Program-made: the position numbers and the translations under genes | Notes under the pieces: model-generated | What the model saw: only the letters and a program-made list of their open reading frames with translations | What the model was told of the DNA's origin: nothing | Databases searched by the model: none | NCBI RefSeq assembly: GCF_016903815.1 | Contig: NZ_CP069973.1 | Length of the DNA stretch: 64,000 nucleotides | DNA from: Escherichia coli | Lineage (GTDB): Bacteria > Pseudomonadota > Gammaproteobacteria > Enterobacterales > Enterobacteriaceae | Strand: one strand, 5' to 3' | In this document: positions 1 through 64,000 of the stretch, in pieces | Numbering within the stretch: position 1 is the stretch's first letter | Layout of the letters: the number at the start of each line of letters is the position of its first letter

Positions 1-213
1 AAAGTGATGCAGGTAAGCGCAATGGCGGACCAGATGCTGCTGGATGCCAAAAATCCGCAAAGCGCGGGCAACCGACGCATTGAGATTATGGTGCTGACCA
101 AAAGTGCGTCCGATACGCTGTATCAATACTTTGGTCAGCATGGGGATAAAGTGGTGCAGCCGCTGGTGCAAAAGCTGGATAAGCAGCAGGTGCTTTCGCA
201 GCGAACGCGCTAG
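1..213 (+). CDS. lafU: 3' end of MotB/OmpA-like flagellar motor protein (partial, runs off window start)
   Basis: ORF in frame from position 1, stop at 211-213; C-terminal sequence (…NRRIEIMVLTK…) looks OmpA-like; sits immediately upstream of dinB as in E. coli. Symbol is from recollection of gene order. Confidence 0.45.
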   Translation, partial: KVMQVSAMADQMLLDAKNPQSAGNRRIEIMVLTKSASDTLYQYFGQHGDKVVQPLVQKLDKQQVLSQRTR

Positions 214-249
214 ATGCTGAATCTTTACGCATTTCTCAAACCCTGAAAT

Positions 250-269
250 CACTGTATACTTTACCAGTG
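250..269. promoter_or_regulatory. LexA (SOS) box upstream of dinB
   Basis: Palindrome cACTGTATACTTTACCAGTg fits the CTGT-N8-xCAG LexA pattern, about 15 bp before the dinB start. Confidence 0.7.
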
Positions 270-283
270 TTGAGAGGTGAGCA

Positions 284-1339
284 ATGCGTAAAATCATTCA
301 TGTGGATATGGACTGCTTTTTCGCCGCAGTGGAGATGCGCGACAATCCCGCCCTGCGCGATATCCCTATTGCTATTGGCGGCAGCCGCGAACGTCGGGGG
401 GTGATCAGCACCGCCAATTATCCCGCGCGTAAATTTGGCGTACGTAGCGCTATGCCGACAGGGATGGCGCTCAAATTATGCCCACATCTCACCTTGCTTC
501 CGGGGCGCTTTGACGCCTACAAAGAAGCCTCAAATCATATCCGTGAAATCTTCTCGCGCTACACCTCGCGTATTGAACCGTTGTCACTGGATGAAGCCTA
601 TCTCGATGTCACTGATAGCGTCCATTGCCACGGTTCTGCGACCCTCATCGCCCAGGAAATCCGCCAGACAATCTTCAACGAGCTGCAACTGACGGCGTCT
701 GCGGGCGTGGCACCAGTAAAGTTTCTCGCCAAAATCGCCTCCGACATGAATAAACCCAACGGCCAGTTTGTGATTACGCCGGCAGAAGTTCCGACATTTT
801 TACAAACCTTACCGCTGGCAAAAATCCCCGGCGTCGGCAAAGTCTCGGCGGCAAAACTGGAAGCGATGGGGCTGCGGACCTGCGGTGATGTGCAAAAGTG
901 TGATCTGGTGACTCTGCTCAAACGTTTTGGCAAATTTGGCCGCATTTTGTGGGAGCGTAGTCAGGGGATTGACGAGCGCGACGTTAACAGCGAACGGTTG
1001 CGAAAATCTGTCGGCGTGGAACGCACGATGGCGGAAGATATTCATCACTGGTCTGAATGTGAAGCGATTATCGAGCGGCTGTATCCGGAACTTGAACGTC
1101 GTCTGGCAAAAGTAAAACCTGATTTACTGATTGCTCGCCAGGGGGTGAAATTAAAGTTCGACGATTTTCAGCAAACTACTCAGGAGCACGTCTGGCCGCG
1201 GCTGAATAAAGCTGATCTAATCGCCACCGCGCGTAAAACCTGGGATGAACGCCGCGGCGGGCGCGGTGTGCGACTGGTGGGGCTGCATGTGACGTTGCTT
1301 GACCCTCAAATGGAAAGACAACTGGTGCTGGGATTATGA
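284..1339 (+). CDS. dinB: DNA polymerase IV (Y-family translesion polymerase)
   Basis: 351-aa ORF; N-terminus [20 protein letters not shown] is the typical Y-family start; preceded by a LexA box; followed by yafNOP. Confidence 0.95.
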
Positions 1340-1390
1340 TGTATACTATTATGTCTATTCTGGTGTGCATTATTATGAGGGGATCACTGT

Positions 1391-1684
1391 ATGCATCGAA
1401 TTCTCGCTGAAAAATCGGTCAATATCACTGAGTTACGTAAAAACCCAGCTAAATACTTTATTGATCAACCGGTTGCGGTTCTTTCTAATAATCGCCCCGC
1501 AGGATATCTCTTAAGTGCCAGCGCATTCGAAGCGTTAATGGACATGCTTGCTGAACAAGAGGAGAAAAAGCCCATAAAGGCGCGCTTCCGTCCGAGTGCT
1601 GCAAGATTAGAGGAAATTACACGCCGCGCTGAACAATATCTTAATGATATGACGGATGATGATTTCAATGACTTTAAGGAATAA
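1391..1684 (+). CDS. yafN: Type II antitoxin YafN
   Basis: 97-aa ORF immediately followed (2-bp gap) by the toxin ORF; Phd/YefM-like sequence. Confidence 0.85.
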   Translation: MHRILAEKSVNITELRKNPAKYFIDQPVAVLSNNRPAGYLLSASAFEALMDMLAEQEEKKPIKARFRPSAARLEEITRRAEQYLNDMTDDDFNDFKE

Positions 1685-1686
1685 GG

Positions 1687-2085
1687 ATGCGGGTATTCAA
1701 AACAAAACTTATTCGCCTGCAACTTACAGCAGAGGAACTTGATGCGTTAACGGCGGATTTTATTTCCTATAAGCGTGACGGTATTTTGCCAGATATATTT
1801 GGTCGCGATGCACTCTACGACGACTCGTTTACCTGGCCATTAATCAAATTTGAGCGAGTTGCTCATATTCATCTGGCAAATGTGAATAATCCATTTCCGC
1901 CACAGTTGCGCCAATTCAGCAGAACGAATGACGAAGCGCATTTGGTATATTGTCAGGGGGCGTTTGATGAGCAAGCATGGTTGCTCATTGCCATTCTGAA
2001 GCCTGAACCTCATAAACTGGCTCGAGATAACAACCAAATGCATAAAATTGGAAAAATGGCAGAAGCGTTTCGCATGCGTTTTTGA
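1687..2085 (+). CDS. yafO: Type II toxin YafO (ribosome-dependent mRNA interferase)
   Basis: 132-aa ORF tightly coupled to yafN in the dinB operon. Confidence 0.85.
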   Translation: MRVFKTKLIRLQLTAEELDALTADFISYKRDGILPDIFGRDALYDDSFTWPLIKFERVAHIHLANVNNPFPPQLRQFSRTNDEAHLVYCQGAFDEQAWLLIAILKPEPHKLARDNNQMHKIGKMAEAFRMRF

Positions 2086-2094
2086 ATTTATATT

Positions 2095-2547
2095 ATGAAT
2101 AACATACAAATAAGAGATTATCAGCCTGGCGATTTTCAGCAACTATGCGCTATTTTCATTAGAGCGGTTACGATGACCGCCAGTCAGCATTATTCACCAC
2201 AACAAATTGCCGCCTGGGCGCAGATTGACGAATCTCGCTGGAAGGAGAAACTCGCGAAATCACAAGTGCGGGTTGCAGTCATTAATGCAAAACTGGTCGG
2301 CTTTATTACCTGCGTTGAACACTATATCGATATGTTATTTGTTGACCCTGAATACACCCGCCGTGGGGTTGCCAGCGCTTTGTTAAAACCTTTGATTAAG
2401 TCTGAATCCGAACTTACAGTGGACGCCAGCATAACCGCAAAACCCTTTTTTGAACGTTATGGTTTTCAGACAGTTAAGCAGCAGCGCGTTGAATGCAGGG
2501 GAGCGTGGTTTACTAATTTTTCTATGCGATATAAACCGCAACATTAA
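2095..2547 (+). CDS. yafP: GNAT-family N-acetyltransferase
   Basis: 150-aa ORF, last gene of the dinB-yafNOP operon; GNAT-like sequence. Confidence 0.8.
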   Translation: MNNIQIRDYQPGDFQQLCAIFIRAVTMTASQHYSPQQIAAWAQIDESRWKEKLAKSQVRVAVINAKLVGFITCVEHYIDMLFVDPEYTRRGVASALLKPLIKSESELTVDASITAKPFFERYGFQTVKQQRVECRGAWFTNFSMRYKPQH

Positions 2548-2791
2548 ATCCAGCTTGCAATGAAAATAACGCCCGCCTGGTATGTGCGCGTTTTCTTATT
2601 CCACAAACTGCAAGGAGGTAAATCATGACAAATCCTTTATCAATGACTCTTTGCAGACCTTTCCAGGATTAATTCTTTTTTCTTGCCCTGGATTCGTCTG
2701 CCATTTCCTGATTTTTATATTTATATACTCTAAATAATTCGAGTCGCAGTACATGCAACTTGAAGTATGACGAGTATAAATGGAATGATAC

Positions 2792-2994
2792 ATGGGCAAA
2801 TATATTCGTCCCTTATCCGATGCGGTATTTACCATCGCATCTGATGACCTGTGGATCGAGAGTTTAGCGATTCAACAATTACACACCACGGCAAATTTAC
2901 CCAACATGCAGCGCGTAGTAGGGATGCCAGATTTACACCCCGGACGCGGCTACCCGATTGGCGCAGCGTTATTCTCTGTTGGTCGTTTTTACCC
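2792..2994 (+). pseudogene. ykfJ: RtcB-like RNA ligase N-terminal fragment
   Basis: Short ORF with RtcB-like motif ([15 protein letters not shown]) that then runs out of frame; 3' boundary approximate. Confidence 0.55.
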
Positions 2995-3346
2995 GGCAAG
3001 ACGTCGCGGTAACGGTGCTGGAAACAGAAACGGGCCGCTACTCTGACACGCTGCGTTCGGCGCTGATTTCTCTGGATGGCGATAACGCATGGGCATTAAG
3101 CGAAAGTTGGTGCGGCACTATTCAGTGGATTTGTCCGAGTCCGTATCGGCCTCATCATGGGCGCAAAAACTTGTTTCTGGGCATGCTAACAAGCGGCTGG
3201 CGCGATTGCTGATTGCCTGGACGCTGGAACAACAGCAACAGGAAAATAGCGCGGTGCTGAAATCGCGGCGGCGAATGTTCCATCACCAGATTGAACGTGG
3301 CAACCCGAGACGGACATTTACAGGGATGGCTTTTATCGAAGGATAA
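2995..3346 (+). pseudogene. prfH: Peptide-chain-release-factor homologue, disrupted
   Basis: PrfH-like segments split between two frames (ORFs 2958-3212 and 3089-3346); fused to the RtcB fragment by an apparent deletion. Confidence 0.55.
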
Positions 3347-3402
3347 TGAAGGATGAAACTGCCGGAAGGCGATTAAACGCCATCCGGCAGCAAATCAAAT
3401 AA

Positions 3403-4860
3403 TTACTTCGCCGGAATTTCTTTCAGCAGCTCAGTCAGCAGTGTCCAGTAATGACCTACGCTTTCGATGTGAACTTGCTCATCCGGAGAGTGTGGACCGG
3501 TGATTGTTGGCCCGATAGAAACCATGTCCATTTCCGGATACGGTTTTTTGAACAGACCACATTCCAGGCCCGCGTGGATAATCTGGATGTTCGGCGTCTT
3601 GTTGAACAGACGCTGATAAGTTTCACGTACCAGATGCATCACCGGAGAATTAGCGTCCGGCTGCCAGCCAGGATATGCGCCTTTCGCTTCGGTTTTCGCG
3701 CCAGCCAGTTTACCCAGCGAATCCAGCATGCTCACCACGTAGTCTTTACCGCTGTCGATCAGAGAACGGATCAGGCAGTGAATTTCTACGTTATTGTCAG
3801 TCATGGTCACCACACCGACGTTCAGGGAGGTTTCCACCACACCTTTTGCCACATCGGAATTGCGGATCACACCGTTCGGGGTGGCGTTCAGCAGACGAAT
3901 AAAGGTATCGCGAGATTTCGCAATCAGGGCAGCTTTATCGTTCGCAACAGAGTCCAGCAGCAATGCCAGATTTTTCTCTTTCTCTGCCAGCTCGTTTTTC
4001 AGGATCTCCTGATAGGTATTCACCAGAGATTTCAGGGCGTCGACTTTATCAGCTGCGACAGCAATGGTCGCAAAGGCTTCACGCGGGATGGCGTTACGCA
4101 GTGTGCCACCGTTGAAATCGATAAGGCGCAGGTCCAGCTCTTCTGCATGACCCGCCAGGAAGCGCACCAGCAGTTTGTTGGCATTACCCAGGCCAACGTG
4201 GATTTCACCGCCGGAGTGACCGCCTTTCAGGCCTTTTAAGGTTAACTTGAAGGTTTCAAAACCAGCTGGAACCGCTTCACGATCTAAATGCAGGTTGGAG
4301 GTGAAGTCGATACCCCCCGCGCAACCCATGTAGATTTCACCTTCCTCTTCGGAGTCGGTGTTAATCAGAATATCAGCCTGCAACCAGTTGCTCTGTAAGC
4401 CAAAAGCACCATCCATACCGGCTTCTTCGGTCATGGTCAGCAGCACTTCCAGCGGGCCGTGAACCACGTTTTCGTCAGCCAGAACAGCCAGCGCAGACGC
4501 CATACCAATGCCGTTATCCGCACCCAGCGTGGTGCCGCGCGCTTTAACCCATTCGCCATCAATATAAGGCTGGATAGGATCTTTAGTGAAGTCATGCACG
4601 GTGTCGTTATTTTTCTGCGGCACCATATCGAGGTGGGCCTGCAAGACGACTGGTTTACGATTTTCCATACCTGCGGTAGCAGGTTTACGAATCAGGATAT
4701 TACCTACCTGATCGCGTTCGACATGGAAACCTTTCTCTTTTGCCCAACCAACAATGTATTCAGCGAGTTGCTCTTCATGATAGGACGGGTGAGGAATAGA
4801 ACAGATTTTGGCAAAAATATCCCACAGCGGCTGTGGAGATAATTGAGACAGTTCAGACAC
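3403..4860 (-). CDS. pepD: Cytosol non-specific dipeptidase (peptidase D)
   Basis: 485-aa ORF; M20-family peptidase sequence, recognised as PepD. Confidence 0.95.
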   Translation of the reverse strand: MSELSQLSPQPLWDIFAKICSIPHPSYHEEQLAEYIVGWAKEKGFHVERDQVGNILIRKPATAGMENRKPVVLQAHLDMVPQKNNDTVHDFTKDPIQPYIDGEWVKARGTTLGADNGIGMASALAVLADENVVHGPLEVLLTMTEEAGMDGAFGLQSNWLQADILINTDSEEEGEIYMGCAGGIDFTSNLHLDREAVPAGFETFKLTLKGLKGGHSGGEIHVGLGNANKLLVRFLAGHAEELDLRLIDFNGGTLRNAIPREAFATIAVAADKVDALKSLVNTYQEILKNELAEKEKNLALLLDSVANDKAALIAKSRDTFIRLLNATPNGVIRNSDVAKGVVETSLNVGVVTMTDNNVEIHCLIRSLIDSGKDYVVSMLDSLGKLAGAKTEAKGAYPGWQPDANSPVMHLVRETYQRLFNKTPNIQIIHAGLECGLFKKPYPEMDMVSIGPTITGPHSPDEQVHIESVGHYWTLLTELLKEIPAK

Positions 4861-5120
4861 GTTAAGTCTCCTTGTCGATCACCCGCAAAACAGTATTGCA
4901 GGTCACAGGGTTAGCAGAAAATGTTGTCAACACAAGACAGGCTTGCGAGATATGTTTGAGAATACCACTTTATCCCGCGTCAGGGAGAGGCAGTGCGTAA
5001 AAAGACGCGGACTCATGTGAAATACTGGTTTTTAGTGCGCCAGATCTCTATAATCTCGCGCAACCTATTTTCCCCTCGAACACTTTTTAAGCCGTAGATA
5101 AACAGGCTGGGACACTTCAC

Positions 5121-5579
5121 ATGAGCGAAAAATACATCGTCACCTGGGACATGTTGCAGATCCATGCACGTAAACTCGCAAGCCGACTGATGCCTTCTGA
5201 ACAATGGAAAGGCATTATTGCCGTAAGCCGTGGCGGTCTGGTACCGGGTGCGTTACTGGCGCGTGAACTGGGTATTCGTCATGTCGATACCGTTTGTATT
5301 TCCAGCTACGATCACGACAACCAGCGCGAGCTTAAAGTGCTGAAACGCGCAGAAGGCGATGGCGAAGGCTTCATCGTTATTGATGACCTGGTGGATACCG
5401 GTGGTACTGCGGTTGCGATTCGTGAAATGTATCCAAAAGCGCACTTTGTCACCATCTTCGCAAAACCGGCTGGTCGCCCGCTGGTTGATGATTATGTTGT
5501 TGATATCCCGCAAGATACCTGGATCGAACAGCCGTGGGATATGGGCGTCGTATTCGTCCCGCCAATCTCCGGTCGCTAA
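5121..5579 (+). CDS. gpt: Xanthine-guanine phosphoribosyltransferase
   Basis: 152-aa ORF with PRTase motif ([11 protein letters not shown]). Confidence 0.95.
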
Positions 5580-5586
5580 TCTTTTC

Positions 5587-5619
5587 AACGCCTGGCACTG
5601 CCGGGCGTTGTTCTTTTTA
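5587..5619 (+). terminator. Probable rho-independent terminator after gpt
   Basis: GC stem (caacgcc…ggcgttg) followed by a T-run. Confidence 0.5.
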
Positions 5620-5670
5620 ACTTCAGGCGGGTTACAATAGTTTCCAGTAAGTATTCTGGAGGCTGCATCC

Positions 5671-6915
5671 ATGACACAGGCAAACCTGAGCGAAACCCTG
5701 TTCAAACCCCGCTTTAAACATCCTGAAACCTCGACGCTAGTCCGCCGCTTTAATCACGGCGCACAACCGCCTGTGCAGTCGGCCCTTGATGGTAAAACCA
5801 TCCCTCACTGGTATCGCATGATTAACCGTCTGATGTGGATCTGGCGCGGCATTGACCCACGTGAAATCCTCGACGTCCAGGCACGTATTGTGATGAGCGA
5901 TGCCGAACGTACCGACGATGATTTATACGATACGGTGATTGGCTACCGTGGTGGCAACTGGATTTATGAGTGGGCCACCCAGGCGATGGTGTGGCAACAA
6001 AAAGCCTGTGCGGAAGAAGATCCGCAACTCAGTGGTCGTCACTGGCTGCATGCGGCTACGTTGTACAACATTGCCGCCTATCCTCATCTGAAAGGAGATG
6101 ACCTGGCCGAGCAAGCGCAGGCTTTGTCAAACCGCGCCTATGAAGAGGCCGCTCAGCGTCTGCCGGGCACCATGCGGCAGATGGAGTTTACCGTACCCGG
6201 CGGTGCGCCCATCACCGGCTTTTTGCATATGCCGAAAGGCGATGGCCCGTTCCCGACAGTATTAATGTGTGGTGGTCTGGATGCGATGCAGACGGACTAT
6301 TACAGCCTGTATGAACGTTATTTTGCGCCGCGCGGCATTGCGATGCTGACTATTGATATGCCGTCGGTGGGCTTTTCTTCAAAATGGAAGCTCACCCAGG
6401 ACTCCAGCCTGTTGCATCAGCACGTCTTAAAGGCGCTGCCTAACGTACCGTGGGTAGATCACACTCGCGTCGCGGCCTTTGGTTTCCGTTTCGGCGCTAA
6501 CGTTGCCGTGCGTCTGGCATACCTTGAATCGCCGCGTCTGAAAGCGGTTGCCTGTCTTGGTCCGGTAGTTCATACCCTGTTGAGTGATTTTAAGTGCCAG
6601 CAACAGGTGCCGGAAATGTATCTTGACGTTCTGGCGAGCCGTTTGGGGATGCATGATGCTTCCGACGAAGCGTTGCGCGTGGAGCTGAATCGCTATTCAT
6701 TAAAAGTGCAAGGATTGCTGGGACGTCGCTGCCCAACGCCAATGTTATCAGGCTACTGGAAGAACGATCCGTTCAGCCCGGAAGAGGACTCACGCTTAAT
6801 CACCTCATCATCTGCTGACGGTAAATTGTTAGAGATCCCATTTAACCCGGTGTATCGGAATTTTGACAAAGGTCTTCAGGAAATCACCGACTGGATTGAA
6901 AAACGATTGTGTTAA
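5671..6915 (+). CDS. frsA: Fermentation/respiration switch protein (esterase)
   Basis: 414-aa ORF recognised as FrsA. Confidence 0.9.
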
Positions 6916-7374
<459 letters not shown>

Positions 7375-7393
7375 GTGAAATGTGCCGGATGCA

Positions 7394-7414
7394 TCACATC
7401 CGGCAATATCCATT
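7394..7414. terminator. Hairpin between convergent crl and phoE
   Basis: Inverted repeat gccggatg / catccggc between two convergent genes; overlaps the phoE stop codon. Confidence 0.4.
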
Positions 7415-8468
7415 AAAACTGATAGGTCATGCCAACCGCGACAATATCATCATTATTGATGTTCAGCTTATTATCGCTATCCAGTTGGTTGATTTTATAA
7501 TCAACAAACGCTGACATATTTTTGTTGAAATAATATGTAGCACCGACGTCGATATAATTGACCAGATCTTCATCACCGATACCTTCAATATCTTTCCCTT
7601 TCGATAAGACATAACCCAGGGATGGACGCAGACCAAAGTCAAACTGGTATTGAGCGACCGCTTCAAAGTTCTGTGTCTTATTGGCAAAGCCGCCAGTTAT
7701 TGGCGTCATTTTGCGTGTTTCAGAATAGAAAGTTGCCAGATAAATATTATTGGCATCGTATTTCAGACCTGTTGCCCATGCTTCTGCACGCTTGCCTGTG
7801 CCACGGCTTTGCAGGTTCTGCTCGTTAGTGCGATCGGAGTTGGTATAGGCCCCACTGATGGCGAAATCGCTGCCACCAAAGTCATATGTCAATGACGTAC
7901 CGAAGCCATCGCCGTTTTGCTTTTTAACGTCGCGGTTTTCGTTTTTCCCTTGATATTGCAGGGTTAAGTTCAGGCCATCGATAACGCCGAAGAAGTCGGT
8001 GTTACGGTAAGTAGCCAGACCGCTGGCGCGTTTGGTCATAAAGTTGTCGGTCTGCGCCGAGGAGTCGCCACCAAATTCCGGGAACATATCGGTCCAGGCT
8101 TCCACGTCATACAGCGCGCCCAGGTTACGACCATAATCGAAAGAACCCAAATCTTTATATTTCAACCCGGCAAAAGCGAGACGCGTTTTTTGCTGTGCAG
8201 TATCACTCTCCGCTTTATTACCGGCAAACTCCGCTTCCCACCGACCATAACCCGTCAGTTGATCGTTAATTTGTGTTTCGCCTTTAAAACCAAAACGGAT
8301 ATAACTCTGGTCGCCATCTTTACTGTCGTTATCACTCATATAATGCATGGCTTTAACTTTGCCATAGACATCCAGTTTATTACCGTCTTTGTTATATATT
8401 TCTGCGGCCTGTACGGATGCAGATGCCACAATGCCCATCACCACTAATGCCAGAGTGCTCTTTTTCAT
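7413..8468 (-). CDS. phoE: Phosphate-starvation outer-membrane porin PhoE
   Basis: Porin sequence with signal peptide [21 protein letters not shown]; start moved to the second in-frame Met to give 351 aa. Confidence 0.9.
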
Positions 8469-8541
8469 TTTCATTCCTGATTTTAATTAACGCGCGAATA
8501 TTCAGCGGGAGAGTCCCGTTGAAAACAGGAAAGTTTTTAAC

Positions 8542-8568
8542 CTGAGATTGTTAAAGATATATTACAGA
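8542..8568 (-). promoter_or_regulatory. Pho box (PhoB site) of the phoE promoter
   Basis: Minus-strand reading CTGTAATATATCTTTAACAATCTCAGG contains tandem CTGTAAT-like repeats upstream of phoE. Confidence 0.6.
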
Positions 8569-8755
8569 TTAATAATATTCTTAAAATGTGGTAATTTATT
8601 AAATCTGTAATAAAAGCGTAAACAACTGCCGCTACGCTTGCTGATCCCGCGCAACAAAACACCATGCTTTGCTCGCAGATGGTTGGCAACCGACGACAGT
8701 CCTGCTAAAACGTTCGTTTGATATCATTTTTCCTAAAATTGAATGGCAGAGAATC

Positions 8756-9859
8756 ATGAGTGACAGCCAGACGCTGGTGGTAAAACTCGGCACCAGTGTG
8801 CTAACAGGCGGATCGCGCCGCCTGAACCGTGCCCATATTGTTGAACTCGTTCGCCAGTGCGCGCAGTTACATGCCGCCGGGCATCGGATTGTTATTGTGA
8901 CGTCGGGCGCGATTGCCGCCGGACGTGAGCACCTGGGTTACCCAGAACTACCAGCGACTATCGCCTCGAAACAACTGCTGGCGGCGGTAGGGCAGAGTCG
9001 ACTGATTCAACTGTGGGAACAGCTGTTTTCTATTTATGGCATTCACGTCGGGCAAATGCTGCTGACCCGTGCTGATATGGAAGACCGTGAACGCTTCCTG
9101 AACGCCCGCGACACCCTGCGTGCGTTGCTCGATAACAATATCGTTCCGGTAATCAATGAGAACGATGCTGTCGCGACTGCAGAGATTAAGGTCGGCGATA
9201 ACGATAACCTTTCTGCGCTGGCGGCGATTCTGGCGGGTGCCGATAAACTGTTGCTGCTGACCGATCAAAAAGGTTTGTATACCGCTGACCCGCGCAGCAA
9301 TCCGCAGGCAGAACTGATTAAAGATGTTTACGGCATTGATGACGCACTGCGCGCGATTGCTGGCGACAGCGTTTCAGGCCTCGGAACTGGCGGCATGAGT
9401 ACCAAATTGCAGGCCGCGGACGTGGCTTGCCGTGCGGGTATCGACACCATTATTGCCGCGGGCAGCAAGCCGGGCGTTATTGGTGACGTGATGGAAGGCA
9501 TTTCCGTCGGTACGCTGTTCCATGCCCAGGCGACCCCGCTTGAAAACCGTAAACGCTGGATTTTCGGTGCACCACCTGCGGGTGAAATCACGGTAGATGA
9601 AGGGGCAACCGCCGCCATTCTTGAACGCGGCAGCTCCCTGTTGCCGAAAGGTATTAAAAGCGTGACTGGCAACTTCTCGCGTGGTGAAGTGATCCGCATT
9701 TGTAACCTCGAAGGTCGCGATATCGCCCACGGCGTCAGTCGTTACAACAGCGATGCATTACGCCGTATTGCCGGACACCACTCGCAAGAAATAGATGCAA
9801 TACTGGGATATGAATACGGCCCGGTTGCCGTTCACCGTGATGACATGATTACCCGTTAA
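8756..9859 (+). CDS. proB: Glutamate 5-kinase
   Basis: Start set at [14 protein letters not shown] (367 aa); the ORF-track start at 8669 is an over-extension. Confidence 0.9.
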
Positions 9860-9870
9860 GGAGCTGGCCG

Positions 9871-11124
9871 ATGCTGGAACAAATGGGCATTGCCGCGAAG
9901 CAAGCCTCGTATAAATTAGCGCAACTCTCCAGTCGCGAAAAAAATCGCGTGCTGGAAAAAATCGCCGATGAACTGGAAGCACAAAGCGAAATCATCCTCA
10001 ACGCTAACGCCCAGGATGTTGCTGACGCGCGTGCCAATGGCCTTAGCGAAGCGATGCTTGACCGTCTGGCACTGACGCCCGCACGGCTGAAAGGCATTGC
10101 CGATGATGTGCGCCAGGTGTGCAACCTCGCCGATCCGGTGGGGCAGGTGATTGATGGTGGTGTGCTGGACAGCGGTCTGCGTCTGGAGCGTCGTCGCGTA
10201 CCGCTGGGGGTGATTGGCGTGATTTATGAAGCTCGCCCGAACGTGACGGTTGATGTCGCTTCGCTGTGCCTGAAAACCGGTAACGCAGTGATCCTGCGTG
10301 GTGGCAAAGAAACCTGTCGCACTAACGCTGCAACGGTGGCGGTGATTCAGGACGCCCTGAAATCCTGCGATTTACCGGCAGGCGCAGTACAGGCGATTGA
10401 TAATCCTGACCGCGCGCTGGTCAGTGAAATGCTGCGTATGGATAAATACATCGACATGCTGATCCCGCGTGGTGGCGCTGGCCTGCATAAGCTGTGCCGC
10501 GAACAGTCGACAATCCCGGTGATCACAGGCGGTATAGGCGTATGCCATATTTACGTTGATGAAAGTGCAGAGATCGCTGAAGCCCTGAAAGTAATTGTCA
10601 ACGCGAAAACTCAGCGTCCGAGCACATGTAATACGGTAGAAACGTTGCTGGTAAATAAAAACATCGCCGATAGCTTCCTGCCCGCATTAAGCAAGCAAAT
10701 GGCGGAAAGCGGCGTGACATTACACGCAGATGTAGCTGCGCTGGCGCAGTTGCAGGCAGGCCCCGCGAAGGTGGTGGCTGTTAAAGCCGAAGAGTATGAC
10801 GATGAGTTTCTGTCATTAGATTTGAACGTCAAAATCGTCAGCGATCTTGACGATGCCATCGCCCATATTCGTGAACACGGCACACAACACTCCGATGCGA
10901 TCCTGACCCGCGATATGCGCAACGCCCAGCGTTTTGTTAACGAAGTGGATTCGTCCGCTGTTTACGTTAACGCCTCTACGCGTTTTACCGACGGCGGCCA
11001 GTTTGGACTGGGTGCGGAAGTGGCGGTAAGCACACAAAAACTCCACGCGCGTGGCCCAATGGGGCTGGAAGCACTGACCACTTACAAGTGGATCGGCATT
11101 GGTGATTACACCATTCGTGCGTAA
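9871..11124 (+). CDS. proA: Gamma-glutamyl phosphate reductase
   Basis: 417-aa ORF directly downstream of proB. Confidence 0.95.
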
Positions 11125-11238
11125 ATAAAACCGGGTGATGCAAAAGTAGCCATTTGATTCACAAGGCCATTGACGCATCGCCCGGTTAGTTTTAACCTTG
11201 TCCACCGTGATTCACGTTCGTGAACATGTCCTTTCAGG

Positions 11239-11314
11239 GCCGATATAGCTCAGTTGGTAGAGCAGCGCATTCGTAATGCGAAGGTCGGAGGTTCGACTCC
11301 TCTTATCGGCACCA
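11239..11314 (+). tRNA. thrW: tRNA-Thr (CGU anticodon)
   Basis: 76-nt sequence GCCGATATAGCTCAGTTGGTAGAGCAGC…GGTTCGACTCCTCTTATCGGCACCA with cloverleaf features and encoded CCA; position after proA matches thrW. Confidence 0.9.
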
Positions 11315-11328
11315 TTAAAATCAATAAG

Positions 11329-11595
11329 TTACACATCATTAGTACCTTCCTTATTTTTTGACTGGGACAAATTTGGGACCGATGGGTTCAGGACTGAGTC
11401 TATTTGCCGTGCGTGTTCGGTAAGGTGATTAGGCGCGAGGTGAGCATATCGACGAACCATTTCGATAGACTCCCAGCCTCCCATTTCTGAAAATGCAAGA
11501 AGAGAAACACTGGACTGAACCAGCCTGCTTGCCTTTGCTATCAAAGTACCTTGAAGGCCAGATGATTTCTGGCGATATTTACAGCGCTTCCGCAA
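11329..11595 (-). pseudogene. Tyrosine-recombinase (phage integrase) C-terminal remnant
   Basis: ORF ends in …[30 protein letters not shown]…, a typical P4-like integrase C-terminus; the upstream part is degenerate and there is no room for the catalytic core; lies 15 bp from the tRNA 3' end. Confidence 0.7.
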
Positions 11596-11677
11596 TGAGT
11601 TTTTCTCTGTGCCGCCAGAGGCGTTCCCCGCTTTTTCAGCACCGCAATAATGTCGGCGGAATGCCAGTCCTGTTGCA

Positions 11678-12148
11678 TCATGCGGCCACCTCGCTGATAA
11701 ATTTTACGCCGTCGGCGGTACGCAGCCAGCGTGGGGCTTTGAGTCCTTCCGTGAAATACCAGACCAGCTCACACAGCAGCCCGGTCAGGGTTTGCTCCAT
11801 TTTTGGTTCCGCCGGACGTTCCAGCAGAAGCTGGAGTAGTGCGAGGCAGTATTCGCACAAGGAATCAGGTTCGGAAATAAAGTGCTCTGGTGTGGCGGGA
11901 AGGGTATCCACGGTCAGGCTTTCGGTAAGATGCGGTGGGATGGGGTCGTGTAGTGTGGGTTGCAGTAGCGCAAGAGCCGCGTGAAGCCGCCCGCAGAGCG
12001 CCAGTCGTAGCGCTGGATCGTCGGTTTCAATCAGGGTTTCGGCAAAGCGGGCGCAGTAGTCAGCAAGGACAGTGAAATCCGTGGTGGCATTGAAGGGGAC
12101 GGTCAATAGATCGAGTAAATCGCTGTCAGTGGTGAGGATTGTAGCCAT
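11678..12148 (-). CDS. Hypothetical acidic protein (156 aa), unknown function
   Basis: Clean ORF with an AGGAGG-like RBS (ggaggttgcc) just upstream of its ATG; leucine/acidic-rich; no family recognised by eye. Confidence 0.5.
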
Positions 12149-12494
12149 AGGGCAACCTCCGATAAGTGGGTGTTCAAGCCACCACCGGAGAGGCTAATCT
12201 CGCGGGTGGTGGAACCGGGCAGGGTTAGCCTTACCAGCCTTATCGGACACTGGCGCGTCTTGCGACGCCCCCGCCCGGCCCACCATTGAGATGTAACCGT
12301 GCGAACAACACAAAAAAAGACGCTGGCGCGTCATGTGTCGCCGATAAGATTTCTTCAGGAGGCTAATCCCGACGCCTGATTTTGCAGGCGCGGGAGAAAG
12401 ATACTGCGATTGGTCATGAGTGGCAAGGGCTACATCATGTTTACCAACATCTCACGCAAAAATACCCTGATTATTAATAGCGAAAATCAGTTTC

Positions 12495-15400
12495 TTATTT
12501 TGGCGGTAGCTTTTTGCGGTTCTTTGCCAACTGGAATCCTTCAGGTAACGGTTTGAATTTATCGCCGCCTTTAGGCCAGCGTTTTGCCCTGCTCTGAAAT
12601 GCCCTTAACGAGTCGATATCCAGCGTTGCAGCGACCACAAAGTCATTATCACCGCCCTTCACACGAGCAATATCACGCATAAAGGGTTCTTTTGCCGGGG
12701 AACGTACGCGACTATCGCCGTATTTTCGGTTATTCACTAAAATAGTATAGGCATGAATATCCAGCGCTGCTGATTCAATCAACGATGCAAACGTATCTAG
12801 ATCTTTATTCCAGCTCAATACCATTAATGCATCGAGTGCGCCCTGAAAACGGATCCTCGCTTTACTATTCTGGAGTTCAGAGCAAATCATAACGCCAAAA
12901 TTGACGCCGTGATGAATATATACCGGCTTACGTTGTTTAACATTAAGTGTCGAATCCCAAGACTTACCATAAATTGAAAATAATGCCTCATCTTCACCTA
13001 CGGCGGGTTCCAGCTTGGGTTGCCATATTTTGACACTCGCTGGATAGCCGAGTCTGTTATCTGAAAGGACAAGTACGGCCTCACTCTTCAGTTGATTATC
13101 GTCTAAGTGGCGGTATTCTGTTCCCGCAATTAGACTGATACCCGCCGAACTCAAACGATCAGCAATACTGTTAACCCAGCGTAACGGGATTGAAAGCTCA
13201 GGGAATAAAACATAATCAGGTTTAGGAGATAGTTTCAATGTTGCATTAACCAGTTCAGAAATCCGCTGGTACCTTGAACGGGACAAGTTAGATTTATTGC
13301 AGGCCATTTTAGCCCAGTCGTCCTCCTCTGTTTTAATGCTGGTTAGCGCAACGACAACTTTATGTTTCCTGTCTGTGCCAATATGAATGAATTTCTTAGG
13401 CCGAGCTTTTTTTGTCGCTTCATCTGAGTCCTGCTCCGATGCTAGCAACGTCGGTTTGATCCATACTCCGCGTAATGCTTGAGTATATTTTGCCCAAATG
13501 GTGGACGGTCTCTCATCTGGTTTTTTGTCGGATGTGGAGGGTAATCCAACACATTCGGGGGCCAGTTCTGATATTTCAGCGGGTGTTAAAGGACGTGTAG
13601 GGAAAATGTAAGGTAGGTAACTTTCGTTCTTACGATTTCCTTTAGCCACTTTTTCCAGTCGGGTATTCTTGGTTGATTTCAAAAATAGCTTAATAACGTC
13701 AATATCAATAAGCGATGAGTCGCTCATTAATTTCAGTATTTTAACTTCTTTTTTACTATCACGCTGATTAACAAGTTTTTCTGCCGACTGACTCTTTACG
13801 ATCTGTTTATAAGGTTCCTTTGCTAAATCAGCTCGAGCTACCAATGGCGCTTTTAAATAAAAATCTGCTGAATCAAAGCGAAGATCCAGTAAATCCTTTA
13901 GATTCGTCAGACTTTGTGAAATATGATTAAAAAATGTATCCGCAAGGCACTCTTCTTTCTTTGAACGTTTATCAAGAAATAATCTGTCAGGACTGTAATA
14001 TCGTGTCGCTGCATCAACAAATAGCCAGCTTAATGTGCCTTTTATACAGCGCCAAAGATCATTTACTGCTCGAGTTTTGCAACCATTTATATTCACTTCC
14101 TTACCTGAAGTAATCACCGATGCCAACAGGTTGATGGATTCGTAAGCTTTAAGTACAATTTTTTCCGCGTGCTGCCATTCATTCATACTGATAGCAAAGC
14201 CAAGCAGCCTTGGCAGATAACTAAAATGTGCAAATAGATTATCAGCCCTAAGAATATGGTTGTAGGCAAACTGATAAAACTCTTCCCGCTGTTCTTTCCA
14301 TTCACTTGGAGGCAGATCTCGTGCCAGTGTTTCAACGTAGCGTAATTGCAGTGACCAGCCCAAACGACGAATGGTTAATCCATCCGCACGGCGCAGAGTA
14401 TCGGCATTTTCACCTACACTACCGGCAGCGGAAAGGACTTTAGCTGCGGTGGAGTGTTCCAGTTGATCCGGTGAAGGCATCAAGCGGTGTTCACTAGAAA
14501 GCTCGTAGATCTCCTTTTCGATACTGTCGAGCAGGTCTATTCCAGCCCTCCCTTGAAGCACGAAAAGTTTTTGCTTATCGGATTGTAACTGGATGGTGGT
14601 CTTACCCTGGAAATGCTCGCCCTGCTGTATTTGCCATATTTGTTTTTGCTCGTTTTTCAAATAAACGCAATCATTGCCAAGCCTATCTTGCAGCAATAAC
14701 ATAAATTCGTGATTATTAGTAATTGTCCCTGTATCGCGTATTACAAGGAACATATCATCGACATAACGACCGTAGTGAATTGGTGATAGTTTTTCAATGA
14801 CTAATTTATCCCAATGGTGTAGCAATATATTTGAAATGATCCGACTGGCTGTTAATCCAATGACCAGACCACCATTAATAACAGGTGTTTTGTACGCTAT
14901 TTTCTTTCCAAATGCCGCTGCGCCGTCAGACCAGTGCTTTAAGAATACTGCTAACTGTGCAGTAAACGCTTTTTCATCCTCAGTCAGTTTTATGTTTAGT
15001 GTGTTATAGAGATCATCAGAGGTTATAGCCAGTGGATCAATAAAATGATAGTAACTTTTTAAATCCAGTGAGGCGGCGATAATGTCACGATCTTTTTCCA
15101 ACTCGTCACGTATAGCTTTTAAGCCATCACCACGCCATTTTTGGTAGGGCTGGAAGTAGGGGCTAAAAGAACCCACGGCACTGATATGGAATGGATTATC
15201 CTGCTCATTGCTAAATAATTCATCATTACGAATACGCTTTAGCCGCGCGCCATAGCAACAGTTATCTAAGCTGGCATCAAATTTATGCCCGACCATGTTA
15301 ATCCATAGTGCAGAGATAATGTGACTATCAACCGGGAAGTCACCAATAATACGAAACTCTGGTATCAGATCAAAATTATTAAATAAATGGTCGGCTGCTC

Positions 15401-15704
15401 GTTTAGGATTAGAAAAGTGGACGTGTCCATTTTGGGATTCATGTTTTTTCTTTGTGGTTAATTTTTTCGGTAACAAACGAAATTTGCCAATCAACTTCTT
15501 ATTGCTACTGAATCCATCTTCGCTCTGCAAAAGATCTAAGAGTTTTTGCAGGTTTTCAAGTAATTCCTGCTCATACTCGGCAAATTTGATAGCAACAGGA
15601 AATGTATTCTCAAAGAAGCTATCGGCTTTTGCTTTCCGGTAAGCGACCAGAAGGTCTTCAATCGTCAGATCATCCCAGCCAGTGAAAATTGCCTGATATG
15701 TCAT
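12495..15704 (-). CDS. Reverse transcriptase fused to a C-terminal nitrilase (carbon-nitrogen hydrolase) domain; candidate defence-associated RT (UG/DRT-like)
   Basis: 1069-aa ORF. RT motifs: ASLDLKSYYHFID (motif A), GLVIGLTASRIISNIL (motif B-like), YGRYVDDMFLV (YVDD at 14754-14765). C-terminal nitrilase-like triad candidates: FPELSIP (Glu codon 13197-13199), a Lys near VKIWQPK, GVMICSE (Cys codon 12881-12883). Confidence 0.8.
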   Translation of the reverse strand: MTYQAIFTGWDDLTIEDLLVAYRKAKADSFFENTFPVAIKFAEYEQELLENLQKLLDLLQSEDGFSSNKKLIGKFRLLPKKLTTKKKHESQNGHVHFSNPKRAADHLFNNFDLIPEFRIIGDFPVDSHIISALWINMVGHKFDASLDNCCYGARLKRIRNDELFSNEQDNPFHISAVGSFSPYFQPYQKWRGDGLKAIRDELEKDRDIIAASLDLKSYYHFIDPLAITSDDLYNTLNIKLTEDEKAFTAQLAVFLKHWSDGAAAFGKKIAYKTPVINGGLVIGLTASRIISNILLHHWDKLVIEKLSPIHYGRYVDDMFLVIRDTGTITNNHEFMLLLQDRLGNDCVYLKNEQKQIWQIQQGEHFQGKTTIQLQSDKQKLFVLQGRAGIDLLDSIEKEIYELSSEHRLMPSPDQLEHSTAAKVLSAAGSVGENADTLRRADGLTIRRLGWSLQLRYVETLARDLPPSEWKEQREEFYQFAYNHILRADNLFAHFSYLPRLLGFAISMNEWQHAEKIVLKAYESINLLASVITSGKEVNINGCKTRAVNDLWRCIKGTLSWLFVDAATRYYSPDRLFLDKRSKKEECLADTFFNHISQSLTNLKDLLDLRFDSADFYLKAPLVARADLAKEPYKQIVKSQSAEKLVNQRDSKKEVKILKLMSDSSLIDIDVIKLFLKSTKNTRLEKVAKGNRKNESYLPYIFPTRPLTPAEISELAPECVGLPSTSDKKPDERPSTIWAKYTQALRGVWIKPTLLASEQDSDEATKKARPKKFIHIGTDRKHKVVVALTSIKTEEDDWAKMACNKSNLSRSRYQRISELVNATLKLSPKPDYVLFPELSIPLRWVNSIADRLSSAGISLIAGTEYRHLDDNQLKSEAVLVLSDNRLGYPASVKIWQPKLEPAVGEDEALFSIYGKSWDSTLNVKQRKPVYIHHGVNFGVMICSELQNSKARIRFQGALDALMVLSWNKDLDTFASLIESAALDIHAYTILVNNRKYGDSRVRSPAKEPFMRDIARVKGGDNDFVVAATLDIDSLRAFQSRAKRWPKGGDKFKPLPEGFQLAKNRKKLPPK

Positions 15705-15998
15705 GCGTTATCGTCCTTAGATTACAGTCTGTACAGAATTAGCCAGCCGTTTCATGCCCGAAGGGGGGCTCTTGACACCAGTAATCCATCAGTGAGGCTG
15801 GCAATAATTTTGATTTGTATCCATGTTACACGCTCCCCGCAACCAGTCCGAGCATATATTTGTCACATTTTTCCCGAAAGTGATTAAGTTTGAATTTTTT
15901 GTTTAATGTCGATTTTTAGTCGACAAAATGAGGAATAAGTAAACTATTTCTTGCTGTGGCGTATCCCTGAATCTACACTGGTTTAAATATTTGTACTA

Positions 15999-16802
15999 AT
16001 GTCTATTCAGAGGCGACAGTTGCCAAACTATCTAAACTGGCTGATGCAGCACACGCTACCCGGCCAGGTGCTGCTCCAGTCATGGCTTACCCGCAACGGC
16101 ATAGATCGTAAGCTCTCTTATCTCTATGTGAAGAATGGCTGGCTCAGGCGGATCGCTCACGGCGTATACTGCCGGACGGGTCGTGAACCGGATTGGGTGG
16201 ATGCGGTTTACTGCCTGCAATCGCAGTGGGAAAAGCCTGTTCGGGTGGCGGGGCTAACCAGCCTTGCGCTTCAGGGTCATGCGCACTATACCGAACAGGG
16301 TAAGCCGCAGGTCTGGCTCGCGCTTCCGGCTTACGTCAAACTGCCGGGATGGTTTTCTGCCTTTGAACAATCCGCAACATTTGTCACGCTGTATACGTCA
16401 GGCCTTACCGCTGATGTAACGCCATTTACTACGGAACTGAAAATTGGTGACCGGCAGTTAGCGGGCAGTGTCCCGGAACTGGTCGCGTATGAGATCGCTT
16501 GTGGCGTTCCTTCGTTGATCTCGTTCGAACATGCCGATGCTCTGTTTCAGGGGATGAATCTTCTCAGCCCGCGTAAATTGCAGGCGTTACTCTGCGCCAG
16601 TCATTCGGTTAAAACCAACCGGGTGATGCTTTACCTTGCCCGGCGTAATGGACACCCTTATTTTCAGTTTATTGATCAAAGCGGTATAGAAACAGGTACG
16701 GGAAAGCGGCAAATCATACCCGGCGGCTGGCTGGAGCCGGATTATCAAATTACTGTTCCACGCGCATTTAAACCGGAAGGAGTCGAAGATGGATCTGCGT
16801 GA
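15999..16802 (+). CDS. AbiEi-like antitoxin/transcriptional regulator (type IV TA / abortive infection)
   Basis: 267-aa ORF; N-terminal segment (…LYVKNGWLRRIAHGVYCR…) matches the AbiEi wHTH signature; overlaps the next gene by 14 bp. Confidence 0.65.
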   Translation: MSIQRRQLPNYLNWLMQHTLPGQVLLQSWLTRNGIDRKLSYLYVKNGWLRRIAHGVYCRTGREPDWVDAVYCLQSQWEKPVRVAGLTSLALQGHAHYTEQGKPQVWLALPAYVKLPGWFSAFEQSATFVTLYTSGLTADVTPFTTELKIGDRQLAGSVPELVAYEIACGVPSLISFEHADALFQGMNLLSPRKLQALLCASHSVKTNRVMLYLARRNGHPYFQFIDQSGIETGTGKRQIIPGGWLEPDYQITVPRAFKPEGVEDGSA

Positions 16803-17709
16803 TAGCTATGCCCGGCAGGTCAAACTGTTGATGGCCGCTCTGCCGTATGTGGCGAAGGAGTCCTGTTTCGCGTTGAAAGGCGGCACCGCAATCAATTTGT
16901 TTGTGCAGGATTTTCCCCGTCTGTCGGTGGATATTGATCTGGCGTATAAGAGCTTTGCGGATCGCGATACTGATCTGGCGGCTATCAACGACGCTTTGAA
17001 GAGGATTACTGCATCGCTGAACGGCAGACCGGGGATCACCGCGATTCGGCAGGAAAATAAAGCGGATGAAAAGCGCATCATTGTGAATACCGCTGATGCA
17101 AAGATTAAGATCGAGGTTAGCCCGGTCTGGCGCGGGCTGTTGTTGCCTCCGGCAGAAATGCCTGTGTGCGAACGTGTGGAAATGGAGTATGGCTTCACCA
17201 CCATGAGTGTCGTCTCGCTGGCGGATCTTTATGGCGGTAAAATCTGCGCAGCGCTTGATCGTCAGCACCCGCGCGATCTGTTTGATGTGCTGAATATGCT
17301 GGAGAAACCGGGACTGATGCGGGAGATCTTTGACGGTTTTCTTTGTTATCTGGCAGGCCATCCCCGCCCCATTGCCGAGTTGCTGGCCCCAAACTGGGAT
17401 ACAGAGCGGATCACGACGCTGTATGCTCAGGAATTTTCGGGGATGACTCAGCAGGAAACGTCGCTGGAATCGCTGCTGTCAGTAACGACTTTGCTGCCGC
17501 AGGCGTTGAAGTCACATCTTACGGATCTGGATCGCGAGTTCTTGCTCAGTTTTAAGCAAAACAGCCCTGACTGGTCGCGGTATCGCTATCCTGAAATTCA
17601 GCATCTTCCGGCTATTCGCTGGAAGCAACGTAATCTGGCGGTGCTGAAAGATAAAAATCCGGCGAAGTATGTGGCGGCGGTGAATAAGCTAGAGAGGGTG
17701 CTGGCGTAA
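16789..17709 (+). CDS. AbiEii-like nucleotidyltransferase toxin (DUF1814-type)
   Basis: 306-aa ORF with nucleotidyltransferase motif FALKGGTAINLF…RLSVDIDLAY; translationally coupled to the upstream AbiEi-like gene. Confidence 0.7.
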   Translation: MDLRDSYARQVKLLMAALPYVAKESCFALKGGTAINLFVQDFPRLSVDIDLAYKSFADRDTDLAAINDALKRITASLNGRPGITAIRQENKADEKRIIVNTADAKIKIEVSPVWRGLLLPPAEMPVCERVEMEYGFTTMSVVSLADLYGGKICAALDRQHPRDLFDVLNMLEKPGLMREIFDGFLCYLAGHPRPIAELLAPNWDTERITTLYAQEFSGMTQQETSLESLLSVTTLLPQALKSHLTDLDREFLLSFKQNSPDWSRYRYPEIQHLPAIRWKQRNLAVLKDKNPAKYVAAVNKLERVLA

Positions 17710-17821
17710 TCAATAGACCAGCATTAATCACAGATGATTACCAATCAGCCAGAAATGGTTAAATCGTCGAATTCATAATTAATACTTTTTCTTACGCCGC
17801 TGAACAGCTTGAAAAGGATGT

Positions 17822-17933
17822 ATATTTTAAATAGCAGTGAAGTGAACAGTTTATTGCCGTTATTAATAGAGATGGAGGAATAAATACGCGTATTCTACTA
17901 TTGCAACAAAAACAACGATAATGATCAGTTTTC
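17822..17933. repeat. Dispersed ~110-bp repeat, copy A
   Basis: About 88% identical by eye to 37104-37214; shared core …tgaagtgaacagtttattgccgttattaataga…cgtattcta…aaaacaacgata…tcagttt. Confidence 0.75.
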
Positions 17934-18142
17934 ATAATGAAGTAACCTGATAGATATAAAAATGTTGATTGAGGCTAAATGCCCGGATGAAGGTTGTCGA
18001 GGGAGCCAGGTGGTTTTTTCTTTTGGGTGATCTCCATTGCTGGATAGTCCCCTCTTTCTCGCTCAAAGCAGACCCTGGAATTGAACGCAGAGGGACTACC
18101 TGACACAATTTTGCACAGTGAAGAGTCGGTCGTTATTAACGT

Positions 18143-19027
18143 TCAGATTTTCAATGTATCAATGACCATCCGCAGGGCGGGGGAGACGTTGCGATGAGGG
18201 TAATAGAGAAACAATCCCTCCATTCGCAGGCTGTAACGCTGCAACACCCTGATAAGCTTACCGTGTTCTAAATCATCCGCGACCAGTTCAACAGGAACAT
18301 AGGCCAATCCGAGGCCCAGCCGGGCTGCTTCTGCTTCCATATAGCTGTCGGATAAGGCCCATTGCCCTTCAGGGCGATGAGTGATTTTTTTATCATCCTG
18401 ATTGAGTTCCCACTGGTATACGCTGCCGTCGGCAAACTGATAGGCGATACAGGGATGCGCCTTTAAATCCGCCGGGGTTTGCGGAAAACCATAGCGACGA
18501 AAATGTTCCGGAGTCCCCACAATTGCCATCTCCATATCGGGCGTGATGCGTACCGCGACCATACCCTGGCCGACTTCAGGCCCCAGGCGGACACCTGCAT
18601 CGAATCTTTCCTCGATGATATCGACGAACCGGCTCTCATTTATCAGTTCAAGCCGGATATCAGGATATCTCTGTTTAAATACCGCCAGCTTTGGCAGCAG
18701 GCATTTATCAATCGCGTGCTGGCTGGCATTGATACGCACCGTGCCGGAGGGCGTCTCTCGATAGTGCGCCAGCGTGGCAAGCCCAAGATCTAACATTTCA
18801 AATCCAGATGCCGTCTTCTGGTAGAGCTGCTCGCCTGCTTGTGTCAGCGACAGTTTACGCGTGGTGCGCACTAGCAGCTGGACGCCCAGCCTTTCTTCAA
18901 GCTCGCGAACAGAACGGCTGACTCCTGACTGAGCAAGACCCAGCCGCTGAGCCGCTGCGGTAAAGCTGCCTTCCCGCACCACCTGCATAAACAGGTACAG
19001 CTCGTTGTAGTTCTCCCTTTTCGCCAT
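18143..19027 (-). CDS. LysR-family transcriptional regulator
   Basis: 294-aa ORF with LysR N-terminal HTH (FTAAAQRLGLAQSGVSRSV) and substrate-binding domain; divergent from the hydrolase gene. Confidence 0.85.
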   Translation of the reverse strand: MAKRENYNELYLFMQVVREGSFTAAAQRLGLAQSGVSRSVRELEERLGVQLLVRTTRKLSLTQAGEQLYQKTASGFEMLDLGLATLAHYRETPSGTVRINASQHAIDKCLLPKLAVFKQRYPDIRLELINESRFVDIIEERFDAGVRLGPEVGQGMVAVRITPDMEMAIVGTPEHFRRYGFPQTPADLKAHPCIAYQFADGSVYQWELNQDDKKITHRPEGQWALSDSYMEAEAARLGLGLAYVPVELVADDLEHGKLIRVLQRYSLRMEGLFLYYPHRNVSPALRMVIDTLKI

Positions 19028-19213
19028 TGAAACATCCCCCCTTCATGCCGGCAATCTCCGCATTAATTTATAACAATATGGTATTAATCTTAGCATTAAT
19101 CGCCCCCTAATCAGCACTAATTCTGCTCACTATAATGACCCCATCAAAGTAAAGCACCGCAGCGTTGTCCGTCGGAAACCTGTATCTCTCTGTTGTTTTT
19201 TATGGGGACTTTT

Positions 19214-20350
19214 ATGAAAGCCTTCACCCGCACGCTAAAAACCGCGATGCCGACCATGCTGCTTTTCGCATCATTAAGTGGAGTCACGACAATGAGTTAT
19301 GCTGATTCAACCAATCCTAATGCCCCTGTGTCCATGACAGATAAATGGGATAAAACGTTCGCCGAGAGCCAGAAAGTCGATCACCGTAAAGTCTCGTTCC
19401 CGAACCGATATGGCATCACCTTAGTGGGCGATCTTTACCTGCCTAAAGACCGTGGCGATCGCAAGCTGGCGGCGATTGCGGTCAGTGGGCCATTTGGCGC
19501 GGTGAAAGAGCAATCCAGCGGCTTGTATGCGCAGACGCTGGCGGAACGAGGGTTTGTTACCCTGGCGTTCGATCCTTCTTACACCGGGGAAAGCGGCGGC
19601 TATCCGCGAAACGTCGCCTCACCGGATATCAACACTGAAGATTTCAGCGCGGCGGTGGATTTCTTAGGGCTGCAAAAAGAGGTAGATCGCAACCGTATCG
19701 GGCTGCTCGGTATTTGTGGCTGGGGCGGCATGGCGCTGAACGACGTGGCGATGGATACCCGCGTTAAAGCGGTAGCTACCAGCGTGATGTATGACATGAG
19801 CCGGGCGATGGGTCATGGTGTGGGGGATGGCAAAGACCGTTATTCTACCGCCGACCGTCGTGCCGTTCTGCAATATCTGAATGAACAGCGCTGGAAGGAT
19901 GCGCAGAGCGGAACGTTCGCTCACGGTGGTCATGATATTAATGTCGATAGCAACGGCAAGGTCAGTGCGGGCGAGCGCATTCTGCCAGAAACGCTGCCGG
20001 CAAATCCTCATCCGGTACTGAAAGAGTTCTTTGACTACTATCGCATGCCGCGCGGCTTCCACGAACGTTCCGTTAACTCTACCGGGGCGTGGACGGCAAC
20101 GATGCCGCTGTCATTTATGAATATGCCGCTGTTGAGCTACGCCAGTGAAATCACCATTCCGACGCTGATTGTGACCGGTGAGAAAGCACATTCACGCTAT
20201 TTTGCTGAAGATGCTTACAAGGCGGTTGGCAGTAAAGACAAAGAGTTGGTGGTGGTACCAGGGGCAAATCACGTGGACCTGTACGATAACGTGGCCGGAA
20301 AAATACCTTTCGCGAAGTTCGAACAATTTTTCCAGACCAAACTGAAATAA
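19214..20350 (+). CDS. Secreted alpha/beta hydrolase (dienelactone-hydrolase-like, Cys nucleophile elbow)
   Basis: Start set at MKAFTRTLK… (signal-peptide-like N-terminus); GICGWGG elbow; paralogous to the ORF at 39036-39956. Confidence 0.75.
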   Translation: MKAFTRTLKTAMPTMLLFASLSGVTTMSYADSTNPNAPVSMTDKWDKTFAESQKVDHRKVSFPNRYGITLVGDLYLPKDRGDRKLAAIAVSGPFGAVKEQSSGLYAQTLAERGFVTLAFDPSYTGESGGYPRNVASPDINTEDFSAAVDFLGLQKEVDRNRIGLLGICGWGGMALNDVAMDTRVKAVATSVMYDMSRAMGHGVGDGKDRYSTADRRAVLQYLNEQRWKDAQSGTFAHGGHDINVDSNGKVSAGERILPETLPANPHPVLKEFFDYYRMPRGFHERSVNSTGAWTATMPLSFMNMPLLSYASEITIPTLIVTGEKAHSRYFAEDAYKAVGSKDKELVVVPGANHVDLYDNVAGKIPFAKFEQFFQTKLK

Positions 20351-20425
20351 AACCTCTCCTGAATTGATGCAAAGCCATCGGCCATAGGCTGGTGGCTTTT
20401 ATCCTGATCTTTGTGAAATTTCACT

Positions 20426-21619
20426 ATGTCGACACTAAGCCAAACACTATCACCTCATCATCAGCGCGCATACTGGGGCGGTATTTTTGCCATGACCCTG
20501 TGCGTGTTTGTGCTGATTGCTTCTGAATTTATGCCCGTCAGCCTGCTCACGCCGATTACCCGCGATTTAGGCGTGACGGAGGGGCTGGCAGGGCAGGGGA
20601 TTGCTATCTCCGGCGCGCTGGCGGTTCTGACCAGCCTGACGCTTTCAACGCTAGCTGGAAAGATGAATCGTAAGTTCCTGCTGCTGGGGATGACGGTTCT
20701 GATGGCCGTATCGGGGCTTATTATTGCGCTGGCTTCCAGTTATCTGATGTATATGGTCGGTCGTGCGATGATTGGTGTGGCCATTGGCGGATTCTGGTCG
20801 ATGTCAGCGGCAACGGCTATTCGTCTGGTACCGCAGCATCAGGTTACGCGTGCGCTGGCGATTTTCAACGCCGGTAATGCGCTGGCGACGGCCGTGGCCG
20901 CACCGCTGGGAAGCTATCTGGGGGCTACGGTCGGATGGCGAGGCGCTTTCTTGTGCCTGGTGCCTATCGCGGTTGTCGCCTTTATCTGGCAATGCATTAG
21001 TCTGCCAAGCATGGATGCGAATAAAAGCCACACGTCATGTGGCGCGGTATTCCGCTTATTTAGCCGCCGCATGGTTGTGGTCGGCATGATAGCCTGCGGC
21101 CTGTTTTTCATGGGGCAGTTTGCACTATTCACCTATGTGCGCCCGTTTCTGGAGTCGGTGACACGGGTTAATTCCTTAGGCTTGTCGTCGATTTTGCTGA
21201 TTATCGGCGTGGCCGGTTTTATTGGCACGCTGGTTGTTTCGGCATTTCTCAACAGAAAATTCTACCCCACGCTGATGGCCATACCCGGACTGATGGCCGT
21301 CATTGCCATCGGTCTGATGCTTACCGGGCATCACGTCTGGACGGTCTCGCTGCTGTTAGGACTCTGGGGCATGCTGGCCACCGCCGCGCCAACCGGATGG
21401 TGGACATGGATTGCGCGTACGTTGCCTGACAACGCCGAAGCTGGAGGCGGGCTCATGGTCGCGGTGATTCAGCTCGCCATCGCCCTTGGATCAACGGCAG
21501 GAGGCATTGTGTTTGACCGCCTTGGCTGGCAGAGCACGTTTGCTATGAGTAGCGTGCTGCTCCTTTGCGCTGGCGTACTGACCTTTGTTACCGCACGCCA
21601 GAAGGCCGGTGCGCTTTAG
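20426..21619 (+). CDS. MFS transporter
   Basis: 397-aa highly hydrophobic ORF with a multi-TM pattern. Confidence 0.8.
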   Translation: MSTLSQTLSPHHQRAYWGGIFAMTLCVFVLIASEFMPVSLLTPITRDLGVTEGLAGQGIAISGALAVLTSLTLSTLAGKMNRKFLLLGMTVLMAVSGLIIALASSYLMYMVGRAMIGVAIGGFWSMSAATAIRLVPQHQVTRALAIFNAGNALATAVAAPLGSYLGATVGWRGAFLCLVPIAVVAFIWQCISLPSMDANKSHTSCGAVFRLFSRRMVVVGMIACGLFFMGQFALFTYVRPFLESVTRVNSLGLSSILLIIGVAGFIGTLVVSAFLNRKFYPTLMAIPGLMAVIAIGLMLTGHHVWTVSLLLGLWGMLATAAPTGWWTWIARTLPDNAEAGGGLMVAVIQLAIALGSTAGGIVFDRLGWQSTFAMSSVLLLCAGVLTFVTARQKAGAL

Positions 21620-21797
21620 TCCGGCGAGGCGCGCGTTGCTGAATAAGTTACACAAGGCGATAAGCGCCCTCTATGGGTTGGGCGCTCTTTTAAACGATTT
21701 AGGTGATTTTCTTAAACGGCTACTGCAGATTTTTCTCTTAATTTATGGGTATTTCCCCCGGAGGTGAGGAAGCGCTCCCCACGCCCCGCCGCGAGGA

Positions 21798-22751
21798 TCA
21801 GGACGATGGAGGCAGGCATGAATCCTCCTGACGGAGACGTACAGCGGCGACTTCTGCCAGCACGGAGAGTGCCAGAGTATGCGCATCCCGGGCTTTGGGG
21901 AATATCCCGACGGGTGCCCGGATTTGCGCTGTCTCCTCCCTGGACCATCCCAGCTCGTGGAGCTTTTGCAGACGTAAAGTGTGGGTTCGATAGCTGCCCA
22001 ATGCGCCGAGATAAAAGGGTTTTGCTTCTCGCGCGGCCTGCAACACTGGCAGCTCCCGGTTGAGATCATGGCACAGCAAAATGACCGCCGTATCGGTATC
22101 GATCTGAGCGCTGGCTGAGGCCGGAAAAAGATCGAAGATATGGCTGTCATAGCCTGTGGCTGCTGCAAGACTCGCGGTTGCCTGCGCCTCAAGAGAACGT
22201 CCGTAAATCATCAGCCTGACGCATGGCCTGAACCCCACCTCAAAGCCATTGAGATTCCAGCCCGTCCGGGTTTGCGTGGGCAGGCACACCAACGATTGTG
22301 CTTGCGGATCGTAGCGCAGACCCGCCGGTTTTCTCTGTTCCAGGCGGTTCAGCACGGCGAGCAGAGGCTGTGCCGAGCGTAGTTTATGGAGCGTCAGCGT
22401 GATCCCACCGCCGCAGGGCAGAACGATGTCAAACCACGGCGAACCTTCGCCATAGCGAATTTCGCGATCGCGGCCTGAGCCCATCATCTCCAGCGCTTCA
22501 AAAGCGGCTGCGGCCTCCACGCAGCCGCCAGAGACAAAACCGCAATAACGACCATCTTCGCGCACCACCATCTGAGCCCCGAGCGGGCGCGCTGCGCCGC
22601 CGCGTATTTCCACCAGCGTCACCAGCACCGCTCCTTTACCGGACATTAGCGCCTCTACGGCGAAGCGCAGAATGGTCCGGTGGTCATCGGTGAGAAACGC
22701 CTGCTCTGGCTTATGCCAGTGCTCGTCTTTGTCAAAAAGCGAGTATGACAT
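21798..22751 (-). CDS. paoD: Molybdenum-cofactor insertion chaperone (XdhC family) for periplasmic aldehyde oxidoreductase
   Basis: 317-aa ORF, last gene of the paoABCD block. Confidence 0.8.
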   Translation of the reverse strand: MSYSLFDKDEHWHKPEQAFLTDDHRTILRFAVEALMSGKGAVLVTLVEIRGGAARPLGAQMVVREDGRYCGFVSGGCVEAAAAFEALEMMGSGRDREIRYGEGSPWFDIVLPCGGGITLTLHKLRSAQPLLAVLNRLEQRKPAGLRYDPQAQSLVCLPTQTRTGWNLNGFEVGFRPCVRLMIYGRSLEAQATASLAAATGYDSHIFDLFPASASAQIDTDTAVILLCHDLNRELPVLQAAREAKPFYLGALGSYRTHTLRLQKLHELGWSREETAQIRAPVGIFPKARDAHTLALSVLAEVAAVRLRQEDSCLPPSS

Positions 22752-22760
22752 TGTTCCTCC

Positions 22761-24959
22761 TTAAACCACATCCGGCAGCTTATCGAGCAACTTATCCAGA
22801 GTGATGGGATAATCCCGTACCCGAATACCGGTGGCGTTATACACCGCGTTGGCGATAGCCGCGCTCACGCCGCACAGGCCCAGCTCACCGACACCTTTGG
22901 CCTTCATCGGGGAGGAGATGGGGTCGGTATCATCCAGGAAAATCACCTCCTGTTTTGGGATATCCGCATGAACCGGCACCTCATACCCCGCCATATCGTG
23001 ATTAACGAAGTAGCCCAAACGGTCATCTACCGCCAGCTCCTCCATCAGTGCCGCGCCCATGCCCATAGTCATCGCGCCAATGACCTGGCTGCGTGCAGTT
23101 TTCGGATTCAGAATGCGCCCCGCTGCGCACACGGCGAGCATACGCCGGACCCGAACTTCTCCCGTCGCGCTATGCACGCCGACCTCCACAAAATGCCCAG
23201 CAAAGGTCGATTGCTGGTACTCCTTGCTCAGTGTTCCGAATTCAATGCTCTCTTCCGCTGTCAGTCTGCCGCCTGCGGTGGCCTCATGTAGCATGGCGCT
23301 TCGGGTACCGTTGGTAATCTTGCCGTCGGCAAACTGCGACTGCTCAGGATCAAACCCGACTGCCGAGGCAATCATTTCGCGAAGCTTCACACAGGCGGCG
23401 TAAACGCCGGAGGTGGAGGTATTCGCGCCCCATTGTCCACCAGAACCCGCAGAAACCGGGAAACTGGAATCGCCGAGGTGAACCGCAACCTGCTCCAGCG
23501 GTACGCCAAGCATTTCCGCTGCCGTCTGGGCCAGAATGGTGTAGCTGCCAGTGCCAATATCGGTCATGTCCGTTTCCACGGTAACGGTGCCGTTTTGCTC
23601 CAGGTGAACCCGCGCACCCGATTTTTCCAGCAGATTATTGCGAAAGCCCGCCGCAACACCGTGGCCGACTAGCCACTCCCCGTCGCGTACCTGTCCGGGT
23701 GTGGCGTTGCGCTGCTTCCAGCCAAATTTATCCGCTCCGGTGCGCAAGCACTCGATAAGCTGACGGCGAGAGAAGCGGCGCGTCGGGTCGGCGGGGTCAA
23801 CCTGAGTGTCATTCAGGATGCGAAACTCGACGGGATCGATGCCCGCTTTTTCCGCCAGTTCGTCGATCGCGATTTCGAGCGCCATCAGACCGGGGGCTTC
23901 GCCGGGCGCACGCATGGCGTTCCCTTCCGGCAAATCAAGCGTGGCGAGCCGCAGGCCTGTATGACGATTCGCCCCTGCGTAAAGAAATTCGCTTTGCTGT
24001 ACCGCCGTTTCCGGCGTGCCGCCGGGCAGGTTTCCGGACCAGCTTTCATGTGAGATAGCAGTGATTTTCCCGCTCTGGTCGGCACCGATACGCAGGTGCT
24101 GAAGGGTGGCGGGGCGGTGCGTTGTGTTATTGGGAATAGTGGGGCGGGGGAGCATCACTTTAACCGGACGTTTCACCGCACGGGCGGCGAGGGCCGCCAG
24201 CAGCGCATCGCTTCTCAGGAACAGCTTGCCGCCAAACCCTCCACCGATATACGGGGAGATAATACGCACATTCTCCACGGGCACTTTCAGCGTTTTTGCC
24301 AGATCGGTGCGGCACCAGTCAATCATCTGATTTGAGGTCCAGAGGGTAAGCTTATTTCCATCCCAGACGGCCATCGAGGCATGCGGTTCCATCGCCATAT
24401 GGCTCTGGTCCGGGGTCGTGTAGGTAGCATCAATCTTCACCGCAGCGGAGGTGAAAGCCCCGTCAAAGTCACCAACATTTTTATCGGGCGTGTCTTCCGG
24501 CGGCTGACTGACGGCCTGTTTCTCGTCCGCCAGGGAGTAAGCTCCTTTATTACGGCGATAGTGCGCCTGCACCAGCGAGGCCGCCGCTCGTGCCTGTTCG
24601 AAGGTCTCGGCCACTACCAGCGCAATGGCCTGATGATAGTGCTCAATAGTGGGGCCGCCTAACAGCCTGGCGGTGTTTTTGTCGCCTTTGCCGAGTGCCC
24701 CGGCGTTACTGGCGGTAATGACAGCCAGTACGCCCGGCGCTTTTTGCGCGGCGTCCGTATCGAGGGCGGTGAGGCATCCTTTGGCAATGGCGGAACCGAC
24801 GATATAACCATAGGCGGCGTTGGGGGCTTCTTCATGCCATTCGTAGGCGTAGCGTGCCGTGCCGGTAGTTTTCAGCGGTCCGTCGATGCGGTCATGGGGA
24901 CGACCGACAACCTTCAGCTGATCAATCGGGTTTTCCCCTGCGGGTTTATCAAATTTCAT
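22761..24959 (-). CDS. paoC: Aldehyde oxidoreductase molybdopterin-binding subunit
   Basis: 732-aa xanthine-dehydrogenase-family large subunit. Confidence 0.85.
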
Positions 24960-25912
24960 GCCTGTGCCCTCGCTTCAGCCAGTACGGAGGCAAGCGTTCG
25001 CTTCGCCAACAGGAGTTTAAAGGTGTTTTCAGTGGTGGGATGGGCGCTGGCGAACAGCGCGTCATACACGGCCTGCGCCCCCTGGGATAGCTGAGCATCC
25101 GCAGCCTCAATGCGCCAGGGCTTATGTGCTACTCCGCCCAGCGCGACGCGCCCGCTGCCGTTAGGCTGAATAATCGCTGCGACCGATACCAGGGCAAAGG
25201 CGTAGGAGGCGCGATCGCGCACCTTACGGTAAATATGTTTTCCGCCGAGCGGCGGAGGTAACGTCACCGCAACGATAAGCTCACCGGGAAGCAGGGCGGT
25301 TTCAATGTGCGGCGTTTTTCCCGGAGGGTGATAAAAATCAGCCAGTGTGATACTGCGAGTCTTTCCCTCCGGCGTGATGGTTTCCACCACCGCATCCAGC
25401 AACCGCATTGCGACCGCCATATCGCTCGGATGGGTGGCAATGCAGGCTTCGCTTACGCCTACCACCGCGTGCTGACGGCTAAAGCCTTCAAGTGCCGCGC
25501 AGCCGCTCCCGGGCAGGCGCTTATTGCAGGGCTGATTGGTGTCGTAAAAATAGGGGCAGCGCGTGCGCTGGAGCAGATTACCTGCGGTGGTTGCCTGATT
25601 ACGTAACTGACCAGACGCGCCAGCGAGCAGGGCGCGGGAGAGTACCGCGTAATCACGACGCACGCGCTCGTGAGCTGCCAGGTCGGTGTTCCATACCAGT
25701 GCGCCGATGCGCAGCCCACCCGCGTCGGTCACTTCAATCTTATCGAGCCCGAGCCCGTTCACATCGATAAGGTGGGTTGGCGTTTCAATTTCCAGCTTCA
25801 TCAGGTCCAGCAGATTGGTCCCGCCAGCGATAAATTTTGCGCCGGGTACGCGCTGAGCGCTAAGTGCCGCCTCGGCCGGGGTGTTCACTCGTTCATAGGT
25901 AAACGCCTTCAT
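24956..25912 (-). CDS. paoB: Aldehyde oxidoreductase FAD-binding subunit
   Basis: 318-aa ORF; 4-bp overlap with paoC and paoA. Confidence 0.85.
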
Positions 25913-26598
25913 GATTTTATCTCCCCCGCAGCATCTTCAATGGCGGCAAGGATGTTAGCGTATGCACCACAGCGACAGATGTTGCCGCTCATACGTTCAC
26001 GGATCTCATCGGCAGTTCTTTCTGGAGGGGAAACCAAATCGACCGTGACGTGACTGGGAATGCCGTCCTGAATCTCTTTTAGCACCGCTACTGATGAGCA
26101 AATTTGCCCGGAGGTGCAGTAGCCGCACTGGAAGCCATCATGCTTGATAAAGGCCGCCTGCATGGGGTGAAGATTCTCTGGTGAACCCAGGCCTTCAATG
26201 GTGGTGATCTCGGCCCCCTGATGCATGACTGCAAGCGTCAGGCAGGCATTAAGCCTGCGACCATTGACCAGCACGGTACAGGCTCCGCACTGCCCGTGAT
26301 CGCAACCTTTCTTGGTACCGATCAGATGCAGATTTTCACGCAAAGCGTCCAGTAGCGTGGTTCGGGTATCAACGTCCAACTGCTCGGTTTTGCCGTTCAC
26401 CTTAAGTGTCAGGGGCATTATCTCTGGCGCGGGTGTAGCTGCCGGAACGCTTGCTGCAAGCGTAGAATGAGGATAAACCACGGCGGTCGCCGCCGTTGCG
26501 GCGCTGACTTTAATCAGATCGCGACGGGTCAAACTAAAATCGTGCGGCTCGTGCTTCCCAACCCGATTATCTTCGGGGTATTCGCCTTGGTTGCTCAT
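25909..26598 (-). CDS. paoA: Aldehyde oxidoreductase 2Fe-2S subunit with Tat signal
   Basis: 229-aa ORF; twin-arginine motif ([18 protein letters not shown]) and cysteine clusters typical of [2Fe-2S] subunits. Confidence 0.85.
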
Positions 26599-27004
26599 AC
26601 CAGGCCTCCGGTATTCTAAAGGGGAAAATAAGAGAGCGTTGCGAGAGTGCTGATGCTTTTTTAAACGTTAAGCATAGTCGGTGAGAGCAGGAGGATTATT
26701 CTTAAAACGCGAATGCAGCTATGAGCCCGGCTAATTAATTCATATTCGCCGATGACGGGAGCTCGTTTATTGCTTTAGTTGTACGATGCAAAAACCGATA
26801 AGGAAACCTGTGATTGTCAGCTCTGCATCACCCTACAAATCTTTGTCACTTCTAACATAAAAATAGGGAGAAATGATGGTGCTTATATTCATTGGCGATT
26901 AGGAAACTATCTTGTTATACAAAACAATACAGTTCTTTACATTTGTCTTGTTTTATGAATACTCCTGAAGAGGTGTATAACATAATGGTACAAGCAGGGT
27001 AGAT

Positions 27005-27619
27005 ATGAATATATTTGAACAAACTCCACCGAACCGCAGACGTTATGGTCTTGCTGCATTCATTGGGCTGATTGCTGGCGTTGTTTCCGCATTTGTGAAG
27101 TGGGGGGCTGAAGTTCCATTGCCGCCACGTAGCCCGGTGGATATGTTTAATGCAGCGTGTGGCCCGGAATCATTAATCAGGGCTGCTGGGCAAATTGATT
27201 GCTCCCGTAATTTTCTCAATCCTCCGTATATTTTTCTTCGAGACTGGCTAGGGCTGACAGATCCCAATGCGGCTGTTTATACCTTTGCCGGGCATGTCTT
27301 TAACTGGGTTGGCGTTACGCACATTATCTTTTCGATAGTGTTTGCCGTTGGTTACTGTGTGGTCGCTGAAGTATTTCCAAAAATTAAACTCTGGCAGGGC
27401 TTACTGGCAGGTGCTTTAGCCCAACTTTTTGTTCATATGATTTCATTCCCTCTCATGGGACTGACGCCACCTCTGTTTGATCTCCCGTGGTATGAGAATG
27501 TTTCTGAAATTTTTGGACATTTAGTCTGGTTCTGGTCCATTGAAATTATTCGCAGAGATTTACGAAACAGAATTACTCATGAGCCAGACCCTGAGATCCC
27601 TTTAGGCTCAAACAGATAA
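27005..27619 (+). CDS. yagU: Inner-membrane protein (DUF1440 family)
   Basis: 204-aa hydrophobic ORF in the expected position. Confidence 0.8.
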
Positions 27620-27632
27620 TGCATTGAATAAT

Positions 27633-27662
27633 AAAAATGGCGCAAATGCAGCGCCATTTTTA
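27633..27662. terminator. Hairpin terminator between yagU and ykgJ
   Basis: aaaaatggcgc…gcgccattttt stem flanked by A- and T-runs, between convergent genes. Confidence 0.55.
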
Positions 27663-27867
27663 TAGGTTAAAAACATTGCTTTTTACTTTCTGAAGCAGAT
27701 AGCCAGTGAGTACATCGCGCTACTTCAGGATGCTGTAGATCCGGAGAACACTATAGAGGAAGATGCATTGTTGCTGGCAGATGGAAGAAGTTTCGGGTTT
27801 TGTTATCCCTGAAAAACGAAGCCCCGCGGTTATAGCTGGCGGGGCAGTGCAATTAATTATTGCATAT

Positions 27868-28197
27868 TTATAACGGTGTCAGCCCGTATTTAGCTCTTGC
27901 ACGATTGCAAGCCTCATTGACGACTCCGTTCTCACCAGACATGGCGAATTCTCTGCACGTGGACGATCGATTTTTATATATCGTGCAGCAGGCATTTTTG
28001 CCCGGTGTTCCTGCAAGGGCAATACATCGGGGGTTTTTCTGATTGGTACCGCTCATGCATCGGTGAAAAGGGGATATTTGTTCAGTGAGCCTGGCGGGAA
28101 TGGTACCGCCAGCATCGTCGGCTTCGGCCCAGTAAAAAGAGACGCGGAAAAATGCACAACAGGCACCACACGTCATGCATGGATTCAGATTGCTCAT
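27868..28197 (-). CDS. ykgJ: YkgJ-family cysteine-cluster (putative zinc/iron-binding) protein
   Basis: 109-aa ORF with CxxC clusters (CMTCGACC…). Confidence 0.8.
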
Positions 28198-28510
28198 AAT
28201 TCACCAGTACAGCTATAAATCGTAAAGAGAACAGCGGTACATCGTATGTAAGAACGTACCGCGGTTGGCTGGGGAACTTTCGATAGTGTGAGTATTGAAT
28301 GATTTCCAGCCGTTACCGATTTTACGTACTAATTCGTGAATAAACCACTCGTTAGCAGGCTGCCTGGTACCTTTCCGTGTCTCCTGAACACTATGGTGTA
28401 CATATGAGAAAGCCCATCGTTACAGGTGACATTGACGATCGCTTCCACATCATTTAATCGATTATTTGAGTCTCTGAGGTGGAATTCTTCCCTCGTCCGA
28501 TGGATAAGTC

Positions 28511-29221
28511 TTAGTCCGCCGAAGGGGGCTTAGCAGGACAGGAATCGCTAATCTTAATGAATTTGTCGTTATAGACCAGATAATGATTCCCCGGCTGACG
28601 TAACTCAGGCTGATGAACCACGTCTCCCGGACGTAGATACCAGGCATCGCCTTCCTCTTCGGTCGAATCACATCCTGGCTTAATCAGTAGCTTAAACCAT
28701 GTGTTGCCAGTGTTACTTACCGTTCCTGTCACCTGGTCGAAGGACCATTTAAACTGAACCTGACGTGGTCGTACTACCAGAATGGTATCTATCACCACCA
28801 CCGGCTCCGTGCTGACCTCGCCGCCGGTTGGGCTACGTCTTGTCTGGTTACGAGTGGGGACCTCGCGAAATGAGACCCGGTAGTAGCGCTCGCGGTTATC
28901 CCGTGGACCATGATAGTAAAATTTAAAATACTCGCTCTCACCAGCCTGCAACGCCAGCTGGCGGGGGGCGAAAAGCAGTTCACCATCCACCGGTCGGGTG
29001 CGCAATTCACTGCTGCCCGGGCTATCAATAGCACTGATGGCAATACGGTATATCCGTGCGCTTTTGTTGTTATTCACTACACGTTTGCTGACAAAGTCAG
29101 TCTCGGACGGCAGTGAAAAAGTCAGATTGCCGACCGAAATCGCCTGTGTCAAAGGTGCCGCCAGCATACAGACCACTGTCAGCAGGGCCTTAGTTAATGT
29201 TACGCCACGTCGCCTGAACAT
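28511..29221 (-). CDS. ecpE: E. coli common pilus chaperone-like protein EcpE
   Basis: Start set at [11 protein letters not shown]… (236 aa); overlaps the ecpD 3' end. Confidence 0.8.
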
Positions 29222-30833
29222 GAATCTCTCCTGAAGCGCTGACTTCGCCAAACCAGCCGTTATCATCTACCGTACGCAGCGAAATGGCGTTATCCATTGG
29301 AATCGAAAATTTGACTGTGGTCTTATCCATCTGCCCCACTTCGCCAGAGATATCAGTCCACGGTGTGGTCAGCCACAGCGCATCGGTCATATCCCGCCAG
29401 CTATCATCGCACCCGGCATCGTAGGTTTTTGTAGCTCCGCTGCGGGTAATAAAGGAAAGCGTCGCCGGGAACGGTACTTTCGCCTTACCATCATCGGAGC
29501 TGAAGACACAATAGGAGCGCCCGCCAATCACCTGCGCGGGTCCGGTCACCTTGATCAGCACTTCGTCGGCAGCTGTTTTACCGCTGGTGGTTACGATATA
29601 GCCGAAATCGAGTGCCGACTCGCCGCTGCCAACATATCCCTCCCGCGACGGTGTCTGAGTATATTCATCGGAGATAATACTGATGCTGAAATCACGGGGT
29701 TTGATAATCAGCGTGTTGGAGGTAGAAAATTCATACCAGCCAGACTCCGGTGATGTGGTGTTCTGAAAGCGAAAGTTGAATAGATCTTTGGTGTTGATAT
29801 CGCTGATCCCGAGGTTCACCATCTGCTTAAAGAAGTTGCTCGAGAAGAAAACATAGATCGAGTCTGCGCTCTTCATCTCGTTGAAGGTGTAGTAATAGGC
29901 AGTATTGCTCACCGGTTTCCATGAACTGCCATTCAGACTGAACTGCATATCGTACGCCCCGACGGCCGAGGCTAACGACGAGTTGGCGATCGCCGGGAAT
30001 ATATGGATTGAGGTGTTGCTGAGTCCGTTTGTTTGCAGGGTATAGTTAACCATCTTACAACTTAATCCTGAACGGCTGCCGATGGTTTGCGTCCGGCAGT
30101 CGGCGTTCCCTTCGCCCAGAGTCGGTACTCCGTCGCTGTTGATAAACACCTCCGCCAGCGAGTGGGTATTTATCAACCGTAGATTTGCTGCTTTCGTATG
30201 GGTGACGTTGCGAACATACCAGTTGCCGGAGGCCTGATCCTTACAGCGTGCGCCGCTGCTGGCGTCATAGTTCACAGAGGTCTGGCAGGCATTGATGGTC
30301 ATTGTAAAGCTGCTGCCGACGGGCATTTGTTGCAGATACTGGTAAAAGGCGTCTGACAACATGCCGTGCATCCACTTCGCGCCGCCGCTGGTCACCGTCG
30401 CGCCATAAAATCCACTGGCGTCGGTGGTTTGCGGCAGGATAAGACTGGTGGTCATATTACACCCAGCGTACCAGTTGATGCAGCGCAAGCCAGTTAAAGG
30501 AGATGAAACTGGTGAATTTTCCAGCCACATATCAAACTTCCAGTTGGTATAAAGGCCGGTGTTGTAACCGTTATCAATGTAGCCGAGGCTTTGCTGATAG
30601 ATGGTTCCTGAACCATTGTATTTTAAACCGGTCCAGCGGTTGGCACCGGTCAGGCGCGGATCCAGCGCCCCGCCAGGAGTGACGAAAAAGTTGTCGTCTG
30701 AGTTGTTTTCGACAAACACAAACTCGCGTGCCGGAGCATCCGCCCAGGTGGTTTTGCTCACTGCCGCTCTGAGCGCGGTTGCAGGCCAGATTAGCGCAAC
30801 GATTATCATCGCTATCAGTAGGTTAACTCTCAT
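29190..30833 (-). CDS. ecpD: E. coli common pilus tip adhesin EcpD
   Basis: 547-aa ORF with signal peptide, in the ecp operon. Confidence 0.85.
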
Positions 30834-33348
30834 TCTCTTCTCCTGTCTGCGTCACCGCCGCCCACGATGAGAGGCCGCTGCAGACCACATCACCGACCCA
30901 GACGGCACCGCGCGCCTGGTTGAGTTCCAGTGCCACTTCGCAGGTTTTATTGCCACTGTAGCGAAAATCGATAGTGGGGTATTTCTTATCCACGTCCATG
31001 ACAAACTCGCCGTTTTCATCGGTTCGGGTTCGGCCGATATGGTTGTTAATCCGTGCGTTAGCCAGCAGTGTGCCGTCTTCCGCACGGATACGACCGGAGA
31101 CGGTAACCATCTGCTTCACCTCTGGCTCAATGACAGCGACATTGCCTGGATAGAGAGTCAGATGGCTTTTGCGACCGCTGACGATATCGTAACTGTCGAG
31201 TGAGTTTTTGCTGTTCTGTAACTCCACCTCATATCTTCCATAGGGAGAGAGCGGGAGATAGTTACGCTTGCCGTTAAGCGGGAAAATCCGCCCGTTGATT
31301 TTGGCGCTGATCTGACCATCGTTCTCCAGGCCAGTGTCGAATATCACCCCAGCATTGCCATCGGTCCGCCCGCTGGCAGCGATGTTTTTACCTTGCCAGC
31401 CGACGCTGCCGTTGGCGGTCAAATTGGTATTGATGTAGCCGTCCGCCGCGCTATTGACGTTCAGCGTTCCGCTGGCGTAACGAGCGTCGAACTGTGCATA
31501 CGCCCCACCGCTGAGGGTTTTGTCATCACCGGTATCGCCGGAGATGGCTCGTGACAGATTGGCACCAACAGTGCGAATGGTTCCTTCATCAAACTGTTTG
31601 CGTGCTGACAGGTTTGCCATGGTGTAGCCGTTTTGATGGGTCATCCCTGCGCTAAACCAGTTGCCCAGTGGTAGCGAGAGATCGAGAGCGATATATTTCC
31701 CTGTATTGGCGCTGCTGTCGCCGTTGTTATAGCGCTGAATACCGGCCCGCAGGCCAAGCGAACCAAAGGGACCGCTGTAGACATTTTGATAGTAATCTGC
31801 CGTGTAATAATGGCTGTTGTAACGGCGGTCATCATTGTAGCTGATGCTGAATGTGCCCAGCTTCGACCACAGTGAGTTCAGGTTGAGTGTGCCGCCGATT
31901 GCACGGTTGTCGGCATCGCTACGTCGCAATTGATTGCCAATGCGGGTTTTTTCCTGGTTAACCCACAGCGAACTGAAGCCTCCAGGTAGAGTGGCGCTGA
32001 TGCTGGCGATGTTGCTCCATGAGCTGTCACTGGCCAGCATGTTTTGCAGGTTAACGTTGATCGCCCCCCCAAGCGGCAGCGTCAGACGGGTTTCGCCCAC
32101 TGCCTGATTATCGTATCCATATCCCGTTGCCGCCCAGCTAAGCGTACTCAGTGAGCCGGAGGTCGAGGCACCTGCCAGCCAACTCTCTTTAGCTGGTCGC
32201 GTCTTTTTCCCGTTTTCCGACCAGCGATCCATATGAAAGCTACCGCCCCATATCTGCCACGCCAGTGGTGCACCGACGCCGCGCCCCCGGCTAAACAGCT
32301 TATTGACCCGTTGAGTGCGTTTGCTGATCACGCGACCGTTAACGATCACCTCAACTTCCACATCGTAAATACCGTACGGTAGACCTCGGGTATCCACTTC
32401 ATGATTGCCCATGGTGAAGTTCTGAACGCTTAATAGCCGCCCATCACGGGTGAGATGTACTTCGCCCGCCGCCGGTAAAAAGGCGATCACTGGCGTGGCT
32501 GACTGGCTGCTGTCGAAGATGGTGGAGCTGGCCTGGTTTCCCCAGGAAAGGCCGTAAATCTTCCCTGCTGAAATGGCGGTCATCGGCCCTAAGGACTGCA
32601 AGTTCCAGGTGTCGAGCATTCCACCGGCAAATCGGTGACCGGCAAAATCGCGTTCATACATCGCTTTATATAATTCACTGTCCTGTTGACCGCTACCGAT
32701 CCCGTACAGCGAGCCGTCGAGCACCACGTGATGTTCGCGCAGTGCAGTAACGTTATTCAGCGACAGATAGCTGGATGTGTTGCTCCCGCCGTTACGCAAC
32801 TGGTTGTTATAGACGCCGAAGTTATAGCTCAGATTACTGCTGAGGGTGTTAACACTGGACTGCCCGATGTCTTCGCTACGTGAGCGTAGTACGGTGCCCA
32901 GCGCTTCGCGCTTGACCACTAGCTGCAGCAGCAGTTGGCGCAAGCTGAGATCCAGCTGCGCGTTGTCAGTCAGGGGGATGGTAAGGGCCTCATTGAACGG
33001 GGCGTTCGCCAGAGCCATCAGCTGCTGTCGAGTTTGTTCGCTGACACTGGCGTTATCTTCACTCTCTTCCAGCTGTATTTTCCGGATGCGTAGCTGTCCA
33101 TCATCCAGCCAGATAAAAGCGCTGCCGATTCGCTGATCGTCCTGGCGACCCTGGCTACCGGCGAGATGAATATAAAGCGGGACGCTCATGCCGTCCTGGA
33201 GCGCCTGACTGAAGGCCTGCGGAATAATCACCCCACCTATTTGCTGCGCACTTATGTCAGCAGCGCTGGCATCGGGCTGAACGAACAAAAAGACCATGCC
33301 GAAGGCAAACTGGGCTTTCAGTCCTGGGGAGAACCGTCGTAAAGGCAT
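30823..33348 (-). CDS. ecpC: E. coli common pilus usher EcpC
   Basis: 841-aa outer-membrane usher-like ORF. Confidence 0.85.
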
Positions 33349-33373
33349 TGTCGTTATCCATCTGCACAGCTAT

Positions 33374-34042
33374 CTATTTCACGGGAATGAACTTATCACC
33401 CTGCCAAAGTGCAACCCGTCCTTTGTTATCCGCCGTGTCCACGCGGGTAAAACGACGCGACTTGCCCGGCATCAGGTAGTAATTCTCTTTACACTCCTTA
33501 CCATTGGCGGCTTTCAGGCAGGGGCCGTAGGCGAGGATCCGCAGCGTCGCATTTCCTGTATTTGTCAGGGAGCCGTTGGCGTACTGAAAGCGGTAGTTCG
33601 CCTGGCGGGGGGCGACGACCAGAATGGTGCCGATGCGGGCGGAAGCAGTGGCTACAGCGCTGCGGTTGGCATTATCGCGCTGCGCATCACTGAGGGCCTG
33701 ATCGAACCAGACAATGCGGTAGTAGCGCTCTTTTTCATCTGCTGGTCCCTTATAGAAGAAGCGGATCACTTCGCTGGCTTGGGCGGGTAGCAGCAAGCTA
33801 GCGGGAGTGAGTAGCAACTCATCCGGCTTGTCCATTGCGATAACCTGCCCGTCGTCAAGCGGTGAAGAGAGCCGTTCGAGACGGATATTGATGAGGCGGC
33901 CACTGTCGGTACTGTTTTGGATCGTTTTGCTCAGCGTGCTGCTGTCACTGTTCATAAACGATGATATATCGCCGACATCCAGCGCCTGGGCCGGAGATAT
34001 TCCGGAAAACAGCAGAGCGAGAGGCAGAAGGTGCTTTTTCAT
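33374..34042 (-). CDS. ecpB: E. coli common pilus chaperone EcpB
   Basis: 222-aa ORF with signal peptide. Confidence 0.85.
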
Positions 34043-34099
34043 AACAATTCCGTCCAGGAATAAAGCAGGGGGGCTACCCCTGCTGGTACATCAGAGAGA

Positions 34100-34687
34100 T
34101 TAACTGGTCCAGGTCGCGTCGAACTGTACGCTAACGTCGCCGCTCCAGATGCCTTCCGGTAGAGTGCTGTAATCGGTTACTGCGGTGGTACCATTGGTGG
34201 TGCCGCTGATGATGGAGAAAGTGAAACCATCCTGTGCGGTGGTACGATTGCTGGCATTGTAACCGTTAGCCAGTGGGCTAAGGTTGCCGCCCAGTACGCC
34301 GTTGGCGGTATCGATCATCACGGTATCGCCAGTTTTTTCGACTGCCGCGCCGTTATAATCCACGCCCACATTCAGTGTGGAACCTGAGGTATCCAACTGG
34401 GTTAAGGTGTTGGTGATAAGACGTGAGGTCAGTTTAAAGGCGGTAGCCGTTGAGTCACCCTCGATAGCCACGTCAAATAGACCTTTCTGTGAGTTAAAAC
34501 CTTTAATGCCTTCGGCATACTGGAACGCCAGGCTACCGAGTGGCGTCACAACCAGCTTACTGGTGGTGTCTTTTTTGGCTGTTGCTGACCAGGTCGCTAC
34601 AGCCTGAGCTGTTACGTCAGCAGCCTGCGCCACACCTGTACCGGTAAACACCGTTACCAGAGCTATTGCCAGAACCTTTTTTTTCAT
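34100..34687 (-). CDS. ecpA: E. coli common pilus major subunit EcpA (MatB)
   Basis: 195-aa ORF with signal peptide [22 protein letters not shown]. Confidence 0.9.
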
Positions 34688-34761
34688 TGCTTTTCTTCCC
34701 GAGTTGAATTGAGGACGTGATGTCCCTGTGAGTCATTTTTTAAAACTAACTTGCCTGGAGT

Positions 34762-35373
<612 letters not shown>

Positions 35374-35756
35374 TTACAGGTACATTCAGTTTCTTTAGTA
35401 AATCGGAAGTAAATAAGATACGTAGCACATATCAATATAGGTTAAACGAGATTAAGTTTTAATTATTTCGATTAGGTTTAAATTTATGTTTTTTTCCTGA
35501 TGAGTGTCAATATGTGAACAGAAAAGGAATTCCATGGTTAAGTCAATATTTACAAAAAATGAAAATATTGCTTTTTTGATAAGAAGAAAAAGACATTCAG
35601 TTTCATAAGGTTATTGGCAATATAACGTTCAATTCTTACTTGCATTTTATATTAGCCAGGAACTTTGCCCTGAGGTGTTAGGAATAGTCTTAATGTGTTG
35701 TGTAATGGACTAGTAAAAAAACAAGTTTAAATGATAAGAAATAGAATATAAAACTA

Positions 35757-35981
35757 TCATGAGTTATAATTAAAGATGATTTTCCAATCAGTAAGGTGTT
35801 TTAATGGATTAACATGCCGCACAAAATGGTTATGGGTGTTCATCCCAATAAGTGATGAAAAATTAAACAGGTGTAAGTACGTCATCTGTCCGGTAAGCCC
35901 CCTAAGAGCCAAATTAAGTGAAGTTAAACGAAGACTGCCAGTTGTCACAGGAACGATGGCCTCTTTGCCAGGGCACTGCAT
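35757..35981 (-). CDS. ykgL: Small hypothetical protein (possible YkgL)
   Basis: 74-aa ORF in the AT-rich region between ecpR and ykgO; called only from position and length. Confidence 0.3.
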   Translation of the reverse strand: MQCPGKEAIVPVTTGSLRLTSLNLALRGLTGQMTYLHLFNFSSLIGMNTHNHFVRHVNPLKHLTDWKIIFNYNS

Positions 35982-36387
35982 TCAGTCATCTGTGCGCGTT
36001 ACTCTAACTGGCACTCGAACGTCGGCGATGGGGTTACCGGTGGATCAGGCCGTTCCTGTGGCGTAAACGTTTTTATGTCAGTACCAACAGATTTACCACA
36101 TTTATCATCTTAACCGTTTGAGTGTAAATGCAGGCTGCGTCGCAAAGGGAGGAAACTGAGTGGCGTGTTCAGTCTAAAAGAGAGTTGATGCCAGCATACA
36201 GGGCGCACCTGGTCAACAAGTCAACATTAATATAATGGAATATTCGGAGAGAAACGTCAGGCAGTTGACCTTAAATGAACAGGAAGATACATCCCCAGGA
36301 AAATTAATGCTGGTGTAATAAATACACCAACATTAATCCGGTCTGATTATTAATCAGACAAATATCGTTAATTCGTCGAATTTTGAA

Positions 36388-36528
36388 TCAACGTTTTTTC
36401 TTACGACCCTGAACGGCCTTAAAACGTGGATTAGATTTACAAATCACATATAGCCGTCCTTTTCGCTTCACAATCTGACAGTCTGGATGGCGTTCTTTTG
36501 CGGTACGCAGAGAGTTAAGGACTTTCAT
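36388..36528 (-). CDS. ykgO: 50S ribosomal protein L36 paralogue (zinc-independent, type B)
   Basis: 46-aa [46 protein letters not shown]; start overlaps the ykgM stop (ATGA arrangement). Confidence 0.85.
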
Positions 36529-36791
36529 CATGCCCCCTTTTTCGTGCTAACAAAACGACCAAAACGTTGGGTGAATCGTGCAACATTTCCTTCTGATGCC
36601 ACTGTTCTCAGCTTCCCTGTATAGAACGGGTGCGATTTAGAAGAGACATCAATTGTCACGTACGGATACGTTACGCCATCCAGCTCAATCTCACGGTCTG
36701 TTTTGATAGTCGAGCCGATTTTAAAGTACTCATCAACACTGGTGTCGTGGAACACCACAGTACGATACTCAGGATGGATATTGGGCTTCAT
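36528..36791 (-). CDS. ykgM: 50S ribosomal protein L31 paralogue (zinc-independent, type B)
   Basis: 87-aa [18 protein letters not shown]…; Zur-box palindrome in its promoter. Confidence 0.85.
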
Positions 36792-36802
36792 CATTTTTAC
36801 CT

Positions 36803-36820
36803 GTTATGTTATAACATAAC
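36803..36820. promoter_or_regulatory. Zur box upstream of ykgM-ykgO
   Basis: Perfect 18-bp palindrome GTTATGTTATAACATAAC, 12 bp upstream of the ykgM start; matches the TGTTATA…TATAACA Zur core. Confidence 0.7.
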
Positions 36821-37103
36821 CATAAAGATACATGCTCATCCGGATCATTTCAACACCCAATCCCTGTGACCATTTGTGGTATGTGGAATTTCGGCAACGG
36901 GGAAGTCTGGCATTGTTAGCAGCCATTGGCGACGCTCCCATAAACGCCTTGATGAGTGATGGTTTCGCTGAGAGTATGAATTTTTCGAGAATGGAGGCTA
37001 TCTCCATTTTACTGGCCGATGATTTATCGCAGTTTGATTGCCGGACAGCGTGTATTCCTCTCCCACGGATATAATAATTACTTACAAAAAAGGGAGAGGA
37101 TGC

Positions 37104-37214
37104 ATATTTTTTAATATCACTGAAGTGAACAGTTTATTGCCGTTATTAATAGAAATGGAGAAATAAATAGGCGTATTCTACAATTGCGACAAAAACAACG
37201 ATATTAATCAGTTT
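37104..37214. repeat. Dispersed ~110-bp repeat, copy B
   Basis: About 88% identical by eye to 17822-17933. Confidence 0.75.
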
Positions 37215-37719
37215 ATGACTGATTTGTTGTACTTTATTCTCTTTCATTGGTACTTCCTCGCTTTAAAAAAGAGTGCACTTCGTAAGTGCCCTTATATAAA
37301 TAACGAGTTTGGTCAACCAATTTTTTGACATGTATCACAAATTTGAATAGATGTATTACATCGGCTATCTTTTATTGCCCCAACGTCATTGATATATGTC
37401 GCCTGAAGTCAGTCCGGGAATGAGTCTGATCTCAAAACTGGCCCAGCCCGGGCGTTGATTGGCGCTGAGGAGCATATCGCATCTCATCATAATGTCGTAT
37501 CTCCTGGGGTGTTATACAAGATATCGTTGTTGGTGACCTGGGAGAGGAATTGAGTTCTATTAAACCGTCAACTATGCCGGATACATACTGGATTACACAG
37601 CAGGCACGCCTTACGAGAGAACGTGCCGCAGTGACGAGTTAATTATCTGAAAGAATTTGCGAGGCTGTATCGGTTACTCATTGGTTTAATAGTTTTACTC
37701 TCGGGAGAGTAATAGATAT

Positions 37720-38862
37720 TTAATCCATTAACGGAAACCAGCCAGTTCCTTTCGATGCCTGAATTTGATCCCATAGTTTATCCGGAATGGTTAATTCAGG
37801 AACAAGTTGTGGATTAAGGGTTGTTTGAATTTCATGGCTTCTACCTGATTCAGCTAAAGTCACCCATTCTGGATTTATCACCAGCCCTTTACCGATCGCA
37901 ACAAGTGGCAGGCCAGCGGAAATTGCTTCTTGAGCCTGAGACGGTGTGCGTATTTTACCTGCAGCGATTACCGGCACTCTGCCTGCAATATGATTTAAAA
38001 TCAATTCAATAGTTCGGGGGCCATTTGGCGACTCAACAGGGTAGCTATCGTTAATACTGACCAGCGAGGTATGTATATACGAAATACCGGATGAAATGAG
38101 TCGATCAAGGAGTTTATAAGTATCCTCTATCCGCAGCCCCCCTGTTACAGATTCTTCAGGAGATATTCTGTAACCGATAGCAAAGCGCTTTGTCGCATAT
38201 TCATAGACTACATTTTTTACTTCCTGTAATACGGCCAGCGGGAAGCGCATACGTCCTTCAAGATCTCCTCCCCATCGGTCATTACGCTGGTTAAATAGAG
38301 GGGAGAAGAAATTCTGCAGAAGGAATCCGTGCGCACCATGAAGTTCAACGCCATCAAAACCTGCTTTAATCGCCCTTTTTGTGACATCTCCGAATGCTCT
38401 AATGGTTTCCTGAATTTCGTTTTCAGTCATTTCCCTGCTTTGTACCACTCTCTTCATAAAGTCACCAGATTTTACGCTTGATGCGCTGGCACTAATAACA
38501 TCGTTATTTGGCACAAGCTCCGGGATGGCTTTATTACCAGCGTGGAAAATCTGCAAAATAGCCGGAGCACCGCCACTTTTGGCTGCAGCTGCTAACTTTT
38601 CAAGGCTGTTAATGAAACGGTCGTCATACGCGGCAAATTCATGAGTAAACCCAATGCCGCTTGGCGTGACATAGGTGCATCCTGTTATTACTAAACCAAC
38701 ATTTTGTGAGCGACGTTTATAAAATTCGAGTTCTTGCTCAGAGATGGTTCCATCAGGATTAGCTGACCAGGTTGTCATAGGAGCCATAACGATACGATTA
38801 CGTAGCTTTATTTTTTCTGTCAGCATAAAAGGAGAAAACAATGATGGGTGTTTATTTGTCAT
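37720..38862 (-). CDS. Old-Yellow-Enzyme family NADH:flavin oxidoreductase
   Basis: 380-aa ORF; N-terminus …LFSPFMLTEKIKLRNRIVMAPMTT… is a typical OYE TIM-barrel start. Confidence 0.8.
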   Translation of the reverse strand: MTNKHPSLFSPFMLTEKIKLRNRIVMAPMTTWSANPDGTISEQELEFYKRRSQNVGLVITGCTYVTPSGIGFTHEFAAYDDRFINSLEKLAAAAKSGGAPAILQIFHAGNKAIPELVPNNDVISASASSVKSGDFMKRVVQSREMTENEIQETIRAFGDVTKRAIKAGFDGVELHGAHGFLLQNFFSPLFNQRNDRWGGDLEGRMRFPLAVLQEVKNVVYEYATKRFAIGYRISPEESVTGGLRIEDTYKLLDRLISSGISYIHTSLVSINDSYPVESPNGPRTIELILNHIAGRVPVIAAGKIRTPSQAQEAISAGLPLVAIGKGLVINPEWVTLAESGRSHEIQTTLNPQLVPELTIPDKLWDQIQASKGTGWFPLMD

Positions 38863-39035
38863 AACAATACCTCAAATGTTTATCTGATTTTAATGCGTAT
38901 AATCTTAATAAGTTGAGTTGCTACTTTTTGATGCTTTTTTTCCTTTAATAGAATTCTTTTTGAGTAATTTTATTATTGTTGTGTAGTCAATAAAGGATAA
39001 ATGTCAGGGAGATAAGGAATCTCCCTGTAAGATTA

Positions 39036-39956
39036 TTACAAATGTGTTTTATAAAAAGGAATTAATTTTTCGAGTGCCTGTTTCACAGGTTCTGGCTTAT
39101 CATACAGGTCGTAATGTGAATAACCTTCAACCACGACCAGCTCTTTATGTTTTGAGGCAGCGCGGCCAATAATTTCGCAGCCGTCACGGTAGGCACCAAA
39201 TGCGCCCACTCTATCGCCCACCACAACCATTATTGGTTGAGTTAACAGGACTTCTGCAAGATGAAATGCATCCCAACCCACGGCAACAGTCTGATGTGAG
39301 AATAGCGAACGATTTACCCCATTAGGTGCACAGCCTCGTGGCGAACGATAATATTCTGTGGCTTCAAAAAGGTCTATTTCTGTTAATCCCGCTTCAAGAG
39401 CTGCATCCGGAGAAGAGGGGAGTAAATCATCTACGCGAAGTTTTGCGCCGTTAGCTTCGTCTGTTCTTTGTTGCGCCATCGCTTCGAGTGCTCCGATAGG
39501 ATTAAACGCTGTAAATCCCTCACGCATAAGACGCCCGTAGTTTGCACCCGTGACAGTACCAATAGCTTTAATTCGACGTTCTGTCATTGCGGCATTAATG
39601 GCATATCCACCTCCACCACAAATACCCAGTACACCAATACGCCCGGCATCAACGTAAGGTAAGGTGGTAAGGTAATCAACGACAATGCTGAAGTCTTTTA
39701 CTCGCATTGTTGGATCTTCCAGATAACGCGGTTCTCCACCGCTGCTTCCCTGAAAACTGGCATCAAAAGCAATGACGATAAAGCCAGCTTTTGCCAGGGC
39801 GGCACCATACACACTACCCGATGTCTGTTCTTTGCAGCTTCCAATTGGATGGGCGCTGATAATGGCAGGATACTTTTTTTCACTATTAAAATCGTCAGGG
39901 AAATAGATATCAGCAGCTATATCCCAGTAAGTATGTTTTATCGAAACAGTTTTCAT
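39036..39956 (-). CDS. Alpha/beta hydrolase (dienelactone-hydrolase-like, Cys nucleophile elbow)
   Basis: 306-aa ORF; GICGGGG elbow; paralogue of the ORF at 19214-20350. Confidence 0.75.
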   Translation of the reverse strand: MKTVSIKHTYWDIAADIYFPDDFNSEKKYPAIISAHPIGSCKEQTSGSVYGAALAKAGFIVIAFDASFQGSSGGEPRYLEDPTMRVKDFSIVVDYLTTLPYVDAGRIGVLGICGGGGYAINAAMTERRIKAIGTVTGANYGRLMREGFTAFNPIGALEAMAQQRTDEANGAKLRVDDLLPSSPDAALEAGLTEIDLFEATEYYRSPRGCAPNGVNRSLFSHQTVAVGWDAFHLAEVLLTQPIMVVVGDRVGAFGAYRDGCEIIGRAASKHKELVVVEGYSHYDLYDKPEPVKQALEKLIPFYKTHL

Positions 39957-40112
39957 TTCAAGCTCCGGGGATTTGCCTAAACAGATTTAAATATCATTTC
40001 TATTATCCGCAACTGGCATTCGTGTTCATATCGAGAACGGCGTAATAGTATGACTTGTATTGGTTATCATCAATGGTCTAATATCTATCACAGTGTTAAG
40101 TTAAGGTTTACA

Positions 40113-41039
40113 ATGATGAAAATAGAGCCTTCAATTTTGCCTTCTCTTGCCTGGTTTGCGCTTATTGTTCGTGCCGGCAGTTTTTCCAGAGCCGCTTCTG
40201 AAATGGGTATTACGCGGGCCGCATTGTCCCAGAATTTAAAATCTCTTGAGGAACGTCTTAACACCAAGCTGATATACCGTACGACCCGCAATATGTCGCT
40301 TACTGAGGAAGGACAGCGTCTGTATGAAGTGCTGGTGTCGGCTTTGGGGCAAATTGATGATGCTTTGAAAGATGTTGGTGATACCCAACTTGAACCTACA
40401 GGCCTGTTGAGAATAAATTCCTCCCGTGTTGCAGCACGGATGCTTGTTGAGCCTCATATTGGCGAGTTTCTTACTCGTTACCCCAAAACAAAGATAGAAC
40501 TCATTATGGATGACGGTTTATCTAACATTATTGCGGACGGCTGTGATGTGGGCATACGTCTTGAGCAAGGACTGGATGAGCATATGACTGCCGTTCCTGT
40601 TTCTCCGCTTATTAAACTGGTTACTGTGGCATCGCCAGATTATTTAAAAGAACACGGTATTCCTGAAACGCCTCAGGAACTGAGTAACCATAATTGCCTT
40701 CGGTTGCGGCATAAAAGTAGCGGTGCACTCTCTGCATGGGAGTTTTCTAATGTTGTGGGGGGTAATGAAGAGTTCGAAATAGAGGTTTCAGGTAAGTATA
40801 TTTCTAATGATGACGAAAGCATGATACGAATGGCGCTGAATGGAACGGGTATCATTCAACATCTGGATTTTGCAATCGCTGAACATATCAATGCGGGCAA
40901 GTTACAGCCGATTCTTGAGGATTGGGCCGTTTCATTTCCTGGATTTTATATATATGTTTCATCACGGGTGAGAATGCCCTCTAAAGTTCGTGCTTTTATT
41001 GATTTTATGGTGGAGAAAAGAGTAAAAATAGAAAGTTAA
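40113..41039 (+). CDS. LysR-family transcriptional regulator
   Basis: Start set at MMKIEPS…; LysR HTH (FSRAASEMGITRAALSQ); divergent from the hydrolase gene. Confidence 0.8.
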   Translation: MMKIEPSILPSLAWFALIVRAGSFSRAASEMGITRAALSQNLKSLEERLNTKLIYRTTRNMSLTEEGQRLYEVLVSALGQIDDALKDVGDTQLEPTGLLRINSSRVAARMLVEPHIGEFLTRYPKTKIELIMDDGLSNIIADGCDVGIRLEQGLDEHMTAVPVSPLIKLVTVASPDYLKEHGIPETPQELSNHNCLRLRHKSSGALSAWEFSNVVGGNEEFEIEVSGKYISNDDESMIRMALNGTGIIQHLDFAIAEHINAGKLQPILEDWAVSFPGFYIYVSSRVRMPSKVRAFIDFMVEKRVKIES

Positions 41040-41121
41040 TGATGTGTGTCAGAATATCGGTAAGAAGAATGGCGCAATCGTGAGGATACGTTTATTCATA
41101 ATAAATCTCCTGAAAGTTTAG

Positions 41122-44045
<2,924 letters not shown>

Positions 44046-44595
44046 TTATCGTTCATGAGAAGCATAACGTAAAGGGAAAAGCTCGATTAGACGGCAGGAT
44101 TTGTCAGGGGGTATGAACAAAATTCATAAATCTGTTTGAGGGTTGAGATTAGTCGTGCAAGTTCGATATCCCCGGAATTTACAGTCCGATGAATATAAAT
44201 GAATGTCCATAAAAAATATATTGGTTTATCCTGGCGTATATACTCACTTCGACGTACTCCCAATAGCAGTTAATTAAAGACGGGTCATTATTATTCACTC
44301 TTAATAATGAATTATTCACTGCCCGCAGAGTAAGAAATATAACTTAAGTATCTATTTAATAACTTGCACAAAAAGCTAAATTTTTACCCATAAATAAAAA
44401 TATAATCCCGCGCCCAACCACCTGATGAGTGGCTACAGACACTGGATATATTAGGTGGCGGTGTACTTTCTTACATAAAGGTATTTCCTTTTCTGCGGAA
44501 AAGGAAACCGGGAAATCCCCGGTTTTTCTGACAAGCAGACGCCATTATTTGTGTCTGCCTATGTTCGTTAATTCGTTCATCAGGAAATTATCTCA

Positions 44596-47500
44596 ATGTC
44601 ACGTTATAAAACAGGTCATAAACAACCACGATTTCGTTATTCAGTTCTGGCCCGCTGCGTGGCGTGGGCAAATATCTCTGTTCAGGTTCTTTTTCCACTC
44701 GCTGTCACCTTTACGCCAGTAATGGCAGCACGTGCGCAGCATACGGTTCAGCCACGTTTGAGCATGGAAAATACCACAGTAGCTGCTGATAATAATGTGG
44801 AGAAAAATGTCGCGTCGTTTGCCGCAAATGCCGGGACATTTTTAAGCAGTCAGCCAGATAGCGATGCGACACGTAACTTTATTACCGGAATGGCCACAGC
44901 TAAAGCTAACCAGGAAATACAGGAGTGGCTCGGGAAATATGGTACTGCGCGCGTCAAACTGAATGTCGATAAAGAATTCTCGCTGAAGGATTCTTCGCTG
45001 GAAATGCTTTATCCGATTTATGATACGCCGACAAATATGTTGTTCACTCAGGGAGCAATACATCGTACCGACGATCGTACTCAGTCAAATATTGGTTTTG
45101 GCTGGCGTCATTTTTCAGGAAATGACTGGATGGCGGGGGTGAACACCTTTATCGACCATGATTTATCCCGTAGTCATACCCGCATTGGTGTTGGTGCGGA
45201 ATACTGGCGTGATTATTTGAAATTGAGCGCCAATGGTTATATCCGGGCTTCTGGCTGGAAAAAATCGCCGGATGTTGAGGATTATCAGGAACGCCCGGCG
45301 AATGGCTGGGATATTCGTGCTGAGGGCTATTTACCCGCCTGGCCGCAGCTTGGCGCAAGCCTGATGTATGAGCAGTATTATGGCGATGAAGTCGGGCTGT
45401 TTGGCAAAGATAAACGCCAGAAAGATCCACATGCGATTACCGCTGAAGTGAATTACACGCCAGTGCCTCTTCTGACCCTGAGTGCCGGGCATAAGCAGGG
45501 CAAGAGTGGTGAGAATGACACTCGCTTTGGCTTGGAAGTTAATTATCGGATTGGCGAACCTCTGCAAAAACAACTCGATACAGACAGCATTCGCGAGCGT
45601 CGAATGCTGGCAGGCAGCCGCTATGACCTGGTTGAGCGTAATAACAACATCGTTCTTGAGTACCGCAAATCTGAAGTGATCCGTATTGCTCTGCCTGAGC
45701 GTATTGAAGGTAAGGGCGGTCAGACGGTTTCCCTGGGGCTTGTGGTCAGCAAAGCAACACACGGACTGAAAAATGTGCAGTGGGAAGCGCCGTCATTACT
45801 GGCTGAAGGTGGCAAAATTACCGGTCAGGGTAGTCAGTGGCAAGTAACGCTCCCGGCTTATCGTCCAGGCAAAGACAATTATTATGCGATTTCAGCAGTT
45901 GCCTACGATAACAAAGGCAATGCCTCGAAACGTGTGCAGACAGAAGTGGTTATTACCGGAGCTGGTATGAGCGCCGATCGCACGGCGTTAACGCTTGACG
46001 GTCAGAGCCGTATTCAAATGCTTGCTAACGGTAATGAGCAAAAGCCGCTGGTGCTGTCTCTGCGCGACGCCGAGGGTCAGCCAGTCACGGGCATGAAGGA
46101 GCAGATCAAGACTGAACTAACCTTCAAACCGGCTGGAAATATTGTGACTCGTACCCTGAAGGCCACTAAATCACAGGCACAGCCCACACTGGGTGAGTTC
46201 ACCGAAACTGAAGCAGGGGTGTACCAGTCTGTCTTTACGACCGGAACGCAGTCAGGTGAGGCAACGATTACTGTTAGCGTTGATGGCATGAGCAAAACCG
46301 TCACTGCAGAACTGCGGGCCACGATGATGGATGTGGCAAACTCCACCCTGAGCGCTAACGAGCCGTCAGGTGACGTGGTTGCTGATGGTCAGCAAGCCTA
46401 CACGCTGACGCTGACTGCGGTGGACTCCGAGGGTAATCCGGTGACGGGAGAAGCCAGCCGCCTGCGACTTGTTCCGCAAGACACTAATGGTGTTACCGTT
46501 GGTGCCATTTCGGAAATAAAACCAGGGGTTTACAGCGCCACGGTTTCTTCGACCCGTGCCGGAAACGTTGTTGTGCGCGCCTTCAGCGAGCAGTATCAGC
46601 TGGGCACATTACAACAAACGCTGAAGTTTGTTGCCGGGCCGCTTGATGCAGCACATTCGTCCATCACCCTGAATCCTGATAAACCGGTGGTCGGCGGTAC
46701 GCTTACGGCAATCTGGTCGACAAAAGATGCCAATGACAACCCTGTGACCAGCCTCACGCCGGAAGCGCCGTCATTAGCGGGTGCCGCTGCTGTTGGTTCT
46801 ACGGCATCTGGCTGGACAAATAATGGTGATGGGACGTGGACTGCGCAGATTACTCTCGGCTCTACGGCGGGTGAATTAGAAGTTATGCCGAAGCTAAATG
46901 GACAGGATGCGGCAGCAAATGCGGCAAAAGTAACCGTGGTGGCTGATGCGTTATCTTCAAACCAGTCGAAAGTCTCTGTCGCGGAAGATCACGTAAAAGC
47001 CGGCGAAAGCACAACCGTGACGTTGGTGGCGAAAGATGCACATGGCAACGCTATCAGTGGTCTTTCGTTGTCGGCAAGTTTGACGGGGACCGCCTCTGAA
47101 GGGGCGACCGTTTCCAGTTGGACCGAAAAAGGTGACGGTTCCTATGTTGCTACGTTAACTACAGGCGGAAAGACGGGCGAGCTTCGTGTCATGCCGCTCT
47201 TCAACGGCCAGCCAGCAGCCACCGAAGCCGCGCAGCTGACTGTTATTGCCGGAGAGATGTCATCAGCGAATTCTACGCTTGTTGCGGACAATAAAACTCC
47301 AACGGTTAAAACGACGACGGAACTCACCTTCACCGTGAAGGATGCGTACGGGAATCCGGTCACCGGGCTGAAGCCAGATGCACCAGTGTTTAGCGGTGCC
47401 GCCAGCACGGGGAGTGAGCGTCCTTCAGCAGGAAACTGGACAGAGAAAGGTAATGGGGTCTACGTGTCGACCTTAACGCTGGGATCTGCCGCGGGTCAGT

Positions 47501-64000: not shown

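Follow-up and report, generated by a model that had tools for sequence, protein, structure and literature searches.

The locus at 250-2547 raises the question of whether, and through which arrangement of genes and promoters, a type II toxin–antitoxin (TA) pair is placed under SOS control together with a translesion polymerase. It lies in a window, i.e., the whole stretch of DNA that was analysed, of 64,000 nucleotides; the genes, the dinB promoter, the dinB-yafN spacer, the two direct-repeat copies and the candidate operon end described below are on its plus strand, and the LexA box is assigned no strand. Four co-oriented genes are present: dinB (284-1339), coding for DNA polymerase IV (Pol IV), a Y-family translesion polymerase of 351 aa; yafN (1391-1684), for a Phd/YefM-type antitoxin of 97 aa; yafO (1687-2085), for a ribosome-dependent mRNA interferase toxin of 132 aa; and yafP (2095-2547), for a GNAT N-acetyltransferase of 150 aa. 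These are separated by gaps of 51, 2 and 9 bp, respectively. The 2-bp separation of yafN and yafO given in the original prediction can be read directly from the letters, with the yafN stop TAA at 1682-1684, GG at 1685-1686 and the yafO ATG starting at 1687. Strain 7/2 and similar E. coli chromosomes are 100% identical to positions 1-3400 of the window, and the RefSeq annotation at the matching chromosomes reads dinB/yafN/yafO/yafP. All four proteins match NCBIfam equivalog models as well as Pfam families and are identical or near-identical to those of K-12, and the predicted gene identities and order hold at these coordinates. The locus is the chromosomal dinB-yafN-yafO-yafP operon of E. coli in its intact four-gene form, and an ordinary one.

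The two outer genes encode typical members of their families. DinB matches the Pfam IMS domain (4.9e-51), along with the IMS_C and HHH (IMS_HHH) domains, and the NCBIfam equivalog NF002677 (546.6 bits). As in a Y-family Pol IV, it retains the catalytic acidic residues D8, D10, D103 and E104 and, at the C-terminus, the beta-clamp-binding QLVLGL; it differs from K-12 DinB by two amino acid changes, A171T and M210T. YafP, with ten amino acid substitutions relative to K-12, matches Pfam Acetyltransf_10 (6.3e-20) and the NCBIfam equivalog NF007338 (325.5 bits).

The LexA box predicted at 250-269, CACTGTATACTTTACCAGTG, has exactly the sequence of the dinB box published for K-12, the 25-mer of which (ATCACTGTATACTTTACCAGTGTTG; PMC3009722 Table 4) is found unaltered at 248-272. 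It carries the CTG-N10-CAG arrangement of the LexA regulon and lies 15 bp upstream of the dinB ATG. A consensus scan predicts the dinB promoter, PdinB, at 233-260 (-35 TTCTCA at 233-238, a 16-bp spacer and -10 TATACT at 255-260; 9/12 consensus matches), and the -10 hexamer of this consensus-predicted promoter falls inside the span of the box, as expected of promoter occlusion. Comparison with a LexA-box matrix, by which the original prediction was to be checked, used a position weight matrix (PWM) derived from 17 published boxes other than that of dinB. The box scores 13.17 bits, a low value for a genuine site (the weakest training site scores 13.4), and ranks second in the window; the top-ranked site, at 5288-5307, sits within gpt and lacks the invariant CTG. 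An equal or higher score arises in 28/200 dinucleotide shuffles of the 64 kb (14%; a mean of 0.16 sites per shuffle), and by score alone the box is only weakly above chance. The shuffle counts lead us to estimate the probability of such a score within the 70-bp promoter region at about 2e-4. The looser pattern CTGT-N8-ACAG with at most one mismatch proved uninformative as a test (21 matches in the window against 17.8 expected), and the PWM was used instead.

A chance match, with dinB-yafNOP not regulated by LexA in this strain, would account for a score that window shuffles also reach and for a core pattern that occurs at chance frequency. However, the same sequence was recovered in K-12 as the box of a gene induced by UV (PMC3009722), for which an HI of 9.4 is reported together with a 5.4-fold induction of dinB by AZT and a 6.9-fold lexA dependence (PMC11228462). 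Further, the box overlaps the -10 hexamer, and the 70-bp promoter region that includes it is identical to K-12 at 70/70 positions and is found in 5,410/5,426 E. coli genomes at at least 95% identity. In five diverse strains the box is the same save at position 20 (G>A in ST131), and a contig from a sister Escherichia species carries a stronger one (19.75 bits) at the equivalent location. The box is therefore convincing on account of its position, its species-wide conservation and the published experiments rather than its score, and we consider a chance match exceedingly improbable.

With regard to whether this promoter serves all four genes, the genes are co-oriented and closely spaced, and the consensus scan finds no convincing terminator-like site in 284-2547, and none in the dinB-yafN spacer. 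The sole internal candidate, located where yafO ends (2060-2084), is a weak hairpin of 9 pairs, only 3 of them G-C, with a T-rich tail; it could attenuate transcription into yafP. RNA folding places a candidate operon end at 2568-2600, formed by the hairpin AACGCCCGCCUGGUAUGUGCGCGUU followed by UUCUUAUU; this assignment is weak because the hairpin (2568-2592) has no stability advantage over shuffled sequences (z -0.10) and was missed by the consensus terminator scan. In K-12, dinB is given as the first gene of the four-gene operon in PMC3105422, which cites McKenzie 2003; both PMC3105422 and PMC2814082 quote that study, which used RT-PCR, for a junction-spanning operon transcript. Additionally, mitomycin C induces yafNO mRNA, an induction that is lost upon deletion of the dinB promoter (PMC2814082). 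Ciprofloxacin raises the four transcripts together, the log2 fold changes at 120 min after treatment being 3.13 for dinB, 2.00 for yafN, 2.15 for yafO and 2.00 for yafP (PMC11002266).

These observations bear on the proposition that yafNOP is transcribed separately from dinB, without read-through. It is favoured by an independent promoter mapped upstream of yafN (PMC2814082) and by a promoter-like TGGAAA-18-TATGAT at 1311-1340 found in the consensus scan. It is, however, contradicted by the lack of a terminator-like site from the dinB stop to the yafN start, by the reported K-12 transcript across this junction, by the effect of the PdinB deletion on mitomycin C induction of yafNO and by the parallel rise of all four transcripts, and we hold it to be highly improbable. 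The original prediction was to fall if independent promoters separated dinB from yafNOP with no read-through. The first part of this is borne out, as the interval from dinB to yafN does contain an independent promoter autoregulated by YafN (PMC2814082), but read-through from PdinB still occurs. The SOS-operon interpretation stands because this read-through takes place and is the sole source of the yafNO SOS response.

The second promoter, PyafNO, is assigned to the dinB-yafN spacer (1340-1390) on the basis of published work, which describes it as independent, YafN-autoregulated and Lon-dependent (PMC2814082). The spacer differs from that of K-12 by two SNPs, at 1355 (A>C) and 1382 (T>G), and contains a Shine-Dalgarno sequence, GAGGGG (1376-1381), upstream of yafN. 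An imperfect 21-nt direct repeat spans 1333-1353 and 1357-1377, and a search with a seed of 6 found no inverted repeat in the spacer. Two candidate YafN operator motifs, TGTATAC (1340-1346) and TGTGCAT (1364-1370), conform to the pattern TGTRYAY, which recurs 5' of yafN in five other loci as against 0.03 occurrences expected per 80 bp, with the pattern having been derived post hoc from these same loci. This repeated TGT(A/G)(T/C)A(C/T) is likely to be the YafN operator. No LexA-like site is detected by the PWM within 1300-1400 of either the window or K-12 (best -6 bits), in agreement with the conclusion of Christensen-Dalsgaard et al. that SOS induction does not act through the proximal promoter. 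A 'putative LexA box', placed by these authors in the yafNO promoter, was likewise sought with the PWM and rejected in both sequences, at the same best score.

The pair itself has the organization of a type II TA module: two small, adjacent, co-oriented and tightly spaced genes with the antitoxin gene first; in yafNO homologues the genes overlap by 1 or 4 bp. YafN is identical to its K-12 counterpart and matches Pfam PF02604, a Phd/YefM domain, barely over the cutoff (31.5 versus 29.8 bits), as well as the NCBIfam equivalog NF007300 (196.7 bits; cutoff 99), while its score with TIGR01552 phd_fam falls slightly under the threshold (19.4 against 20.8). YafO belongs to the YafO family by Pfam PF13957 (9.1e-39) and NCBIfam NF007377 (244.7 bits). 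It differs from K-12 YafO by V33I and E66V, both at non-conserved positions, and keeps all the near-invariant positions of the family (F25, Y28, F38, G39, D41, H60, H62, Y88, H109, A125 and F128). The family is small, with 146 PF13957 cluster representatives at E <=1e-3 among 1.84 billion proteins. An AlphaFold model of YafO (pLDDT 97.9) displays a RelE/HigB-type alpha/beta fold; in a phmmer search against all PDB sequences, no toxin was recovered at E <=1, and PF13957 is the only Pfam family assigned. YafO is therefore related to RelE, HigB and YoeB by its fold and not by its sequence. Sequence searches of the PDB returned no structure of YafO or YafN, and PADLOC returned no model matching either.

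Experimentally, YafO has been described as cleaving mRNA in a ribosome-dependent manner (PMC2814082; PMC7781912), with a cut reported 11-13 nt past the start codon (PMC7781912). In K-12, YafO has been reported to be toxic and to be neutralised by YafN, and the pair to be autoregulated and activated in a Lon-dependent manner (PMC2814082). Instead of the reported 50S-bound cleavage 11-13 nt past the start, YafO, given the HigB2-like fold of the model, may use the ribosomal A site as HigB and RelE do. The claim of a type II TA module under SOS control with a translesion polymerase is supported, the near-identical K-12 operon having been characterised in published work.

This leaves the question of what the SOS link means for the pair. 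The yafNO genes constitute a clean 759-bp indel between two copies of a 7-bp direct repeat, ATTATGA, the left copy (1333-1339) containing the dinB stop and the right copy (2092-2098) the yafP start codon. Strains without yafNO read GGATTATGAATAAC at the junction, with a single ATTATGA copy, and in these genomes dinB and yafP overlap by ATGA. The cassette is present in 2,837/5,416 E. coli genomes and absent from about 48%, a polymorphism that agrees with PMC3105422. Homologues of yafNO at 48-70% identity stand alone beside unrelated genes with no dinB, one of them adjoining an integrase and an IS element, and the PWM finds no LexA-like box upstream of these free-standing versions (best 1.1 to 6.3 bits). 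A further locus (L017; 79% YafO) was dropped, as it gives no translation to the query and resembles G>A-converted reads.

This pattern, together with the cassette's own autoregulated promoter (PMC2814082), lends weight to the possibility that the SOS coupling is incidental, i.e., that a selfish, self-contained TA cassette that happens to be situated between dinB and yafP is co-induced by read-through alone and adds nothing that the damage response requires. Such a reading contests the functional interpretation of the locus and not its anatomy. However, a sister Escherichia (L014) and E. fergusonii (PMC3105422) retain the four-gene arrangement, and in another locus (L016) a divergent yafNO allele directly follows the 3' end of dinB; the linkage of dinB and yafNO is therefore old and recurrent. 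Moreover, other SOS-linked toxins of E. coli, namely dinJ-yafQ, symE, tisB and hokE (PMC2814082), hint at selection for couplings of this kind. On balance, we rate incidental coupling as a serious contender with somewhat less than even chances. The stronger formulation, that yafNO is a portable cassette complete with promoter, TGTRYAY operator, antitoxin and toxin, bounded by ATTATGA, and coupled to the SOS response purely by position, strikes us as rather doubtful. Such a cassette may have entered an ancestral dinB-ATGA-yafP overlap or may have been precisely excised several times via the repeats. This idea is mostly contained in Gutierrez et al. 2011 already; added here are the repeat of 7 bp, the conservation of the operator motif, the homologues that stand alone and lack a LexA box, and the fold assignment of YafO.

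Returning to the SOS-operon interpretation, we are close to certain of the model as a whole, namely a four-gene operon with a LexA-held PdinB, read-through and a second, YafN-repressed promoter. In the uninduced state, LexA dimers on the weak box at 250-269 would cover the -10 of PdinB and keep transcription low. Upon DNA damage, RecA-stimulated self-cleavage of LexA would release PdinB, from which a single transcript would extend through dinB, supplying Pol IV for translesion synthesis, and on through yafN, yafO and yafP. As a second input independent of PdinB, YafN would repress the promoter in the 51-bp spacer, and during starvation or translation arrest degradation of YafN by Lon would derepress PyafNO. 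Free YafO, with its RelE/HigB-type fold, would then bind ribosomes, bring about mRNA cleavage and so shut down translation; YafN would neutralise it. The 2-bp gap of yafN-yafO, and the 9-nt gap between the yafO stop and the yafP start, where no obvious Shine-Dalgarno is seen, suggest that both gene pairs are probably translationally coupled. Computation established the sequence identity, the families of the genes, the score of the box and its location, the fold of YafO, the polymorphism of the cassette and the settings in which homologues occur. For this strain, regulation by LexA, read-through, the existence of the second promoter, the dependence on Lon and the action of YafO are inferred from the K-12 literature via near-identity.

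The locus exemplifies, in textbook fashion, a TA module transcriptionally tied to a mutagenic polymerase, a tie that bears on stress-induced mutagenesis and on the debate over the purpose of chromosomal TA systems. Within this window it acts as a positive control, a genuine SOS operon having been correctly recognised from the sequence. Any citation of it in this role should mention the SOS-independent second promoter, the absence of the pair from about half of E. coli and the fact that SOS control stems from its position behind dinB. The original prediction rightly judged this to be known biology: the operon, its read-through and the second promoter are all published, and the absence of yafNO from about half of E. 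coli is not new either.

Among known systems, the closest is the operon of K-12 MG1655 (b0231-b0234), which has the same genes, order and spacings, with an identical promoter, LexA box and YafN and 44 nucleotide differences across the four genes. The flanks are also shared, with lafU upstream and ykfJ/prfH remnants and pepD downstream, but a 72-bp ERIC-like insert that follows yafP in K-12 is missing from the window. The two-gene dinB-yafP operon of CFT073, ST131 and B1 strains shares the LexA box, dinB and yafP; it differs in lacking the 759-bp yafNO cassette and in its ATGA overlap, and is the form seen in about 48% of the complete genomes of E. coli (see also PMC3105422). The promoter of dinJ-yafQ, an SOS-linked RelE-family TA system, itself contains a LexA site (PMC7781912). 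No credible site of this kind belongs to yafNO (best -6 bits), whose SOS induction comes solely from PdinB further upstream; its SOS link is due to the location of the cassette behind dinB. Finally, YafO shows a sequence identity of just 7-15% to the toxins of yefM-yoeB and Vibrio cholerae HigB2-HigA2, and its reported cleavage 11-13 nt past the start codon contrasts with the A-site cleavage by RelE and YoeB (PMC7781912).

The first 3,400 nucleotides of the window (1-3400) are 100% identical to at least 12 complete E. coli chromosomes, e.g., that of strain 7/2 (NZ_CP023820.1), and the same segment finds a match at ≥90% identity in 5,420 of the 5,426 complete E. coli genomes. A mechanical ORF list and the RefSeq annotation of the identical record agree on the layout: the 3' end of lafU (1-213) is followed by dinB (284-1339; Pfam IMS, 4.9e-51; NCBIfam NF002677, 546.6 bits), yafN (1391-1684; Pfam PhdYeFM, 31.5 bits against a cutoff of 29.8; NF007300, 196.7 bits), yafO (1687-2085; Pfam PF13957, 9.1e-39; NF007377, 244.7 bits) and the GNAT gene yafP (2095-2547; NF007338, 325.5 bits), beyond which lie rtcB-family and prfH remnants (2792-3346) and, on the minus strand, pepD (3403-4860). 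All four operon products score above curated thresholds (Pfam, NCBIfam), and DinB retains D8, D10, D103 and E104 along with the C-terminal QLVLGL clamp-binding motif. ORFs, RefSeq and family matches thereby bear out the gene order of the original prediction and its 2-bp gap between yafN and yafO, in which GG separates the TAA stop (1682-1684) from the ATG start at 1687. Both RefSeq and NCBIfam NF007300 name the yafN product (1391-1684) a "type I toxin-antitoxin system antitoxin". Being a protein with a Phd/YefM domain, YafN is a type II antitoxin, and the "type I" label is an annotation-name error which has spread to thousands of genomes.

The LexA box predicted in front of dinB at 250-269 (CACTGTATACTTTACCAGTG) likewise stands. 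The matrix comparison proposed for it was carried out with a palindromised PWM derived from the 17 other boxes of Table 4 of PMC3009722. In a scan of the window the dinB box scores 13.17 bits (rank 2) and, as the training boxes range from 13.4 to 28.5 bits by the same matrix, it falls at the weak end, in accord with the heterology index of 9.4 published for it (PMC11228462). This score is by itself insufficient to establish the site because, when the 64-kb window was shuffled 200 times with dinucleotides preserved, 28 of the shuffles contained a site scoring at least as high, and the bare CTGT-N8-ACAG core occurs in the window at chance frequency. Four lines of evidence do establish it. First, the box overlaps the -10 hexamer of a predicted TTCTCA-16-TATACT promoter (233-260) directly 5' of dinB. 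Second, the box and its flanks (248-272) are the same as the K-12 dinB site listed with UV-induced genes (PMC3009722, Table 4), and the entire 70-bp lafU-dinB spacer is fully identical to that of K-12. Third, this spacer is present in 5,410 of 5,426 genomes, always at ≥95% identity, and is invariant in five diverse strains save for one position, where the ST131 change is towards the consensus. Fourth, a sister-Escherichia contig carries a stronger box, TACTGTATACTTGTCCAGTA (19.75 bits), in the same place, with nqrM instead of lafU as the upstream gene. The top-scoring sequence of the window, TACCGTTTGTATTTCCAGCT (13.76 bits; 5288-5307), falls within the coding region of gpt and reads CCG where the invariant CTG should stand; a similar sequence in gpt of the sister-Escherichia contig scores 8.27 bits. 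Chance or coding constraint most likely accounts for this match.

The regulatory data are those published for the K-12 locus, which is nearly identical. There, AZT raises dinB expression 5.4-fold, with a 6.9-fold dependence on LexA cleavage (PMC11228462), and dinB-yafN-yafO-yafP is described as a single operon by McKenzie 2003, as quoted in PMC3105422. The four transcripts increase in parallel after ciprofloxacin, with log2 fold changes at 120 min of 3.13 for dinB, 2.00 for yafN, 2.15 for yafO and 2.00 for yafP (PMC11002266); no terminator-like site was found between dinB and yafN in the window. Further, Christensen-Dalsgaard et al. mapped a second promoter directly 5' of yafN, which is repressed by YafN and activated in a Lon-dependent manner by chloramphenicol and amino-acid starvation (PMC2814082). 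The lower fold changes of the distal genes would fit a basal supply from this internal promoter. The alternative to a shared SOS response, namely an independent promoter for yafNO with no read-through from dinB, is hence correct as to the promoter, but fails as to read-through: deletion of the LexA-controlled dinB promoter abolishes mitomycin C induction of yafNO (PMC2814082). The K-12 literature accordingly supports a type II pair under SOS control together with a translesion polymerase, refined by yafNO's own promoter, and the locus was rightly called known biology, everything essential having already been published. The "putative LexA box" reported at the yafNO promoter (PMC2814082) is not supported by the matrix, which detects no LexA-like site in the dinB-yafN spacer (best score -6 bits), consistent with its lack of function.

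Two positions of this spacer, 1355 and 1382, are not as in K-12. A 21-nt direct repeat with imperfect copies (1333-1353 and 1357-1377) occupies part of the dinB-yafN region, which also holds TGTATAC (1340-1346) and TGTGCAT (1364-1370). In the 80 bp preceding yafN homologues, five other loci (L007, L009, L012, L014, L016) have one to five copies of the motif TGT(A/G)(T/C)A(C/T), against an expectation of 0.03 per 80 bp calculated from its window frequency, and it is a likely candidate for the YafN operator. As it was defined from the same sequences in which it was counted, it is a lead rather than a test.

Full operon coverage is seen in only 2,837 of the 5,416 operon-matching genomes, the remainder being without 759 bp and annotated with dinB and yafP only. 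In three strains without yafNO (ST131, SC475, E2855) dinB and yafP overlap by ATGA at the junction GGATTATGAATAAC, and in the window the 7-bp sequence ATTATGA flanks yafNO at 1333-1339 and 2092-2098. This polymorphism is already reported: Gutierrez et al. 2011 found dinB and yafP alone, overlapping by ATGA, in 40-50% of strains and, from the four-gene state of E. fergusonii, inferred that yafNO had been lost repeatedly (PMC3105422). Added here are a larger sample, the 7-bp length of the repeat and the homologue contexts. A non-coli Escherichia contig has the same four-gene operon with an 86%-identical YafO, and at L016 the gene for a 73%-identical YafO comes after the 3' end of a dinB. YafO homologues at 65-70% and 48% identity belong to free-standing two-gene modules, whose neighbours are an integrase and an IS element in one case, a molybdoenzyme operon on one side and an ABC transporter on the other in another, and other unrelated genes in a third, with no dinB nearby and no credible LexA box. 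In Escherichia, then, it is the position of yafNO that confers SOS control.

The AbiE-like island pair of the original prediction corresponds to AbiEi (16020-16802) and AbiEii (16789-17709; pair, 16020-17709), which adjoin a 1,069-aa reverse transcriptase-nitrilase (12495-15704, minus strand; PADLOC RT_UG5-nitrilase/DRT, 1,034 bits). The island (11329-17709), at thrW (tRNA-Thr, 11239-11314), also holds an integrase fragment and an ash-family gene; these, together with a C4 antisense RNA (12202-12290, minus strand) and isrK (12313-12391, minus strand), look like P4-like satellite remnants. An Rfam IS009 match (27625-27825, plus strand, 190.7 bits) lies directly downstream of yagU.

In the interval that separates yafP from the rtcB/prfH remnants, a perfect Shine-Dalgarno sequence, AAGGAGG (2613-2619), precedes an unannotated 15-codon ORF (MTNPLSMTLCRPFQD; ATG at 2625, TAA at 2670-2672), whose final codons fall within the 5' arm of an interrupted 12-bp hairpin (GCAGAC..CCAGGA / UCCUGG..GUCUGC) followed by a U-rich tract. 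Conservation of the surrounding unannotated segment (2548-2740) extends to 5,386 of 5,426 E. coli genomes, and five diverse strains show no variation in it. The element at 2613-2700, placed 5' of the rtcB2-prfH ribosome-repair operon (here only a pseudogene remnant), could be an attenuator or a leader that senses translation; its hairpin fold, however, is not significant (z -1.45), and a leader goes unmentioned in the one RtcB2-PrfH paper searched. The rtcB-family gene and prfH (2792-3346) are truncated, fused remnants, as in K-12 (ykfJ/prfH), whereas the RtcB-family gene at this position is intact in ST131, SC475 and E2855 (~380 aa). Unlike in the window (2750-2760) and three other strains, a 72-bp insert (3865-3936 of the K-12 locus, L003) separates yafP from ykfJ in K-12. 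This insert contains GTGAATCGCCAGGAGCTTACATAAGTAAGTGACTGGGGTGAACG, presumably akin to the core of an ERIC/IRU repeat.

Sequence searches found no PDB relatives of YafO or YafN, and the YafO family is small, with 146 cluster representatives at E ≤1e-3 among 1.84 billion proteins. The AlphaFold2 model of YafO, built from an alignment of 91 full-length family members (pLDDT 97.9, pTM 0.91), supports its published description as a RelE-like, ribosome-dependent mRNA interferase (PMC2814082). According to reviews, YafO binds the 50S subunit and cleaves at 11-13 nt 3' of the start codon, in contrast to the A-site cleavage of RelE (PMC7781912).

Follow-up and report, generated by a model that had tools for sequence, protein, structure and literature searches.

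Introduction

Colicin E3 and related toxins cut 16S rRNA between A1493 and G1494, and some strains of Escherichia coli are equipped to repair the damage. In the intact rtcB2-prfH operon, PrfH takes up the A site in ribosomes that carry a cut in the decoding centre and frees the nascent peptide via its GGQ motif, and the RNA ligase RtcB2 reseals the 16S rRNA after this release (PMC9304027; PMC9223846; PMC13166195). An earlier note on the DNA studied here described an intact pair as thought to form an RNA-repair and ribosome-rescue module; experiments published in 2022 have since put that function on a firm footing (PMC9304027, PMC9223846). The module, as found in E. coli ATCC 25922 and CFT073, encodes an RtcB2 of 379 residues and a PrfH of 204 residues, the stop codon of the one gene overlapping the start codon of the other, and it confers protection against colicin E3 (PMC9223846, PMC9304027). 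EcRtcB2 carrying the substitution H294N is inactive in vivo; in PrfH the GGQ domain spans residues 108-161, the rRNA-recognition domain is made up of residues 2-98 and 180-204, and Q122 mutants abolish function (PMC9304027).

The same locus, between yafP and pepD, is decayed in E. coli K-12, where only ykfJ (b0235), a fragment of rtcB2, and prfH (b0236) are found. The loss of about 1000 nt in K-12 and O157:H7 was described by Baranov et al. 2006 (PMC1586002) and restated by Tian et al. 2022 (PMC9304027) and Maviza et al. 2022 (PMC9223846); strains of the K-12 type, with this deletion alone, derive no colicin E3 protection from the locus (PMC9223846). 4-Azaleucine has been reported to induce K-12 ykfJ (PMC3516279), so transcription of the locus is not shut off.

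A homologous operon in Pseudomonas aeruginosa has the order PA5471.1, armZ (PA5471, RtcB-like) and PA5470 (prfH), and its RtcB2 is approximately 60% identical (our locus L070). Experiments there have examined the leader as an attenuator that controls armZ and PA5470 through ribosome stalling, and ArmZ is also an anti-repressor of MexZ (PMC12057347). Attenuation relieved by ribosome stalling has been shown only for P. aeruginosa (PMC12057347, PMC13041342).

Results

Setting and annotation of the locus

The window, by which we mean the whole stretch of 64,000 nt that was analyzed, begins with the E. coli segment lafU'-dinB-yafN-yafO-yafP-remnant-pepD-gpt-frsA, as judged from the map of open reading frames (ORFs) and public records. 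The remnant at 2792-3346 is placed between yafP and pepD by both the ORF map and the record of strain 7/2, in agreement with the earlier note, and that note's three short overlapping ORFs in two frames are all present on the plus strand, with each of the three peptide strings it had quoted found in their translations (Table 1).

Table 1. Features of the rtcB2-prfH remnant and its upstream region; positions are counted from the first letter of the window.
Feature	Position	Strand	Description
Ribosome-binding site of leader mini-ORF, CTGCAAGGAGG	2608-2618	+	very strong; site proper 2612-2618; also 5' arm of stem I
Stem I	2608-2617 pairing with 2647-2656	+	from predicted fold; 3' arm inside mini-ORF
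Leader mini-ORF	2625-2672	+	15 codons, MTNPLSMTLCRPFQD and stop; intact in window
Stem II, putative attenuator	2653-2716	+	GCAGAC 2653-2658 with GTCTGC 2696-2701; U-rich tract 2709-2716
Short dispersed repeat, presumed ERIC/IRU	2719-2778	+	between attenuator and rtcB2 start; boundaries approximate
rtcB2 remnant	2792-2998	+	codons 1-69 of 379; RefSeq 207-bp partial pseudogene in strain 7/2, identical sequence
ORF1	2792-3046	+	84 aa; same frame as ORF3
ORF2	2958-3212	+	84 aa; frame differs from ORF1 and ORF3
Deletion 1 junction	2992-2998	+	1027 bp lost (L003 4451-5477); imperfect 7-bp microhomology CCCGGCA / CCCGACA
prfH remnant A	2994-3184	+	codons 32 to ~95; in frame in ORF2
ORF3	3089-3346	+	85 aa; frame shared with ORF1
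Deletion 2 junction	3181-3184	+	169 bp lost (L003 5664-5832); GCAT microhomology
prfH remnant B	3185-3346	+	codons 152-204 and original TAA stop; in frame in ORF3
Inverted repeat CTGCCGGAAGGCG-ATTAAA-CGCCATCCGGCAG	3359-3390		between convergent prfH and pepD ends; read from sequence

The window and E. coli strain 7/2 (NZ_CP023820) agree at every base over 871 bp around the remnant (100% identity), and for that strain PGAP annotates the rtcB2 piece as "RNA ligase RtcB family protein", a partial pseudogene of 207 bp, and the prfH piece as [quoted passage not shown]. Both pieces are therefore already flagged as pseudogenes in RefSeq; the pseudogene locus is known and annotated, and the window carries a more decayed allele of it, one common among E. 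coli. The PGAP note on the strain 7/2 pseudogene has been copied from the P. aeruginosa armZ/PA5471 gene.

The inverted repeat that follows prfH is probably a terminator hairpin shared by prfH and pepD; it was missed by the terminator scan because there is no T-run there, and two weak terminator-like sites from that scan were given no weight. A promoter scan found no sigma-70 consensus promoter for the operon, and an Rfam search of 2400-3500 at a permissive threshold found no known RNA family.

Family identity of the pieces

Profile searches with NCBIfam resolved what Pfam could barely see: the fragments are so short that Pfam was nearly silent, giving a sub-threshold RtcB match on ORF1 and none on ORF2 or ORF3. 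Residues 1-69 of ORF1 match positions 1-69 of the models for PrfH-associated RtcB (NF007153, E=1.5e-30; TIGR03073, E=2.7e-28), and of the two segments in the prfH frames, one covers profile positions 32-93 (E=6.6e-24) of TIGR03072 (release_prfH) and the other 151-200 (E=7.5e-14). All of these scores lie far below the cut-offs for full-length members, at 106.5 bits against 407 for NF007153 and 99 against 271.8 for TIGR03073, where intact E. coli RtcB2 scores 636 bits, and at 84.6 and 51.7 bits against 166.65 for TIGR03072.

The 69 residues kept from RtcB2 are identical to the intact E. coli N-terminus at 67 positions, the two substitutions being N3K and F60L. Descent from the rtcB2 gene is evident from the orthologous position, the N-terminal homology and the presence of the same upstream leader. 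The earlier note had recognized an RtcB-like N-terminus and PrfH segments from the letters alone, and had named unrelatedness of the ORFs to RtcB and PrfH as the result that would overturn its reading; the alignment shows them to be related, with a DNA identity of 96-98%.

Two deletions account for the structure of the remnant

As the intact reference we used the locus of E. coli strain 503829 (L003), in which rtcB2 occupies 4244-5383 (379 aa) and prfH 5380-5994 (204 aa), so that the stop codon of the first and the start codon of the second overlap at 5380-5383; this locus is orthologous to that in the window and has the same flanking genes and the same leader. K-12 (L002) served as a second reference. 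Alignment of the remnant with L003 by BLAST gave three collinear blocks without gaps, broken only by two deletions, the junctions of which were read base by base against L003 and K-12, mapping the endpoints of both deletions and the shift of frame.

Deletion 1 takes out RtcB2 residues 70-379 together with PrfH residues 1-31, and joins codon 69 of rtcB2 to codon 32 of prfH with the two parts mutually out of frame. The overlapping stop and start codons of the intact pair lie inside the lost segment, and the two-gene operon structure is gone with them. The open frame of rtcB2 continues out of frame through prfH sequence as far as a stop at 3044-3046, resulting in the 84-aa ORF1. K-12 has the same 1027-bp deletion with an identical junction, and likewise keeps RtcB2 codons 1-69 and begins prfH at codon 32.

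Deletion 2 is absent from K-12, and of the two it is the window alone that has lost these 169 bp of prfH, and with them the GGQ region and the reading frame. The deletion takes out PrfH residues 96-151, including GGQ at 120-122, and as its length is 3x56+1 it accounts for the change of frame between ORF2 and ORF3. We also considered a small frameshifting indel as the cause and rejected it: the BLAST blocks are free of gaps, the frame changes at the 169-bp deletion, and no small indels were found elsewhere in the remnant in the comparison with L003. The proposal of a fused remnant with an internal deletion and a frameshift thus stands as far as fusion by deletion is concerned; a separate point frameshift does not, and there are two deletions, of 1027 and 169 bp, in place of one. 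Over the remnant common to both, K-12 and the window differ at 15 of 555 positions.

What the remnant has lost

The invariant motifs of RtcB2 all lie beyond residue 69, at positions 73-298 of our alignment A2. Lost with them are NDIGCG (D74, C77), GGGNHF (H137), VHSGS (H168), HN (H239) and HGAGR (H294, the nucleotidyl-accepting histidine). In PrfH, remnant A corresponds to part of the rRNA-recognition domain (domain limits from PMC9304027), but a complete domain in one frame is not present, as residues 1-31 are gone and the two surviving pieces are in different frames. Altogether the window allele keeps 69 + 64 + 53 codons and, in contrast to the intact module with its active sites, no catalytic residue of either enzyme. 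With these residues gone, the remnant is unable to repair or rescue ribosomes damaged by toxins of the colicin E3 type; the loss of function follows from published mutant data combined with the deletions, the endpoints and the missing catalytic residues seen here.

Codon differences between the window and the intact allele were counted as synonymous to non-synonymous and amount to 13:6 in the remnant, 32:1 in pepD and 26:3 in dinB. The ratio in the remnant is consistent with relaxed constraint, bearing in mind that the counts are small and that part of the divergence predates the deletions.

Distribution of the alleles in E. coli

The frequency of each state was determined in a set of 5426 complete E. 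coli genomes. Junction 1, scored with an 80-bp probe across the junction matching over at least 80% of its length, was found in 2662 genomes (49%), and the 1027-bp segment that it lacks in 2675. Junction 2 was present by junction probe in 658 genomes (12%), and the corresponding 169-bp segment in 4723. The two sums (2662+2675=5337 and 658+4723=5381) nearly cover the set. Roughly half of the genomes have an operon of intact length, approximately 37% the single deletion of the K-12 type and approximately 12% the double deletion. The nesting of junction 2 within junction 1 rests on the count sums and on two examined examples (L001 and L004). Other states of decay also occur, with insertions of IS1 at the locus in other strains.

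Strain A1_181 (L004) provides a second background for the double-deletion allele: it has both junctions, lacks yafNO and carries the long form of the dispersed repeat described below. Its remnant has the same length as that of the window, 555 bp, and differs from it at 17 of these positions; the allele, having both junctions in common despite these differences, is therefore either old or has been moved by recombination. Identical junctions at both deletions favour common descent of deletion 2 over its recurrence.

A conserved leader mini-ORF upstream of rtcB2

A leader mini-ORF with a strong ribosome-binding site lies approximately 165 nt upstream of the rtcB2 start and is unannotated in the records of strain 7/2, K-12 and 503829. 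To place it, we assembled 83 rtcB2 loci, consisting of 80 fetched species-representative loci and three earlier ones, from Escherichia, Klebsiella, Kosakonia, Providencia, Proteus, Morganella, Serratia, Pseudomonas, Achromobacter, Cupriavidus and others; an ORF containing GGQ lies directly 3' of rtcB2 in 76 of the 80 fetched loci. Across Proteobacteria, 76 of the 83 loci carry, 110-340 nt upstream of rtcB2, a mini-ORF that begins with ATG, is 8-20 codons long and contains an LC[RG] core; the corresponding figures are 0/83 on the reverse strand and 1/83 after shuffling. In three more loci the core is a variant, IC, FC or NC, in which TTGCAG is retained. By a simpler definition, which asks for a short ORF that lies 100-300 nt upstream of rtcB2 and has a strong ribosome-binding site, the leader is present in the window and in 76-80 of the 83 loci. 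It precedes rtcB2-prfH in most of the Enterobacterales, Pseudomonas and Betaproteobacteria examined.

The codons of the core are fixed, with CTT for leucine in 63 of 64 distinct leader sequences and TGC for cysteine in all 64, and a copy on a Klebsiella IncC plasmid has the same CCTTTGCAGG in another reading frame. We therefore place the conservation of the leader at the level of nucleotides or RNA; conservation of a "TLCR" core at the peptide level was considered and rejected on the same two grounds.

The leader ORF of P. aeruginosa shares with that of the window the CTTTGCAGG core and a downstream complementary segment. The leader of strain PA7, MIQFSTLCRLRLA, has both Q3 and F4, and PA5471.1 has been described with Gln3 and Phe4 (PMC13041342). 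By this sequence likeness, the mini-ORF in the window is the counterpart of the PA5471.1 leader peptide. The two systems differ in that the structural genes are dead in the window, and in that the E. coli leader is known here from its sequence.

A putative attenuator

Two alternative helices can be drawn for the leader transcript. The columns of stem I are 90.8% paired in alignment A3; both of its arms are nearly invariant and no covariation was detected for it in this alignment, so that the argument for stem I is one of complementarity. Stem II has an inner helix in which CCAGG at 2663-2667 pairs with CCTGG at 2687-2691, and its core helix was recovered when an RNAalifold consensus was computed for 34 loci spanning many genera. 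Pairing in this helix reaches 95.6%, compensatory changes affect 3 of its 6 pairs, and none of 500 shuffles attained the covariation score observed. The general arrangement, a C(T/C)TTTGC(A/G)G core in the ORF followed by a complementary G(G/T)CTGCC and a U-rich tract, recurs through alignment A3.

Stems I and II are mutually exclusive because the 5' arm of stem II overlaps the 3' arm of stem I. Mutual exclusion of this kind is the layout expected of an attenuator, and by analogy with PA5471.1 (PMC12057347) we infer that stem II would act as a terminator and that the attenuator may work in E. coli. The sole experimental hint of attenuation in E. coli is the reported 4-azaleucine induction of ykfJ (PMC3516279). 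Leader and attenuator are perfectly conserved in the four E. coli alleles compared, irrespective of whether the operon is intact or dead.

We regard it as an even question whether 2608-2716 is E. coli's version of a sensor that is widely conserved, responds to translation stress or to damaged ribosomes, and is homologous to PA5471.1. The parts of such a sensor may be the leader ORF, the strong ribosome-binding site, which pairs with the invariant CUUUGCAG codons, and the competing, covarying stem downstream. The literature we covered, which did not extend to the paper on PA5471.1 by Morita et al. 2009 (J Bacteriol), contained no paper that ties the leader to rtcB2-prfH outside Pseudomonas, and searches on rtcB2 with a leader peptide or on the E. 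coli leader peptide sequence returned nothing relevant.

A dispersed repeat between attenuator and rtcB2

Between the attenuator and rtcB2, the window has an insertion of approximately 55 bp (55-60) that is absent from Escherichia locus L009. ERIC sequences, also called IRU, are dispersed intergenic repeats of approximately 127 bp, imperfectly palindromic and present in many copies per genome. We take the insertion to be an internally shortened member of this class: the full form found in K-12 is repeated across the genome in E. coli, the median being 12 places, and the short form in the window folds as a hairpin. No other copies of the short ERIC end were found within the window. The full form lies upstream of rtcB2 in K-12, where the window has the short one; K-12 and A1_181 have 72 more bases at this site. 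A sub-threshold Rfam match to isrH at 2714-2780 scored 26.8 bits where the gathering score is 45; the ERIC repeat accounts for this match, and we rejected isrH as an identity for this segment.

Discussion

The bases at 2792-3346 are almost certainly what remains of the rtcB2-prfH ribosome-repair operon of E. coli, a pseudogene remnant without function. The sequence of events that we propose would begin with the 1027-bp deletion, the older of the two and common to K-12, O157:H7 and about half of E. coli, which would have fused rtcB2 codon 69 to prfH codon 32; the 169-bp deletion, in approximately 12% of genomes, would have come later, taking most of the PrfH GGQ domain and shifting the frame. 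The microhomologies suggest the mechanism for both, and we infer the order as well as the mechanism. Since the leader and attenuator of the operon have stayed intact, translation stress probably still induces transcription of the remnant, presumably with no useful product.

That intactness could be read in another way, with the locus persisting through a regulatory role of its stress-sensing leader transcript, as a stress-induced RNA or as read-through antisense to pepD, and the coding remnant a mere passenger. The perfect conservation of leader and attenuator among the four alleles, dead or intact, and the conservation of the structure across genera would fit such a role; however, conservation within E. 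coli does not exceed what an overall identity of approximately 97% would lead one to expect, the inverted repeat at 3359-3390 stands between prfH and pepD, no evidence for any target was found, and neutral persistence is the simplest reading. We consider a regulatory role of this kind very unlikely.

It is also hard to credit that the remnant codes for a small protein whose function is new or residual, be it the 84-aa product of RtcB2 residues 1-69 and 15 out-of-frame residues, or a C-terminal fragment of PrfH. The ORFs of 84-85 aa are still open and could be translated, the leader and the ribosome-binding context upstream of rtcB2 are intact, K-12 ykfJ is reportedly inducible by a translation inhibitor (PMC3516279), and the allele has been kept in 658 genomes. 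Against this, every catalytic residue is gone, the 69 N-terminal residues make up a piece of a single fold, and the ratio of non-synonymous to synonymous changes is far above that in neighbouring genes. The longer PrfH fragment of K-12 went to inclusion bodies on expression, according to a reviewer of Baranov 2006 (PMC1586002), and deletion of the K-12 remnants gave no colicin E3 phenotype (PMC9223846). Moreover, the locus has gone on decaying, with the second deletion here and IS1 insertions in other strains. There is next to no chance that chance ORFs, or errors of sequencing or assembly, mimic the deletions: we found no supporting evidence for such an artefact, and against it stand family E-values of 1e-14 to 1e-30, identical junctions in 2662 and 658 independently assembled complete genomes, and the 555-bp remnant in two divergent backgrounds with 17 site differences.

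Reading the locus as a pseudogene remnant means that, in common with K-12 and about half of the E. coli sequenced, this strain is without the RtcB2-PrfH defence against ribotoxins of the colicin E3 type, and that its allele is one decay step beyond that of K-12, with the GGQ domain lost too. Junctions 1 and 2 provide simple markers with which the state of this defence locus can be typed across E. coli. If the leader is the sensor we propose, induction of the repair operon by ribosome stalling would be ancestral to the module and general in it, not something peculiar to the regulation of MexXY, and in E. coli lineages whose operon is dead the sensor would still be in working order. The conservation of leader and attenuator far beyond Pseudomonas makes stalling-regulated ribosome repair directly testable in E. 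coli.

A conserved leader upstream of rtcB2

The unannotated leader ORF upstream of rtcB2 (see the table) is preceded by a strong ribosome-binding site, and the region around it holds two complementary segments that are mutually exclusive. This leader is homologous to PA5471.1, the leader peptide of the armZ operon in P. aeruginosa. A mini-ORF of the LC[RG] form lies 5' of rtcB2 in 76 of the 83 loci surveyed, across Gamma- and Betaproteobacteria; its conservation is at the nucleotide level, and the CTTTGC core hardly varies in codon choice (Leu is CTT in 63/64, Cys is TGC in 64/64).

Features flanking the rtcB2-prfH remnant in the window
Feature	Position	Strand	Remarks
Leader region	2608-2716		
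Leader ORF	2625-2672	+	15 codons
Dispersed repeat, short form	~2719-2778		ERIC/IRU type; between attenuator and rtcB2 start
yafN-yafO comparison	1391-2085		Compared with L003 2494-3998 (strain 503829) and L004 1-829 (strain A1_181)
GC-rich inverted repeat	3359-3390		CTGCCGGAAGGCG...CGCCATCCGGCAG; between convergent prfH and pepD ends

Variation in and around the remnant

The twice-deleted remnant is not uniform: the window (2792-3346) and strain A1_181 (L004 1148-1702) have both deletion junctions in common, and 17 of the 555 remnant positions differ between them. With 9 differences from an intact allele, the A1_181 remnant is nearer to that allele than to the one in the window, and this points to either old alleles shuffled by recombination or recurrent deletion.

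The dispersed repeat varies as well, with a full form in K-12 and A1_181 that is 72 bp longer (L002 3201-3272 in K-12), and the Escherichia locus L009 is without it. Judging from the lengths of the pieces, every combination of repeat form with the 169-bp second deletion seems to be present among E. coli genomes. Both the window and K-12 carry the toxin-antitoxin pair yafN-yafO. Strains 503829 and A1_181 lack it, and in their annotations dinB and yafP share 4 bases; the pair is an insertion/deletion polymorphism adjoining the rtcB2-prfH locus. At the other end, the inverted repeat probably acts as a terminator in both directions or forms a REP-like hairpin.

Database records

The PGAP note on an E. 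coli rtcB2 pseudogene (L001 3243-3449, NZ_CP023820.1) mentions “compromised ability for drug-inducible mexXY expression” on mutation; this wording is a carry-over from P. aeruginosa armZ and is inapplicable to E. coli. The 24 kb record NZ_CP012736.1 (L007) of Shigella flexneri 1a is typed as a plasmid and contains the chromosomal segment from yafO and yafP through the rtcB2/prfH region to pepD. Its match to RtcB2 has only 76% identity (tblastn) and the genes there are unannotated; the record is probably a chromosomal contig mis-assigned as a plasmid, with another decayed allele.

A mobile copy

The Klebsiella pneumoniae IncC plasmid NC_021667.1 carries rtcB2 and prfH as an intact pair (L005 1349-3212) that has a leader of its own, MQNTSTSFAGLVR; sul1 lies directly downstream. 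Leaders starting with MQNT, as on this plasmid, are also found in Achromobacter (L079, L085) and P. fuscovaginae (L084), suggesting a second leader type. The carrier is a conjugative resistance plasmid, and the ribosome-repair module is therefore mobile.

Follow-up and report, generated by a model that had tools for sequence, protein, structure and literature searches.

A probable remnant of an integrase-only defence island beside thrW in Escherichia coli

In the 64-kb window of Escherichia coli DNA that we analysed, positions 11333..17698 are probably what is left of an "integrase-only" defence island that targeted a tRNA gene; the remnant is immobilised and carries two anti-phage systems and an RNA switch. 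An earlier note on this DNA had proposed an accessory island with a decayed integrase beside the tRNA-Thr gene thrW. This much holds up. The segment (at least 80% coverage) is present in 258 of 5,426 complete E. coli genomes, not in most of them, and just 67 codons of an integrase remain beside thrW. Also, base composition differs from the flank: the GC content of the reverse transcriptase (RT) gene is 0.418 (GC3 0.384), versus 0.546 (GC3 0.574) for proA. The island is a sister of GI-thrW from ST131, and a well-resolved and fairly ordinary case.

The island and its boundaries

The integration target, thrW (tRNA-Thr (CGT), 11239..11314, plus strand), was found by ARAGORN and matches Rfam's tRNA model with 71 bits. 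The 18 bp after it (11315..11332) are common to K-12 and to strain VCSW7, whose site is unoccupied (blastn). Alignment to VCSW7 places the left junction at 11332/11333, and homology to VCSW7 restarts at 17699. This leaves a variable segment of 6,366 bp (11333..17698) and not 11315-18142 as first proposed: 17699..18142 is a ykgR fragment that VCSW7 contains as well.

At the right junction, comparison of the sequences from the window, ST131, Klebsiella, and VCSW7 identified an 11-nt microhomology, TGCTGGCGTAA (17699..17709), which is also present in the flank of the empty site. Compared to VCSW7 and K-12, the window also lacks a stretch of yagP' (about 456 bp) that belongs to the unoccupied site. 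These comparisons indicate that the right end of the island is a microhomology deletion scar. The island does lie at thrW, but it is not a simple insertion.

The earlier note had placed the return to core genes at LysR/pao. However, the ykgR'-LysR-hydrolase-MFS block is itself accessory: it is present in 912 of the 5,426 complete genomes (17%) and was not found in K-12 or ST131. The note was right that the content of the K-12 prophage CP4-6 is absent, as the K-12 locus matches the window only at the tRNA and the att core (11239-11332). The "different cargo" that it mentioned without naming consists of the two anti-phage systems and the RNA switch.

As for excision, a search of the 64-kb window that allowed up to 3 mismatches located no other copy of the tRNA's 3' end. 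The window thus has no attR, in line with the earlier note, which had found none by eye, and the integrase is cut to 67 codons.

The integrase fragment

The integrase fragment (11329..11532, minus strand) is 87% identical to residues 321-387 of the 387-residue integrase of Shigella phage SfIV, and 89.6% identical to its gene at the DNA level. RefSeq annotates it as an integrase with a missing N-terminus. It includes the catalytic tyrosine motif (RRYAHL), and no integrase sequence lies upstream of it. The peptide that was quoted earlier is in an 88-codon minus-strand ORF (11329..11595), of which the last 67 codons alone are integrase; the other 21, at its start, are the adjoining pseudogene read out of frame.

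This fragment had been labeled P4-type, which does not fit. P4-type integrases combine Arm-DNA-bind_3, Phage_int_M, and Phage_integrase domains and are transcribed away from the tRNA. The SfIV integrase has the Phage_integrase domain only, without the other two, and the fragment's direction of transcription, toward the att site and the tRNA, is that of lambdoid phages. Nor does the fragment come from the integrase of the island itself: in relatives whose backbone is intact, a P4-type integrase and an Integrase_1-family gene lie next to the tRNA, and both are deleted in the window. From these matches, the SfIV-type tail appears to be the leftover of another element. It meets the HTH_35 pseudogene of the island at a fusion point near 11532/11533.

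SfIV/SfV-type serotype-converting lambdoid prophages and CP4-6 of K-12 use the same thrW attachment site as the element in the window. No other SfIV or CP4-6 genes are present in the window, and intF of CP4-6 has no DNA-level relation to the window or to the ST131 island. Both K-12 and ST131 have thrW repeats of 45-46 nt as attR, whereas the window has none.

Relatives of the island and an exchangeable cargo slot

The island of ST131 is the published GI-thrW (strain EC958), which encodes M.EcoMIII (PMC4659465). Two arms of the window align to ST131 (9000-12427, 92.8% identity, and 15796-17710, 93.0%), but the interior does not. The left arm that is shared with GI-thrW includes thrW, the SfIV-type integrase tail, a homolog of the hypothetical gene hyp156 (93% identity at the DNA level), and the C4 and isrK RNAs; the shared right arm includes the presumed abiE promoter, AbiEi, and AbiEii (93-96%). 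In both ST131 and ETEC6333, the order is thrW-int'-hyp-C4-hsdSMR-AbiEi-AbiEii. The breakpoints at 12427/12428 and 15795/15796 thus delimit an exchangeable cargo slot (12428..15795). The slot is filled by an RT cassette here (3.4 kb) and by hsdRMS (6.1 kb), the Type I restriction-modification system EcoMIII, in GI-thrW. Also, to its right GI-thrW retains a 46-nt att repeat and a pseudogene of an integrase, and yagU comes next; the window has lost the repeat and the pseudogene, and its right flank is ykgR'-LysR-hydrolase-MFS-pao.

The RT cassette was cut out of a larger array. In Salmonella and Citrobacter, an RT that is 76% identical closes an hsdRMS-kwaA-kwaB-RT array, in which the Kiwa proteins of Salmonella are recognizable (KwaA, E = 7.5e-15; KwaB, E = 1.5e-6). 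The hsdRM genes of ST131 are 83% identical to those of this array. In the window, 15715..15765 (minus strand) aligns to 6938-6988 of the Salmonella locus and corresponds to the last ~16 codons of kwaB. This stub shows that the cassette derives from an hsdRMS-kwaAB-RT array.

Intact members of the family have the order tRNA, P4-type integrase, Integrase_1-family gene, EFASI RNA, HTH_35 gene, hyp15x ORF, C4 RNA, isrK RNA, and cargo slot. A Klebsiella relative of ~9.9 kb lies at tRNA-Phe, has a 16-nt direct repeat at both ends, and also encodes AbiEi and AbiEii. The backbone has two more relatives: in E. coli, an island that carries Lamassu at tRNA-Asn, and in Citrobacter, a locus beside tRNA-Leu that combines the RT array and an integrase of P4 type. 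The island resembles those in a published survey of defence hotspots, in that it is a small island at a tRNA hotspot with defence systems and with integrases as the sole mobility genes. That survey reports AbiEii at only three hotspots. The isrK/C4-hyp156-HTH_35-EFASI backbone is not described there.

The RT-nitrilase

The gene in the slot (12495..15704, minus strand) encodes a 1,069-residue UG5-large fusion of a reverse transcriptase and a nitrilase, which is a class 3 UG/Abi defence RT. PADLOC's RT_UG5-nitrilase model (PDLC03780) matches it at full length (residues 1-1068) with 1034.5 bits, followed by Drt1a (88.6 bits) and UG34 (44.1 bits); the RTasNitrilase model gives 146.9 bits. Its length is in line with that of its homologs (1,064-1,073 residues). 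Pfam detected neither an RT nor a nitrilase domain (CN_hydrolase had no match); the domain assignments are based on PADLOC and NCBIfam profiles, invariant residues, and predicted structure. In a comparison of 36 diverse full-length homologs, Y314, D316, and D317 of the RT's YVDD box (Y314-V315-D316-D317) are invariant, as is the nitrilase's Glu-Lys-Cys triad (E836/K897/C941). In the AF2 model (pLDDT 85.6), the RT fold matches AbiA, DRT9, and DGR RTs, while the nitrilase fold matches amidases of the nitrilase superfamily (E ~1e-7, TM ~0.65 when normalised to the target). The nitrilase end also aligns with the structure of DRT1 (9yfd, E = 1e-6).

The RT is the sole ORF in the slot (12428-15795), which has no transmembrane (TM) gene. 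A TM neighbor is found for a minority of UG5-large proteins (31/299; Mestre 2022) and is not obligatory for the family. DRT11 of Sinorhizobium meliloti, a UG5-large protein without a TM partner, defends on its own, and both of its domains are required (bioRxiv 10.64898/2025.12.16.694600). As described, it has the same layout as our protein: a single chain of ~1,000-1,070 residues with an N-terminal UG/Abi RT (YVDD), a C-terminal nitrilase (Glu-Lys-Cys), and no TM gene. The "RT-nitrilase + 1TM" system of E. coli E101 is, by its description, laid out similarly except that it has a TM effector. In Rousset 2022 (PMC9122126), where the assays of this E. coli UG5 system were done at room temperature, it is called "associated with a transmembrane effector"; in Mestre 2022's account of Rousset 2022, the one validated E. 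coli UG5 system is reported to need its TM partner. These kinds share a defence-hotspot setting with the window's RT-nitrilase, but ours derives from an array with Type I restriction-modification and Kiwa.

By analogy, the RT-nitrilase may be a single-gene, abortive-infection-type defence. Purified DRT1, DRT5S, and DRT5L, and only these, have been shown to perform protein-primed, template-free synthesis, with the nitrilase as the effector (PMC13275509). If our protein works like DRT1 and these other class 3 proteins, then it would make template-free, protein-primed DNA that is covalently bound to the enzyme itself; the bound DNA would keep it in a dormant oligomer, and infection would free the nitrilase effector. 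DRT1 (UG1) of Klebsiella pneumoniae (9yfd; PMC13275509) is also a class 3 RT-nitrilase fusion, but it belongs to another UG group, as the bit scores for Drt1a and UG5 reflect, and our protein is ~160 residues shorter. Also, the priming residue of DRT1, Ser402, is reported not to be conserved in other class 3 DRTs; our RT has an invariant Ser404.

The AbiE pair

To the right of the slot, abiEi (16020..16802, plus strand) encodes a member of the type IV antitoxin and transcriptional repressor family (PADLOC AbiEi, 257.8 bits; RefSeq agrees). It is followed by abiEii (16789..17709, plus strand), which encodes a nucleotidyltransferase-family toxin (PADLOC AbiEii, 385.5 bits) with GG(T) and DIDL motifs. 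The pair resembles known AbiE type IV toxin-antitoxin systems in its order, its overlap, its profile matches, and its nucleotidyltransferase motifs: the antitoxin gene comes first and the two overlap by 14 nt, as in a bicistronic operon. The Klebsiella orthologs of both proteins carry the Pfam domains AbiEi_3 and AbiEii. The window's abiEii differs in its last codon, a hybrid created at the deletion junction that encodes Ala in place of Glu.

The intergenic region 15796..16019, which is common to GI-thrW, presumably contains the abiE promoter, and an imperfect 22-nt palindrome that spans the start of abiEi (15967..16010) is a putative operator. By analogy to other AbiE systems, AbiEi would restrain the AbiEii toxin and would also repress the operon.

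Spread among E. coli lineages

The RT cassette is present in 260 of the 5,426 genomes, and all but one of these copies are at least 99% identical; no diverged copy was found elsewhere in these genomes. This near-identity means that the intactness of the RT says little about selection. The arms are more widespread (801 genomes for the left arm and 832 for the AbiE arm).

The block has spread between E. coli lineages by homologous recombination. Compared to strain 28Eco12, proBA differs at 55 of 2,239 sites (2.5%), but 11239-16019 differs at just 1 of 4,781 sites, and divergence of ~2% resumes from abiEi on. Similarly, in strain N96 the RT is 99.6% identical and abiEi is 93.1% identical. Unable to excise, the island moves between lineages when its tRNA/proA side and its abiE arm recombine with the corresponding DNA of another genome.

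Formation of the island and alternative explanations

We propose that the island formed by two deletions. One would have begun just beyond the HTH_35 gene and taken out everything up to and including the N-terminal five-sixths of the integrase of a neighboring SfIV-like prophage, so that the tail of this integrase, next to thrW, became joined to the island. The other, mediated by microhomology, would have joined the region of the abiEii stop codon to the ykgR' flank, with the loss of any attR and of ~456 bp of the original site. The order of these deletions and the SfIV prophage episode are inferred from the sequence. The slot next to the predicted isrK promoter is exchangeable, with the RT here and the Type I system (EcoMIII) in GI-thrW. 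A simpler history, which we consider improbable, is a single island that was inserted by its own P4-type integrase, since decayed, with generic cargo from 11315 to ~18142 and core genes from LysR/pao on. The location at the 3' end of a tRNA, the integrase fragment, and the P4-type integrases of intact relatives of the backbone are consistent with this. But the fragment is of SfIV type, both by sequence and by domain architecture, and a deletion would have joined it to the island. In addition, the boundary lies at 17698/17699, the LysR/hydrolase/MFS genes are in only 17% of genomes, and the site has lost ~456 bp. It is very improbable that the island is still mobilisable, like a satellite, by an SfIV-type helper integrase that acts in trans on thrW-type att sites to excise and transfer it. 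In its favor, sequence of an SfIV-type integrase is present in about half of E. coli genomes, in many of them as a full-length gene. Also, GI-thrW lies between thrW and an exact repeat of 46 nt from the 3' part of this gene, an integrase tail follows each of the two, and a tandem prophage is present at the site in ETEC6333. In the window, however, a search that allowed up to 3 mismatches detected no other att copy, and the right end seems to be a deletion scar. The transfers have left the footprint of homologous recombination, as their breakpoints lie in the flanks and not at att, and relatives of hyp156 are encoded by just 2 of 2.9 million viral contigs.

Within the deletion remnant that we favor, the RT-nitrilase might be a non-functional leftover, if truncation of the array took its promoter and perhaps a partner. 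AbiE would then be the sole active module, with the RT still there because the event was recent. The kwaB stub is a sign of truncation, and the window no longer has the genes that preceded the RT in its operon, nor their promoter. There is no convincing promoter upstream (in 15705-16019, the minus strand has no sigma-70 match of at least 9/12). The E. coli E101 system is reported, in the account cited above, to need a TM partner. Copies that are at least 99% identical have had little time to decay, and the copy in H170 is already disrupted by an IS element. Still, we consider a leftover rather unlikely: the ORF is full-length, matches its homologs in length, and retains all of the invariant catalytic residues; TM-less UG5-large and DRT1 proteins defend alone; and the block has passed between lineages intact. 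Furthermore, in ST131 the distance between the same arm and the start of hsdR is 57 nt, and it is therefore plausible that the arm provides a promoter to whatever is in the slot.

A predicted RNA switch over hyp156

The left arm contains a C4 antisense RNA of the P1/P7 immI and P4 CI type (12202..12290, minus strand). It matches the full Rfam model RF01695 (positions 1-87) with 71.1 bits, against a gathering threshold of 45. Upstream of it is an isrK RNA (12313..12391, minus strand; RF01394, 68.8 bits versus a threshold of 50) with a terminator (12332..12319 plus a T run, minus strand, from a terminator scan). Rfam detected no other ncRNA beside the RT. A consensus scan identified a promoter-like site for isrK (12398..12426, minus strand; TTGCCA-17-TATCTT), although such sites are no more numerous in this region than expected by chance. 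Its -35 hexamer abuts the boundary between arm and cassette at 12427.

The arrangement around C4 is that of immI. An a1/b1 target motif lies upstream (12352..12404, minus strand; RF03163, 43.8 bits, just under the gathering threshold of 46.7), and C4 has exact complementarities of 7-9 nt to 12366-12360 and 12348-12341. Downstream, second target copies (a2/b2-like, 12158..12197, minus strand) include 12197..12191 and 12166..12158, which are exactly complementary to nucleotides 60-66 and 44-52 of C4. The latter overlaps the GGAGG Shine-Dalgarno sequence of hyp156. The immI locus of P1/P7 (c4-icd-ant), the P4 CI RNA, and the isrK locus of Gifsy-1 share this order of a1/b1, C4, and a2/b2, in which the second target covers the ribosome-binding site of the ORF that follows. 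We therefore describe the region as an intact-looking, P1 immI-like RNA switch; the isrK promoter and the a2/b2 pairing are predictions. By analogy to the control of icd/ant in phage P1, C4 would pair over the ribosome-binding site of hyp156 and stop its translation.

The putative target, hyp156 (11678..12148, minus strand), is a conserved backbone gene of 156 codons with 646 homologs in Enterobacterales. It has no match in Pfam, PHROG, NCBIfam, or PADLOC, and its AF2 model (pLDDT 83) has no informative fold match. In P1, the controlled genes encode a cell-division inhibitor (icd) and an antirepressor (ant), whereas no similarity between hyp156 and Icd, Ant, or any annotated family could be detected. 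Also, immI is the immunity region of a phage, while the window's C4 module is in a chromosomal island beside defence cargo.

The gene after hyp156 is a pseudogene of the HTH_35 family (11525..11681, minus strand; phrog_769), which RefSeq marks as frameshifted. Three-frame translation against the intact HTH_35 genes of relatives identified a frameshift and an in-frame stop codon; the N-terminal 22 residues and a C-terminal stretch are still recognizable.

Boundaries of the island at thrW

The tRNA-Thr (CGT) gene thrW lies at 11239..11314. Directly after it is an 88-codon ORF (11329..11595, minus strand) that holds the integrase peptide quoted in the earlier note. Only the last 67 codons of this ORF are integrase. 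They correspond to the C-terminal end (residues 321-387 of 387) of the integrase from Shigella phage SfIV (87% amino acid identity and 89.6% DNA identity), and they retain the RRYAHL tyrosine motif without any upstream catalytic residue. The fragment had been labeled P4-type, which is ruled out by its sequence, domain architecture, and orientation. The tail comes from a different element of the SfIV type and is not the island's own integrase. We found no second copy of the 3' end of the tRNA in the 64-kb window, either exactly, with up to 3 mismatches, or in a general repeat search. The earlier note was thus right that an accessory segment with a decayed integrase, and without an attR, follows thrW. 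The segment is present in just 258 of 5,426 complete E. coli genomes, and its composition is distinct from that of its flanks: its largest gene has a GC content of 0.418 (0.384 at third codon positions), versus 0.546 (0.574) for proA.

To find unoccupied sites, we joined the left and right flanks into a single query. In 127 genomes, thrW and the LysR gene lie close together in one short place. In one of these, strain VCSW7, homology to the window extends up to 11332 and returns at 17699. The 456 bp in between are 95.9% identical to the K-12 DNA that follows the attR copy of CP4-6 (ptwF), which is the yagP' fragment, so VCSW7 has a truly unoccupied site. By comparison with VCSW7, the variable segment is 11333..17698 (6,366 bp). 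This replaces the previously-proposed extent of 11315-18142 and leaves a ykgR fragment (17863..17931) outside the island. The core genome was also said to resume at the LysR and pao-type genes, but the genes for the LysR regulator, an alpha/beta hydrolase, and an MFS transporter are found in only 912 of the 5,426 genomes and are absent from K-12 and ST131. Because this block is itself accessory, the island is nested in a larger variable interval that runs from thrW to pao/yagU.

At the right junction, abiEii of ST131 ends with GTGCTGGAGTAA, past which the similarity is lost. The sequence is AATGCTGGCGTAATCAATAG at the empty site and GTGCTGGCGTAATCAATAG in the window. The last codon of abiEii in the window is a hybrid across the junction and encodes Ala instead of Glu. 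These sequences are best explained by a microhomology-mediated deletion, which would have removed the original right end, any attR, and yagP'. We also considered whether the island, or its ST131 counterpart, is related to the CP4-6 prophage. The att core is all that K-12 has in common with the window's island or with the integrase pseudogene of ST131, so we rejected this relationship.

Exchange of cassettes between shared arms

About 800 genomes carry the DNA on either side of the cargo (the left arm is in 801 and the AbiE arm is in 832), but only 260 of the 5,426 carry the gene for the reverse transcriptase (RT)-nitrilase. In both ST131 and ETEC6333, thrW is followed by int', hyp, C4/isrK, hsdS-hsdM-hsdR, AbiEi, and AbiEii, in that order. 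The ST131 island has been published as GI-thrW, and its Type I system is EcoMIII (PMC4659465). The arms of ST131 and the window are about 93% identical, with breakpoints at 12427/12428 and 15795/15796. Between these common arms, GI-thrW has a Type I restriction-modification (R-M) system, whereas the window has the RT-nitrilase. The predicted isrK promoter has its -35 hexamer at the left breakpoint.

In Salmonella and Citrobacter, an RT that is 76% identical to the window's protein closes a tight same-strand array, hsdR-hsdM-hsdS-kwaA-kwaB-RT. The hsdRM genes of ST131 are 83% identical to those of the array. Just upstream of the RT start, the window retains a stub of kwaB (from the Kiwa system), namely its last ~16 codons (15715..15765, minus strand). 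The stub shows the cassette to be a piece cut out of an hsdRMS-kwaAB-RT array of the kind found in Salmonella and Citrobacter. Given the stub and the similarity of hsdRM, the E. coli alleles seem to have arisen by alternative deletions from a composite R-M/Kiwa/RT island. As potential partners of the RT, we had considered the 184-aa and 277-aa proteins whose genes precede it in the Salmonella and Citrobacter arrays. They match KwaA (E = 7.5e-15) and KwaB (E = 1.5e-6), respectively, so they form a separate Kiwa system.

The ST131 locus also contains an integrase pseudogene (1,320 nt, with an internal stop) between abiEii and an exact 46-nt repeat of thrW (19158-20895 of locus L003). A second int' tail follows this repeat. 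The pseudogene is oriented away from this copy of att, and its DNA does not resemble intF.

The RT-nitrilase

The cargo gene (12495..15704, minus strand) encodes a 1,069-aa UG5-large reverse transcriptase-nitrilase, with a full-length match to PADLOC's RT_UG5-nitrilase model (1034.5 bits). Because Pfam gave no significant match, we checked the domains with a residue alignment and a structural model. Across 36 diverse full-length homologs (30-64% identity), the YVDD box (Y314/D316/D317) and the nitrilase triad (E836/K897/C941) are invariant, and the window's protein has all of these residues. In fold searches with the AlphaFold model (pLDDT 85.6, pTM 0.89), the C-terminal third matched amidases of the nitrilase superfamily and the N-terminal part matched AbiA, DRT9, and DGR reverse transcriptases. 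Among solved structures, DRT1 (9yfd) is the one sequence relative, with E = 1e-6 across the nitrilase end. The family comprises 858 clusters at 50% identity (E ≤ 1e-30), and full-length homologs at 69-76% identity are found in Salmonella, Citrobacter, Yersinia, Vibrio, Marinobacter, Alteromonas, Idiomarina, and Competibacteraceae. Judged by these identities, the RT-nitrilase is unusually conserved for a defense gene.

Work on DRT1 showed that class 3 RTs, purified DRT5S/L among them, synthesize DNA without a template and with a protein primer, so that the product stays covalently bound to the enzyme; in DRT1, such adducts keep a filament dormant, and abortive infection is carried out by the nitrilase as effector (PMC13275509). 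A UG5-large protein from S. meliloti that lacks a transmembrane (TM) partner defends alone and requires both domains (bioRxiv 10.64898/2025.12.16.694600). The UG5 system of E. coli E101 has a TM partner, which is necessary according to Mestre 2022. A TM partner for the window's RT can be rejected: the slot has no room for one, and the neighboring 156-aa protein (hyp156) is not a membrane protein and is part of an arm. Nor is a known non-coding RNA a plausible template, as Rfam's only matches in 11000-18400 are the tRNA, C4, isrK, and a1b1; the literature reports no non-coding RNA for class 3 RTs. Because the window's protein has the TM-less architecture and all of the catalytic residues, our best guess is that it works in the class 3 mode. 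By analogy with the TM-less enzymes, it would synthesize protein-primed DNA, have a dormant form, and use the nitrilase as its effector.

Expression of the RT is uncertain, as the gene has lost the operon and promoter that lay upstream and the arm contains no convincing promoter: in the minus-strand stretch from the RT start to abiEi, no site matches at least 9 of the 12 consensus positions.

Ser404 of the RT (codon at ~14493-14495, minus strand) is invariant in 36 diverse UG5-large proteins and lies ahead of a loop modeled with low confidence (428-440). Its counterpart in DRT1 would be Ser402, and this analogy makes it a candidate for the priming residue. Ser402 is described as not conserved among other class 3 DRTs (PMC13275509). 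In Vibrio anguillarum (5238-7004 of locus L008), the gene for a 588-aa AAA-ATPase has a 4-nt overlap with the start of the RT-nitrilase. The ATPase has a weakly PtuA/AriA-like N-terminus, with AbiEii and AlpA genes close by, and is a possible lineage-specific partner. In the carrier WP9-S17-ESBL-11 (NZ_AP022287.1), the RT gene is broken by the IS5-like element ISKpn26.

Spread between lineages

Strain 28Eco12 differs from the window at 55 of 2,239 positions in the proBA flank but at only 1 of 4,781 positions in 11239..16019, the stretch that covers the tRNA, the RT, and the abiE promoter. From abiEi on, the divergence is again about 2%. In strain N96, the RT is 99.6% identical to the window's, while abiEi is 93.1% identical, which is the ST131-type allele. 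This mosaic is the footprint of recent import by homologous recombination. Such import fits the island because it has lost its own integration machinery.

The isrK/C4 switch and its backbone

On the RT's own strand, downstream of the gene, Rfam identifies isrK (12313..12391, minus strand; 68.8 bits), an a1/b1 target motif, and the C4 antisense RNA (12202..12290, minus strand; 71.1 bits), which are followed by hyp156 (11678..12148, minus strand). Nucleotides 60-66 and 44-52 of C4 are exact complements of two sites within isrK. They also complement two sites after C4, and the last of these (12166..12158) lies over the GGAGG Shine-Dalgarno sequence of hyp156. The immI region of phage P1 has the same layout. 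We predict that C4 represses the translation of hyp156.

Hyp156 has homologs in Enterobacterales (about 650), none of them annotated. It has no match to any family in Pfam, PHROG, NCBIfam, or PADLOC. A tblastn search for phage relatives gave nothing informative (one tiny record), and with a confident structural model (pLDDT 83), Foldseek found generic helical bundles only (E > 0.03). After hyp156 is an HTH_35-family gene with a frameshift and an in-frame stop. The SfIV-type integrase tail directly follows this pseudogene, with the junction at ~11532/11533. In RefSeq, an "ash family" CDS (12194-12367, minus strand) overlaps C4 and isrK, and in some database entries it is fused to hyp156. This is probably an artefact, a protein call over non-coding RNA genes.

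Intact contexts of the hyp156 family indicate that the window's island is a truncated member of a backbone family. In a Klebsiella relative, a 9.9-kb island lies between 16-nt repeats of the end of tRNA-Phe, in the order TacAT, AbiEii-AbiEi, two genes, isrK, C4, hyp153, HTH_35, EFASI RNA, an Integrase_1-family gene, a P4-type integrase, and the tRNA. An E. coli tRNA-Asn locus has the same backbone beside a Lamassu system. The EFASI RNA has been deleted from the window. In intact backbones, this RNA (Rfam RF02957, 100-119 bits) is always just upstream of the Integrase_1-family gene, at 10300-10429 in loci L016 (Klebsiella) and L017, 10389-10517 in L013 and L014, and 10836-10966 in L005 (Salmonella). 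We rejected the idea that the backbone is a common part of phages or satellites: a relative is encoded in only 2 of 2.9 million viral contigs, and one of these, a myovirus-like provirus, carries the module at its end.

In the five different contexts that we examined, defense or unannotated genes recur as cargo immediately upstream of the isrK promoter. Known defense genes are in or beside the slot in four of the five: the RT-nitrilase, the Type I R-M system, Lamassu (a few kb off), and an EruA-like NACHT protein. In the fifth, from Klebsiella, the slot between AbiEi and isrK (6854-8412 of L016) holds an unannotated pair of 323 aa (a DUF4747 protein) and 185 aa, with no PADLOC or NCBIfam match for either. 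In an IMG/VR provirus (2360-7128 of L020), the isrK-C4-hyp155 module at the end of a myovirus-like prophage is directly preceded by the EruA-like NACHT antiphage gene (partial, E = 1.8e-155) and a 534-aa ORF.

Based on the recurrent cargo, one could propose that isrK/C4-hyp156 with HTH_35/EFASI/Integrase_1 is an undescribed family of enterobacterial tRNA-targeting islands and prophage modules, in which a P1-like antisense-RNA immunity switch sits directly beside a dedicated defense slot. The switch could sense a phage, whether resident or incoming, whose C4-type immunity system matches or competes with it, and in that way control excision or transfer of the island, or the cargo. We consider this proposal unlikely. 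It draws on a handful of loci and on hyp156, a protein without an assigned function. If it is true, then the DUF4747 and 185-aa proteins are a candidate new defense system.

Relation to previously-described islands

Every component of the island is of a known kind: a tRNA hotspot island, a UG5-large DRT, AbiE, a C4 switch, and an SfIV-type integrase remnant. The sister island, GI-thrW, is already named, and integrase-only defense islands at tRNA hotspots are a general category (Hochhauser 2023). The literature on ST410 and thrW, or on RT-nitrilases in E. coli, yielded no earlier account of the thrW allele that bears the RT. Five points go beyond the textbook: the exact exchange between the RT and R-M cassettes, the retained stub of kwaB, the spread by recombination of an island that is immobile, the strong conservation of the RT, and the recurrent cargo upstream of the isrK promoter.

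The locus is a base-level example of how defense genes are reshuffled in E. coli. One thrW scaffold carries either Type I restriction (in pandemic ST131) or an RT-nitrilase (in ~5% of complete genomes, including many clinical isolates), and the RT version crosses lineages by homologous recombination despite the island's lost excision. It also offers a UG5-large RT-nitrilase that naturally lacks a TM partner, in a host that is amenable to genetics. This is useful because the literature is split on the need for a membrane partner, and the nitrilase's substrate and the phage trigger are also at issue. Together with AbiE, the RT-nitrilase is a candidate determinant of host range for phage therapy against the lineages that carry it.

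AbiE and the right flank

AbiEi (16020..16802, plus strand; PADLOC 258 bits) and AbiEii (16789..17709, plus strand; PADLOC 385 bits), whose genes overlap, would form a nucleotidyltransferase toxin-antitoxin pair. An imperfect 22-nt palindrome (15967-16010, 73% complementary) spans the abiEi start region and is a candidate AbiEi operator.

Beyond the island, a truncated ykgR (17863-17931, minus strand) is also present in the empty-site strain, and an intact ykgR lies ~19 kb further on (37146-37247, minus strand). Both copies are followed by LysR and alpha/beta-hydrolase genes, which suggests that the two ykgR modules are paralogous or duplicated. In RefSeq (strain 7/2), ykgE and ykgL are annotated as frameshifted pseudogenes, at ~54990-55708 and ~36128-36353 of the window.

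Follow-up and report, generated by a model that had tools for sequence, protein, structure and literature searches.

In the P4 satellite, the immunity region is laid out as a promoter (PLE), seqA/kil, the CI RNA and seqC, followed by the left operon with epsilon, orf151 and alpha. In the immI region of P1/P7, the corresponding order is c4 RNA, icd and ant. Both P4 kil and P1 icd are C4/CI-controlled and growth-inhibitory. To our knowledge, all characterized C4/isrK modules control antirepressor-type switches, i.e., Ant in P1, epsilon in P4 and AnrP in Gifsy. In the P4 literature, the isrK element is named seqA and the C4 element is named CI RNA (PMC3632133; PMC4825925). In Gifsy-1, IsrK controls orf45-anrP, an AUGA-coupled gene pair in which translation of the first gene gates that of the second (PMC4825925). 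We found the C4/isrK module in 191 phage records, where it is typically located 5' of genes annotated as antirepressors.

The window discussed here, i.e., a stretch of 64,000 nucleotides, includes the E. coli proBA-thrW region, for which RefSeq lists, in this order, a tRNA-Thr gene, the 3' remnant of an integrase, a frameshifted HTH gene, a hypothetical protein (WP_000201185.1, here called ORF156), an "ash family protein", an RNA-directed DNA polymerase and AbiEi/AbiEii. In the following, we argue that ORF156 is probably the first protein-coding cistron of an early operon that is repressed by an antisense RNA, and that the cassette is the integrase-proximal backbone of tRNA-linked islands of Enterobacterales. 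The features on which this discussion is based are listed in Table 1.

Table 1. Features of the ORF156 region; positions refer to the window.
Feature	Position	Strand	Remarks
tRNA-Thr (thrW)	11239..11311	plus	island integration site next to proBA
Tyrosine integrase, 3' remnant	11329..11595	minus	abuts tRNA-Thr; deletion-joined to the HTH remnant
Ner/SfsB-like HTH_35 gene, truncated and frameshifted	11541..11681	minus	ATG overlaps the ORF156 stop codon (ATGA)
ORF156, conserved hypothetical protein WP_000201185.1	11678..12148	minus	first cistron 3' of the C4 RNA
b2 target, CUUAUCGGA (12166-12158), running into GGAGG of ORF156	12156..12166	minus	complementary to b'
a2 target, UUAGCCU	12191..12197	minus	complementary to a'
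46-aa ORF through the C4 RNA, RefSeq "ash family protein" (annotated from 12367)	12194..12334	minus	positional analogue of P4 kil
C4/CI-type antisense RNA	12202..12290	minus	RF01695
a' segment of C4, AGGCUAA	12231-12225	minus	complementary to the a targets
b' loop of C4, UCCGAUAAG	12247-12239	minus	complementary to the b targets
isrK/seqA-type leader with targets a1, b1 and terminator	12313..12404	minus	RF01394, RF03163
Intrinsic terminator in leader	12332-12319 plus T run	minus	
b1 target, CUUAUCGG	12348-12341	minus	upstream copy
a1 target, UUAGCCU	12366-12360	minus	upstream copy
Sigma-70-like promoter, TTGCCA-17-TATCTT	12398..12426	minus	analogue of P4 PLE; conserved in leader alignments
RT_UG5-nitrilase (DRT-type) gene	12495..15704	minus	variable cargo directly 5' of the promoter; PADLOC

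ORF156 is a real gene, far beyond a chance open reading frame. It starts with the ATG at 12148, ends with the stop codon at 11678, has a length of 156 amino-acid residues and is preceded by a Shine-Dalgarno sequence, GGAGG (12160-12156), located 7 nt 5' of the ATG. The product is acidic (pI 4.38; 23 Asp and Glu vs 9 Lys and Arg; net charge -14; family median pI 4.5) and contains 19.9% Leu, in agreement with a preliminary description of this DNA, in which a good ribosome-binding site and an acidic, leucine-rich composition were noted. It has no transmembrane segment, the highest 19-residue hydropathy being 1.14. Structure prediction, which had been suggested as a check, yields a confident helical bundle (AF2; pLDDT 81, pTM 0.75), composed of four long and two short helices plus a C-terminal beta-hairpin on which the most conserved motif of the family, KAPRW-RT-DG, is located. 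The gene was described as residing between the integrase remnant and the reverse transcriptase (RT) gene. This is correct on the RT side, where the two genes are indeed co-oriented and separated by 346 nt of structured sequence, while on the other side the truncated HTH gene intervenes before the integrase. A plus-strand open reading frame (11493-11984) that overlaps ORF156 had been regarded as spurious, which is reasonable because it has no family match, is antisense to a gene under purifying selection (see below) and crosses two pseudogene remnants.

Within the structured sequence, Rfam models identify a C4 RNA (RF01695; 12290-12202) at 71.1 bits (gathering threshold 45, E 7.6e-13), isrK (RF01394; 12391-12313) at 68.8 bits (gathering threshold 50) and the a1/b1 motif (RF03163; 12404-12352) at 43.8 bits, i.e., just under the gathering threshold of 46.7. 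On the minus strand, the order from 5' to 3' is promoter, leader hairpin, a1, b1, terminator, C4, a2, b2 and ORF156; promoter, both target pairs and C4 are intact in the window, and the overlap of b2 with the GGAGG of ORF156 is read straight from the sequence. As judged from these elements, the structured block is an immunity cassette of the P4/P1 type (isrK/C4) and not an RT-associated RNA. Because promoter, isrK and C4 are followed by a second target that extends into the Shine-Dalgarno sequence of ORF156, we infer that this gene is the first cistron of an RNA-repressed operon. The arrangement is not confined to this locus: isrK and C4 are also found 5' of homologues in other E. coli loci, in Serratia, Mangrovibacter and Symbiopectobacterium, and in a satellite-like element, and the P4 genome gives the same two Rfam matches (isrK and C4) in the same order.

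The likeness to the P4 immunity region includes the order of promoter, isrK/seqA, C4/CI and second target, a small kil/Ash-like ORF that runs through the RNA, and a second target that abuts the GGAGG of the next ORF. In P4, the start of this next ORF, after seqC (MATTLTPSHP), is homologous to that of the ORF156 family over ~18 residues, and intact relatives of the ORF156 island carry a P4-type integrase. However, nothing is matched beyond these ~18 N-terminal residues and the P4 ORF (69 aa) is otherwise unrelated to ORF156, which is also unlike epsilon and orf151; BLASTP and hhalign comparisons with P4 proteins (the old "cI" ORF, orf151 and epsilon) revealed no similarity, the hhalign probability for epsilon being 0.08%. 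Furthermore, the operon with ORF156, in contrast to that of P4, reads towards the integrase and continues with a Ner-like HTH gene and Integrase_1 rather than with replication genes. With P1/P7 immI, the cassette shares the RNA family RF01695, the a1/b1 targets of RF03163 (here just below gathering), two loops that face duplicated targets, a downstream target over the ribosome-binding site of the first ORF, and translational coupling of this ORF to the next gene. The controlled proteins differ, i.e., Icd (73 aa) and Ant in P1, but ORF156 and a small Ner-like HTH protein here, and the present element is not a phage. The isrK-orf45-anrP unit of Gifsy-1 in Salmonella also has an isrK-family leader and an AUGA overlap between the first ORF and the next gene, but there the small IsrK RNA activates translation, and orf45 is short, poorly conserved and followed by an antirepressor gene, in contrast to the well-conserved 156-residue protein followed by an HTH gene here (PMC4825925). 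The kind of regulation is already known; what makes this case a new variant is the pair of proteins under control and the type of island in which the cassette resides.

The pairing between C4 and its targets can be followed across a larger number of loci. We sampled 79 further loci, one genome per species, in addition to loci from E. coli, Klebsiella and Dickeya. For 69 distinct leaders (alignment A5), pairing was compared with a control in which the partners were slid and with 500 shuffles. The named structure was paired in 98.9% of the cells, vs 30-44% with slid partners, and none of the 500 shuffles reached the observed pairing. Helices 1-3 of C4 were paired in 99.8-100% of the cells, with 16 co-varying pairs, and compensatory changes were found at 7 of the 9 b'-b2 pairs (95.2% of cells paired) and at 5 of the 7 a'-a2 pairs (99.6%). 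An independent script, applied to 70 leaders, distinguished 8 a' alleles and 26 b' alleles. Cognate targets scored above non-cognate ones for the upstream as well as the downstream copies (matched by 0 of 5000 permutations); at the upstream copies 6.99 of 7 a'-a1 pairs and 7.70 of 9 b'-b1 pairs were formed (again 0 of 5000). This co-variation is the pattern that would be expected of immunity-specificity alleles, and it demonstrates the joint evolution of C4, the two target copies and the ribosome-binding site of ORF156. Eight leaders are devoid of C4 as a result of a deletion between the repeated targets (among them L024, L046, L070, L073, L075, L088 and L093), and these mostly retain an intact ORF directly behind the promoter.

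The family controlled by this cassette is widespread. ORF156-homologous DNA is present in 1328 of 5426 complete E. coli genomes, in divergence classes that range from 99% down to ~65%. A protein search returned 646 homologue clusters at 90% identity, all named "hypothetical", from Escherichia, Salmonella, Klebsiella, Enterobacter, Citrobacter, Dickeya, Pectobacterium, Brenneria and other genera, and an exhaustive profile search yielded 230 representatives at 50% identity. The preliminary description had called ORF156 an orphan and had named a lack of conservation outside the strain as an argument against its reading; the gene is conserved both within E. coli and across Enterobacterales, and in the strain-specific sense the term orphan does not apply. 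Among the 95 collected copies, 89 are intact, with lengths of ~140-162 residues. Longer homologues were considered as informative domain fusions, but were rejected as such because they are explained by read-through of the C4/Ash region or by tandem modules. Pairwise dN/dS has a median of 0.26 and drops to 0.10 when ORF156 is compared with its nearest allele, that of the other thrW remnant, which indicates purifying selection on ORF156. No relative was found in IMG/VR, and among the phage genomes of INPHARED there was a single, unverified 1.4-kb record.

As to what the protein does, ORF156 gave no match to Pfam, PHROGs, NCBIfam or PADLOC, a Pfam scan of 37 diverse family members returned nothing, and neither did sequence searches of the PDB with the ORF156 profiles A1 and A4. 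Fold searches return only generic four-helix bundles. The Ash/P4 Kil family (PF10554) does not account for the protein: ORF156 itself has no Pfam match, and matches to PF10554 are confined to gene calls that extend too far, through the C4 region. No similarity to known antirepressors was seen in a direct comparison with epsilon and in PHROG, Pfam and fold searches. A co-fold of ORF156 with HTH_35 (Gly-Ser linker, paired alignment) yielded a pTM of 0.55, a value that speaks neither for nor against a complex.

Comparison of the loci defines what belongs to the cassette. Homology has a sharp boundary at the promoter, located between about -260 and -282 relative to the ATG of ORF156, and everything upstream differs; in solo copies the conserved block stops near the ORF156 stop codon. 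The slot directly upstream of the promoter holds a cargo that varies from locus to locus: RT-nitrilase with AbiE (in the window and in one Serratia genome), type I RM with AbiE (at the same thrW site), type I RM with DarTG, T6SS and Rhs genes, a Gabija-like pair or a DUF4747 pair. Downstream, an HTH_35 gene (68-84 aa) is found in 46 of the 95 loci, with an ATGA overlap in 40 of 42 ORF156/HTH_35 pairs, an Integrase_1/Phage_int_SAM_2 gene in 34 and a P4-type integrase, on the opposite strand, in 37. The order in intact relatives is ORF156, HTH_35, sometimes a toxin-antitoxin pair, Integrase_1, P4-type integrase and tRNA. At about half of the loci the cassette occurs without HTH or integrase genes; some of these copies abut a tRNA gene, as in the window, and some reside amid housekeeping genes, with isrK and C4 kept (e.g., ugd/rmlD in the O-antigen cluster of Symbiopectobacterium). 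ORF156 may therefore act alone, or such copies may be relics. A distant homologue is part of a satellite-like element with the order int, AlpA, AntA, C4, orf65, the ORF156-like gene, two small ORFs, a Toprim primase and a DUF927 helicase; here the early operon continues into replication genes.

As judged from these patterns, ORF156 is part of a conserved island backbone. Of the roles considered in the preliminary description, that of unrelated island cargo comes closest, but the gene is backbone and not cargo. P4 alpha, sid, delta, psu, epsilon, orf151 and orf106 are absent from the window and from all 95 loci (tblastn with all P4 proteins, by which only the P4-type integrase of 37 loci was detected); since the core genes for replication and capsid hijacking are missing, the ORF156 islands are not P4 satellites. 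Compared as a class, they are similar to the "integrase-only" defense islands of E. coli, which are also tRNA-linked, harbor one or more integrases and a variable defense cargo, display no recognizable satellite, ICE or transposon genes and have an unexplained mobilization; in that study, however, neither a C4/isrK cassette nor ORF156 nor a Ner-like gene is described as a conserved backbone (PMC10121019). In the literature that we searched for this type of island (EFASI, Ner-like, PF12835, P4-like integrase), the ORF156 module was not described.

The module in the window is a remnant: with a truncated HTH gene and no integrase of its own island left, it is reduced to a presumably self-repressing promoter-isrK-C4-ORF156 unit. 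The first ~24 residues of the HTH remnant match a Ner/SfsB-type HTH_35, a frameshift follows after ~24 codons, and beside thrW the remnant is fused to the 3' part of an integrase gene to which it is unrelated. The thrW allele that carries type I RM (L002) shares this junction at ~99% identity, while the ORF is 92% and the integrase tail ~60% identical; the thrW locus is a recombination mosaic. The two alleles differ in their b specificity, with matched changes in b', b1 and b2.

By analogy with P4, P1/P7 and Gifsy-1, the cassette may be envisaged to operate as follows. The promoter (12426-12398) would drive a leader with a1/b1, the C4/CI RNA and a2/b2, and then ORF156. C4, processed from the same transcript, would pair with a2/b2 and occlude the ribosome-binding site of ORF156, and transcription, uncoupled from translation, would end prematurely, presumably by the action of Rho, such that ORF156 and the genes that follow would be silent at steady state. 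Expression would be expected only when C4 is scarce, i.e., upon entry into a naive cell, or when its action is overridden. In this situation ORF156, together with or upstream of the Ner-like repressor, might switch the island from a quiescent to an active state, a step that we put forward tentatively. ORF156 occupies an antirepressor-like position, i.e., that of a C4/isrK-controlled early gene, and an early regulator is our best guess because the characterized C4/isrK modules control antirepressor-type switches and because of the position in the operon. A protein-binding regulator of the antirepressor type, with the Ner-like repressor as its partner or target, is a possible, though doubtful, identity of the protein; it is read from position, since the similarity to the P4 ORF stops at ~18 residues and the folds are generic.

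Other explanations have to be weighed against this model. The neighboring RT is identified by PADLOC as RT_UG5-nitrilase, and the preliminary description considered ORF156 as an accessory or regulatory component of this defense (DRT) locus. The two genes are adjacent and co-oriented, the RT and AbiE block adjoins a C4-ORF156 module also in a Serratia genome (L033), and the experimentally validated UG5 RT-nitrilase requires a second gene (PMC9122126). That partner, however, is a 1-TM protein, encoded in the psu-int hotspot of true P4-like satellites (PMC9122126), whereas ORF156 is soluble, without a TM segment, and belongs to an island backbone. No PADLOC model includes ORF156, it has its own promoter and RNA control, and its neighborhood is not conserved with RT-nitrilase genes: it is found beside type I RM, DarTG, T6SS/Rhs, Gabija-like and housekeeping genes, i.e., with many other cargos or none, and the RT flanks it in only 2 independent loci of ~93. 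In E. coli, the RT is present in 260 genomes, vs 1328 for ORF156, and since 260 of 261 records reach an identity of 99% or more (all genomes at least 95%), the linkage is clonal. In Serratia, the RT is 81% and the ORF only 60% identical, and cargo and backbone therefore differ in history. The linkage is incidental and the RT an independent cargo, and a function of ORF156 as a subunit of the RT-nitrilase system is highly improbable. It is less far-fetched, but still unlikely, that ORF156 at this locus is a functionless relic of a decayed island, silenced by C4 and as yet uninactivated. The downstream HTH gene is frameshifted and truncated, the island integrases are lost and an intact self-repressing cassette predicts little expression. 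In addition, conservation could reflect recombination of the mosaic locus with intact copies, which weakens the argument for purifying selection after decay that is drawn from the two thrW alleles. Yet, dN/dS against the other thrW remnant allele is as low as 0.10, intactness is high among copies that lack HTH or integrase genes, and the remnant is fixed, undisrupted, in ~800 E. coli genomes.

If ORF156 is functional, its product need not be a regulator. C4 and ORF156 could form a type-I-like toxin-antitoxin (addiction) cassette in which ORF156, similarly to P4 Kil and P1 Icd, is toxic upon derepression. Such a function would explain why a small promoter-isrK-C4-ORF unit outlasts the decay of islands as solo copies, which have intact ORFs in housekeeping contexts and beside tRNAs and in which the conserved block ends near the ORF stop codon, as well as the intactness of nearly all copies (89 of 95, at ~140-162 residues). 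Strong toxicity is hard to square with the eight leaders that have lost C4 and mostly keep an intact ORF; moreover, type I toxins are not typically acidic, soluble helical bundles, and ORF156 displays no similarity to Kil or Icd, which makes an addiction cassette quite unlikely. An anti-defense gene was also among the options of the preliminary description. A role in early anti-defense (e.g., anti-restriction), exerted transiently at island entry before C4 builds up, is supported by the acidic nature of the protein (pI 4.4; family median 4.5) and by its place as the first gene in an operon that should be active only where C4 has not yet accumulated. On the other hand, neither sequence nor fold relates ORF156 to ArdA, ArdB/KlcA, Ocr or any PADLOC or PHROG family, its net charge of -14 falls far short of that of DNA mimics, homologues are not found in phage genomes (beyond the one unverified INPHARED record) or in IMG/VR, and the gene is tightly coupled to that of a DNA-binding regulator. 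We consider this role very unlikely.

The reading of ORF156 as the first cistron of an antisense-RNA-repressed early operon has a number of consequences. For studies of the RT-nitrilase, a false lead is removed: ORF156 and the RNA block fall outside the system, and both should therefore be left out when it is dissected. A conserved family that has no Pfam entry gains a regulatory context, i.e., that of the first gene under a C4/CI-type immunity RNA, and the natural specificity alleles with their compensatory mutations constitute a ready genetic test of C4/ORF156 control. A more far-reaching, and unlikely, scenario is that promoter-isrK-C4-ORF156(-HTH_35-Integrase_1) is the control center of unrecognized, minimal P4-derived "integrase-only" islands, with defense and competition cargo loaded directly upstream of the promoter. 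ORF156 would then be a new switch protein (e.g., an antirepressor that senses a helper or an invader, or a protein that cooperates with the Ner-like repressor), release of which from C4 would trigger excision or mobilization, and the solo C4-ORF156 cassettes would persist through an autonomous function. More generally, the data suggest a common backbone, with a P4-type immunity cassette and a cargo slot directly upstream of its promoter, for many of the small, tRNA-linked "integrase-only" cargo islands in Enterobacterales. If confirmed, this shared backbone would help explain the control, and perhaps the mobilization, of these islands.

The structured block between ORF156, the 156-aa reading frame on the minus strand of the window, and the gene encoding the RT_UG5-nitrilase (here RT) is a P4/P1-type immunity cassette composed of isrK, the C4 RNA and the upstream a1/b1 targets of C4. 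Because this cassette is conserved without regard to the presence of RT, it should not be taken for an RT-associated non-coding RNA. RefSeq annotates an "ash family protein" CDS whose whole length overlaps C4 and the terminator of isrK, and PF10554 matches in homologues result from over-extended gene calls across this same region; the CDS may correspond to kil, or it may be an artefact of translating an RNA gene. Coordinates of the features are listed in the table.

Coordinates of features in the window and in related loci (L-numbers)
Feature	Location	Strand	Remarks
isrK (RF01394), C4 (RF01695) and a1/b1 (RF03163)	window 12202-12404	minus	between ORF156 and RT gene
"ash family protein" CDS (RefSeq)	window 12194-12367	minus	
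C4 closing-stem 3' strand CCACCACC and downstream 5'-strand copy	window 12181-12216	minus	
RT_UG5-nitrilase and AbiEi/AbiEii pair	window 12495-17709		RT 1069 aa; AbiE pair divergently transcribed
P4 ORF directly after seqC	L006 (phage P4), about 8377-8171	minus	69 aa
EFASI RNA motif (RF02957)	L003 10572-10700; L004 10104-10233; L033 14821-14948		
Solo promoter-isrK-C4-ORF cassettes	L065 9700-10650; L090 and L071 around 10000		
Satellite-like element	L104 3231-3296 and 4435-10032		

The 5' strand of the C4 closing stem recurs downstream as GGUGGUGG (window 12188-12181), and the 3' strand, CCACCACC, is able to pair alternatively with this copy, which would form a hairpin whose loop displays a2, part of the second target copy. 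Co-variation of the C4 closing stem with GGUGGUGG, its downstream copy, is seen across loci and in P4, and the alternative pairing is a possible structural switch.

In eight natural variants (L024, L046, L070, L073, L075, L088, L093 and L016), C4 has been deleted from the leader upstream of the ORF, and the deletion apparently arose when the repeated targets, a1/b1 and a2/b2, recombined with each other. Since the promoter, a1, b2, the SD and the ORF are retained, derepression of the ORF is expected unless a matching C4 is supplied in trans.

The P4 ORF that follows seqC, i.e., the C-terminal 69 residues of the old "cI" ORF, begins with MATTLTPSHP. It has about 18 N-terminal residues, together with the DNA of the start region, in common with the ORF156 family, but diverges completely beyond this point. 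This pattern points to recombination with a breakpoint a short way into the first gene.

The cargo of the window is also found in Serratia marcescens (L033), where the RT and AbiE block, with 81-90% amino-acid identity to that of the window, is located upstream of a C4-ORF156 module. In E. coli and Klebsiella, AbiE is also found without RT, beside other cargo. The 294-nt spacer between RT and AbiEi showed no partner ORF for RT of 40 aa or more.

As judged from comparison with L002, the other thrW island allele, the att region of these islands is a mosaic: the integrase remnant beside tRNA-Thr is only ~60% identical between the alleles, the sequence just past it is ~99% identical, and a compensatory pair in the tRNA-Thr T-stem (window 11288 and 11302) differs (G-C versus U-A). 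In intact islands, the EFASI RNA motif adjoins an Integrase_1-family gene; the motif is missing from the window because that part of the island is deleted.

Solo cassettes of ~1 kb are found amid housekeeping genes, for example in the ugd/rmlD interval of an O-antigen cluster, with no integrase or tRNA within 10 kb. A distant ORF156 homologue is found in a satellite-like element (L104) together with an int-alpA RNA, AlpA, AntA, C4, a Toprim primase and a DUF927 helicase, and this element may represent the complete ancestral type.

Follow-up and report, generated by a model that had tools for sequence, protein, structure and literature searches.

A C4/IsrK-type antisense RNA locus in a tRNA-integrated island of Escherichia coli, adjacent to a UG5 reverse transcriptase gene

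In the immI locus of P1 and P7, an antisense RNA and its targets are laid out in the order a1 b1 - C4(a' b') - a2 b2 - icd - ant, that is, two recognition elements within the C4 RNA are flanked on either side by a pair of sites to which they are complementary. The 5' end of P1 C4 is cut by RNase P, and excision of the RNA from a longer precursor is known for both P1 and P4, as is its action in repressing translation or in causing termination. The immunity region of P4 has a related layout (PLE - seqA - CI RNA (seqB) - seqC - kil/eta - alpha operon). A third relative is found in Gifsy-1 of Salmonella, for which read-through of the IsrK terminator has been demonstrated, along with a processed downstream RNA (STnc1160) and the homology to P4 SeqA (PMC4825925). 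There, the short form of IsrK acts as an activator: it promotes translation of a small ORF on the read-through RNA, and this ORF overlaps the C4-like region (PMC4825925). Structured RNA genes also accompany a quite different group of systems, as some defence reverse transcriptases (RTs) make use of an adjoining non-coding RNA (ncRNA) (PMC9226505; PMC12489045).

The locus considered here lies in an E. coli chromosome, in a stretch of 64 kb that was analysed as a whole (the window). In it, proB and proA are followed by tRNA-Thr(CGU) (thrW, 11239-11314) and then by a small island, whose annotation contains neither phage replication or structural genes nor the replication or capsid-size genes of P4. 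The block of interest (12149-12494, 346 bp) fills the gap between the stop codon of an RT gene (12495) and the ATG of a 156-aa ORF (12148), both of which are encoded on the minus strand. An earlier note, made from the letters of the sequence, had described this block as much richer in GC than the RT gene, which is borne out by values of 0.59 over 12100-12399 versus 0.35-0.49 within the RT gene. The nested repeats that it listed are recovered by a repeat search of the block. The proposed hairpin can be read directly in the sequence (ccaccacc at 12179-12186, ggtggtgg at 12205-12212, with gaggctaatc at 12190-12199 in its loop), and so can the second copy of gaggctaatc at 12359-12368, followed by cgcctg (12373-12378) and caggcg (12385-12390). 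A long imperfect inverted repeat, said to be formed by ccttatcggacactggcgcgtc and gacgctggcgcgtcatgtgtcgccgataag, stands in part: both sequences are present, at 12238-12259 and at 12319-12348 (one base off the 12320-12349 given before), whereas true inversion is confined to cttatcgg/ccgataag (8-9 nt). In addition, gacactggcgcgtc and gacgctggcgcgtc constitute a direct repeat (83%) of two near-palindromic hairpins that share gac(a/g)ctggcgcgtc parts. These repeats and hairpins are real, lie far beyond chance, and are features of the transcribed minus strand.

An Rfam scan, which the earlier note had suggested, returned C4 and IsrK, both above their gathering scores and with E values around 1e-12. 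The sites are listed here in the direction of the minus strand, from the RT side to the thrW side of the block.

12428-12494, no strand assigned: junction between island backbone and RT cargo, a spacer of about 65 nt without homology to the restriction-modification (R-M) version of the island or to other RT loci (blastn).
12398-12426, minus strand: promoter-like site, with a -35 element TTGCCA (12426-12421), a 17-nt spacer and a -10 element TATCTT (12403-12398).
12313-12391, minus strand: IsrK / P4 SeqA-like leader RNA (Rfam RF01394, 68.8 bits, gathering score 50, E = 1.6e-13, full-length model).
12360-12366, minus strand: a1 target (UUAGCCU), the core of the second gaggctaatc, complementary to a' of C4.
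12341-12348, minus strand: b1 target (CUUAUCGG; ccgataag on the plus strand), complementary to b' of C4.
12312-12332, minus strand: intrinsic terminator of IsrK, GACGC-GCCA-GCGUC within 12332-12319, followed by U7 (terminator scan; Rfam IsrK alignment).
12202-12290, minus strand: C4 antisense RNA, equivalent to the P4 CI RNA (Rfam RF01695, 71.1 bits, gathering score 45, E ~1e-12).
12239-12247, minus strand: b' recognition loop of C4 (UCCGAUAAG), complementary to b1 and b2.
12225-12231, minus strand: a' recognition element of C4 (AGGCUAA), complementary to a1 and a2.
12179-12212, minus strand: hairpin CCACCACC...GGUGGUGG with a2 in its loop (fold -19.1 kcal/mol, z = -3.1).
12191-12197, minus strand: a2 target (UUAGCCU), the core of the first gaggctaatc, 4 nt past the 3' end of C4.
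12158-12166, minus strand: b2 target (CUUAUCGGA; tccgataag on the plus strand), complementary to b' at 9 of 9 positions.
12156-12160, minus strand: Shine-Dalgarno sequence GGAGG of the 156-aa ORF, overlapping b2 by 3 nt.
11678-12148, minus strand: 156-aa ORF, whose ribosome-binding site (RBS) is addressed by the cassette (ORF list).
11329-11681, minus strand: decayed distal operon, consisting of a frameshifted HTH gene fragment (11582-11681) and an integrase-domain gene fragment that lacks its N-terminus (11329-11532).

The C4 match covers the full model (positions 1-87 of 87). An overlapping model, c4-a1b1 (RF03163), scores 43.8 bits and thus falls just under its gathering score of 46.7, as does P4 itself (44.1 bits). 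With the same models, the prototypes reach comparable values, namely 74.9 bits for P4 CI and 68.8 bits for P1 C4, and 60.8 bits for P4 SeqA with the IsrK model. Hence, the RNA element is already known: it belongs to described families, is found at default Rfam thresholds and has the architecture of P1 immI and P4 cI. We regard it as very probable that the block is a phage-type C4/IsrK antisense RNA switch that belongs to the island backbone and addresses the downstream gene rather than the RT.

The predicted folds agree with this assignment. In C4, a closing stem of 17 bp encloses an inner GCAA hairpin and a hairpin that presents b', with a' single-stranded. The minimum free energy structure of C4 (-51.1 kcal/mol) equals the Rfam consensus fold and is exceptionally stable (z = -4.17; 0 of 200 shuffles as stable), while the plus strand of the same region folds worse (-41 kcal/mol, z = -2.2). 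The C4 stems contain invariant G-U pairs, which identifies the minus strand as the transcribed one. IsrK has a 5' hairpin (cgcctg...caggcg), a further hairpin whose loop contains a1, a single-stranded b1 and the intrinsic terminator, predicted by the terminator scan as gacgctggcgcgtc plus U7; on its own, the folding of IsrK is unexceptional (z = -1.6). Upstream of it, the promoter-like site matches 9 of 12 consensus positions and is the sole candidate that a consensus scan of 11600-12700 retrieved. This candidate promoter would place the start of transcription near 12391, where the IsrK model begins.

A comparison of homologous cassettes lends further weight to the pairing scheme. A pattern scan of viral contigs, together with E. 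coli and phage loci, provided 80 distinct cassettes with 28 different b'/a' loop combinations. For 23 cassettes, pairs were counted column by column in a MAFFT alignment and compared with shuffled (n=500) and slid controls. In the C4 fold, 99.5% of the cells are paired and 12 of 27 pairs are compensatory. The a1-a' helix is paired in 100% and the a'-a2 helix in 99.4% of the cells, with 5 of 7 compensatory pairs in either case. For each of the three, none of the 500 shuffles was as good, and the slid controls paired in just 11-51%. Since MAFFT aligns the hypervariable b sites poorly, these were scored without an alignment. In all 28 classes, b1 and b2 are the exact complement of their cognate b' at a fixed position, over a mean of 7.6 nt for b1 (4.7 nt for non-cognate combinations) and 8.1 nt for b2 (4.6 nt), and a1 and a2 display the same cognate-complement pattern towards a'. 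RNAduplex energies, calculated for whole loop regions against flanks of 100-125 nt, did not discriminate between cognate and non-cognate combinations because of noise and were dropped; the longest exact complement at fixed positions and the column-wise pair counts took their place.

The hairpin around a2 is a more ambiguous case. It is paired in 92.6% of the cells across the 23 cassettes, with a single compensatory pair that occurs in three sequences; it is thus conserved, with weak covariation support. The hairpin and the C4 fold are mutually exclusive, since the 5' arm of the former doubles as the 3' half of the closing stem in C4. A regulated structural switch between both is only a suggestion.

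The same alignment bears on the question of whether the conserved sequence is a protein gene instead of an RNA. RefSeq places a 57-aa CDS for an 'ash family protein' at 12194-12367, the translation of which weakly matches Pfam PF10554 (E = 1.2e-4), and for Gifsy-1, translation of a small ORF over this region, and its coupling to the next gene, have been reported. Moreover, in 13 of the 23 cassettes the frame from a conserved AUG runs without a stop through the rest of the aligned stretch, and in about ten of these it is in frame with the downstream start, as in P4 eta/kil. In the remaining 10, however, this frame stops after 15, 16, 27, 28, 30 or 33 codons (L075 being read from a different AUG), and the frame of the window ends at a UAG inside a2. 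Above all, the variation tracks base-pairing, as is evident from the compensatory changes in the C4 stems and their invariant G-U pairs. P4 cI, annotated as a protein of 137 aa and long taken for one, is an RNA as well. We therefore consider a protein-coding origin of the conservation very improbable; most likely, the 'ash family protein' CDS over the cassette is a translated RNA gene. The reading of the block as a structured ncRNA locus and not a coding sequence, proposed in the earlier note, is upheld by the Rfam matches, the fold z-scores and the covariation, and the combined folding and covariance check that it recommended across homologous loci came out in its favour (C4 fold at z = -4.17, with 12 of 27 pairs compensatory).

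In contrast, the idea of a small repetitive element did not survive. A search for further copies among 5426 complete E. coli genomes found the cassette in 1063 of them, with a median of one and a maximum of two places per genome; the 64-kb window holds one copy. A generic intergenic repeat or a mere recombination scar would fit the jump in GC content at the block, and a real backbone/cargo junction does lie at 12428-12494. Yet, besides its low copy number, the cassette keeps a fixed place relative to the 156-aa ORF or to ant genes, and it combines strong covariance-model matches with compensatory variation. The probability of the block being such a repeat or scar is accordingly next to nil. 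What remains of the suggestion is the junction between GC-rich and AT-rich DNA, which is well supported by blastn: the homology of the backbone ends at 12427 and that of the RT at 12493-12501. The cassette thus marks the exact backbone/cargo boundary (12427/12428) of the thrW defence hotspot.

The neighbouring RT (1069 aa, minus strand) is a UG5-large RT-nitrilase (PADLOC RT_UG5-nitrilase, 1034 bits). In E. coli it occurs in 260 genomes at one clonal locus, all copies being at least 95% and all but one record at least 99% identical. The earlier note had raised the possibility that the block encodes a structured ncRNA needed by this RT; in a more explicit form, the enzyme would require it as template or scaffold in the manner of retrons, DRT2 or DRT9. 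Adjacency is the only point in favour of this proposal, with the block lying on the same strand and starting 1 nt past the stop codon of the RT. Against it, the cassette is common without the RT (about 800 E. coli genomes, 191 phage records and other genera), and the RT is found without the cassette. Homologues of 70-82% identity occur in Citrobacter, Yersinia, Salmonella, Vibrio and a marine metagenome contig (six loci), and in all six neither C4 nor IsrK is present within 3 kb, nor did any other Rfam family match beside the RT. At the four enterobacterial loci and on the marine contig, hsdM-hsdS-KwaA-KwaB-like genes precede the RT; the Vibrio RT comes after a gene with a weak SMC_N match. 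These contexts were drawn from genome and metagenome contigs; among viral contigs, no relatives of the RT were confirmed. Similarity between the homologous loci and the window goes no further than the stop codon of the RT (12493-12535, blastn), and the non-homologous spacer separates it from the backbone. Within E. coli, RT and cassette are joined at the single clonal locus only, and the pairing partners of the cassette are its own leader and the RBS of the 156-aa ORF. In addition, a study of UG5-large in S. meliloti detected no flanking transcript, and deletion of the upstream region had no effect on defence (bioRxiv 10.64898/2025.12.16.694600). No ncRNA is known for UG5-large RTs (same study; PMC9226505). 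An RT-partner function of the block is thus extremely improbable. The RT is separate defence cargo inserted beside the island backbone. This may serve as a caution: an RNA locus beside an RT can resemble a retron or DRT partner, and adjacency at a single clonal locus is no proof of partnership.

Returning to the C4/IsrK switch and the gene that it very probably addresses, the 156-aa ORF begins 10 nt past b2 with its ATG. It represents a family of at least 646 homologues in Enterobacterales, all of them unnamed with the exception of N-terminally extended models, which acquire the 'Ash' label from the translated C4 region. The protein matched nothing in Pfam, PHROG or PADLOC, and the ORF shows no similarity to P4 ORFs. 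Its AF2 model (pLDDT 82.8) depicts a four-helix bundle with a small beta-hairpin; fold searches with this model returned generic helical bundles only and were uninformative as to function. Homologues from Klebsiella, Dickeya, Pectobacterium and a Raoultella-like contig are preceded by IsrK and C4 ending 54 nt upstream in 4 of 4 cases. At these four loci, an HTH_35 gene comes next, and the cargo on the other side is different each time. The 156-aa and HTH_35 genes appear to be a widespread uncharacterised pair under C4 control. This pair is open to study with the well-developed antisense genetics of P1 and P4. In intact islands, the operon runs on with an HTH_35/phrog_769 regulator, sometimes HigA, an EFASI RNA located between the HTH and integrase genes, and an Integrase_1-type recombinase. 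Here, the EFASI RNA is missing and the distal genes have decayed, as judged from the RefSeq annotation of an identical locus (L001, offset +3099).

By analogy with P1, P4 and Gifsy-1, the following working of the locus can be proposed. A sigma-70-type promoter at about 12426-12398 would initiate transcription near 12391. The majority of transcripts would end at the IsrK terminator (12332-12312), giving a leader of about 75 nt with a1 and b1, while read-through transcripts would comprise the C4 precursor (12290-12202), a2, b2 and the 156-aa ORF. C4 would then be excised from the read-through transcript, and its b' (UCCGAUAAG) and a' (AGGCUAA) could pair with b2 (12166-12158) and a2 (12197-12191), respectively. 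With b2 reaching into the Shine-Dalgarno sequence, this pairing would block translation of the 156-aa ORF. RNA that is not translated might then, as in P1 and P4, be prone to premature (Rho-dependent) termination, which would silence the downstream HTH and integrase-domain genes. The upstream a1 and b1 may provide extra targets, or free IsrK may titrate C4 and thereby turn the operon on. The direction of regulation by IsrK is uncertain here, because the Gifsy-1 study offers another account of the homologous cassette. The present data show membership in the two families, the fold, the six complementary sites with P1 spacing, the covariation and the link to the 156-aa ORF rather than to the RT; that the locus is transcribed and processed, represses translation and causes termination, and what IsrK does in it, is inferred from P1, P4 and Gifsy-1. 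An action in trans on phages was also considered, and viral contigs were scanned for TTAGCCT-N15-40-CTTATCGGAG. The scan gave 41 matches, none of which lies in a C4 cassette; by our own estimate, as opposed to a computed expectation, this is about the number that chance would yield, and the idea is left without support.

As the distal operon genes are pseudogenes, the switch of this strain may be a vestige, which leads to the alternative that the cassette is correctly identified but is now a relic without use to the cell. Such a fate would be in line with the frameshifted HTH gene, the truncated integrase-domain gene and the loss of the EFASI RNA. Furthermore, the 260 carriers are at least 99% identical (one record at least 95%), so that intactness of the cassette says little about selection. 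On the other hand, the cassette is intact in all six complementary sites, in the C4 fold and in the promoter-like site, as is the 156-aa ORF, and a second version of the island also speaks against a relic. In other strains, the thrW island carries hsdR-hsdM-hsdS in the slot of the RT, while the block is 84% identical and the 156-aa ORF and AbiEi/AbiEii are kept. In this R-M version (L002), blastn homology extends over 12427-12100 of the window and starts just outside the -35 box; the whole cassette and the ORF are retained, and b', b1 and b2 have changed together (CCUGUAAC / GUUACAGG). Their joint change indicates continued selection on pairing in the island lineage. On balance, we regard the relic as rather unlikely.

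Beyond the thrW site, the cassette is also present in other islands without the RT; in Stx and other phages it precedes ant genes, for example directly the anti-repressor gene ant of phage PA28. Tentatively, IsrK-C4, the 156-aa ORF and HTH_35 could form a conserved switch module of an uncharacterised family of tRNA-integrated Enterobacterales islands, a reading that we consider possible though not the probable one. The same module may border a slot of exchanged defence cargo (RT-nitrilase, type I R-M, AbiE, DUF4747, helicase-PLD). If this were true, a phage-immunity RNA would have been recruited to gate excision, transfer or maintenance of the island via a new four-helix-bundle effector, and many hetero-specific 'immunity types' of the module would exist, as in P1/P7.

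Compared with the described systems, the defence-RT ncRNAs (retron msr-msd, DRT2, DRT9, DRT3) share with the block that a structured RNA gene stands beside an RT in a defence island. In contrast to them, there is no co-occurrence with the RT family, the block is situated downstream and not upstream of the RT gene, it has its own promoter-like site, and its pairing partners lie in its own transcript. The isrK-orf45-anrP region of Gifsy-1 is closer: an IsrK with its own promoter and a leaky terminator, a C4-like processed RNA and control over translation of the next gene are all features that are predicted here. The window is 73-75% identical (DNA) to the cassette in records of Stx and other lambdoid phages. 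In Gifsy-1 and these phages, however, the gene under control codes for an anti-repressor that sets off prophage induction, whereas its counterpart in the present non-phage island codes for an uncharacterised protein. Translational coupling as for orf45-anrP is unlikely in the present case, because the small ORF over C4 ends 45 nt before the main ORF.

Both the C4 and the IsrK models match P4, and a three-way alignment of the window with P1 and P4 is collinear, although in P4 the leader and CI are about 85 nt further apart than here. P4 kil (65 aa) occupies the start position of the 156-aa ORF in the same Shine-Dalgarno context, and even the first codons are alike (MATTLT in kil, MATILT here). 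Yet, none of the downstream genes of P4 (kil, epsilon, orf151 and the alpha primase) is similar to the 156-aa ORF. Mis-annotations, as 'cI protein' and 'Ash', are common to both loci.

With P1/P7 immI, the locus shares the RNA family and the order of all six elements, and the spacing is nearly identical: a2 follows C4 after 3 nt in P1 and 4 nt here, and 10 nt separate the end of b2 from the start codon in both (curated P1 annotation). Likewise, b2 overlaps the RBS in P1, and everything is placed on one transcript downstream of its own promoter, here the promoter-like site. In place of icd and ant, the gene addressed codes for the unrelated 156-aa protein, followed by an HTH_35 gene; the host is the remnant of a tRNA-integrated island and not a plasmid prophage; and the leader ends in an IsrK-type terminator. 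Taken together, the C4/IsrK locus is an RNA element of known type in an ordinary island, and it departs from its P1 and P4 prototypes only in the gene that it addresses and in its residence in a non-phage, partly decayed island.

The island at the tRNA-Thr gene thrW extends over about 6.5 kb from thrW to the ykgR remnant and has no working integrase (window 11315-11681); the island is thus fixed in place. Within this interval, an integrase-domain gene has left only a C-terminal fragment, which is separated from the tRNA-Thr 3' end by just 15 nt and adjoins a frameshifted HTH fragment. In intact backbone relatives, the EFASI RNA (Rfam RF02957, 99-119 bits), which is deleted from the window, is located just upstream of a 294-aa Integrase_1-type gene at the following positions of the comparison loci:
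L003, 4175-4303: EFASI RNA
L004, 3104-3237: EFASI RNA
L132/L133, 6836-6966: EFASI RNA
L177, 5300-5429: EFASI RNA
Outside the island, the window also harbors IS009 RNA, an E. coli small-RNA candidate (27625-27825, (+) strand; Rfam RF02111, 190.7 bits).

In Citrobacter, Yersinia, Salmonella and a marine contig (L130-L133, L135), a conserved hsdM-hsdS-KwaA-KwaB-like-RT array ends with the UG5 RT-nitrilase. In the window, the RT gene (12495-15704) stands alone without this array. In L002, the sister restriction-modification version of the thrW island, hsdRMS (L002 8392-14358) occupies its slot. The array may be a composite R-M/Kiwa-like/RT defence unit, different halves of which are kept in E. coli. 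The RT gene is adjoined in the window by a further defence system, which the R-M version of the island has conserved and which in Klebsiella also adjoins the cassette module:
15999-17709, (+) strand: toxin-antitoxin defence pair AbiEi/AbiEii (PADLOC scores of 258 and 386 bits)

Further features lie in or beside the cassette that encodes IsrK and the C4 antisense RNA on the (-) strand:
12140-12165: Shine-Dalgarno region and first 5-6 codons of the regulated gene, GGAGGCUGCC..AUGGCUAC, encoding MAT.(L/P), with counterparts in alignments A1, A3 and A4
12179-12290, (-) strand: region of potential alternative pairing, defined by complementarity of CCACCACC with AUGGUGG or GGUGGUGG
12194-12367, (-) strand: 57-aa "ash family protein" CDS, annotated by RefSeq exactly over the C4 RNA

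The first of these is common to the 156-aa ORF regulated in the window, Kil of satellite phage P4 and phage anti-repressor (Ant)-type proteins, which are otherwise unrelated. The conservation of this start across unrelated proteins means either that cassette and regulated gene are exchanged at a point within the coding sequence, or that these bases have a role in the RNA. Within the C4 precursor, CCACCACC (12212-12205) can pair either with AUGGUGG at the C4 5' end or with GGUGGUGG (12186-12179). L002 carries joint changes in these three segments (AUGGCGG / CCGCC / GGCGG), which suggests that alternative precursor structures exist. These might gate C4 processing or exposure of the C4 target site a2.

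A translated RNA gene probably underlies the ash family, to which the 57-aa CDS shows a weak match (PF10554). Read from the AUG that is conserved in the 5' stem of C4, the frame meets a stop after 15-33 codons in 9 of the 23 aligned cassettes (a tenth early stop, in L075, belongs to a reading begun at a different AUG) and at a UAG within a2 in the window. In 13 it has no stop as far as the alignment extends, and about 10 of these are in frame with the downstream gene start, as is likewise the case for eta/kil behind the C4-type CI RNA of P4.

Follow-up and report, generated by a model that had tools for sequence, protein, structure and literature searches.

Two members of the UG5-large group of reverse transcriptases (RTs) have been validated experimentally and one has been characterised biochemically. 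The S. meliloti RMO17 protein DRT11 works as a single gene with no non-coding RNA: its defence depends on the RT DD motif and the nitrilase cysteine, protection is MOI-dependent, removal of the 179 bp that precede the promoter (109,019–109,193) has no effect and no flanking transcript is seen (bioRxiv 10.64898/2025.12.16.694600). Defence has also been reported for the E. coli E101 'RT-nitrilase + 1TM' system (Rousset et al. 2022, PMC9122126), which needs its transmembrane (TM) partner (PMC9226505). The E101 RT sequence is identical to 'DRT5L', an enzyme that needs no template to make covalent DNA and does so with RNase A present (Neville et al. 2026, PMC13275509). A TM protein (clusters 85/1858) is optional in UG5-large, being found in 31 of 299 members (Mestre et al.), and since DRT11 also lacks one it is not a defining feature of the group.

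In DRT1, a UG1 enzyme, residue S402 acts as the primer, the resulting DNA adduct drives filament formation, a C-terminal lid is present and a single gene brings about abortive infection; the K1219A substitution abolishes defence (PMC13275509). Protein-primed, template-independent DNA synthesis is known for DRT1, DRT5L and DRT5S, and S402 is stated not to be conserved in other class 3 RTs (PMC13275509).

Here we describe an RT-nitrilase gene in a 64,000-nucleotide stretch of E. coli DNA (the window). By analogy with the systems above, we put the probability at roughly 0.7 that it encodes a stand-alone defence RT that would work via a DNA-adduct-controlled nitrilase, leading to abortive infection.

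Family assignment

12495–15704, minus strand: RT-nitrilase gene, ATG start, 1069 amino acids plus stop codon

The protein is present in RefSeq as WP_001521910.1 with the annotation 'RNA-directed DNA polymerase'. The chance of 1069 random codons without a stop is ~5e-23, and the GC content of the ORF is 41.8%, compared with 50.2% in the core DNA upstream and 49.9% downstream, matching the AT-rich character that a sequence-only reading of the window had judged by eye. A Shine-Dalgarno sequence, AAGGA, lies 9 nt from the ATG.

Evidence for the identity of the protein comes from PADLOC, where the RT_UG5-nitrilase profile (PDLC03780) matches amino acids 1–1068 to profile positions 9–901 of 907 with a score of 1034.5 bits (E = 0). 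RT_UG5_small matches amino acids 15–413 (2.8e-39), the runner-up outside UG5 is Drt1a (88.6 bits, amino acids 151–409 only), a second Drt1a model reaches 34.3 bits over amino acids 940–1045 and the retron RTs score ~30 bits. The protein also displays the features expected of UG5-large: a palm with the motif A aspartate and a motif C Y-x-D-D, a fused C-terminal nitrilase with intact Glu-Lys-Cys and, with 1069 amino acids, the length of ~1000 or more that comes with the RT-hydrolase extension. Judged by these matches, the gene belongs to UG5-large, a group of Class 3 UG/Abi RTs that comprises 858 clusters at 50% identity (E <= 1e-30) and is the sister group of UG1/DRT1. The sequence-only reading was right to place it among the UG/DRT enzymes, but the kinship with DRT1 that it cited holds at the level of sister groups only, and its suggestion of a possible new UG family falls away: UG5-large, with its validated members, is an already catalogued anti-phage family, and the present finding is the correct identification of that family rather than the discovery of another.

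A search against Pfam, which had been proposed as a check with RVT_1 and CN_hydrolase, gave no match at E <= 0.001 to these or any other families. The lack of any significant RT or CN-hydrolase HMM match had been named in advance as counting against an RT-nitrilase; this is what Pfam returns, but not the PADLOC profile, and because the UG5-large clade is divergent a test based on Pfam is too strict. Among 80 UG5-large members, RVT_1 was found in 64 and CN_hydrolase in none at the same threshold, whilst UG1 members do match RVT_1. Because Pfam was negative, the domain assignments below lean on PADLOC profiles, fold comparisons and profile–profile alignment with DRT1.

Other assignments were considered and rejected. 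DRT1/UG1 membership is contradicted by the partial Drt1a match, the lack of an NCBIfam Drt1 match and a non-homologous middle region. As for a retron, NCBIfam retron_St85_RT scores 32.2 bits where 235 are required and there is no flanking non-coding RNA. For a group II intron, no intron RNA was found in 11000–18500 at E <= 1, and the C-terminus is a nitrilase.

Domains and active sites

15258–15704, minus strand: N-terminal region, amino acids 1–149, conserved within UG5-large
14442–15257, minus strand: RT core, amino acids 150–421, with motif A Asp214 at 15063–15065 and motif C YVDD at 14754–14765
14475–14498, minus strand: SSEHRLMP motif, amino acids 403–410, with Ser404 at 14493–14495
13440–14396, minus strand: alpha-helical middle region, amino acids ~437–755, helical-repeat fold class
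12585–13391, minus strand: nitrilase-superfamily (C-N hydrolase) domain, amino acids ~772–1040
13197–13199, 13014–13016, 12993–12995 and 12882–12884, minus strand: catalytic tetrad Glu836, Lys897, Glu904 and Cys941
12498–12584, minus strand: C-terminal tail, amino acids 1041–1069, with the conserved K1051-P-L-P-E-G-F at 12534–12554

The AF2 model of the 1069 amino acid protein, a structure prediction of the kind proposed beforehand, is a confident one (pLDDT 90.1, pTM 0.93) and confirms that the RT and nitrilase folds are both present. Together with the intact ORF and the UG5-nitrilase profile, it bears out the earlier proposal of an RT-nitrilase fusion in a single polypeptide. That reading had located the YVDD and the glutamate of FPELSIP exactly, had pointed to a lysine near VKIWQPK (amino acids 891–897), which is the invariant K897, and had picked the correct cysteine, in GVMICSE, with a coordinate one base off (12881–12883). 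In an alignment of the 80 UG5-large members (27–64% identity), D214, Y311, R313, Y314, D316, D317, S404, E836, K897, E904, C941 and K1051 are invariant, and because the catalytic residues are among them the RT and nitrilase motifs (including LDLKSYYHFID, amino acids 213–223, and YGRYVDDMFLV, amino acids 311–321) are not chance look-alikes.

The N-terminal region, in which A21, K26, E45, W134 and G139 are invariant within UG5-large, is probably an RT N-terminal extension or fingers, going by its sequence; its profile match to the DRT1 N-terminus is collinear but weak (probability 9%). By contrast with the flanking domains, the middle region is the least conserved stretch and its alpha-solenoid matches are generic only.

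Profile–profile comparison (hhalign) with DRT1 (PDB 9YFD), which is ~160 amino acids longer, indicates that the RT cores are homologous (98.8% probability), as are the nitrilases (99.4%), with the Glu-Lys-Glu-Cys tetrads paired. The two proteins have in common the Class 3 architecture, a conserved serine in the loop that follows the palm and a C-terminal Lys-x-x-Pro-x-Gly-Phe lid: the tail pairs in alignment with the domain-swapped active-site 'lid' that DRT1 carries, K1051, P1054 and G1056 falling opposite K1219, P1222 and G1224. In UG5-large K1051 is invariant and P1054 and G1056 are each conserved in at least 90% of members; all three are invariant in UG1. Between the middle region and the DRT1 alpha-repeat domain, through which the filament contacts are made, no sequence similarity is seen (probability 0.1%), so filament formation may differ from that of DRT1.

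Within the SSEHRLMP motif, S404 is conserved in 80/80 members, E405 in 78/80, R407 in 77/80 and P410 in 74/80. On this pattern Ser404 is a candidate priming serine. Both it and DRT1 Ser402 fall in the segment after the palm, Ser404 being upstream by three columns and a two-residue gap in the hhalign alignment; an alternative register with a four-residue indel is equally plausible. The SS-x-x-x-L-P motif is also found in E101/DRT5L and in DRT5S (UG5-small, cluster 249), a related RT with protein-primed synthesis in which the nitrilase is a separate gene rather than fused.

DRT11 has the same layout as the E. coli protein (an RT with YVDD, a connector and a nitrilase with Lys...Cys-x-Glu), with Lys and Cys 43 residues apart in DRT11 and 44 in the E. 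coli protein (bioRxiv 10.64898/2025.12.16.694600). Both lack a TM partner and a non-coding RNA, and both lie in a variable island with an AbiEii-type neighbour. DRT11 is, however, 1005 rather than 1069 amino acids long and is found on an alphaproteobacterial megaplasmid rather than in a chromosomal island.

E101/DRT5L, the one UG5 system from E. coli to have been tested to date, is strongly different. Both proteins are UG5-large, in E. coli and in a mobile-element context, and the RT N-terminal half (E 7e-17) and the nitrilase (2e-20) can be aligned with the catalytic glutamate and cysteine kept, but identity is only 27–29% (27% over amino acids 13–320). E101 has 947 amino acids, requires a downstream 230 amino acid single-TM protein, is active at room temperature only and occupies the P4 psu-int hotspot rather than a thrW island with lambdoid-type remnants. 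Neither the window nor any of 76 related loci encodes a homologue of the E101 TM protein, and no hydrophobic ORF flanks the gene.

A probable mode of action

If the E. coli protein behaves as its described relatives do, the RT would make short, untemplated DNA covalently attached to the enzyme itself and primed by a protein hydroxyl, with Ser404 as the candidate. The DNA adduct would then lead to oligomerisation through the nitrilase domains, holding the nitrilase poised but closed, and in this closed state the conserved C-terminal K1051 tail would complete or occlude a neighbouring active site. Phage infection would relieve the closed state, allowing the Glu836-Lys897-Glu904-Cys941 hydrolase to attack an essential substrate, and the outcome would be abortive infection with protection of the population at low MOI. 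We infer the mode of DNA synthesis, the priming residue, the regulation by filament and lid and the anti-phage activity from these analogies; the AbiE-adjacent island context and purifying selection, described below, lend indirect support to a defence role. As a naturally solo, chromosomal UG5-large gene in E. coli, it offers a convenient native-host model for studying the substrate of class 3 DRT nitrilases, the priming residue outside DRT1 (for which Ser404 is a concrete candidate) and whether other class 3 DRTs share the DNA-adduct/filament latch of DRT1.

The thrW island

11239–11314, plus strand: thrW, tRNA-Thr(CGT), identified by ARAGORN; the left end of the island falls within 11239–11595
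11329–11532, minus strand: C-terminal remnant of an SfIV-type integrase (RefSeq), 90.5% identical to the Shigella phage SfIV integrase
11678–12148, minus strand: conserved hypothetical ORF of 156 amino acids, downstream of C4/isrK, not a membrane protein
15999–17709, plus strand: AbiEi/AbiEii pair of the toxin–antitoxin, abortive-infection type (PADLOC AbiEi 2.2e-77, AbiEii 4.3e-116; RefSeq AbiEi start 16020)

As the sequence-only reading had proposed, the gene lies in a tRNA-adjacent island. Comparison with an empty-site strain places the inserted block at ~11333–17698, making an island of 6.4 kb at thrW, and neither an attR nor a repeat of the tRNA 3′ end is present within the 64-kb window. 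The RT-nitrilase gene has been horizontally acquired into this decayed mobile-element island. The AbiE pair is a separate, independent defence module: in strain E302 it is found without the RT, beside a type I restriction–modification (R-M) system, the shared module beginning at 15796, and the pair is absent from 76 other RT loci. The 156 amino acid ORF has no match in NCBIfam, PHROG or PADLOC, and homologues 3′ of the RT are found only at two related loci, L089 (3.5e-54) and L090 (1.1e-20).

Distribution and selection

The island is present in 258–260 of 5426 complete E. coli genomes (~5%). The full-length sequence is carried by 260 E. coli genomes at a nucleotide identity of 99% or higher and the protein is 100% identical; this near-identity is a product of clonal descent and does not by itself point to selection. 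Comparison with the E. albertii copy, at a dS of 0.21–0.30, gives a dN/dS of 0.076–0.124, and comparisons with more distant copies give 0.044–0.054: the gene is under purifying selection. The order AbiEi-RT-isrK-C4-orf156 is repeated at L090, in a contig that has diverged to 74–84% nucleotide identity, with a dN/dS of 0.044.

15705–15765, minus strand: upstream segment, extending ~56–61 nt 5′ of the ATG and containing the AAGGA Shine-Dalgarno sequence
15766–15998, strand not assigned: divergent RT/AbiEi intergenic region, presumed from its position to hold the promoter

In blastn comparisons homology to the gene extends from 15760/15765 to 12493/12501, so that the 15705–15765 segment is the sole flanking DNA that travels with it. 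In Salmonella, Yersinia and Citrobacter relatives the counterpart of this segment is the 3′ end of kwaB. Expression would come from the RT–AbiEi intergenic region, but no consensus sigma-70 promoter at 9/12 or better is present in 15705–15998, and because only ~60 nt of upstream DNA have been kept the promoter of the E. coli gene is unproven. These observations raise the possibility, which we regard as unlikely, that the gene in E. coli is an inactive relic cut from an hsdRMS-(kwaAB)-RT operon, having lost its promoter, required partners or both and being kept only by clonal inheritance. Homology that ends inside the kwaB gene of the relatives, the missing consensus promoter, the loss of integrase and attR from the island, the tightly abutting upstream gene at 30 of 64 family loci and the partner requirement of E101 would all fit such a history. 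A relic, however, would not be expected to retain an intact ORF with every catalytic residue and a good Shine-Dalgarno sequence, nor a dN/dS of 0.08–0.12 against the E. albertii copy, and the solo, AbiEi-divergent layout has been kept at L090. Moreover, 27 of the 64 loci (42%) are solo, with no abutting co-oriented gene, and DRT11 and DRT1 function as single genes.

Genomic partners in related loci

The nearest relatives outside the E. coli clade have the RT at the end of hsdRMS operons, with or without kwaAB. A block of hsdR-M-S-kwaA-kwaB-RT with gaps of 12–55 nt is seen in Salmonella, Yersinia, Citrobacter, Pleionea and metagenomes. HsdM/HsdS-type genes occur within 6 kb of the RT at 28/64 loci, often with 4-nt overlaps. 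That relatives are often nested in operons of type I R-M, or of R-M together with Kiwa, offers a testable lead on cooperation between defence systems.

It is conceivable, if quite unlikely, that the RT-nitrilase is coupled to its neighbour system (type I R-M/Kiwa in relatives, AbiE here), for example as a PrrC-like back-up effector that is set free once its partner has been inhibited. The recurrence of the operon block and of the Hsd-type genes speaks for coupling, as do the AbiE-type genes adjoining the RT in the window, at L090 and in S. meliloti (bioRxiv 10.64898/2025.12.16.694600). The partner nevertheless differs between close relatives, being Kiwa plus R-M at 73–76% identity, R-M only at 82%, an ABC-type ATPase at 71% and AbiE or nothing at 81–100%. 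Furthermore, there is no R-M or Kiwa gene beside the E. coli copy, AbiE is found without the RT and DRT11 is sufficient alone.

The same arrangement invites a very unlikely extension, in which the present clade of UG5-large RT-nitrilases is a 'guardian' of restriction systems, standing time and again at the end of type I R-M operons, with KwaA/KwaB in one clade. The RT-nitrilase might then lie latent under the upstream system, or sense its inactivation, like PrrC/EcoprrI; a Ser404-primed DNA adduct would be the latch, with the solo gene of E. coli as a natural derivative that had become autonomous.

Non-coding RNA

12202–12290, minus strand: C4 antisense RNA (Rfam 71.1 bits)
12313–12391, minus strand: isrK (Rfam 68.8 bits)
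12352–12404, minus strand: c4-a1b1 target sites (Rfam 43.8 bits)

The E. coli RT-nitrilase is a stand-alone single-gene system with no TM partner and no non-coding RNA. Rfam identifies no RNA adjoining the RT on its 5′ side and no msr/msd, intron or DGR template RNA, which, with intron and retron models scoring ~30 bits or nothing, agrees with the earlier view that this is neither a group II intron nor a retron. The upstream RNA fold has a z of +0.95, and the RT/AbiEi intergenic region gives no sign of a structured RNA. Homology with relatives, in which the gap 5′ of the RT is 12 nt, stops at the RT stop codon and ~60 nt 5′ of the ATG, and no conserved non-coding flanking DNA accompanies the gene among them.

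An RNA-templated enzyme (retron-, DRT2/DRT9-like, group II intron or DGR) copying a dedicated non-coding RNA is therefore extremely improbable. Structured RNAs, isrK and C4, do lie just downstream of the RT, but these are known phage regulatory RNAs and do not occur in relatives whose identity is 76% or less. Retron, DRT2 and DRT3 profiles score ~20–32 bits against cut-offs of 200–390, compared with 1034 bits for UG5; template-free DNA synthesis by Class 3 RTs, one UG5-large among them, goes ahead with RNase A present, and the upstream deletion in DRT11 is without effect.

The C4, isrK and a1b1 elements (12202–12404) lie immediately 3′ of the RT on the same strand, with the same RNAs 3′ of the RT at L089 and L090, and constitute a mobile-element regulatory module. 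In RefSeq an 'ash family protein' CDS (12194–12367) overlaps these RNAs.

A UG5-large RT-nitrilase

The ORF at 12495-15704 on the minus strand (3210 nt, ATG start, 1069 aa) encodes a UG5-large RT-nitrilase, a member of a family that PADLOC and the UG/Abi classification already include and that has tested members. A stop-free run of this length has a chance probability of ~5e-23. The sequence-only reading had called a fusion of reverse transcriptase (RT) and nitrilase here, an interpretation that proves essentially right: every motif it quoted is found in the ORF, the only correction being to the codon of Cys941 in GVMICSE, which lies one base away from the position it gave. Its remarks on context also hold, the ORF having a GC content of 41.8% against ~50% on each side and lying 1.2 kb from a tRNA-Thr(CGT) gene. 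The motifs are placed as follows.

aa 213-223: LDLKSYYHFID
14754-14765: YVDD
13197-13199: Glu836
aa 891-897: VKIWQPK
12882-12884: Cys941 of GVMICSE

The assignment to UG5-large comes from PADLOC, whose RT_UG5-nitrilase model covers aa 1-1068 of the protein (1034.5 bits, E = 0). A second UG5 model matches the N-terminal half only (188.7 bits), RTasNitrilase matches aa 783-1058 (2e-43), and RT_UG5_small (2.8e-39) and Drt1a (88.6 bits) also score. The NCBIfam retron, Drt2, Drt3 and Drt4 models reach 18-32 bits, below their cut-offs of 200-450. UG5 belongs to the Class 3 UG/Abi RTs defined by Mestre et al. (PMC9226505); in UG5-small the nitrilase is a separate ORF, whilst in UG5-large it is fused to the RT, and 31 of 299 members have a downstream gene for a transmembrane (TM) protein (PMC9226505). 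The tested E. coli system, E101/DRT5L, shares only 27% identity with the window protein over aa 13-320 and 29% over aa 773-1057, and a literature search found no paper mentioning its RefSeq accession, WP_001521910. Particular to the window gene are this divergence from the E. coli system already tested, the fact that it stands alone, the conserved residues Ser404 and K1051, and the nesting of its relatives with restriction-modification (R-M) and Kiwa genes.

Evidence for both enzyme domains

The sequence-only reading had taken the lack of a significant match to RVT_1 or CN_hydrolase as grounds for refutation and, taken literally, that is the outcome: Pfam-A has no match of any kind to the protein at E <= 0.001. 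Among 80 diverse relatives, RVT_1 is detected at the same threshold in 64 and CN_hydrolase in none, so Pfam is insensitive to this UG5-large clade, chiefly to its nitrilase domain. Given these counts and the strong fold and profile evidence, the misses reflect low sensitivity rather than absent domains, and Pfam was dropped as arbiter.

Relatives were collected by a word-indexed search (992 matches) and by an exhaustive search (858 clusters at 50% identity, E <= 1e-30), and 80 full-length UG5-large members with 27-64% identity were aligned. Invariant in this alignment are D214 of RT motif A, Y311, R313, Y314, D316 and D317 of motif C, and E836, K897, E904 and C941, which are spaced as the Glu-Lys-Glu-Cys tetrad of the nitrilase superfamily; S404 and K1051 in the tail are invariant also. 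An AlphaFold2 model built from the alignment (pLDDT 90.1, pTM 0.93) matches nitrilase-superfamily amidases in a Foldseek search of the PDB (E ~1e-7, target TM 0.63-0.68), as well as the RTs AbiA, LINE-1, DGR, DRT2, DRT4, DRT6, DRT9, UG15 and group II.

Profile-profile comparison with DRT1, the UG1 RT-nitrilase, used an alignment whose numbering recovers the published D324/D325, S402 and C1116. The nitrilase domains match with 99.4% probability, pairing E836/K897/E904/C941 with E1017/K1077/E1084/C1116, and the RT cores with 98.8% probability (aa 150-421 against DRT1 151-416). The first 150 residues are well kept across UG5-large; against the N-terminus of DRT1 they give a match that is collinear but only weak. 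The all-helical region at aa ~437-755 is the least conserved of the protein and shows no profile similarity to the alpha-helical repeat domain of DRT1 (probability 0.1%).

The island at thrW

The tRNA-Thr(CGT) gene can be identified as thrW because it is flanked by phoE-proB-proA. Shigella serotype-converting phages classically use this gene as their attachment site. Comparison with the empty-site strain DG342-2 bounds the insert at ~11333-17698, with the following order from the tRNA, the RT lying between the RNAs and the divergent AbiE pair.

11329-11681, minus strand: C-terminal remnant of an SfIV-type integrase, 90.5% identical to that of Shigella phage SfIV, and an HTH pseudogene, adjoining thrW
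11678-12148, minus strand: 156-aa ORF with no NCBIfam, PHROGs or PADLOC match
12202-12404, minus strand: C4 antisense RNA, isrK and c4-a1b1 target sites (Rfam), directly downstream of the RT
15999-17709, plus strand: AbiEi/AbiEii pair (PADLOC 2.2e-77 and 4.3e-116), divergent to the RT

A search for attR found the 3' end of the tRNA only once, so the island is immobilised; repeats within it are short pairs at chance level. The C4/isrK match had raised the possibility of a P4-like satellite remnant, which was dropped since the integrase remnant is of the SfIV type (90.5%) and the C4/isrK segment looks like the antirepressor regions of lambdoid/Stx phages. A RefSeq CDS for a 57-aa 'ash family protein' (12194-12367) overlaps the C4/isrK/a1b1 RNAs; instead of a genuine protein it probably marks a truncated antirepressor leader or an RNA. 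C4/isrK RNAs also follow the RT in two relatives at 82% (L089) and 81% (L090) identity, where the 156-aa ORF is conserved downstream of them (3.5e-54 and 1.1e-20, respectively); this ORF probably belongs to a regulatory operon of the mobile element.

On its right, the island is bordered by a ykgR remnant (17863-17931), and a second ykgR-like stretch, 89.8% identical to the empty-site copy, is found ~19 kb further on (~37097-37214), which suggests that the ykg region has been rearranged in this lineage.

Restriction-modification and Kiwa genes beside relatives

In relatives at 73-76% identity (from Salmonella, Yersinia, Citrobacter, two metagenomic contigs and Pleionea), the RT ends an hsdR-hsdM-hsdS-kwaA-kwaB-RT block with gaps of 12-55 nt, a layout conserved from Enterobacterales to Pleionea and with Kiwa genes recognised by PADLOC (KwaA 7.5e-15, KwaB 1.5e-6). 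The E. coli copy keeps only ~60 nt of the relatives' kwaB 3' end, and the block is absent from 15705-15998 of the window. In the 82% relative, hsdRMS-RT stands without Kiwa and is followed by isrK, C4, a homologue of the 156-aa ORF, an HTH gene, EFASI RNA and an Integrase_1 gene; the 81% relative has the E. coli arrangement (divergent AbiEi, RT, isrK, C4, 156-aa ORF) at 74-84% nucleotide identity. In relatives the C4/isrK RNAs belong to an element with EFASI RNA and an Integrase_1-type integrase, the latter two indicating what kind of integrative element this RT clade travels on.

L004 (Salmonella), 3598-8216: hsdR-hsdM-hsdS-kwaA-kwaB-RT block; same layout in L007, L009, L010 and L011
L004, 8836-8966, and L089, 10005-10133: EFASI RNA (Rfam RF02957, 103-112 bits), 5' of an Integrase_1-family integrase and downstream of the RT

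A wider scan, run on GTDB species genomes, confirmed 455 relatives and yielded 76 loci. Neighbourhoods were counted in 64 loci that, after dereplication, had 2.5 kb or more of sequence context upstream. A co-oriented ORF abuts the RT start in 30 of the 64, often with a 4-nt overlap, and the RT stop in 17, with neither in 27; an HsdM/HsdS-type gene lies within 6 kb in 28 and Kiwa genes are present in five. These counts indicate a self-contained module, often nested in R-M operons and also often solo. A requirement for Kiwa was rejected, given that the hsdRMS-RT locus of the 82% relative lacks Kiwa and the RT of the 81% relative stands alone, and upstream partners in general are too variable to be obligatory: in Vibrio anguillarum, for example, an ABC/SMC-type ATPase gene overlaps the RT start. 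A clade at ~30% identity has recurring [~1200 aa][~600-650 aa]-RT-[~590 aa] operons. No discussion of R-M nesting of UG5-large RTs was found in the UG5/DRT literature examined.

Searches for a partner, an ncRNA and a promoter

Nucleotide homology to relatives ends at the stop codon on one side and reaches no more than ~56-61 nt beyond the ATG on the other; the upstream gap in those relatives is 12 nt. Rfam gives no match upstream of the RT, and the 294-nt intergenic region there folds no better than its shuffles (z = +0.95). Neither ORF inspection nor homology to the E101 TM protein identified a TM partner. An AAGGA Shine-Dalgarno sequence lies 5' of the ATG; no consensus sigma-70 promoter was detected upstream.

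The divergent AbiE pair is the other candidate partner. AbiEi adjoins the RT again in the 81% relative, and an AbiEii-type gene is reported next to DRT11, the S. meliloti UG5-large (bioRxiv 10.64898/2025.12.16.694600). In E. coli E302, however, AbiE lies next to a type I R-M system and the RT is missing; the DNA that this strain shares with the window starts at 15796, leaving ~90 bp of RT-specific upstream sequence. None of the 76 other RT loci has AbiE. AbiE was therefore rejected as a partner, and its adjacency is probably defence-island co-location.

Characterised relatives and a possible mechanism

E101, an 'RT-nitrilase + 1TM' system from an E. coli P4 hotspot, has validated defence activity and is active at room temperature (Rousset et al., PMC9122126). 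Its protein 1 is identical in sequence to 'DRT5L', which Neville et al. purified (PMC13275509). They found that DRT1, DRT5S and DRT5L need no template to make DNA, doing so with RNase A present, and that the product is covalently attached to the protein. In DRT1 the primer is S402, the DNA adducts drive tetramers into quiescent filaments, the nitrilase site is closed by a domain-swapped C-terminal lid in which K1219 is essential, and activation needs the T4 Dda helicase, with abortive infection as the outcome (PMC13275509). DRT11, which is TM-less, is sufficient alone; it depends on the DD motif of its RT and on the Cys of its nitrilase, its protection is confined to low MOI, and no ncRNA could be detected (bioRxiv 10.64898/2025.12.16.694600).

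The window protein resembles these relatives in having both catalytic centres and no ncRNA, and its tail motif K1051-x-x-P1054-x-G1056-F aligns with K1219/P1222/G1224 of DRT1. Ser404 is invariant in all 80 aligned members and forms part of a conserved motif, S-S-E-x-R-L-[LM]-P. It is placed where the post-palm helix ends, in the same segment as DRT1 S402; in hhalign the two serines fall in different columns, 3 columns and a 2-residue gap apart. The equivalent place reads 'SSAFRFLP' in E101/DRT5L and 'SSDFLLLP' in DRT5S. On the strength of this invariance, the shared segment and the recurring SS motif, we propose that Ser404 may be the priming residue of UG5 RTs. The DRT1 authors report that conservation of S402 does not extend to other class 3 RTs (PMC13275509), which fits a shifted position better than an absent one. 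Filament formation by analogy with DRT1 is less secure for the window protein, since the inter-tetramer helical domain of DRT1 lacks a detectable counterpart.

Selection and spread

Of 5426 complete E. coli genomes, 260 carry the RT, all but one of them at 99% identity or more, and 258 carry the whole island. Island-bearing strains include E. coli 7/2 and ST38 isolates, whereas MG1655 is without it. E. albertii NBRC 107761 carries the same RT on two fragments (L021 and L034) at 94-95% amino-acid identity and with the same downstream flank. Homology to these fragments runs 68 nt past the RT stop codon, so they share the downstream context, and the island or its RT segment is thus either older than E. 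coli and E. albertii or has moved between them. The dN/dS of the window RT against the two fragments is 0.076 and 0.124 (dS 0.30 and 0.21); against L090, L089 and the Salmonella relative it is 0.044-0.054, with dS saturated.

Follow-up and report, generated by a model that had tools for sequence, protein, structure and literature searches.

Autorepression through inverted repeats has been described for AbiEi antitoxins and for Rv2827c (PMC3985639; PMC7319586). In Streptococcus agalactiae, AbiEi binds cooperatively to two inverted repeats at the promoter and represses it (PMC3985639), and in the case of Rv2827c four repeats are distributed across 131 bp (PMC7319586). A Serratia pair, the only AbiEi_3 case with experiments that we found, is a functional toxin-antitoxin system, the antitoxin transcript of which went up upon toxin induction, and AbiEi_3 was assigned to a different clan (PMC7725324).

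Among the RTs of defence systems, UG5 and DRT1 reportedly work without a template and lack an ncRNA (bioRxiv 10.64898/2025.12.16.694600; PMC13275509). For a Sinorhizobium UG5-large RT no flanking transcript was reported, and its defence withstood a 179-bp upstream deletion (bioRxiv 10.64898/2025.12.16.694600). A transmembrane partner accompanies a minority of the UG5-large members, and the E. coli E101 system depends on it (PMC9226505). An upstream ncRNA is carried by class 2 DRTs and by retrons.

The window, which here means the whole stretch of 64,000 nucleotides that was analysed, is an Escherichia coli chromosomal island located beside proA and tRNA-Thr, with a truncated integrase and P4-type immunity RNAs aboard (Table 1). 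The 1,069-aa protein matched the PADLOC profile RT_UG5-nitrilase (E=0) over residues 1–1068 and RTasNitrilase over residues 783–1058, and no Pfam match was obtained for it at the default threshold. An RT is thus fused to a C-terminal C-N hydrolase (nitrilase) as in UG5-large, and by its profile matches the protein is a UG5-nitrilase of class 3 UG/Abi. We found no gene of a transmembrane protein downstream of the RT (12405–12494), where isrK and C4 follow within about 90 nt. The c4-a1b1 target element was also seen on the minus strand of this cluster (12202–12404) with 43.8 bits, slightly under the gathering score of 46.7; C4, isrK and c4-a1b1 within about 90 nt of the RT stop codon make up a P4-like immunity region. 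The same RNA pair is located downstream of the RT in Serratia (locus L005, 5808–5997).

On the other side of the gap, abiEi and abiEii are bicistronic with a 14-nt overlap of their ORFs, and abiEii encodes a nucleotidyltransferase toxin of the AbiEii (DUF1814) type, as in AbiE operons. The abiEi product matched only AbiEi_3_N and AbiEi_3 in Pfam (E=3e-29 and 1e-33) and the PADLOC AbiEi profile (E=2e-77); it is not of the COG5340/AbiEi_4 type.

Table 1. Features of the RT-nitrilase and abiE region, in coordinates of the window.
Feature	Position	Strand	Basis or remark
tRNA-Thr	11239–11311		Rfam scan of 11–19 kb
C4 RNA	12202–12290	minus	Rfam, 71 bits
isrK RNA	12313–12391	minus	Rfam, 69 bits
UG5-large RT-nitrilase gene, 1069 aa	12495–15704	minus	PADLOC RT_UG5-nitrilase
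RT translation-initiation spacer	15705–15718	minus	SD AAGGA 15718–15714
kwaB-like gene 3'-end relic, ~20 codons	15717–~15777	minus	translation and DNA alignment
Inverted repeat GCCAGCC / GGCTGGC	15742–15748 and 15796–15802		perfect 7-mers; judged coincidental
abiE-linked block, ~89 bp	15796–15884	unassigned	alignment with other abiE loci
Box 1, GTTTGAAT	15888–15895	plus	19 nt upstream of O1; direct repeat
O1, 19-bp palindrome TGTCGATTTTTAGTCGACA	15907–15925		distal candidate operator, about -80 to -62 from predicted start
Candidate abiE promoter	15951–15979	plus	-35 TTGCTG 15951–56, 17-nt spacer, -10 TACACT 15974–79
Box 2, GTTTAAAT	15981–15988	plus	19 nt upstream of O2, at predicted transcription start
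O2, TGTCTATTCAGAGGCGACA	16000–16018		proximal candidate operator in 5' leader; encloses abiEi SD AGAGG 16009–13
abiEi, 260 aa from (probable) TTG start	16020–16802	plus	AbiEi_3_N and AbiEi_3
abiEii toxin gene	16789–17709	plus	AbiEii Pfam E=3e-35, PADLOC E=4e-116

A sequence-only reading of this DNA had described an AT-rich, 294-bp divergent control region at 15705–15998. A non-coding gap between the RT start and abiEi does exist, but its right edge most likely lies at 16019. The RT start at 15704 on the minus strand is secure, 30 homologues beginning with M-x-Y-x-A-x-F-x-G-W and having an AAGGA-type RBS ahead. The TTG at 16020 and an AGAGG RBS located 6 nt ahead of it were invariant in all 13 orthologous upstream regions, and PGAP annotation also gives the 260-aa form of AbiEi. 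The position of the ATG at 15999 reads TTG in six genera, and an in-frame TAG after the equivalent codon in Enterobacter led us to reject this ATG as the start. Judged by this alignment, abiEi probably starts at TTG 16020 instead of ATG 15999, and with that start the gap is 315 bp (15705–16019). The description as AT-rich fits the roughly 115 bp of 15885–15998 (GC 0.30) but not 15705–15795, where GC is 0.50 and so above that of the RT gene (0.42); the block 15796–15884 has 0.43.

The gap is a chimera, about two thirds of which are abiE promoter-operator DNA and the remaining third the tail of a lost gene. Among complete E. coli genomes, the full junction of RT and abiE was found in 259 with at least 96% identity, and in another 555 E. 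coli records the match begins at window position 15796 and runs rightward with about 84% identity. The left neighbours of abiE in the latter class are hsdRMS, or HTH genes together with a dpt cluster, and by alignment the homology with these hsdR- and dpt-context loci begins at GGCTGGCA (15796–15803). The RT-side sequence 15200–15795 was found in 260 E. coli genomes, so within E. coli it is always together with abiE. Orthologues of abiE with 73–92% protein identity again have other left neighbours in Salmonella, Pectobacterium, Enterobacter, Lonsdalea, Trabulsiella, Symbiopectobacterium and Buttiauxella, and 15796–16019 accompanies abiE beside at least four different left neighbours. Because the left neighbours change and this DNA stays with abiE, the sequence from 15796 rightward is abiE's, and the part specific to the RT cassette is only 91 bp. 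Within the abiE side, the operon's promoter-operator module would span about 15885–16019 and reach leftward to 15796 in some genera. E. coli, Serratia, Enterobacter and Lonsdalea have the block 15796–15884, which is missing from five other genera. This block carries an invariant CGTGTAACAT on its minus strand.

In the 30 RT homologue loci from other species, AbiE adjoins the RT only in Serratia (L005) and in the Enterobacteriaceae MAG UBA5654 (L006). At 3579–3756 of L006, abiEi is down to about 59 codons and frameshifted, and the RT frame (4001 onward) ends after 604 aa; L006 is either a decaying copy of the RT-abiE arrangement or else a MAG assembly error. The same RT-abiE-LysR-hydrolase segment also occurs in E. 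coli MS 69-1, where it is annotated on a non-mobilizable 'plasmid' of 64 kb (L056, NZ_CP146678.1, 'plasmid unnamed3'), which is perhaps a mis-assigned chromosomal fragment, since the flanking genes are chromosomal in other strains. A scan of viral contigs for AbiEi relatives gave no match, and in a plasmid tblastn search all matches besides one E. coli record were below 40% identity and too remote for footprinting. The 315-bp gap would have been built by cassette exchange in the defence island at tRNA-Thr, and would not be an evolved bidirectional control region.

By DNA alignment and translation, the left 91 bp are largely the decayed tail of a kwaB-like gene, which now appears to supply only the RBS context of the RT. 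On the minus strand, ..PPFGHE is followed by a 2-nt deletion and KRLANSVQTVI-stop, and the intact proteins end with ..TTPFGQEKRLANSVQALD-stop. Such an intact ORF of about 277 aa (PADLOC KwaB E=4e-9) lies 12–22 nt upstream of the RT in L027, L029, L037 and L038, and a KwaA-like ORF (E about 1e-14) lies ahead of it in L027, L029 and L037. In blastn, the match of the relic DNA to L037 covered 53 nt at 79%, with an E of 3.5e-7 against the window. In tblastn of the KwaB-like proteins against the window we obtained an 11-aa tail match with E=3.8, which alone is not significant, so the relic is identified by the DNA match and its position, the peptide match being too short alone. The SD AAGGA overlaps the relic stop codon, 12 nt separate this stop from the RT ATG (15704), and the TAAGGAC-N-ATG layout is common to the window, L037 and other homologues. 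What is left is a frameshifted relic of about 20 codons and not the intact DUF4868/KwaB ORF of Kiwa.

In L027 (2550–7200), L029, L037 and L038, the KwaA-like gene (checked in L027, L029 and L037), the KwaB-like gene and the UG5 RT-nitrilase gene are arranged on the same strand, with the RBS of the RT overlapping the kwaB-like stop codon in these loci. A bona fide KwaB (E=1e-81) was found 55 nt upstream of the RT in L039. Together, the KwaA-like, KwaB-like and RT-nitrilase genes possibly form a composite Kiwa-like/RT system; a literature search in full texts for KwaB together with nitrilase brought up a single survey paper.

The conservation of the abiE side was followed in 13 orthologous upstream regions with an ungapped core, and in a further alignment with 11 sequences. 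The sequence-only reading had placed the promoters of both operons in the gap, and on the abiE side a conserved candidate was found: a sigma-70-type promoter, TTGCTG-17-TACACT, is predicted to drive abiE. In the -35 the TTG does not vary, nor do A2, A4 and T6 in the -10; the 17-nt spacer is ungapped, and the Serratia -10 reads TATAAT. The predicted transcription start is near 15986, which gives a leader of about 33 nt. This candidate was the top PWM match of the plus strand (8.4, vs 7.3 +/- 2.0 in random windows); as the score is within the random-window range, the support comes from conservation. A consensus scan for promoters and terminators gave none in the gap and missed the abiE candidate too.

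Two candidate operators bracket this promoter. The distal one, O1, is the small palindrome that had been proposed as a possible operator site, and the proposal holds well: its arms are near-invariant, its position is fixed across genera, and it is a good operator candidate. As a sequence it is at chance level, since 6-nt arms (TGTCGA-N7-TCGACA) within 10 nt are expected 0.66 times (P=0.43, 1000 dinucleotide shuffles). The inverted repeats at the promoter are conserved among the orthologues, as in AbiE: GTC-N11-GAC is located exactly at -113 from the TTG in 11 of the 13 regions and exactly at -20 in all 13, and the 330 nt ahead of the TTG contain no further copy in these regions. O1 is missing in Salmonella and Buttiauxella. 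The proximal site, O2, is a second matching site unnoticed in the earlier reading, which had counted it as coding sequence.

The major-allele frequency is 0.91–0.96 in the O1 arms vs 0.75 in the spacer, and 0.91–0.98 in the arms of O1 and O2 together, the spacers being variable. Out of nine pairs, 6–9 are palindromic in O1, compared with 2.3–3.1 +/- 1.4 in the background, and 9/9 are so in Pectobacterium and Trabulsiella; in Lonsdalea, a compensatory change from A:T to C:G was found. At O2, TGTC and CGAC are invariant (13/13), and the site is kept in a homologue of 49% identity (L054) and degenerate in another of about 50% identity (L050). It is absent from two homologues of about 40% identity, in which GTTTA-type repeats or another small palindrome stand before the RBS instead. 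Part of the O2 conservation is owed to the RBS inside it. O1 and O2 are the sole TGTC-N11-GACA matches in the window, with 0.6 expected, a count that is illustrative only because the pattern was derived from O1 and O2 themselves.

From centre to centre, the distance between O1 and O2 is exactly 93 bp, about nine helical turns, and no indel was found in it across seven genera. Eight of nine lineages keep Box 1 in the form GGTTTrnAT, and the GTTTA of Box 2 is invariant in 11/11 sequences and kept in L050 and L054. Since a GTTTrAAT box lies 19 nt ahead of each palindrome and TAAACT follows after it, the whole unit repeats with a 93-bp period. The unit (15888–15945 vs 15981–16038) reaches into the first abiEi codons. 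This suggests that the 93-bp repeat arose when the 5' end of abiEi was duplicated long ago, the copy being retained as a second site.

Several other functions of this DNA were considered and rejected. The ORF MSIFSRQNEE-stop at the O1 site and a 27-aa ORF in 15823–15906 were dismissed as leader peptides, neither frame nor start being conserved in the alignments. O1 was also dismissed as a CRP site, as the spacing of the CRP motif differs from that of O1 and O2.

By analogy with the described AbiE systems, we infer that AbiEi is the bound protein: it would bind O1 and O2 and repress the abiEi-abiEii promoter lying between them. To repress, AbiEi would bind cooperatively or would bend or loop the promoter DNA, and a cooperative or loop-type repression is suggested because the 93-bp spacing is indel-free and close to nine helical turns. 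The earlier argument that AbiEi-type antitoxins autorepress has its precedent, but the precedent family is COG5340/AbiEi_4 and the protein here is AbiEi_3. Serratia AbiE-A2 was examined as an orthologue and rejected; its primer sequences show an MGESMSSK start, which makes it a distant family member. Taken as a whole, we consider it fairly probable that the gap is chimeric, with an abiE promoter-operator autorepressed through O1 and O2, a kwaB relic, and no RNA of the RT.

The palindromes may not be what AbiEi recognizes. The GTTTA/TAAAC boxes (15888, 15940 and 15981) could be the true element, with the palindromes serving another factor or role, because O2 is degenerate or absent in remoter homologues, those without it having repeated GTTTA-type boxes or another small palindrome instead. 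The boxes persist in homologues of about 50% identity, are repeated at least five times in both orientations upstream of a palindrome-less homologue of 43% identity, and follow the same 93-bp period, Box 2 being invariant. However, no non-coding positions are more conserved than the palindrome arms, the spacing between Box 1 and O1 is shifted by 8 nt in Enterobacter, and promoter function may explain why the boxes, A/T-rich and located at the transcription start, are conserved; we regard this explanation as unlikely. The repeat structure could also mean that O1 and its flanks are a non-functional relic of the old 93-bp duplication, and that regulation, if any, goes via O2 only. The 38-nt direct repeat is 71% identical, the similarity of the units reaches TAAACT, which is coding in unit 2, and two genera lack O1. 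Against this, the O1 arms are kept while the spacer drifts, O1 is more palindromic than O2 (9/9 in two genera) and shows a compensatory change, and the 93-bp distance is indel-free in seven genera, none of which would be expected of a neutral relic; we give this possibility little credence. That a regulator of the host or of a mobile element, such as a P4-like factor, occupies O1 and O2 in place of AbiEi is very improbable: P4-type immunity RNAs do adjoin in the island, yet both sites follow abiE into non-P4 contexts, between transporter or metabolic genes (L047, L049), and the mismatch in spacing applies to CRP.

The remaining alternative is that of the sequence-only reading, namely that both operons share a bidirectional control region, with gccagcc...ggctggc acting as an operator or as an RNA stem and with an ncRNA encoded in the part next to the RT. 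The larger repeat does exist, minimum-free-energy folds pair its arms, and the class 2 DRTs and retrons offer a parallel for an upstream ncRNA. But 7-nt arms within 60 nt are expected 1.09 times per shuffle (P=0.56, 1000 dinucleotide shuffles). The left arm consists of the R-L-A codons of the kwaB-like relic and the right arm of abiE-side DNA across the cassette junction, and both arms are absent from L005 (Serratia) and L006 (UBA5654), which keep the RT-abiE arrangement; with the arms on different sides of the junction and missing in these two loci, we judge the repeat to be coincidental and find no support for it as an operator. The ncRNA fares no better. Rfam over 11–19 kb at E<=1 gave nothing in the gap, the matches being tRNA-Thr, C4 and isrK elsewhere, and the folding z-scores (+0.95 for the minus strand, -0.88 for the plus strand) are no more stable than those of shuffled sequence, so that the RT strand has no structured conserved upstream region. 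The RT fits no RNA-templated class, RT_UG5-nitrilase having E=0 vs 1e-5 to 1e-8 for Drt2 and Drt3a, and belongs to a class reported as template-free. In 15 of the 30 homologous loci a co-directional ORF of 115–872 aa ends at most 25 nt from the RT start or overlaps it, which leaves no room for an upstream RNA; the ORFs abutting the RT are KwaB-like, Fic/DOC, hsdS or AAA-ATPase genes. The upstream regions of the RT in the homologue loci have sequence in common within close groups only. From this crowding by ORFs, the unshared upstream regions and the class 3 RT, a family-wide upstream RNA is excluded and a lineage-specific RNA is without support, and we find the shared control region as a whole scarcely credible. 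A 9-mer, ACGGCTGGC, is found inverted at 15794–15802 (plus), at the cassette junction, and at 15741–15749 (minus), in the relic; this could be microhomology used in the rearrangement, or a coincidence.

For the RT, a promoter could not be identified in the gap, where only 91 bp are RT-specific. In a PWM search of the minus strand the best scores (8.1, 7.0 and 5.9) were within the random-window range, and the hits were unconserved save a weak TAACAT. This TAACAT (15828–15823, minus) is the only conserved -10-like hexamer; it reads TAGCAT in L006 and has no good -35. The RT has a dN/dS of 0.045 vs the Serratia orthologue, dS being saturated. Under such strong purifying selection the RT must be expressed, presumably from a promoter within the abiE-linked DNA. 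One might speculate that AbiEi at O1/O2 also gates leftward transcription into an exchangeable defence slot and that RT expression relies on 15796–15925, an idea to which we attach a low probability. If it is true, the antitoxin would be the resident regulator of a swappable defence slot, occupied by the RT-nitrilase here and by hsdRMS or dpt-linked genes elsewhere.

Homologues of the RT-nitrilase often directly follow genes for type I R-M specificity subunits or for ATPases. In L014, L016 and L023, hsdS ends 14–15 nt ahead of the RT, and in L008, L009 and L021 hsdS is followed by a 588-aa AAA/SMC-like ATPase gene overlapping the RT start by 1–4 nt. In E. coli, hsdRMS fills the same slot beside abiE.

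The locus is an ordinary toxin-antitoxin promoter-operator joined to a gene relic. A tempting ncRNA lead for a class 3 RT is thereby removed, and the intergenic DNA of a defence island is seen to be potentially mosaic, with a junction and a gene relic accounting for features that look regulatory. We found no mapped operator of the AbiEi_3 branch in the literature searched, and the present sites offer a candidate operator and promoter map for this branch that is testable at base-pair resolution. The locus also raises the question of how an orphaned, conserved RT-nitrilase is transcribed after loss of the genes preceding it.

Compared with the described UG5-large and class 3 RTs (Mestre et al. 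2022, PMC9226505; bioRxiv 10.64898/2025.12.16.694600; DRT1, PMC13275509), the RT studied here is alike in its full-length match, its P4-like defence island and the lack of an ncRNA, and differs in having no downstream transmembrane partner and in being cut off from the genes located upstream elsewhere. The ncRNAs of DRT2, DRT9 and DRT10 and the msr-msd of retrons resemble the gap in position only, upstream of the RT and on the same strand; they belong to another RT class, and at their place we have a protein-gene relic with no conserved structure, conservation or Rfam match. With Kiwa, the locus shares a relic that matches the C-terminal tail of KwaB-like proteins, the order KwaA-like, KwaB-like, RT being kept in L027, L029 and L037; here about 20 codons with a frameshift remain, and the intact relatives are themselves distant KwaB homologues (E=4e-9).

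As for the abiE side, Rv2827c-Rv2826c of M. tuberculosis (Beck et al. 2020, PMC7319586) likewise has repeats over about 130 bp upstream, some of them far from the core promoter, but these are four 23-bp repeats in two pairs with negative cooperativity, and the protein family is another one. The abiE operon of S. agalactiae (Dy et al. 2014, PMC3985639; Hampton et al. 2018) is also bicistronic with the antitoxin gene first and an AbiEii nucleotidyltransferase, and its inverted repeats likewise lie beside or across a sigma-70-type promoter, the spacer of which is 17 nt long and the leader short. Its antitoxin is of COG5340/AbiEi_4, a Pfam family and clan other than those of the AbiEi_3 protein here. 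Whereas S. agalactiae has two 23-bp mutually inverted repeats, 3 bp apart and overlapping the -35 and +1, the present locus has two self-palindromic 19-bp candidate sites, 93 bp apart and bracketing the promoter.
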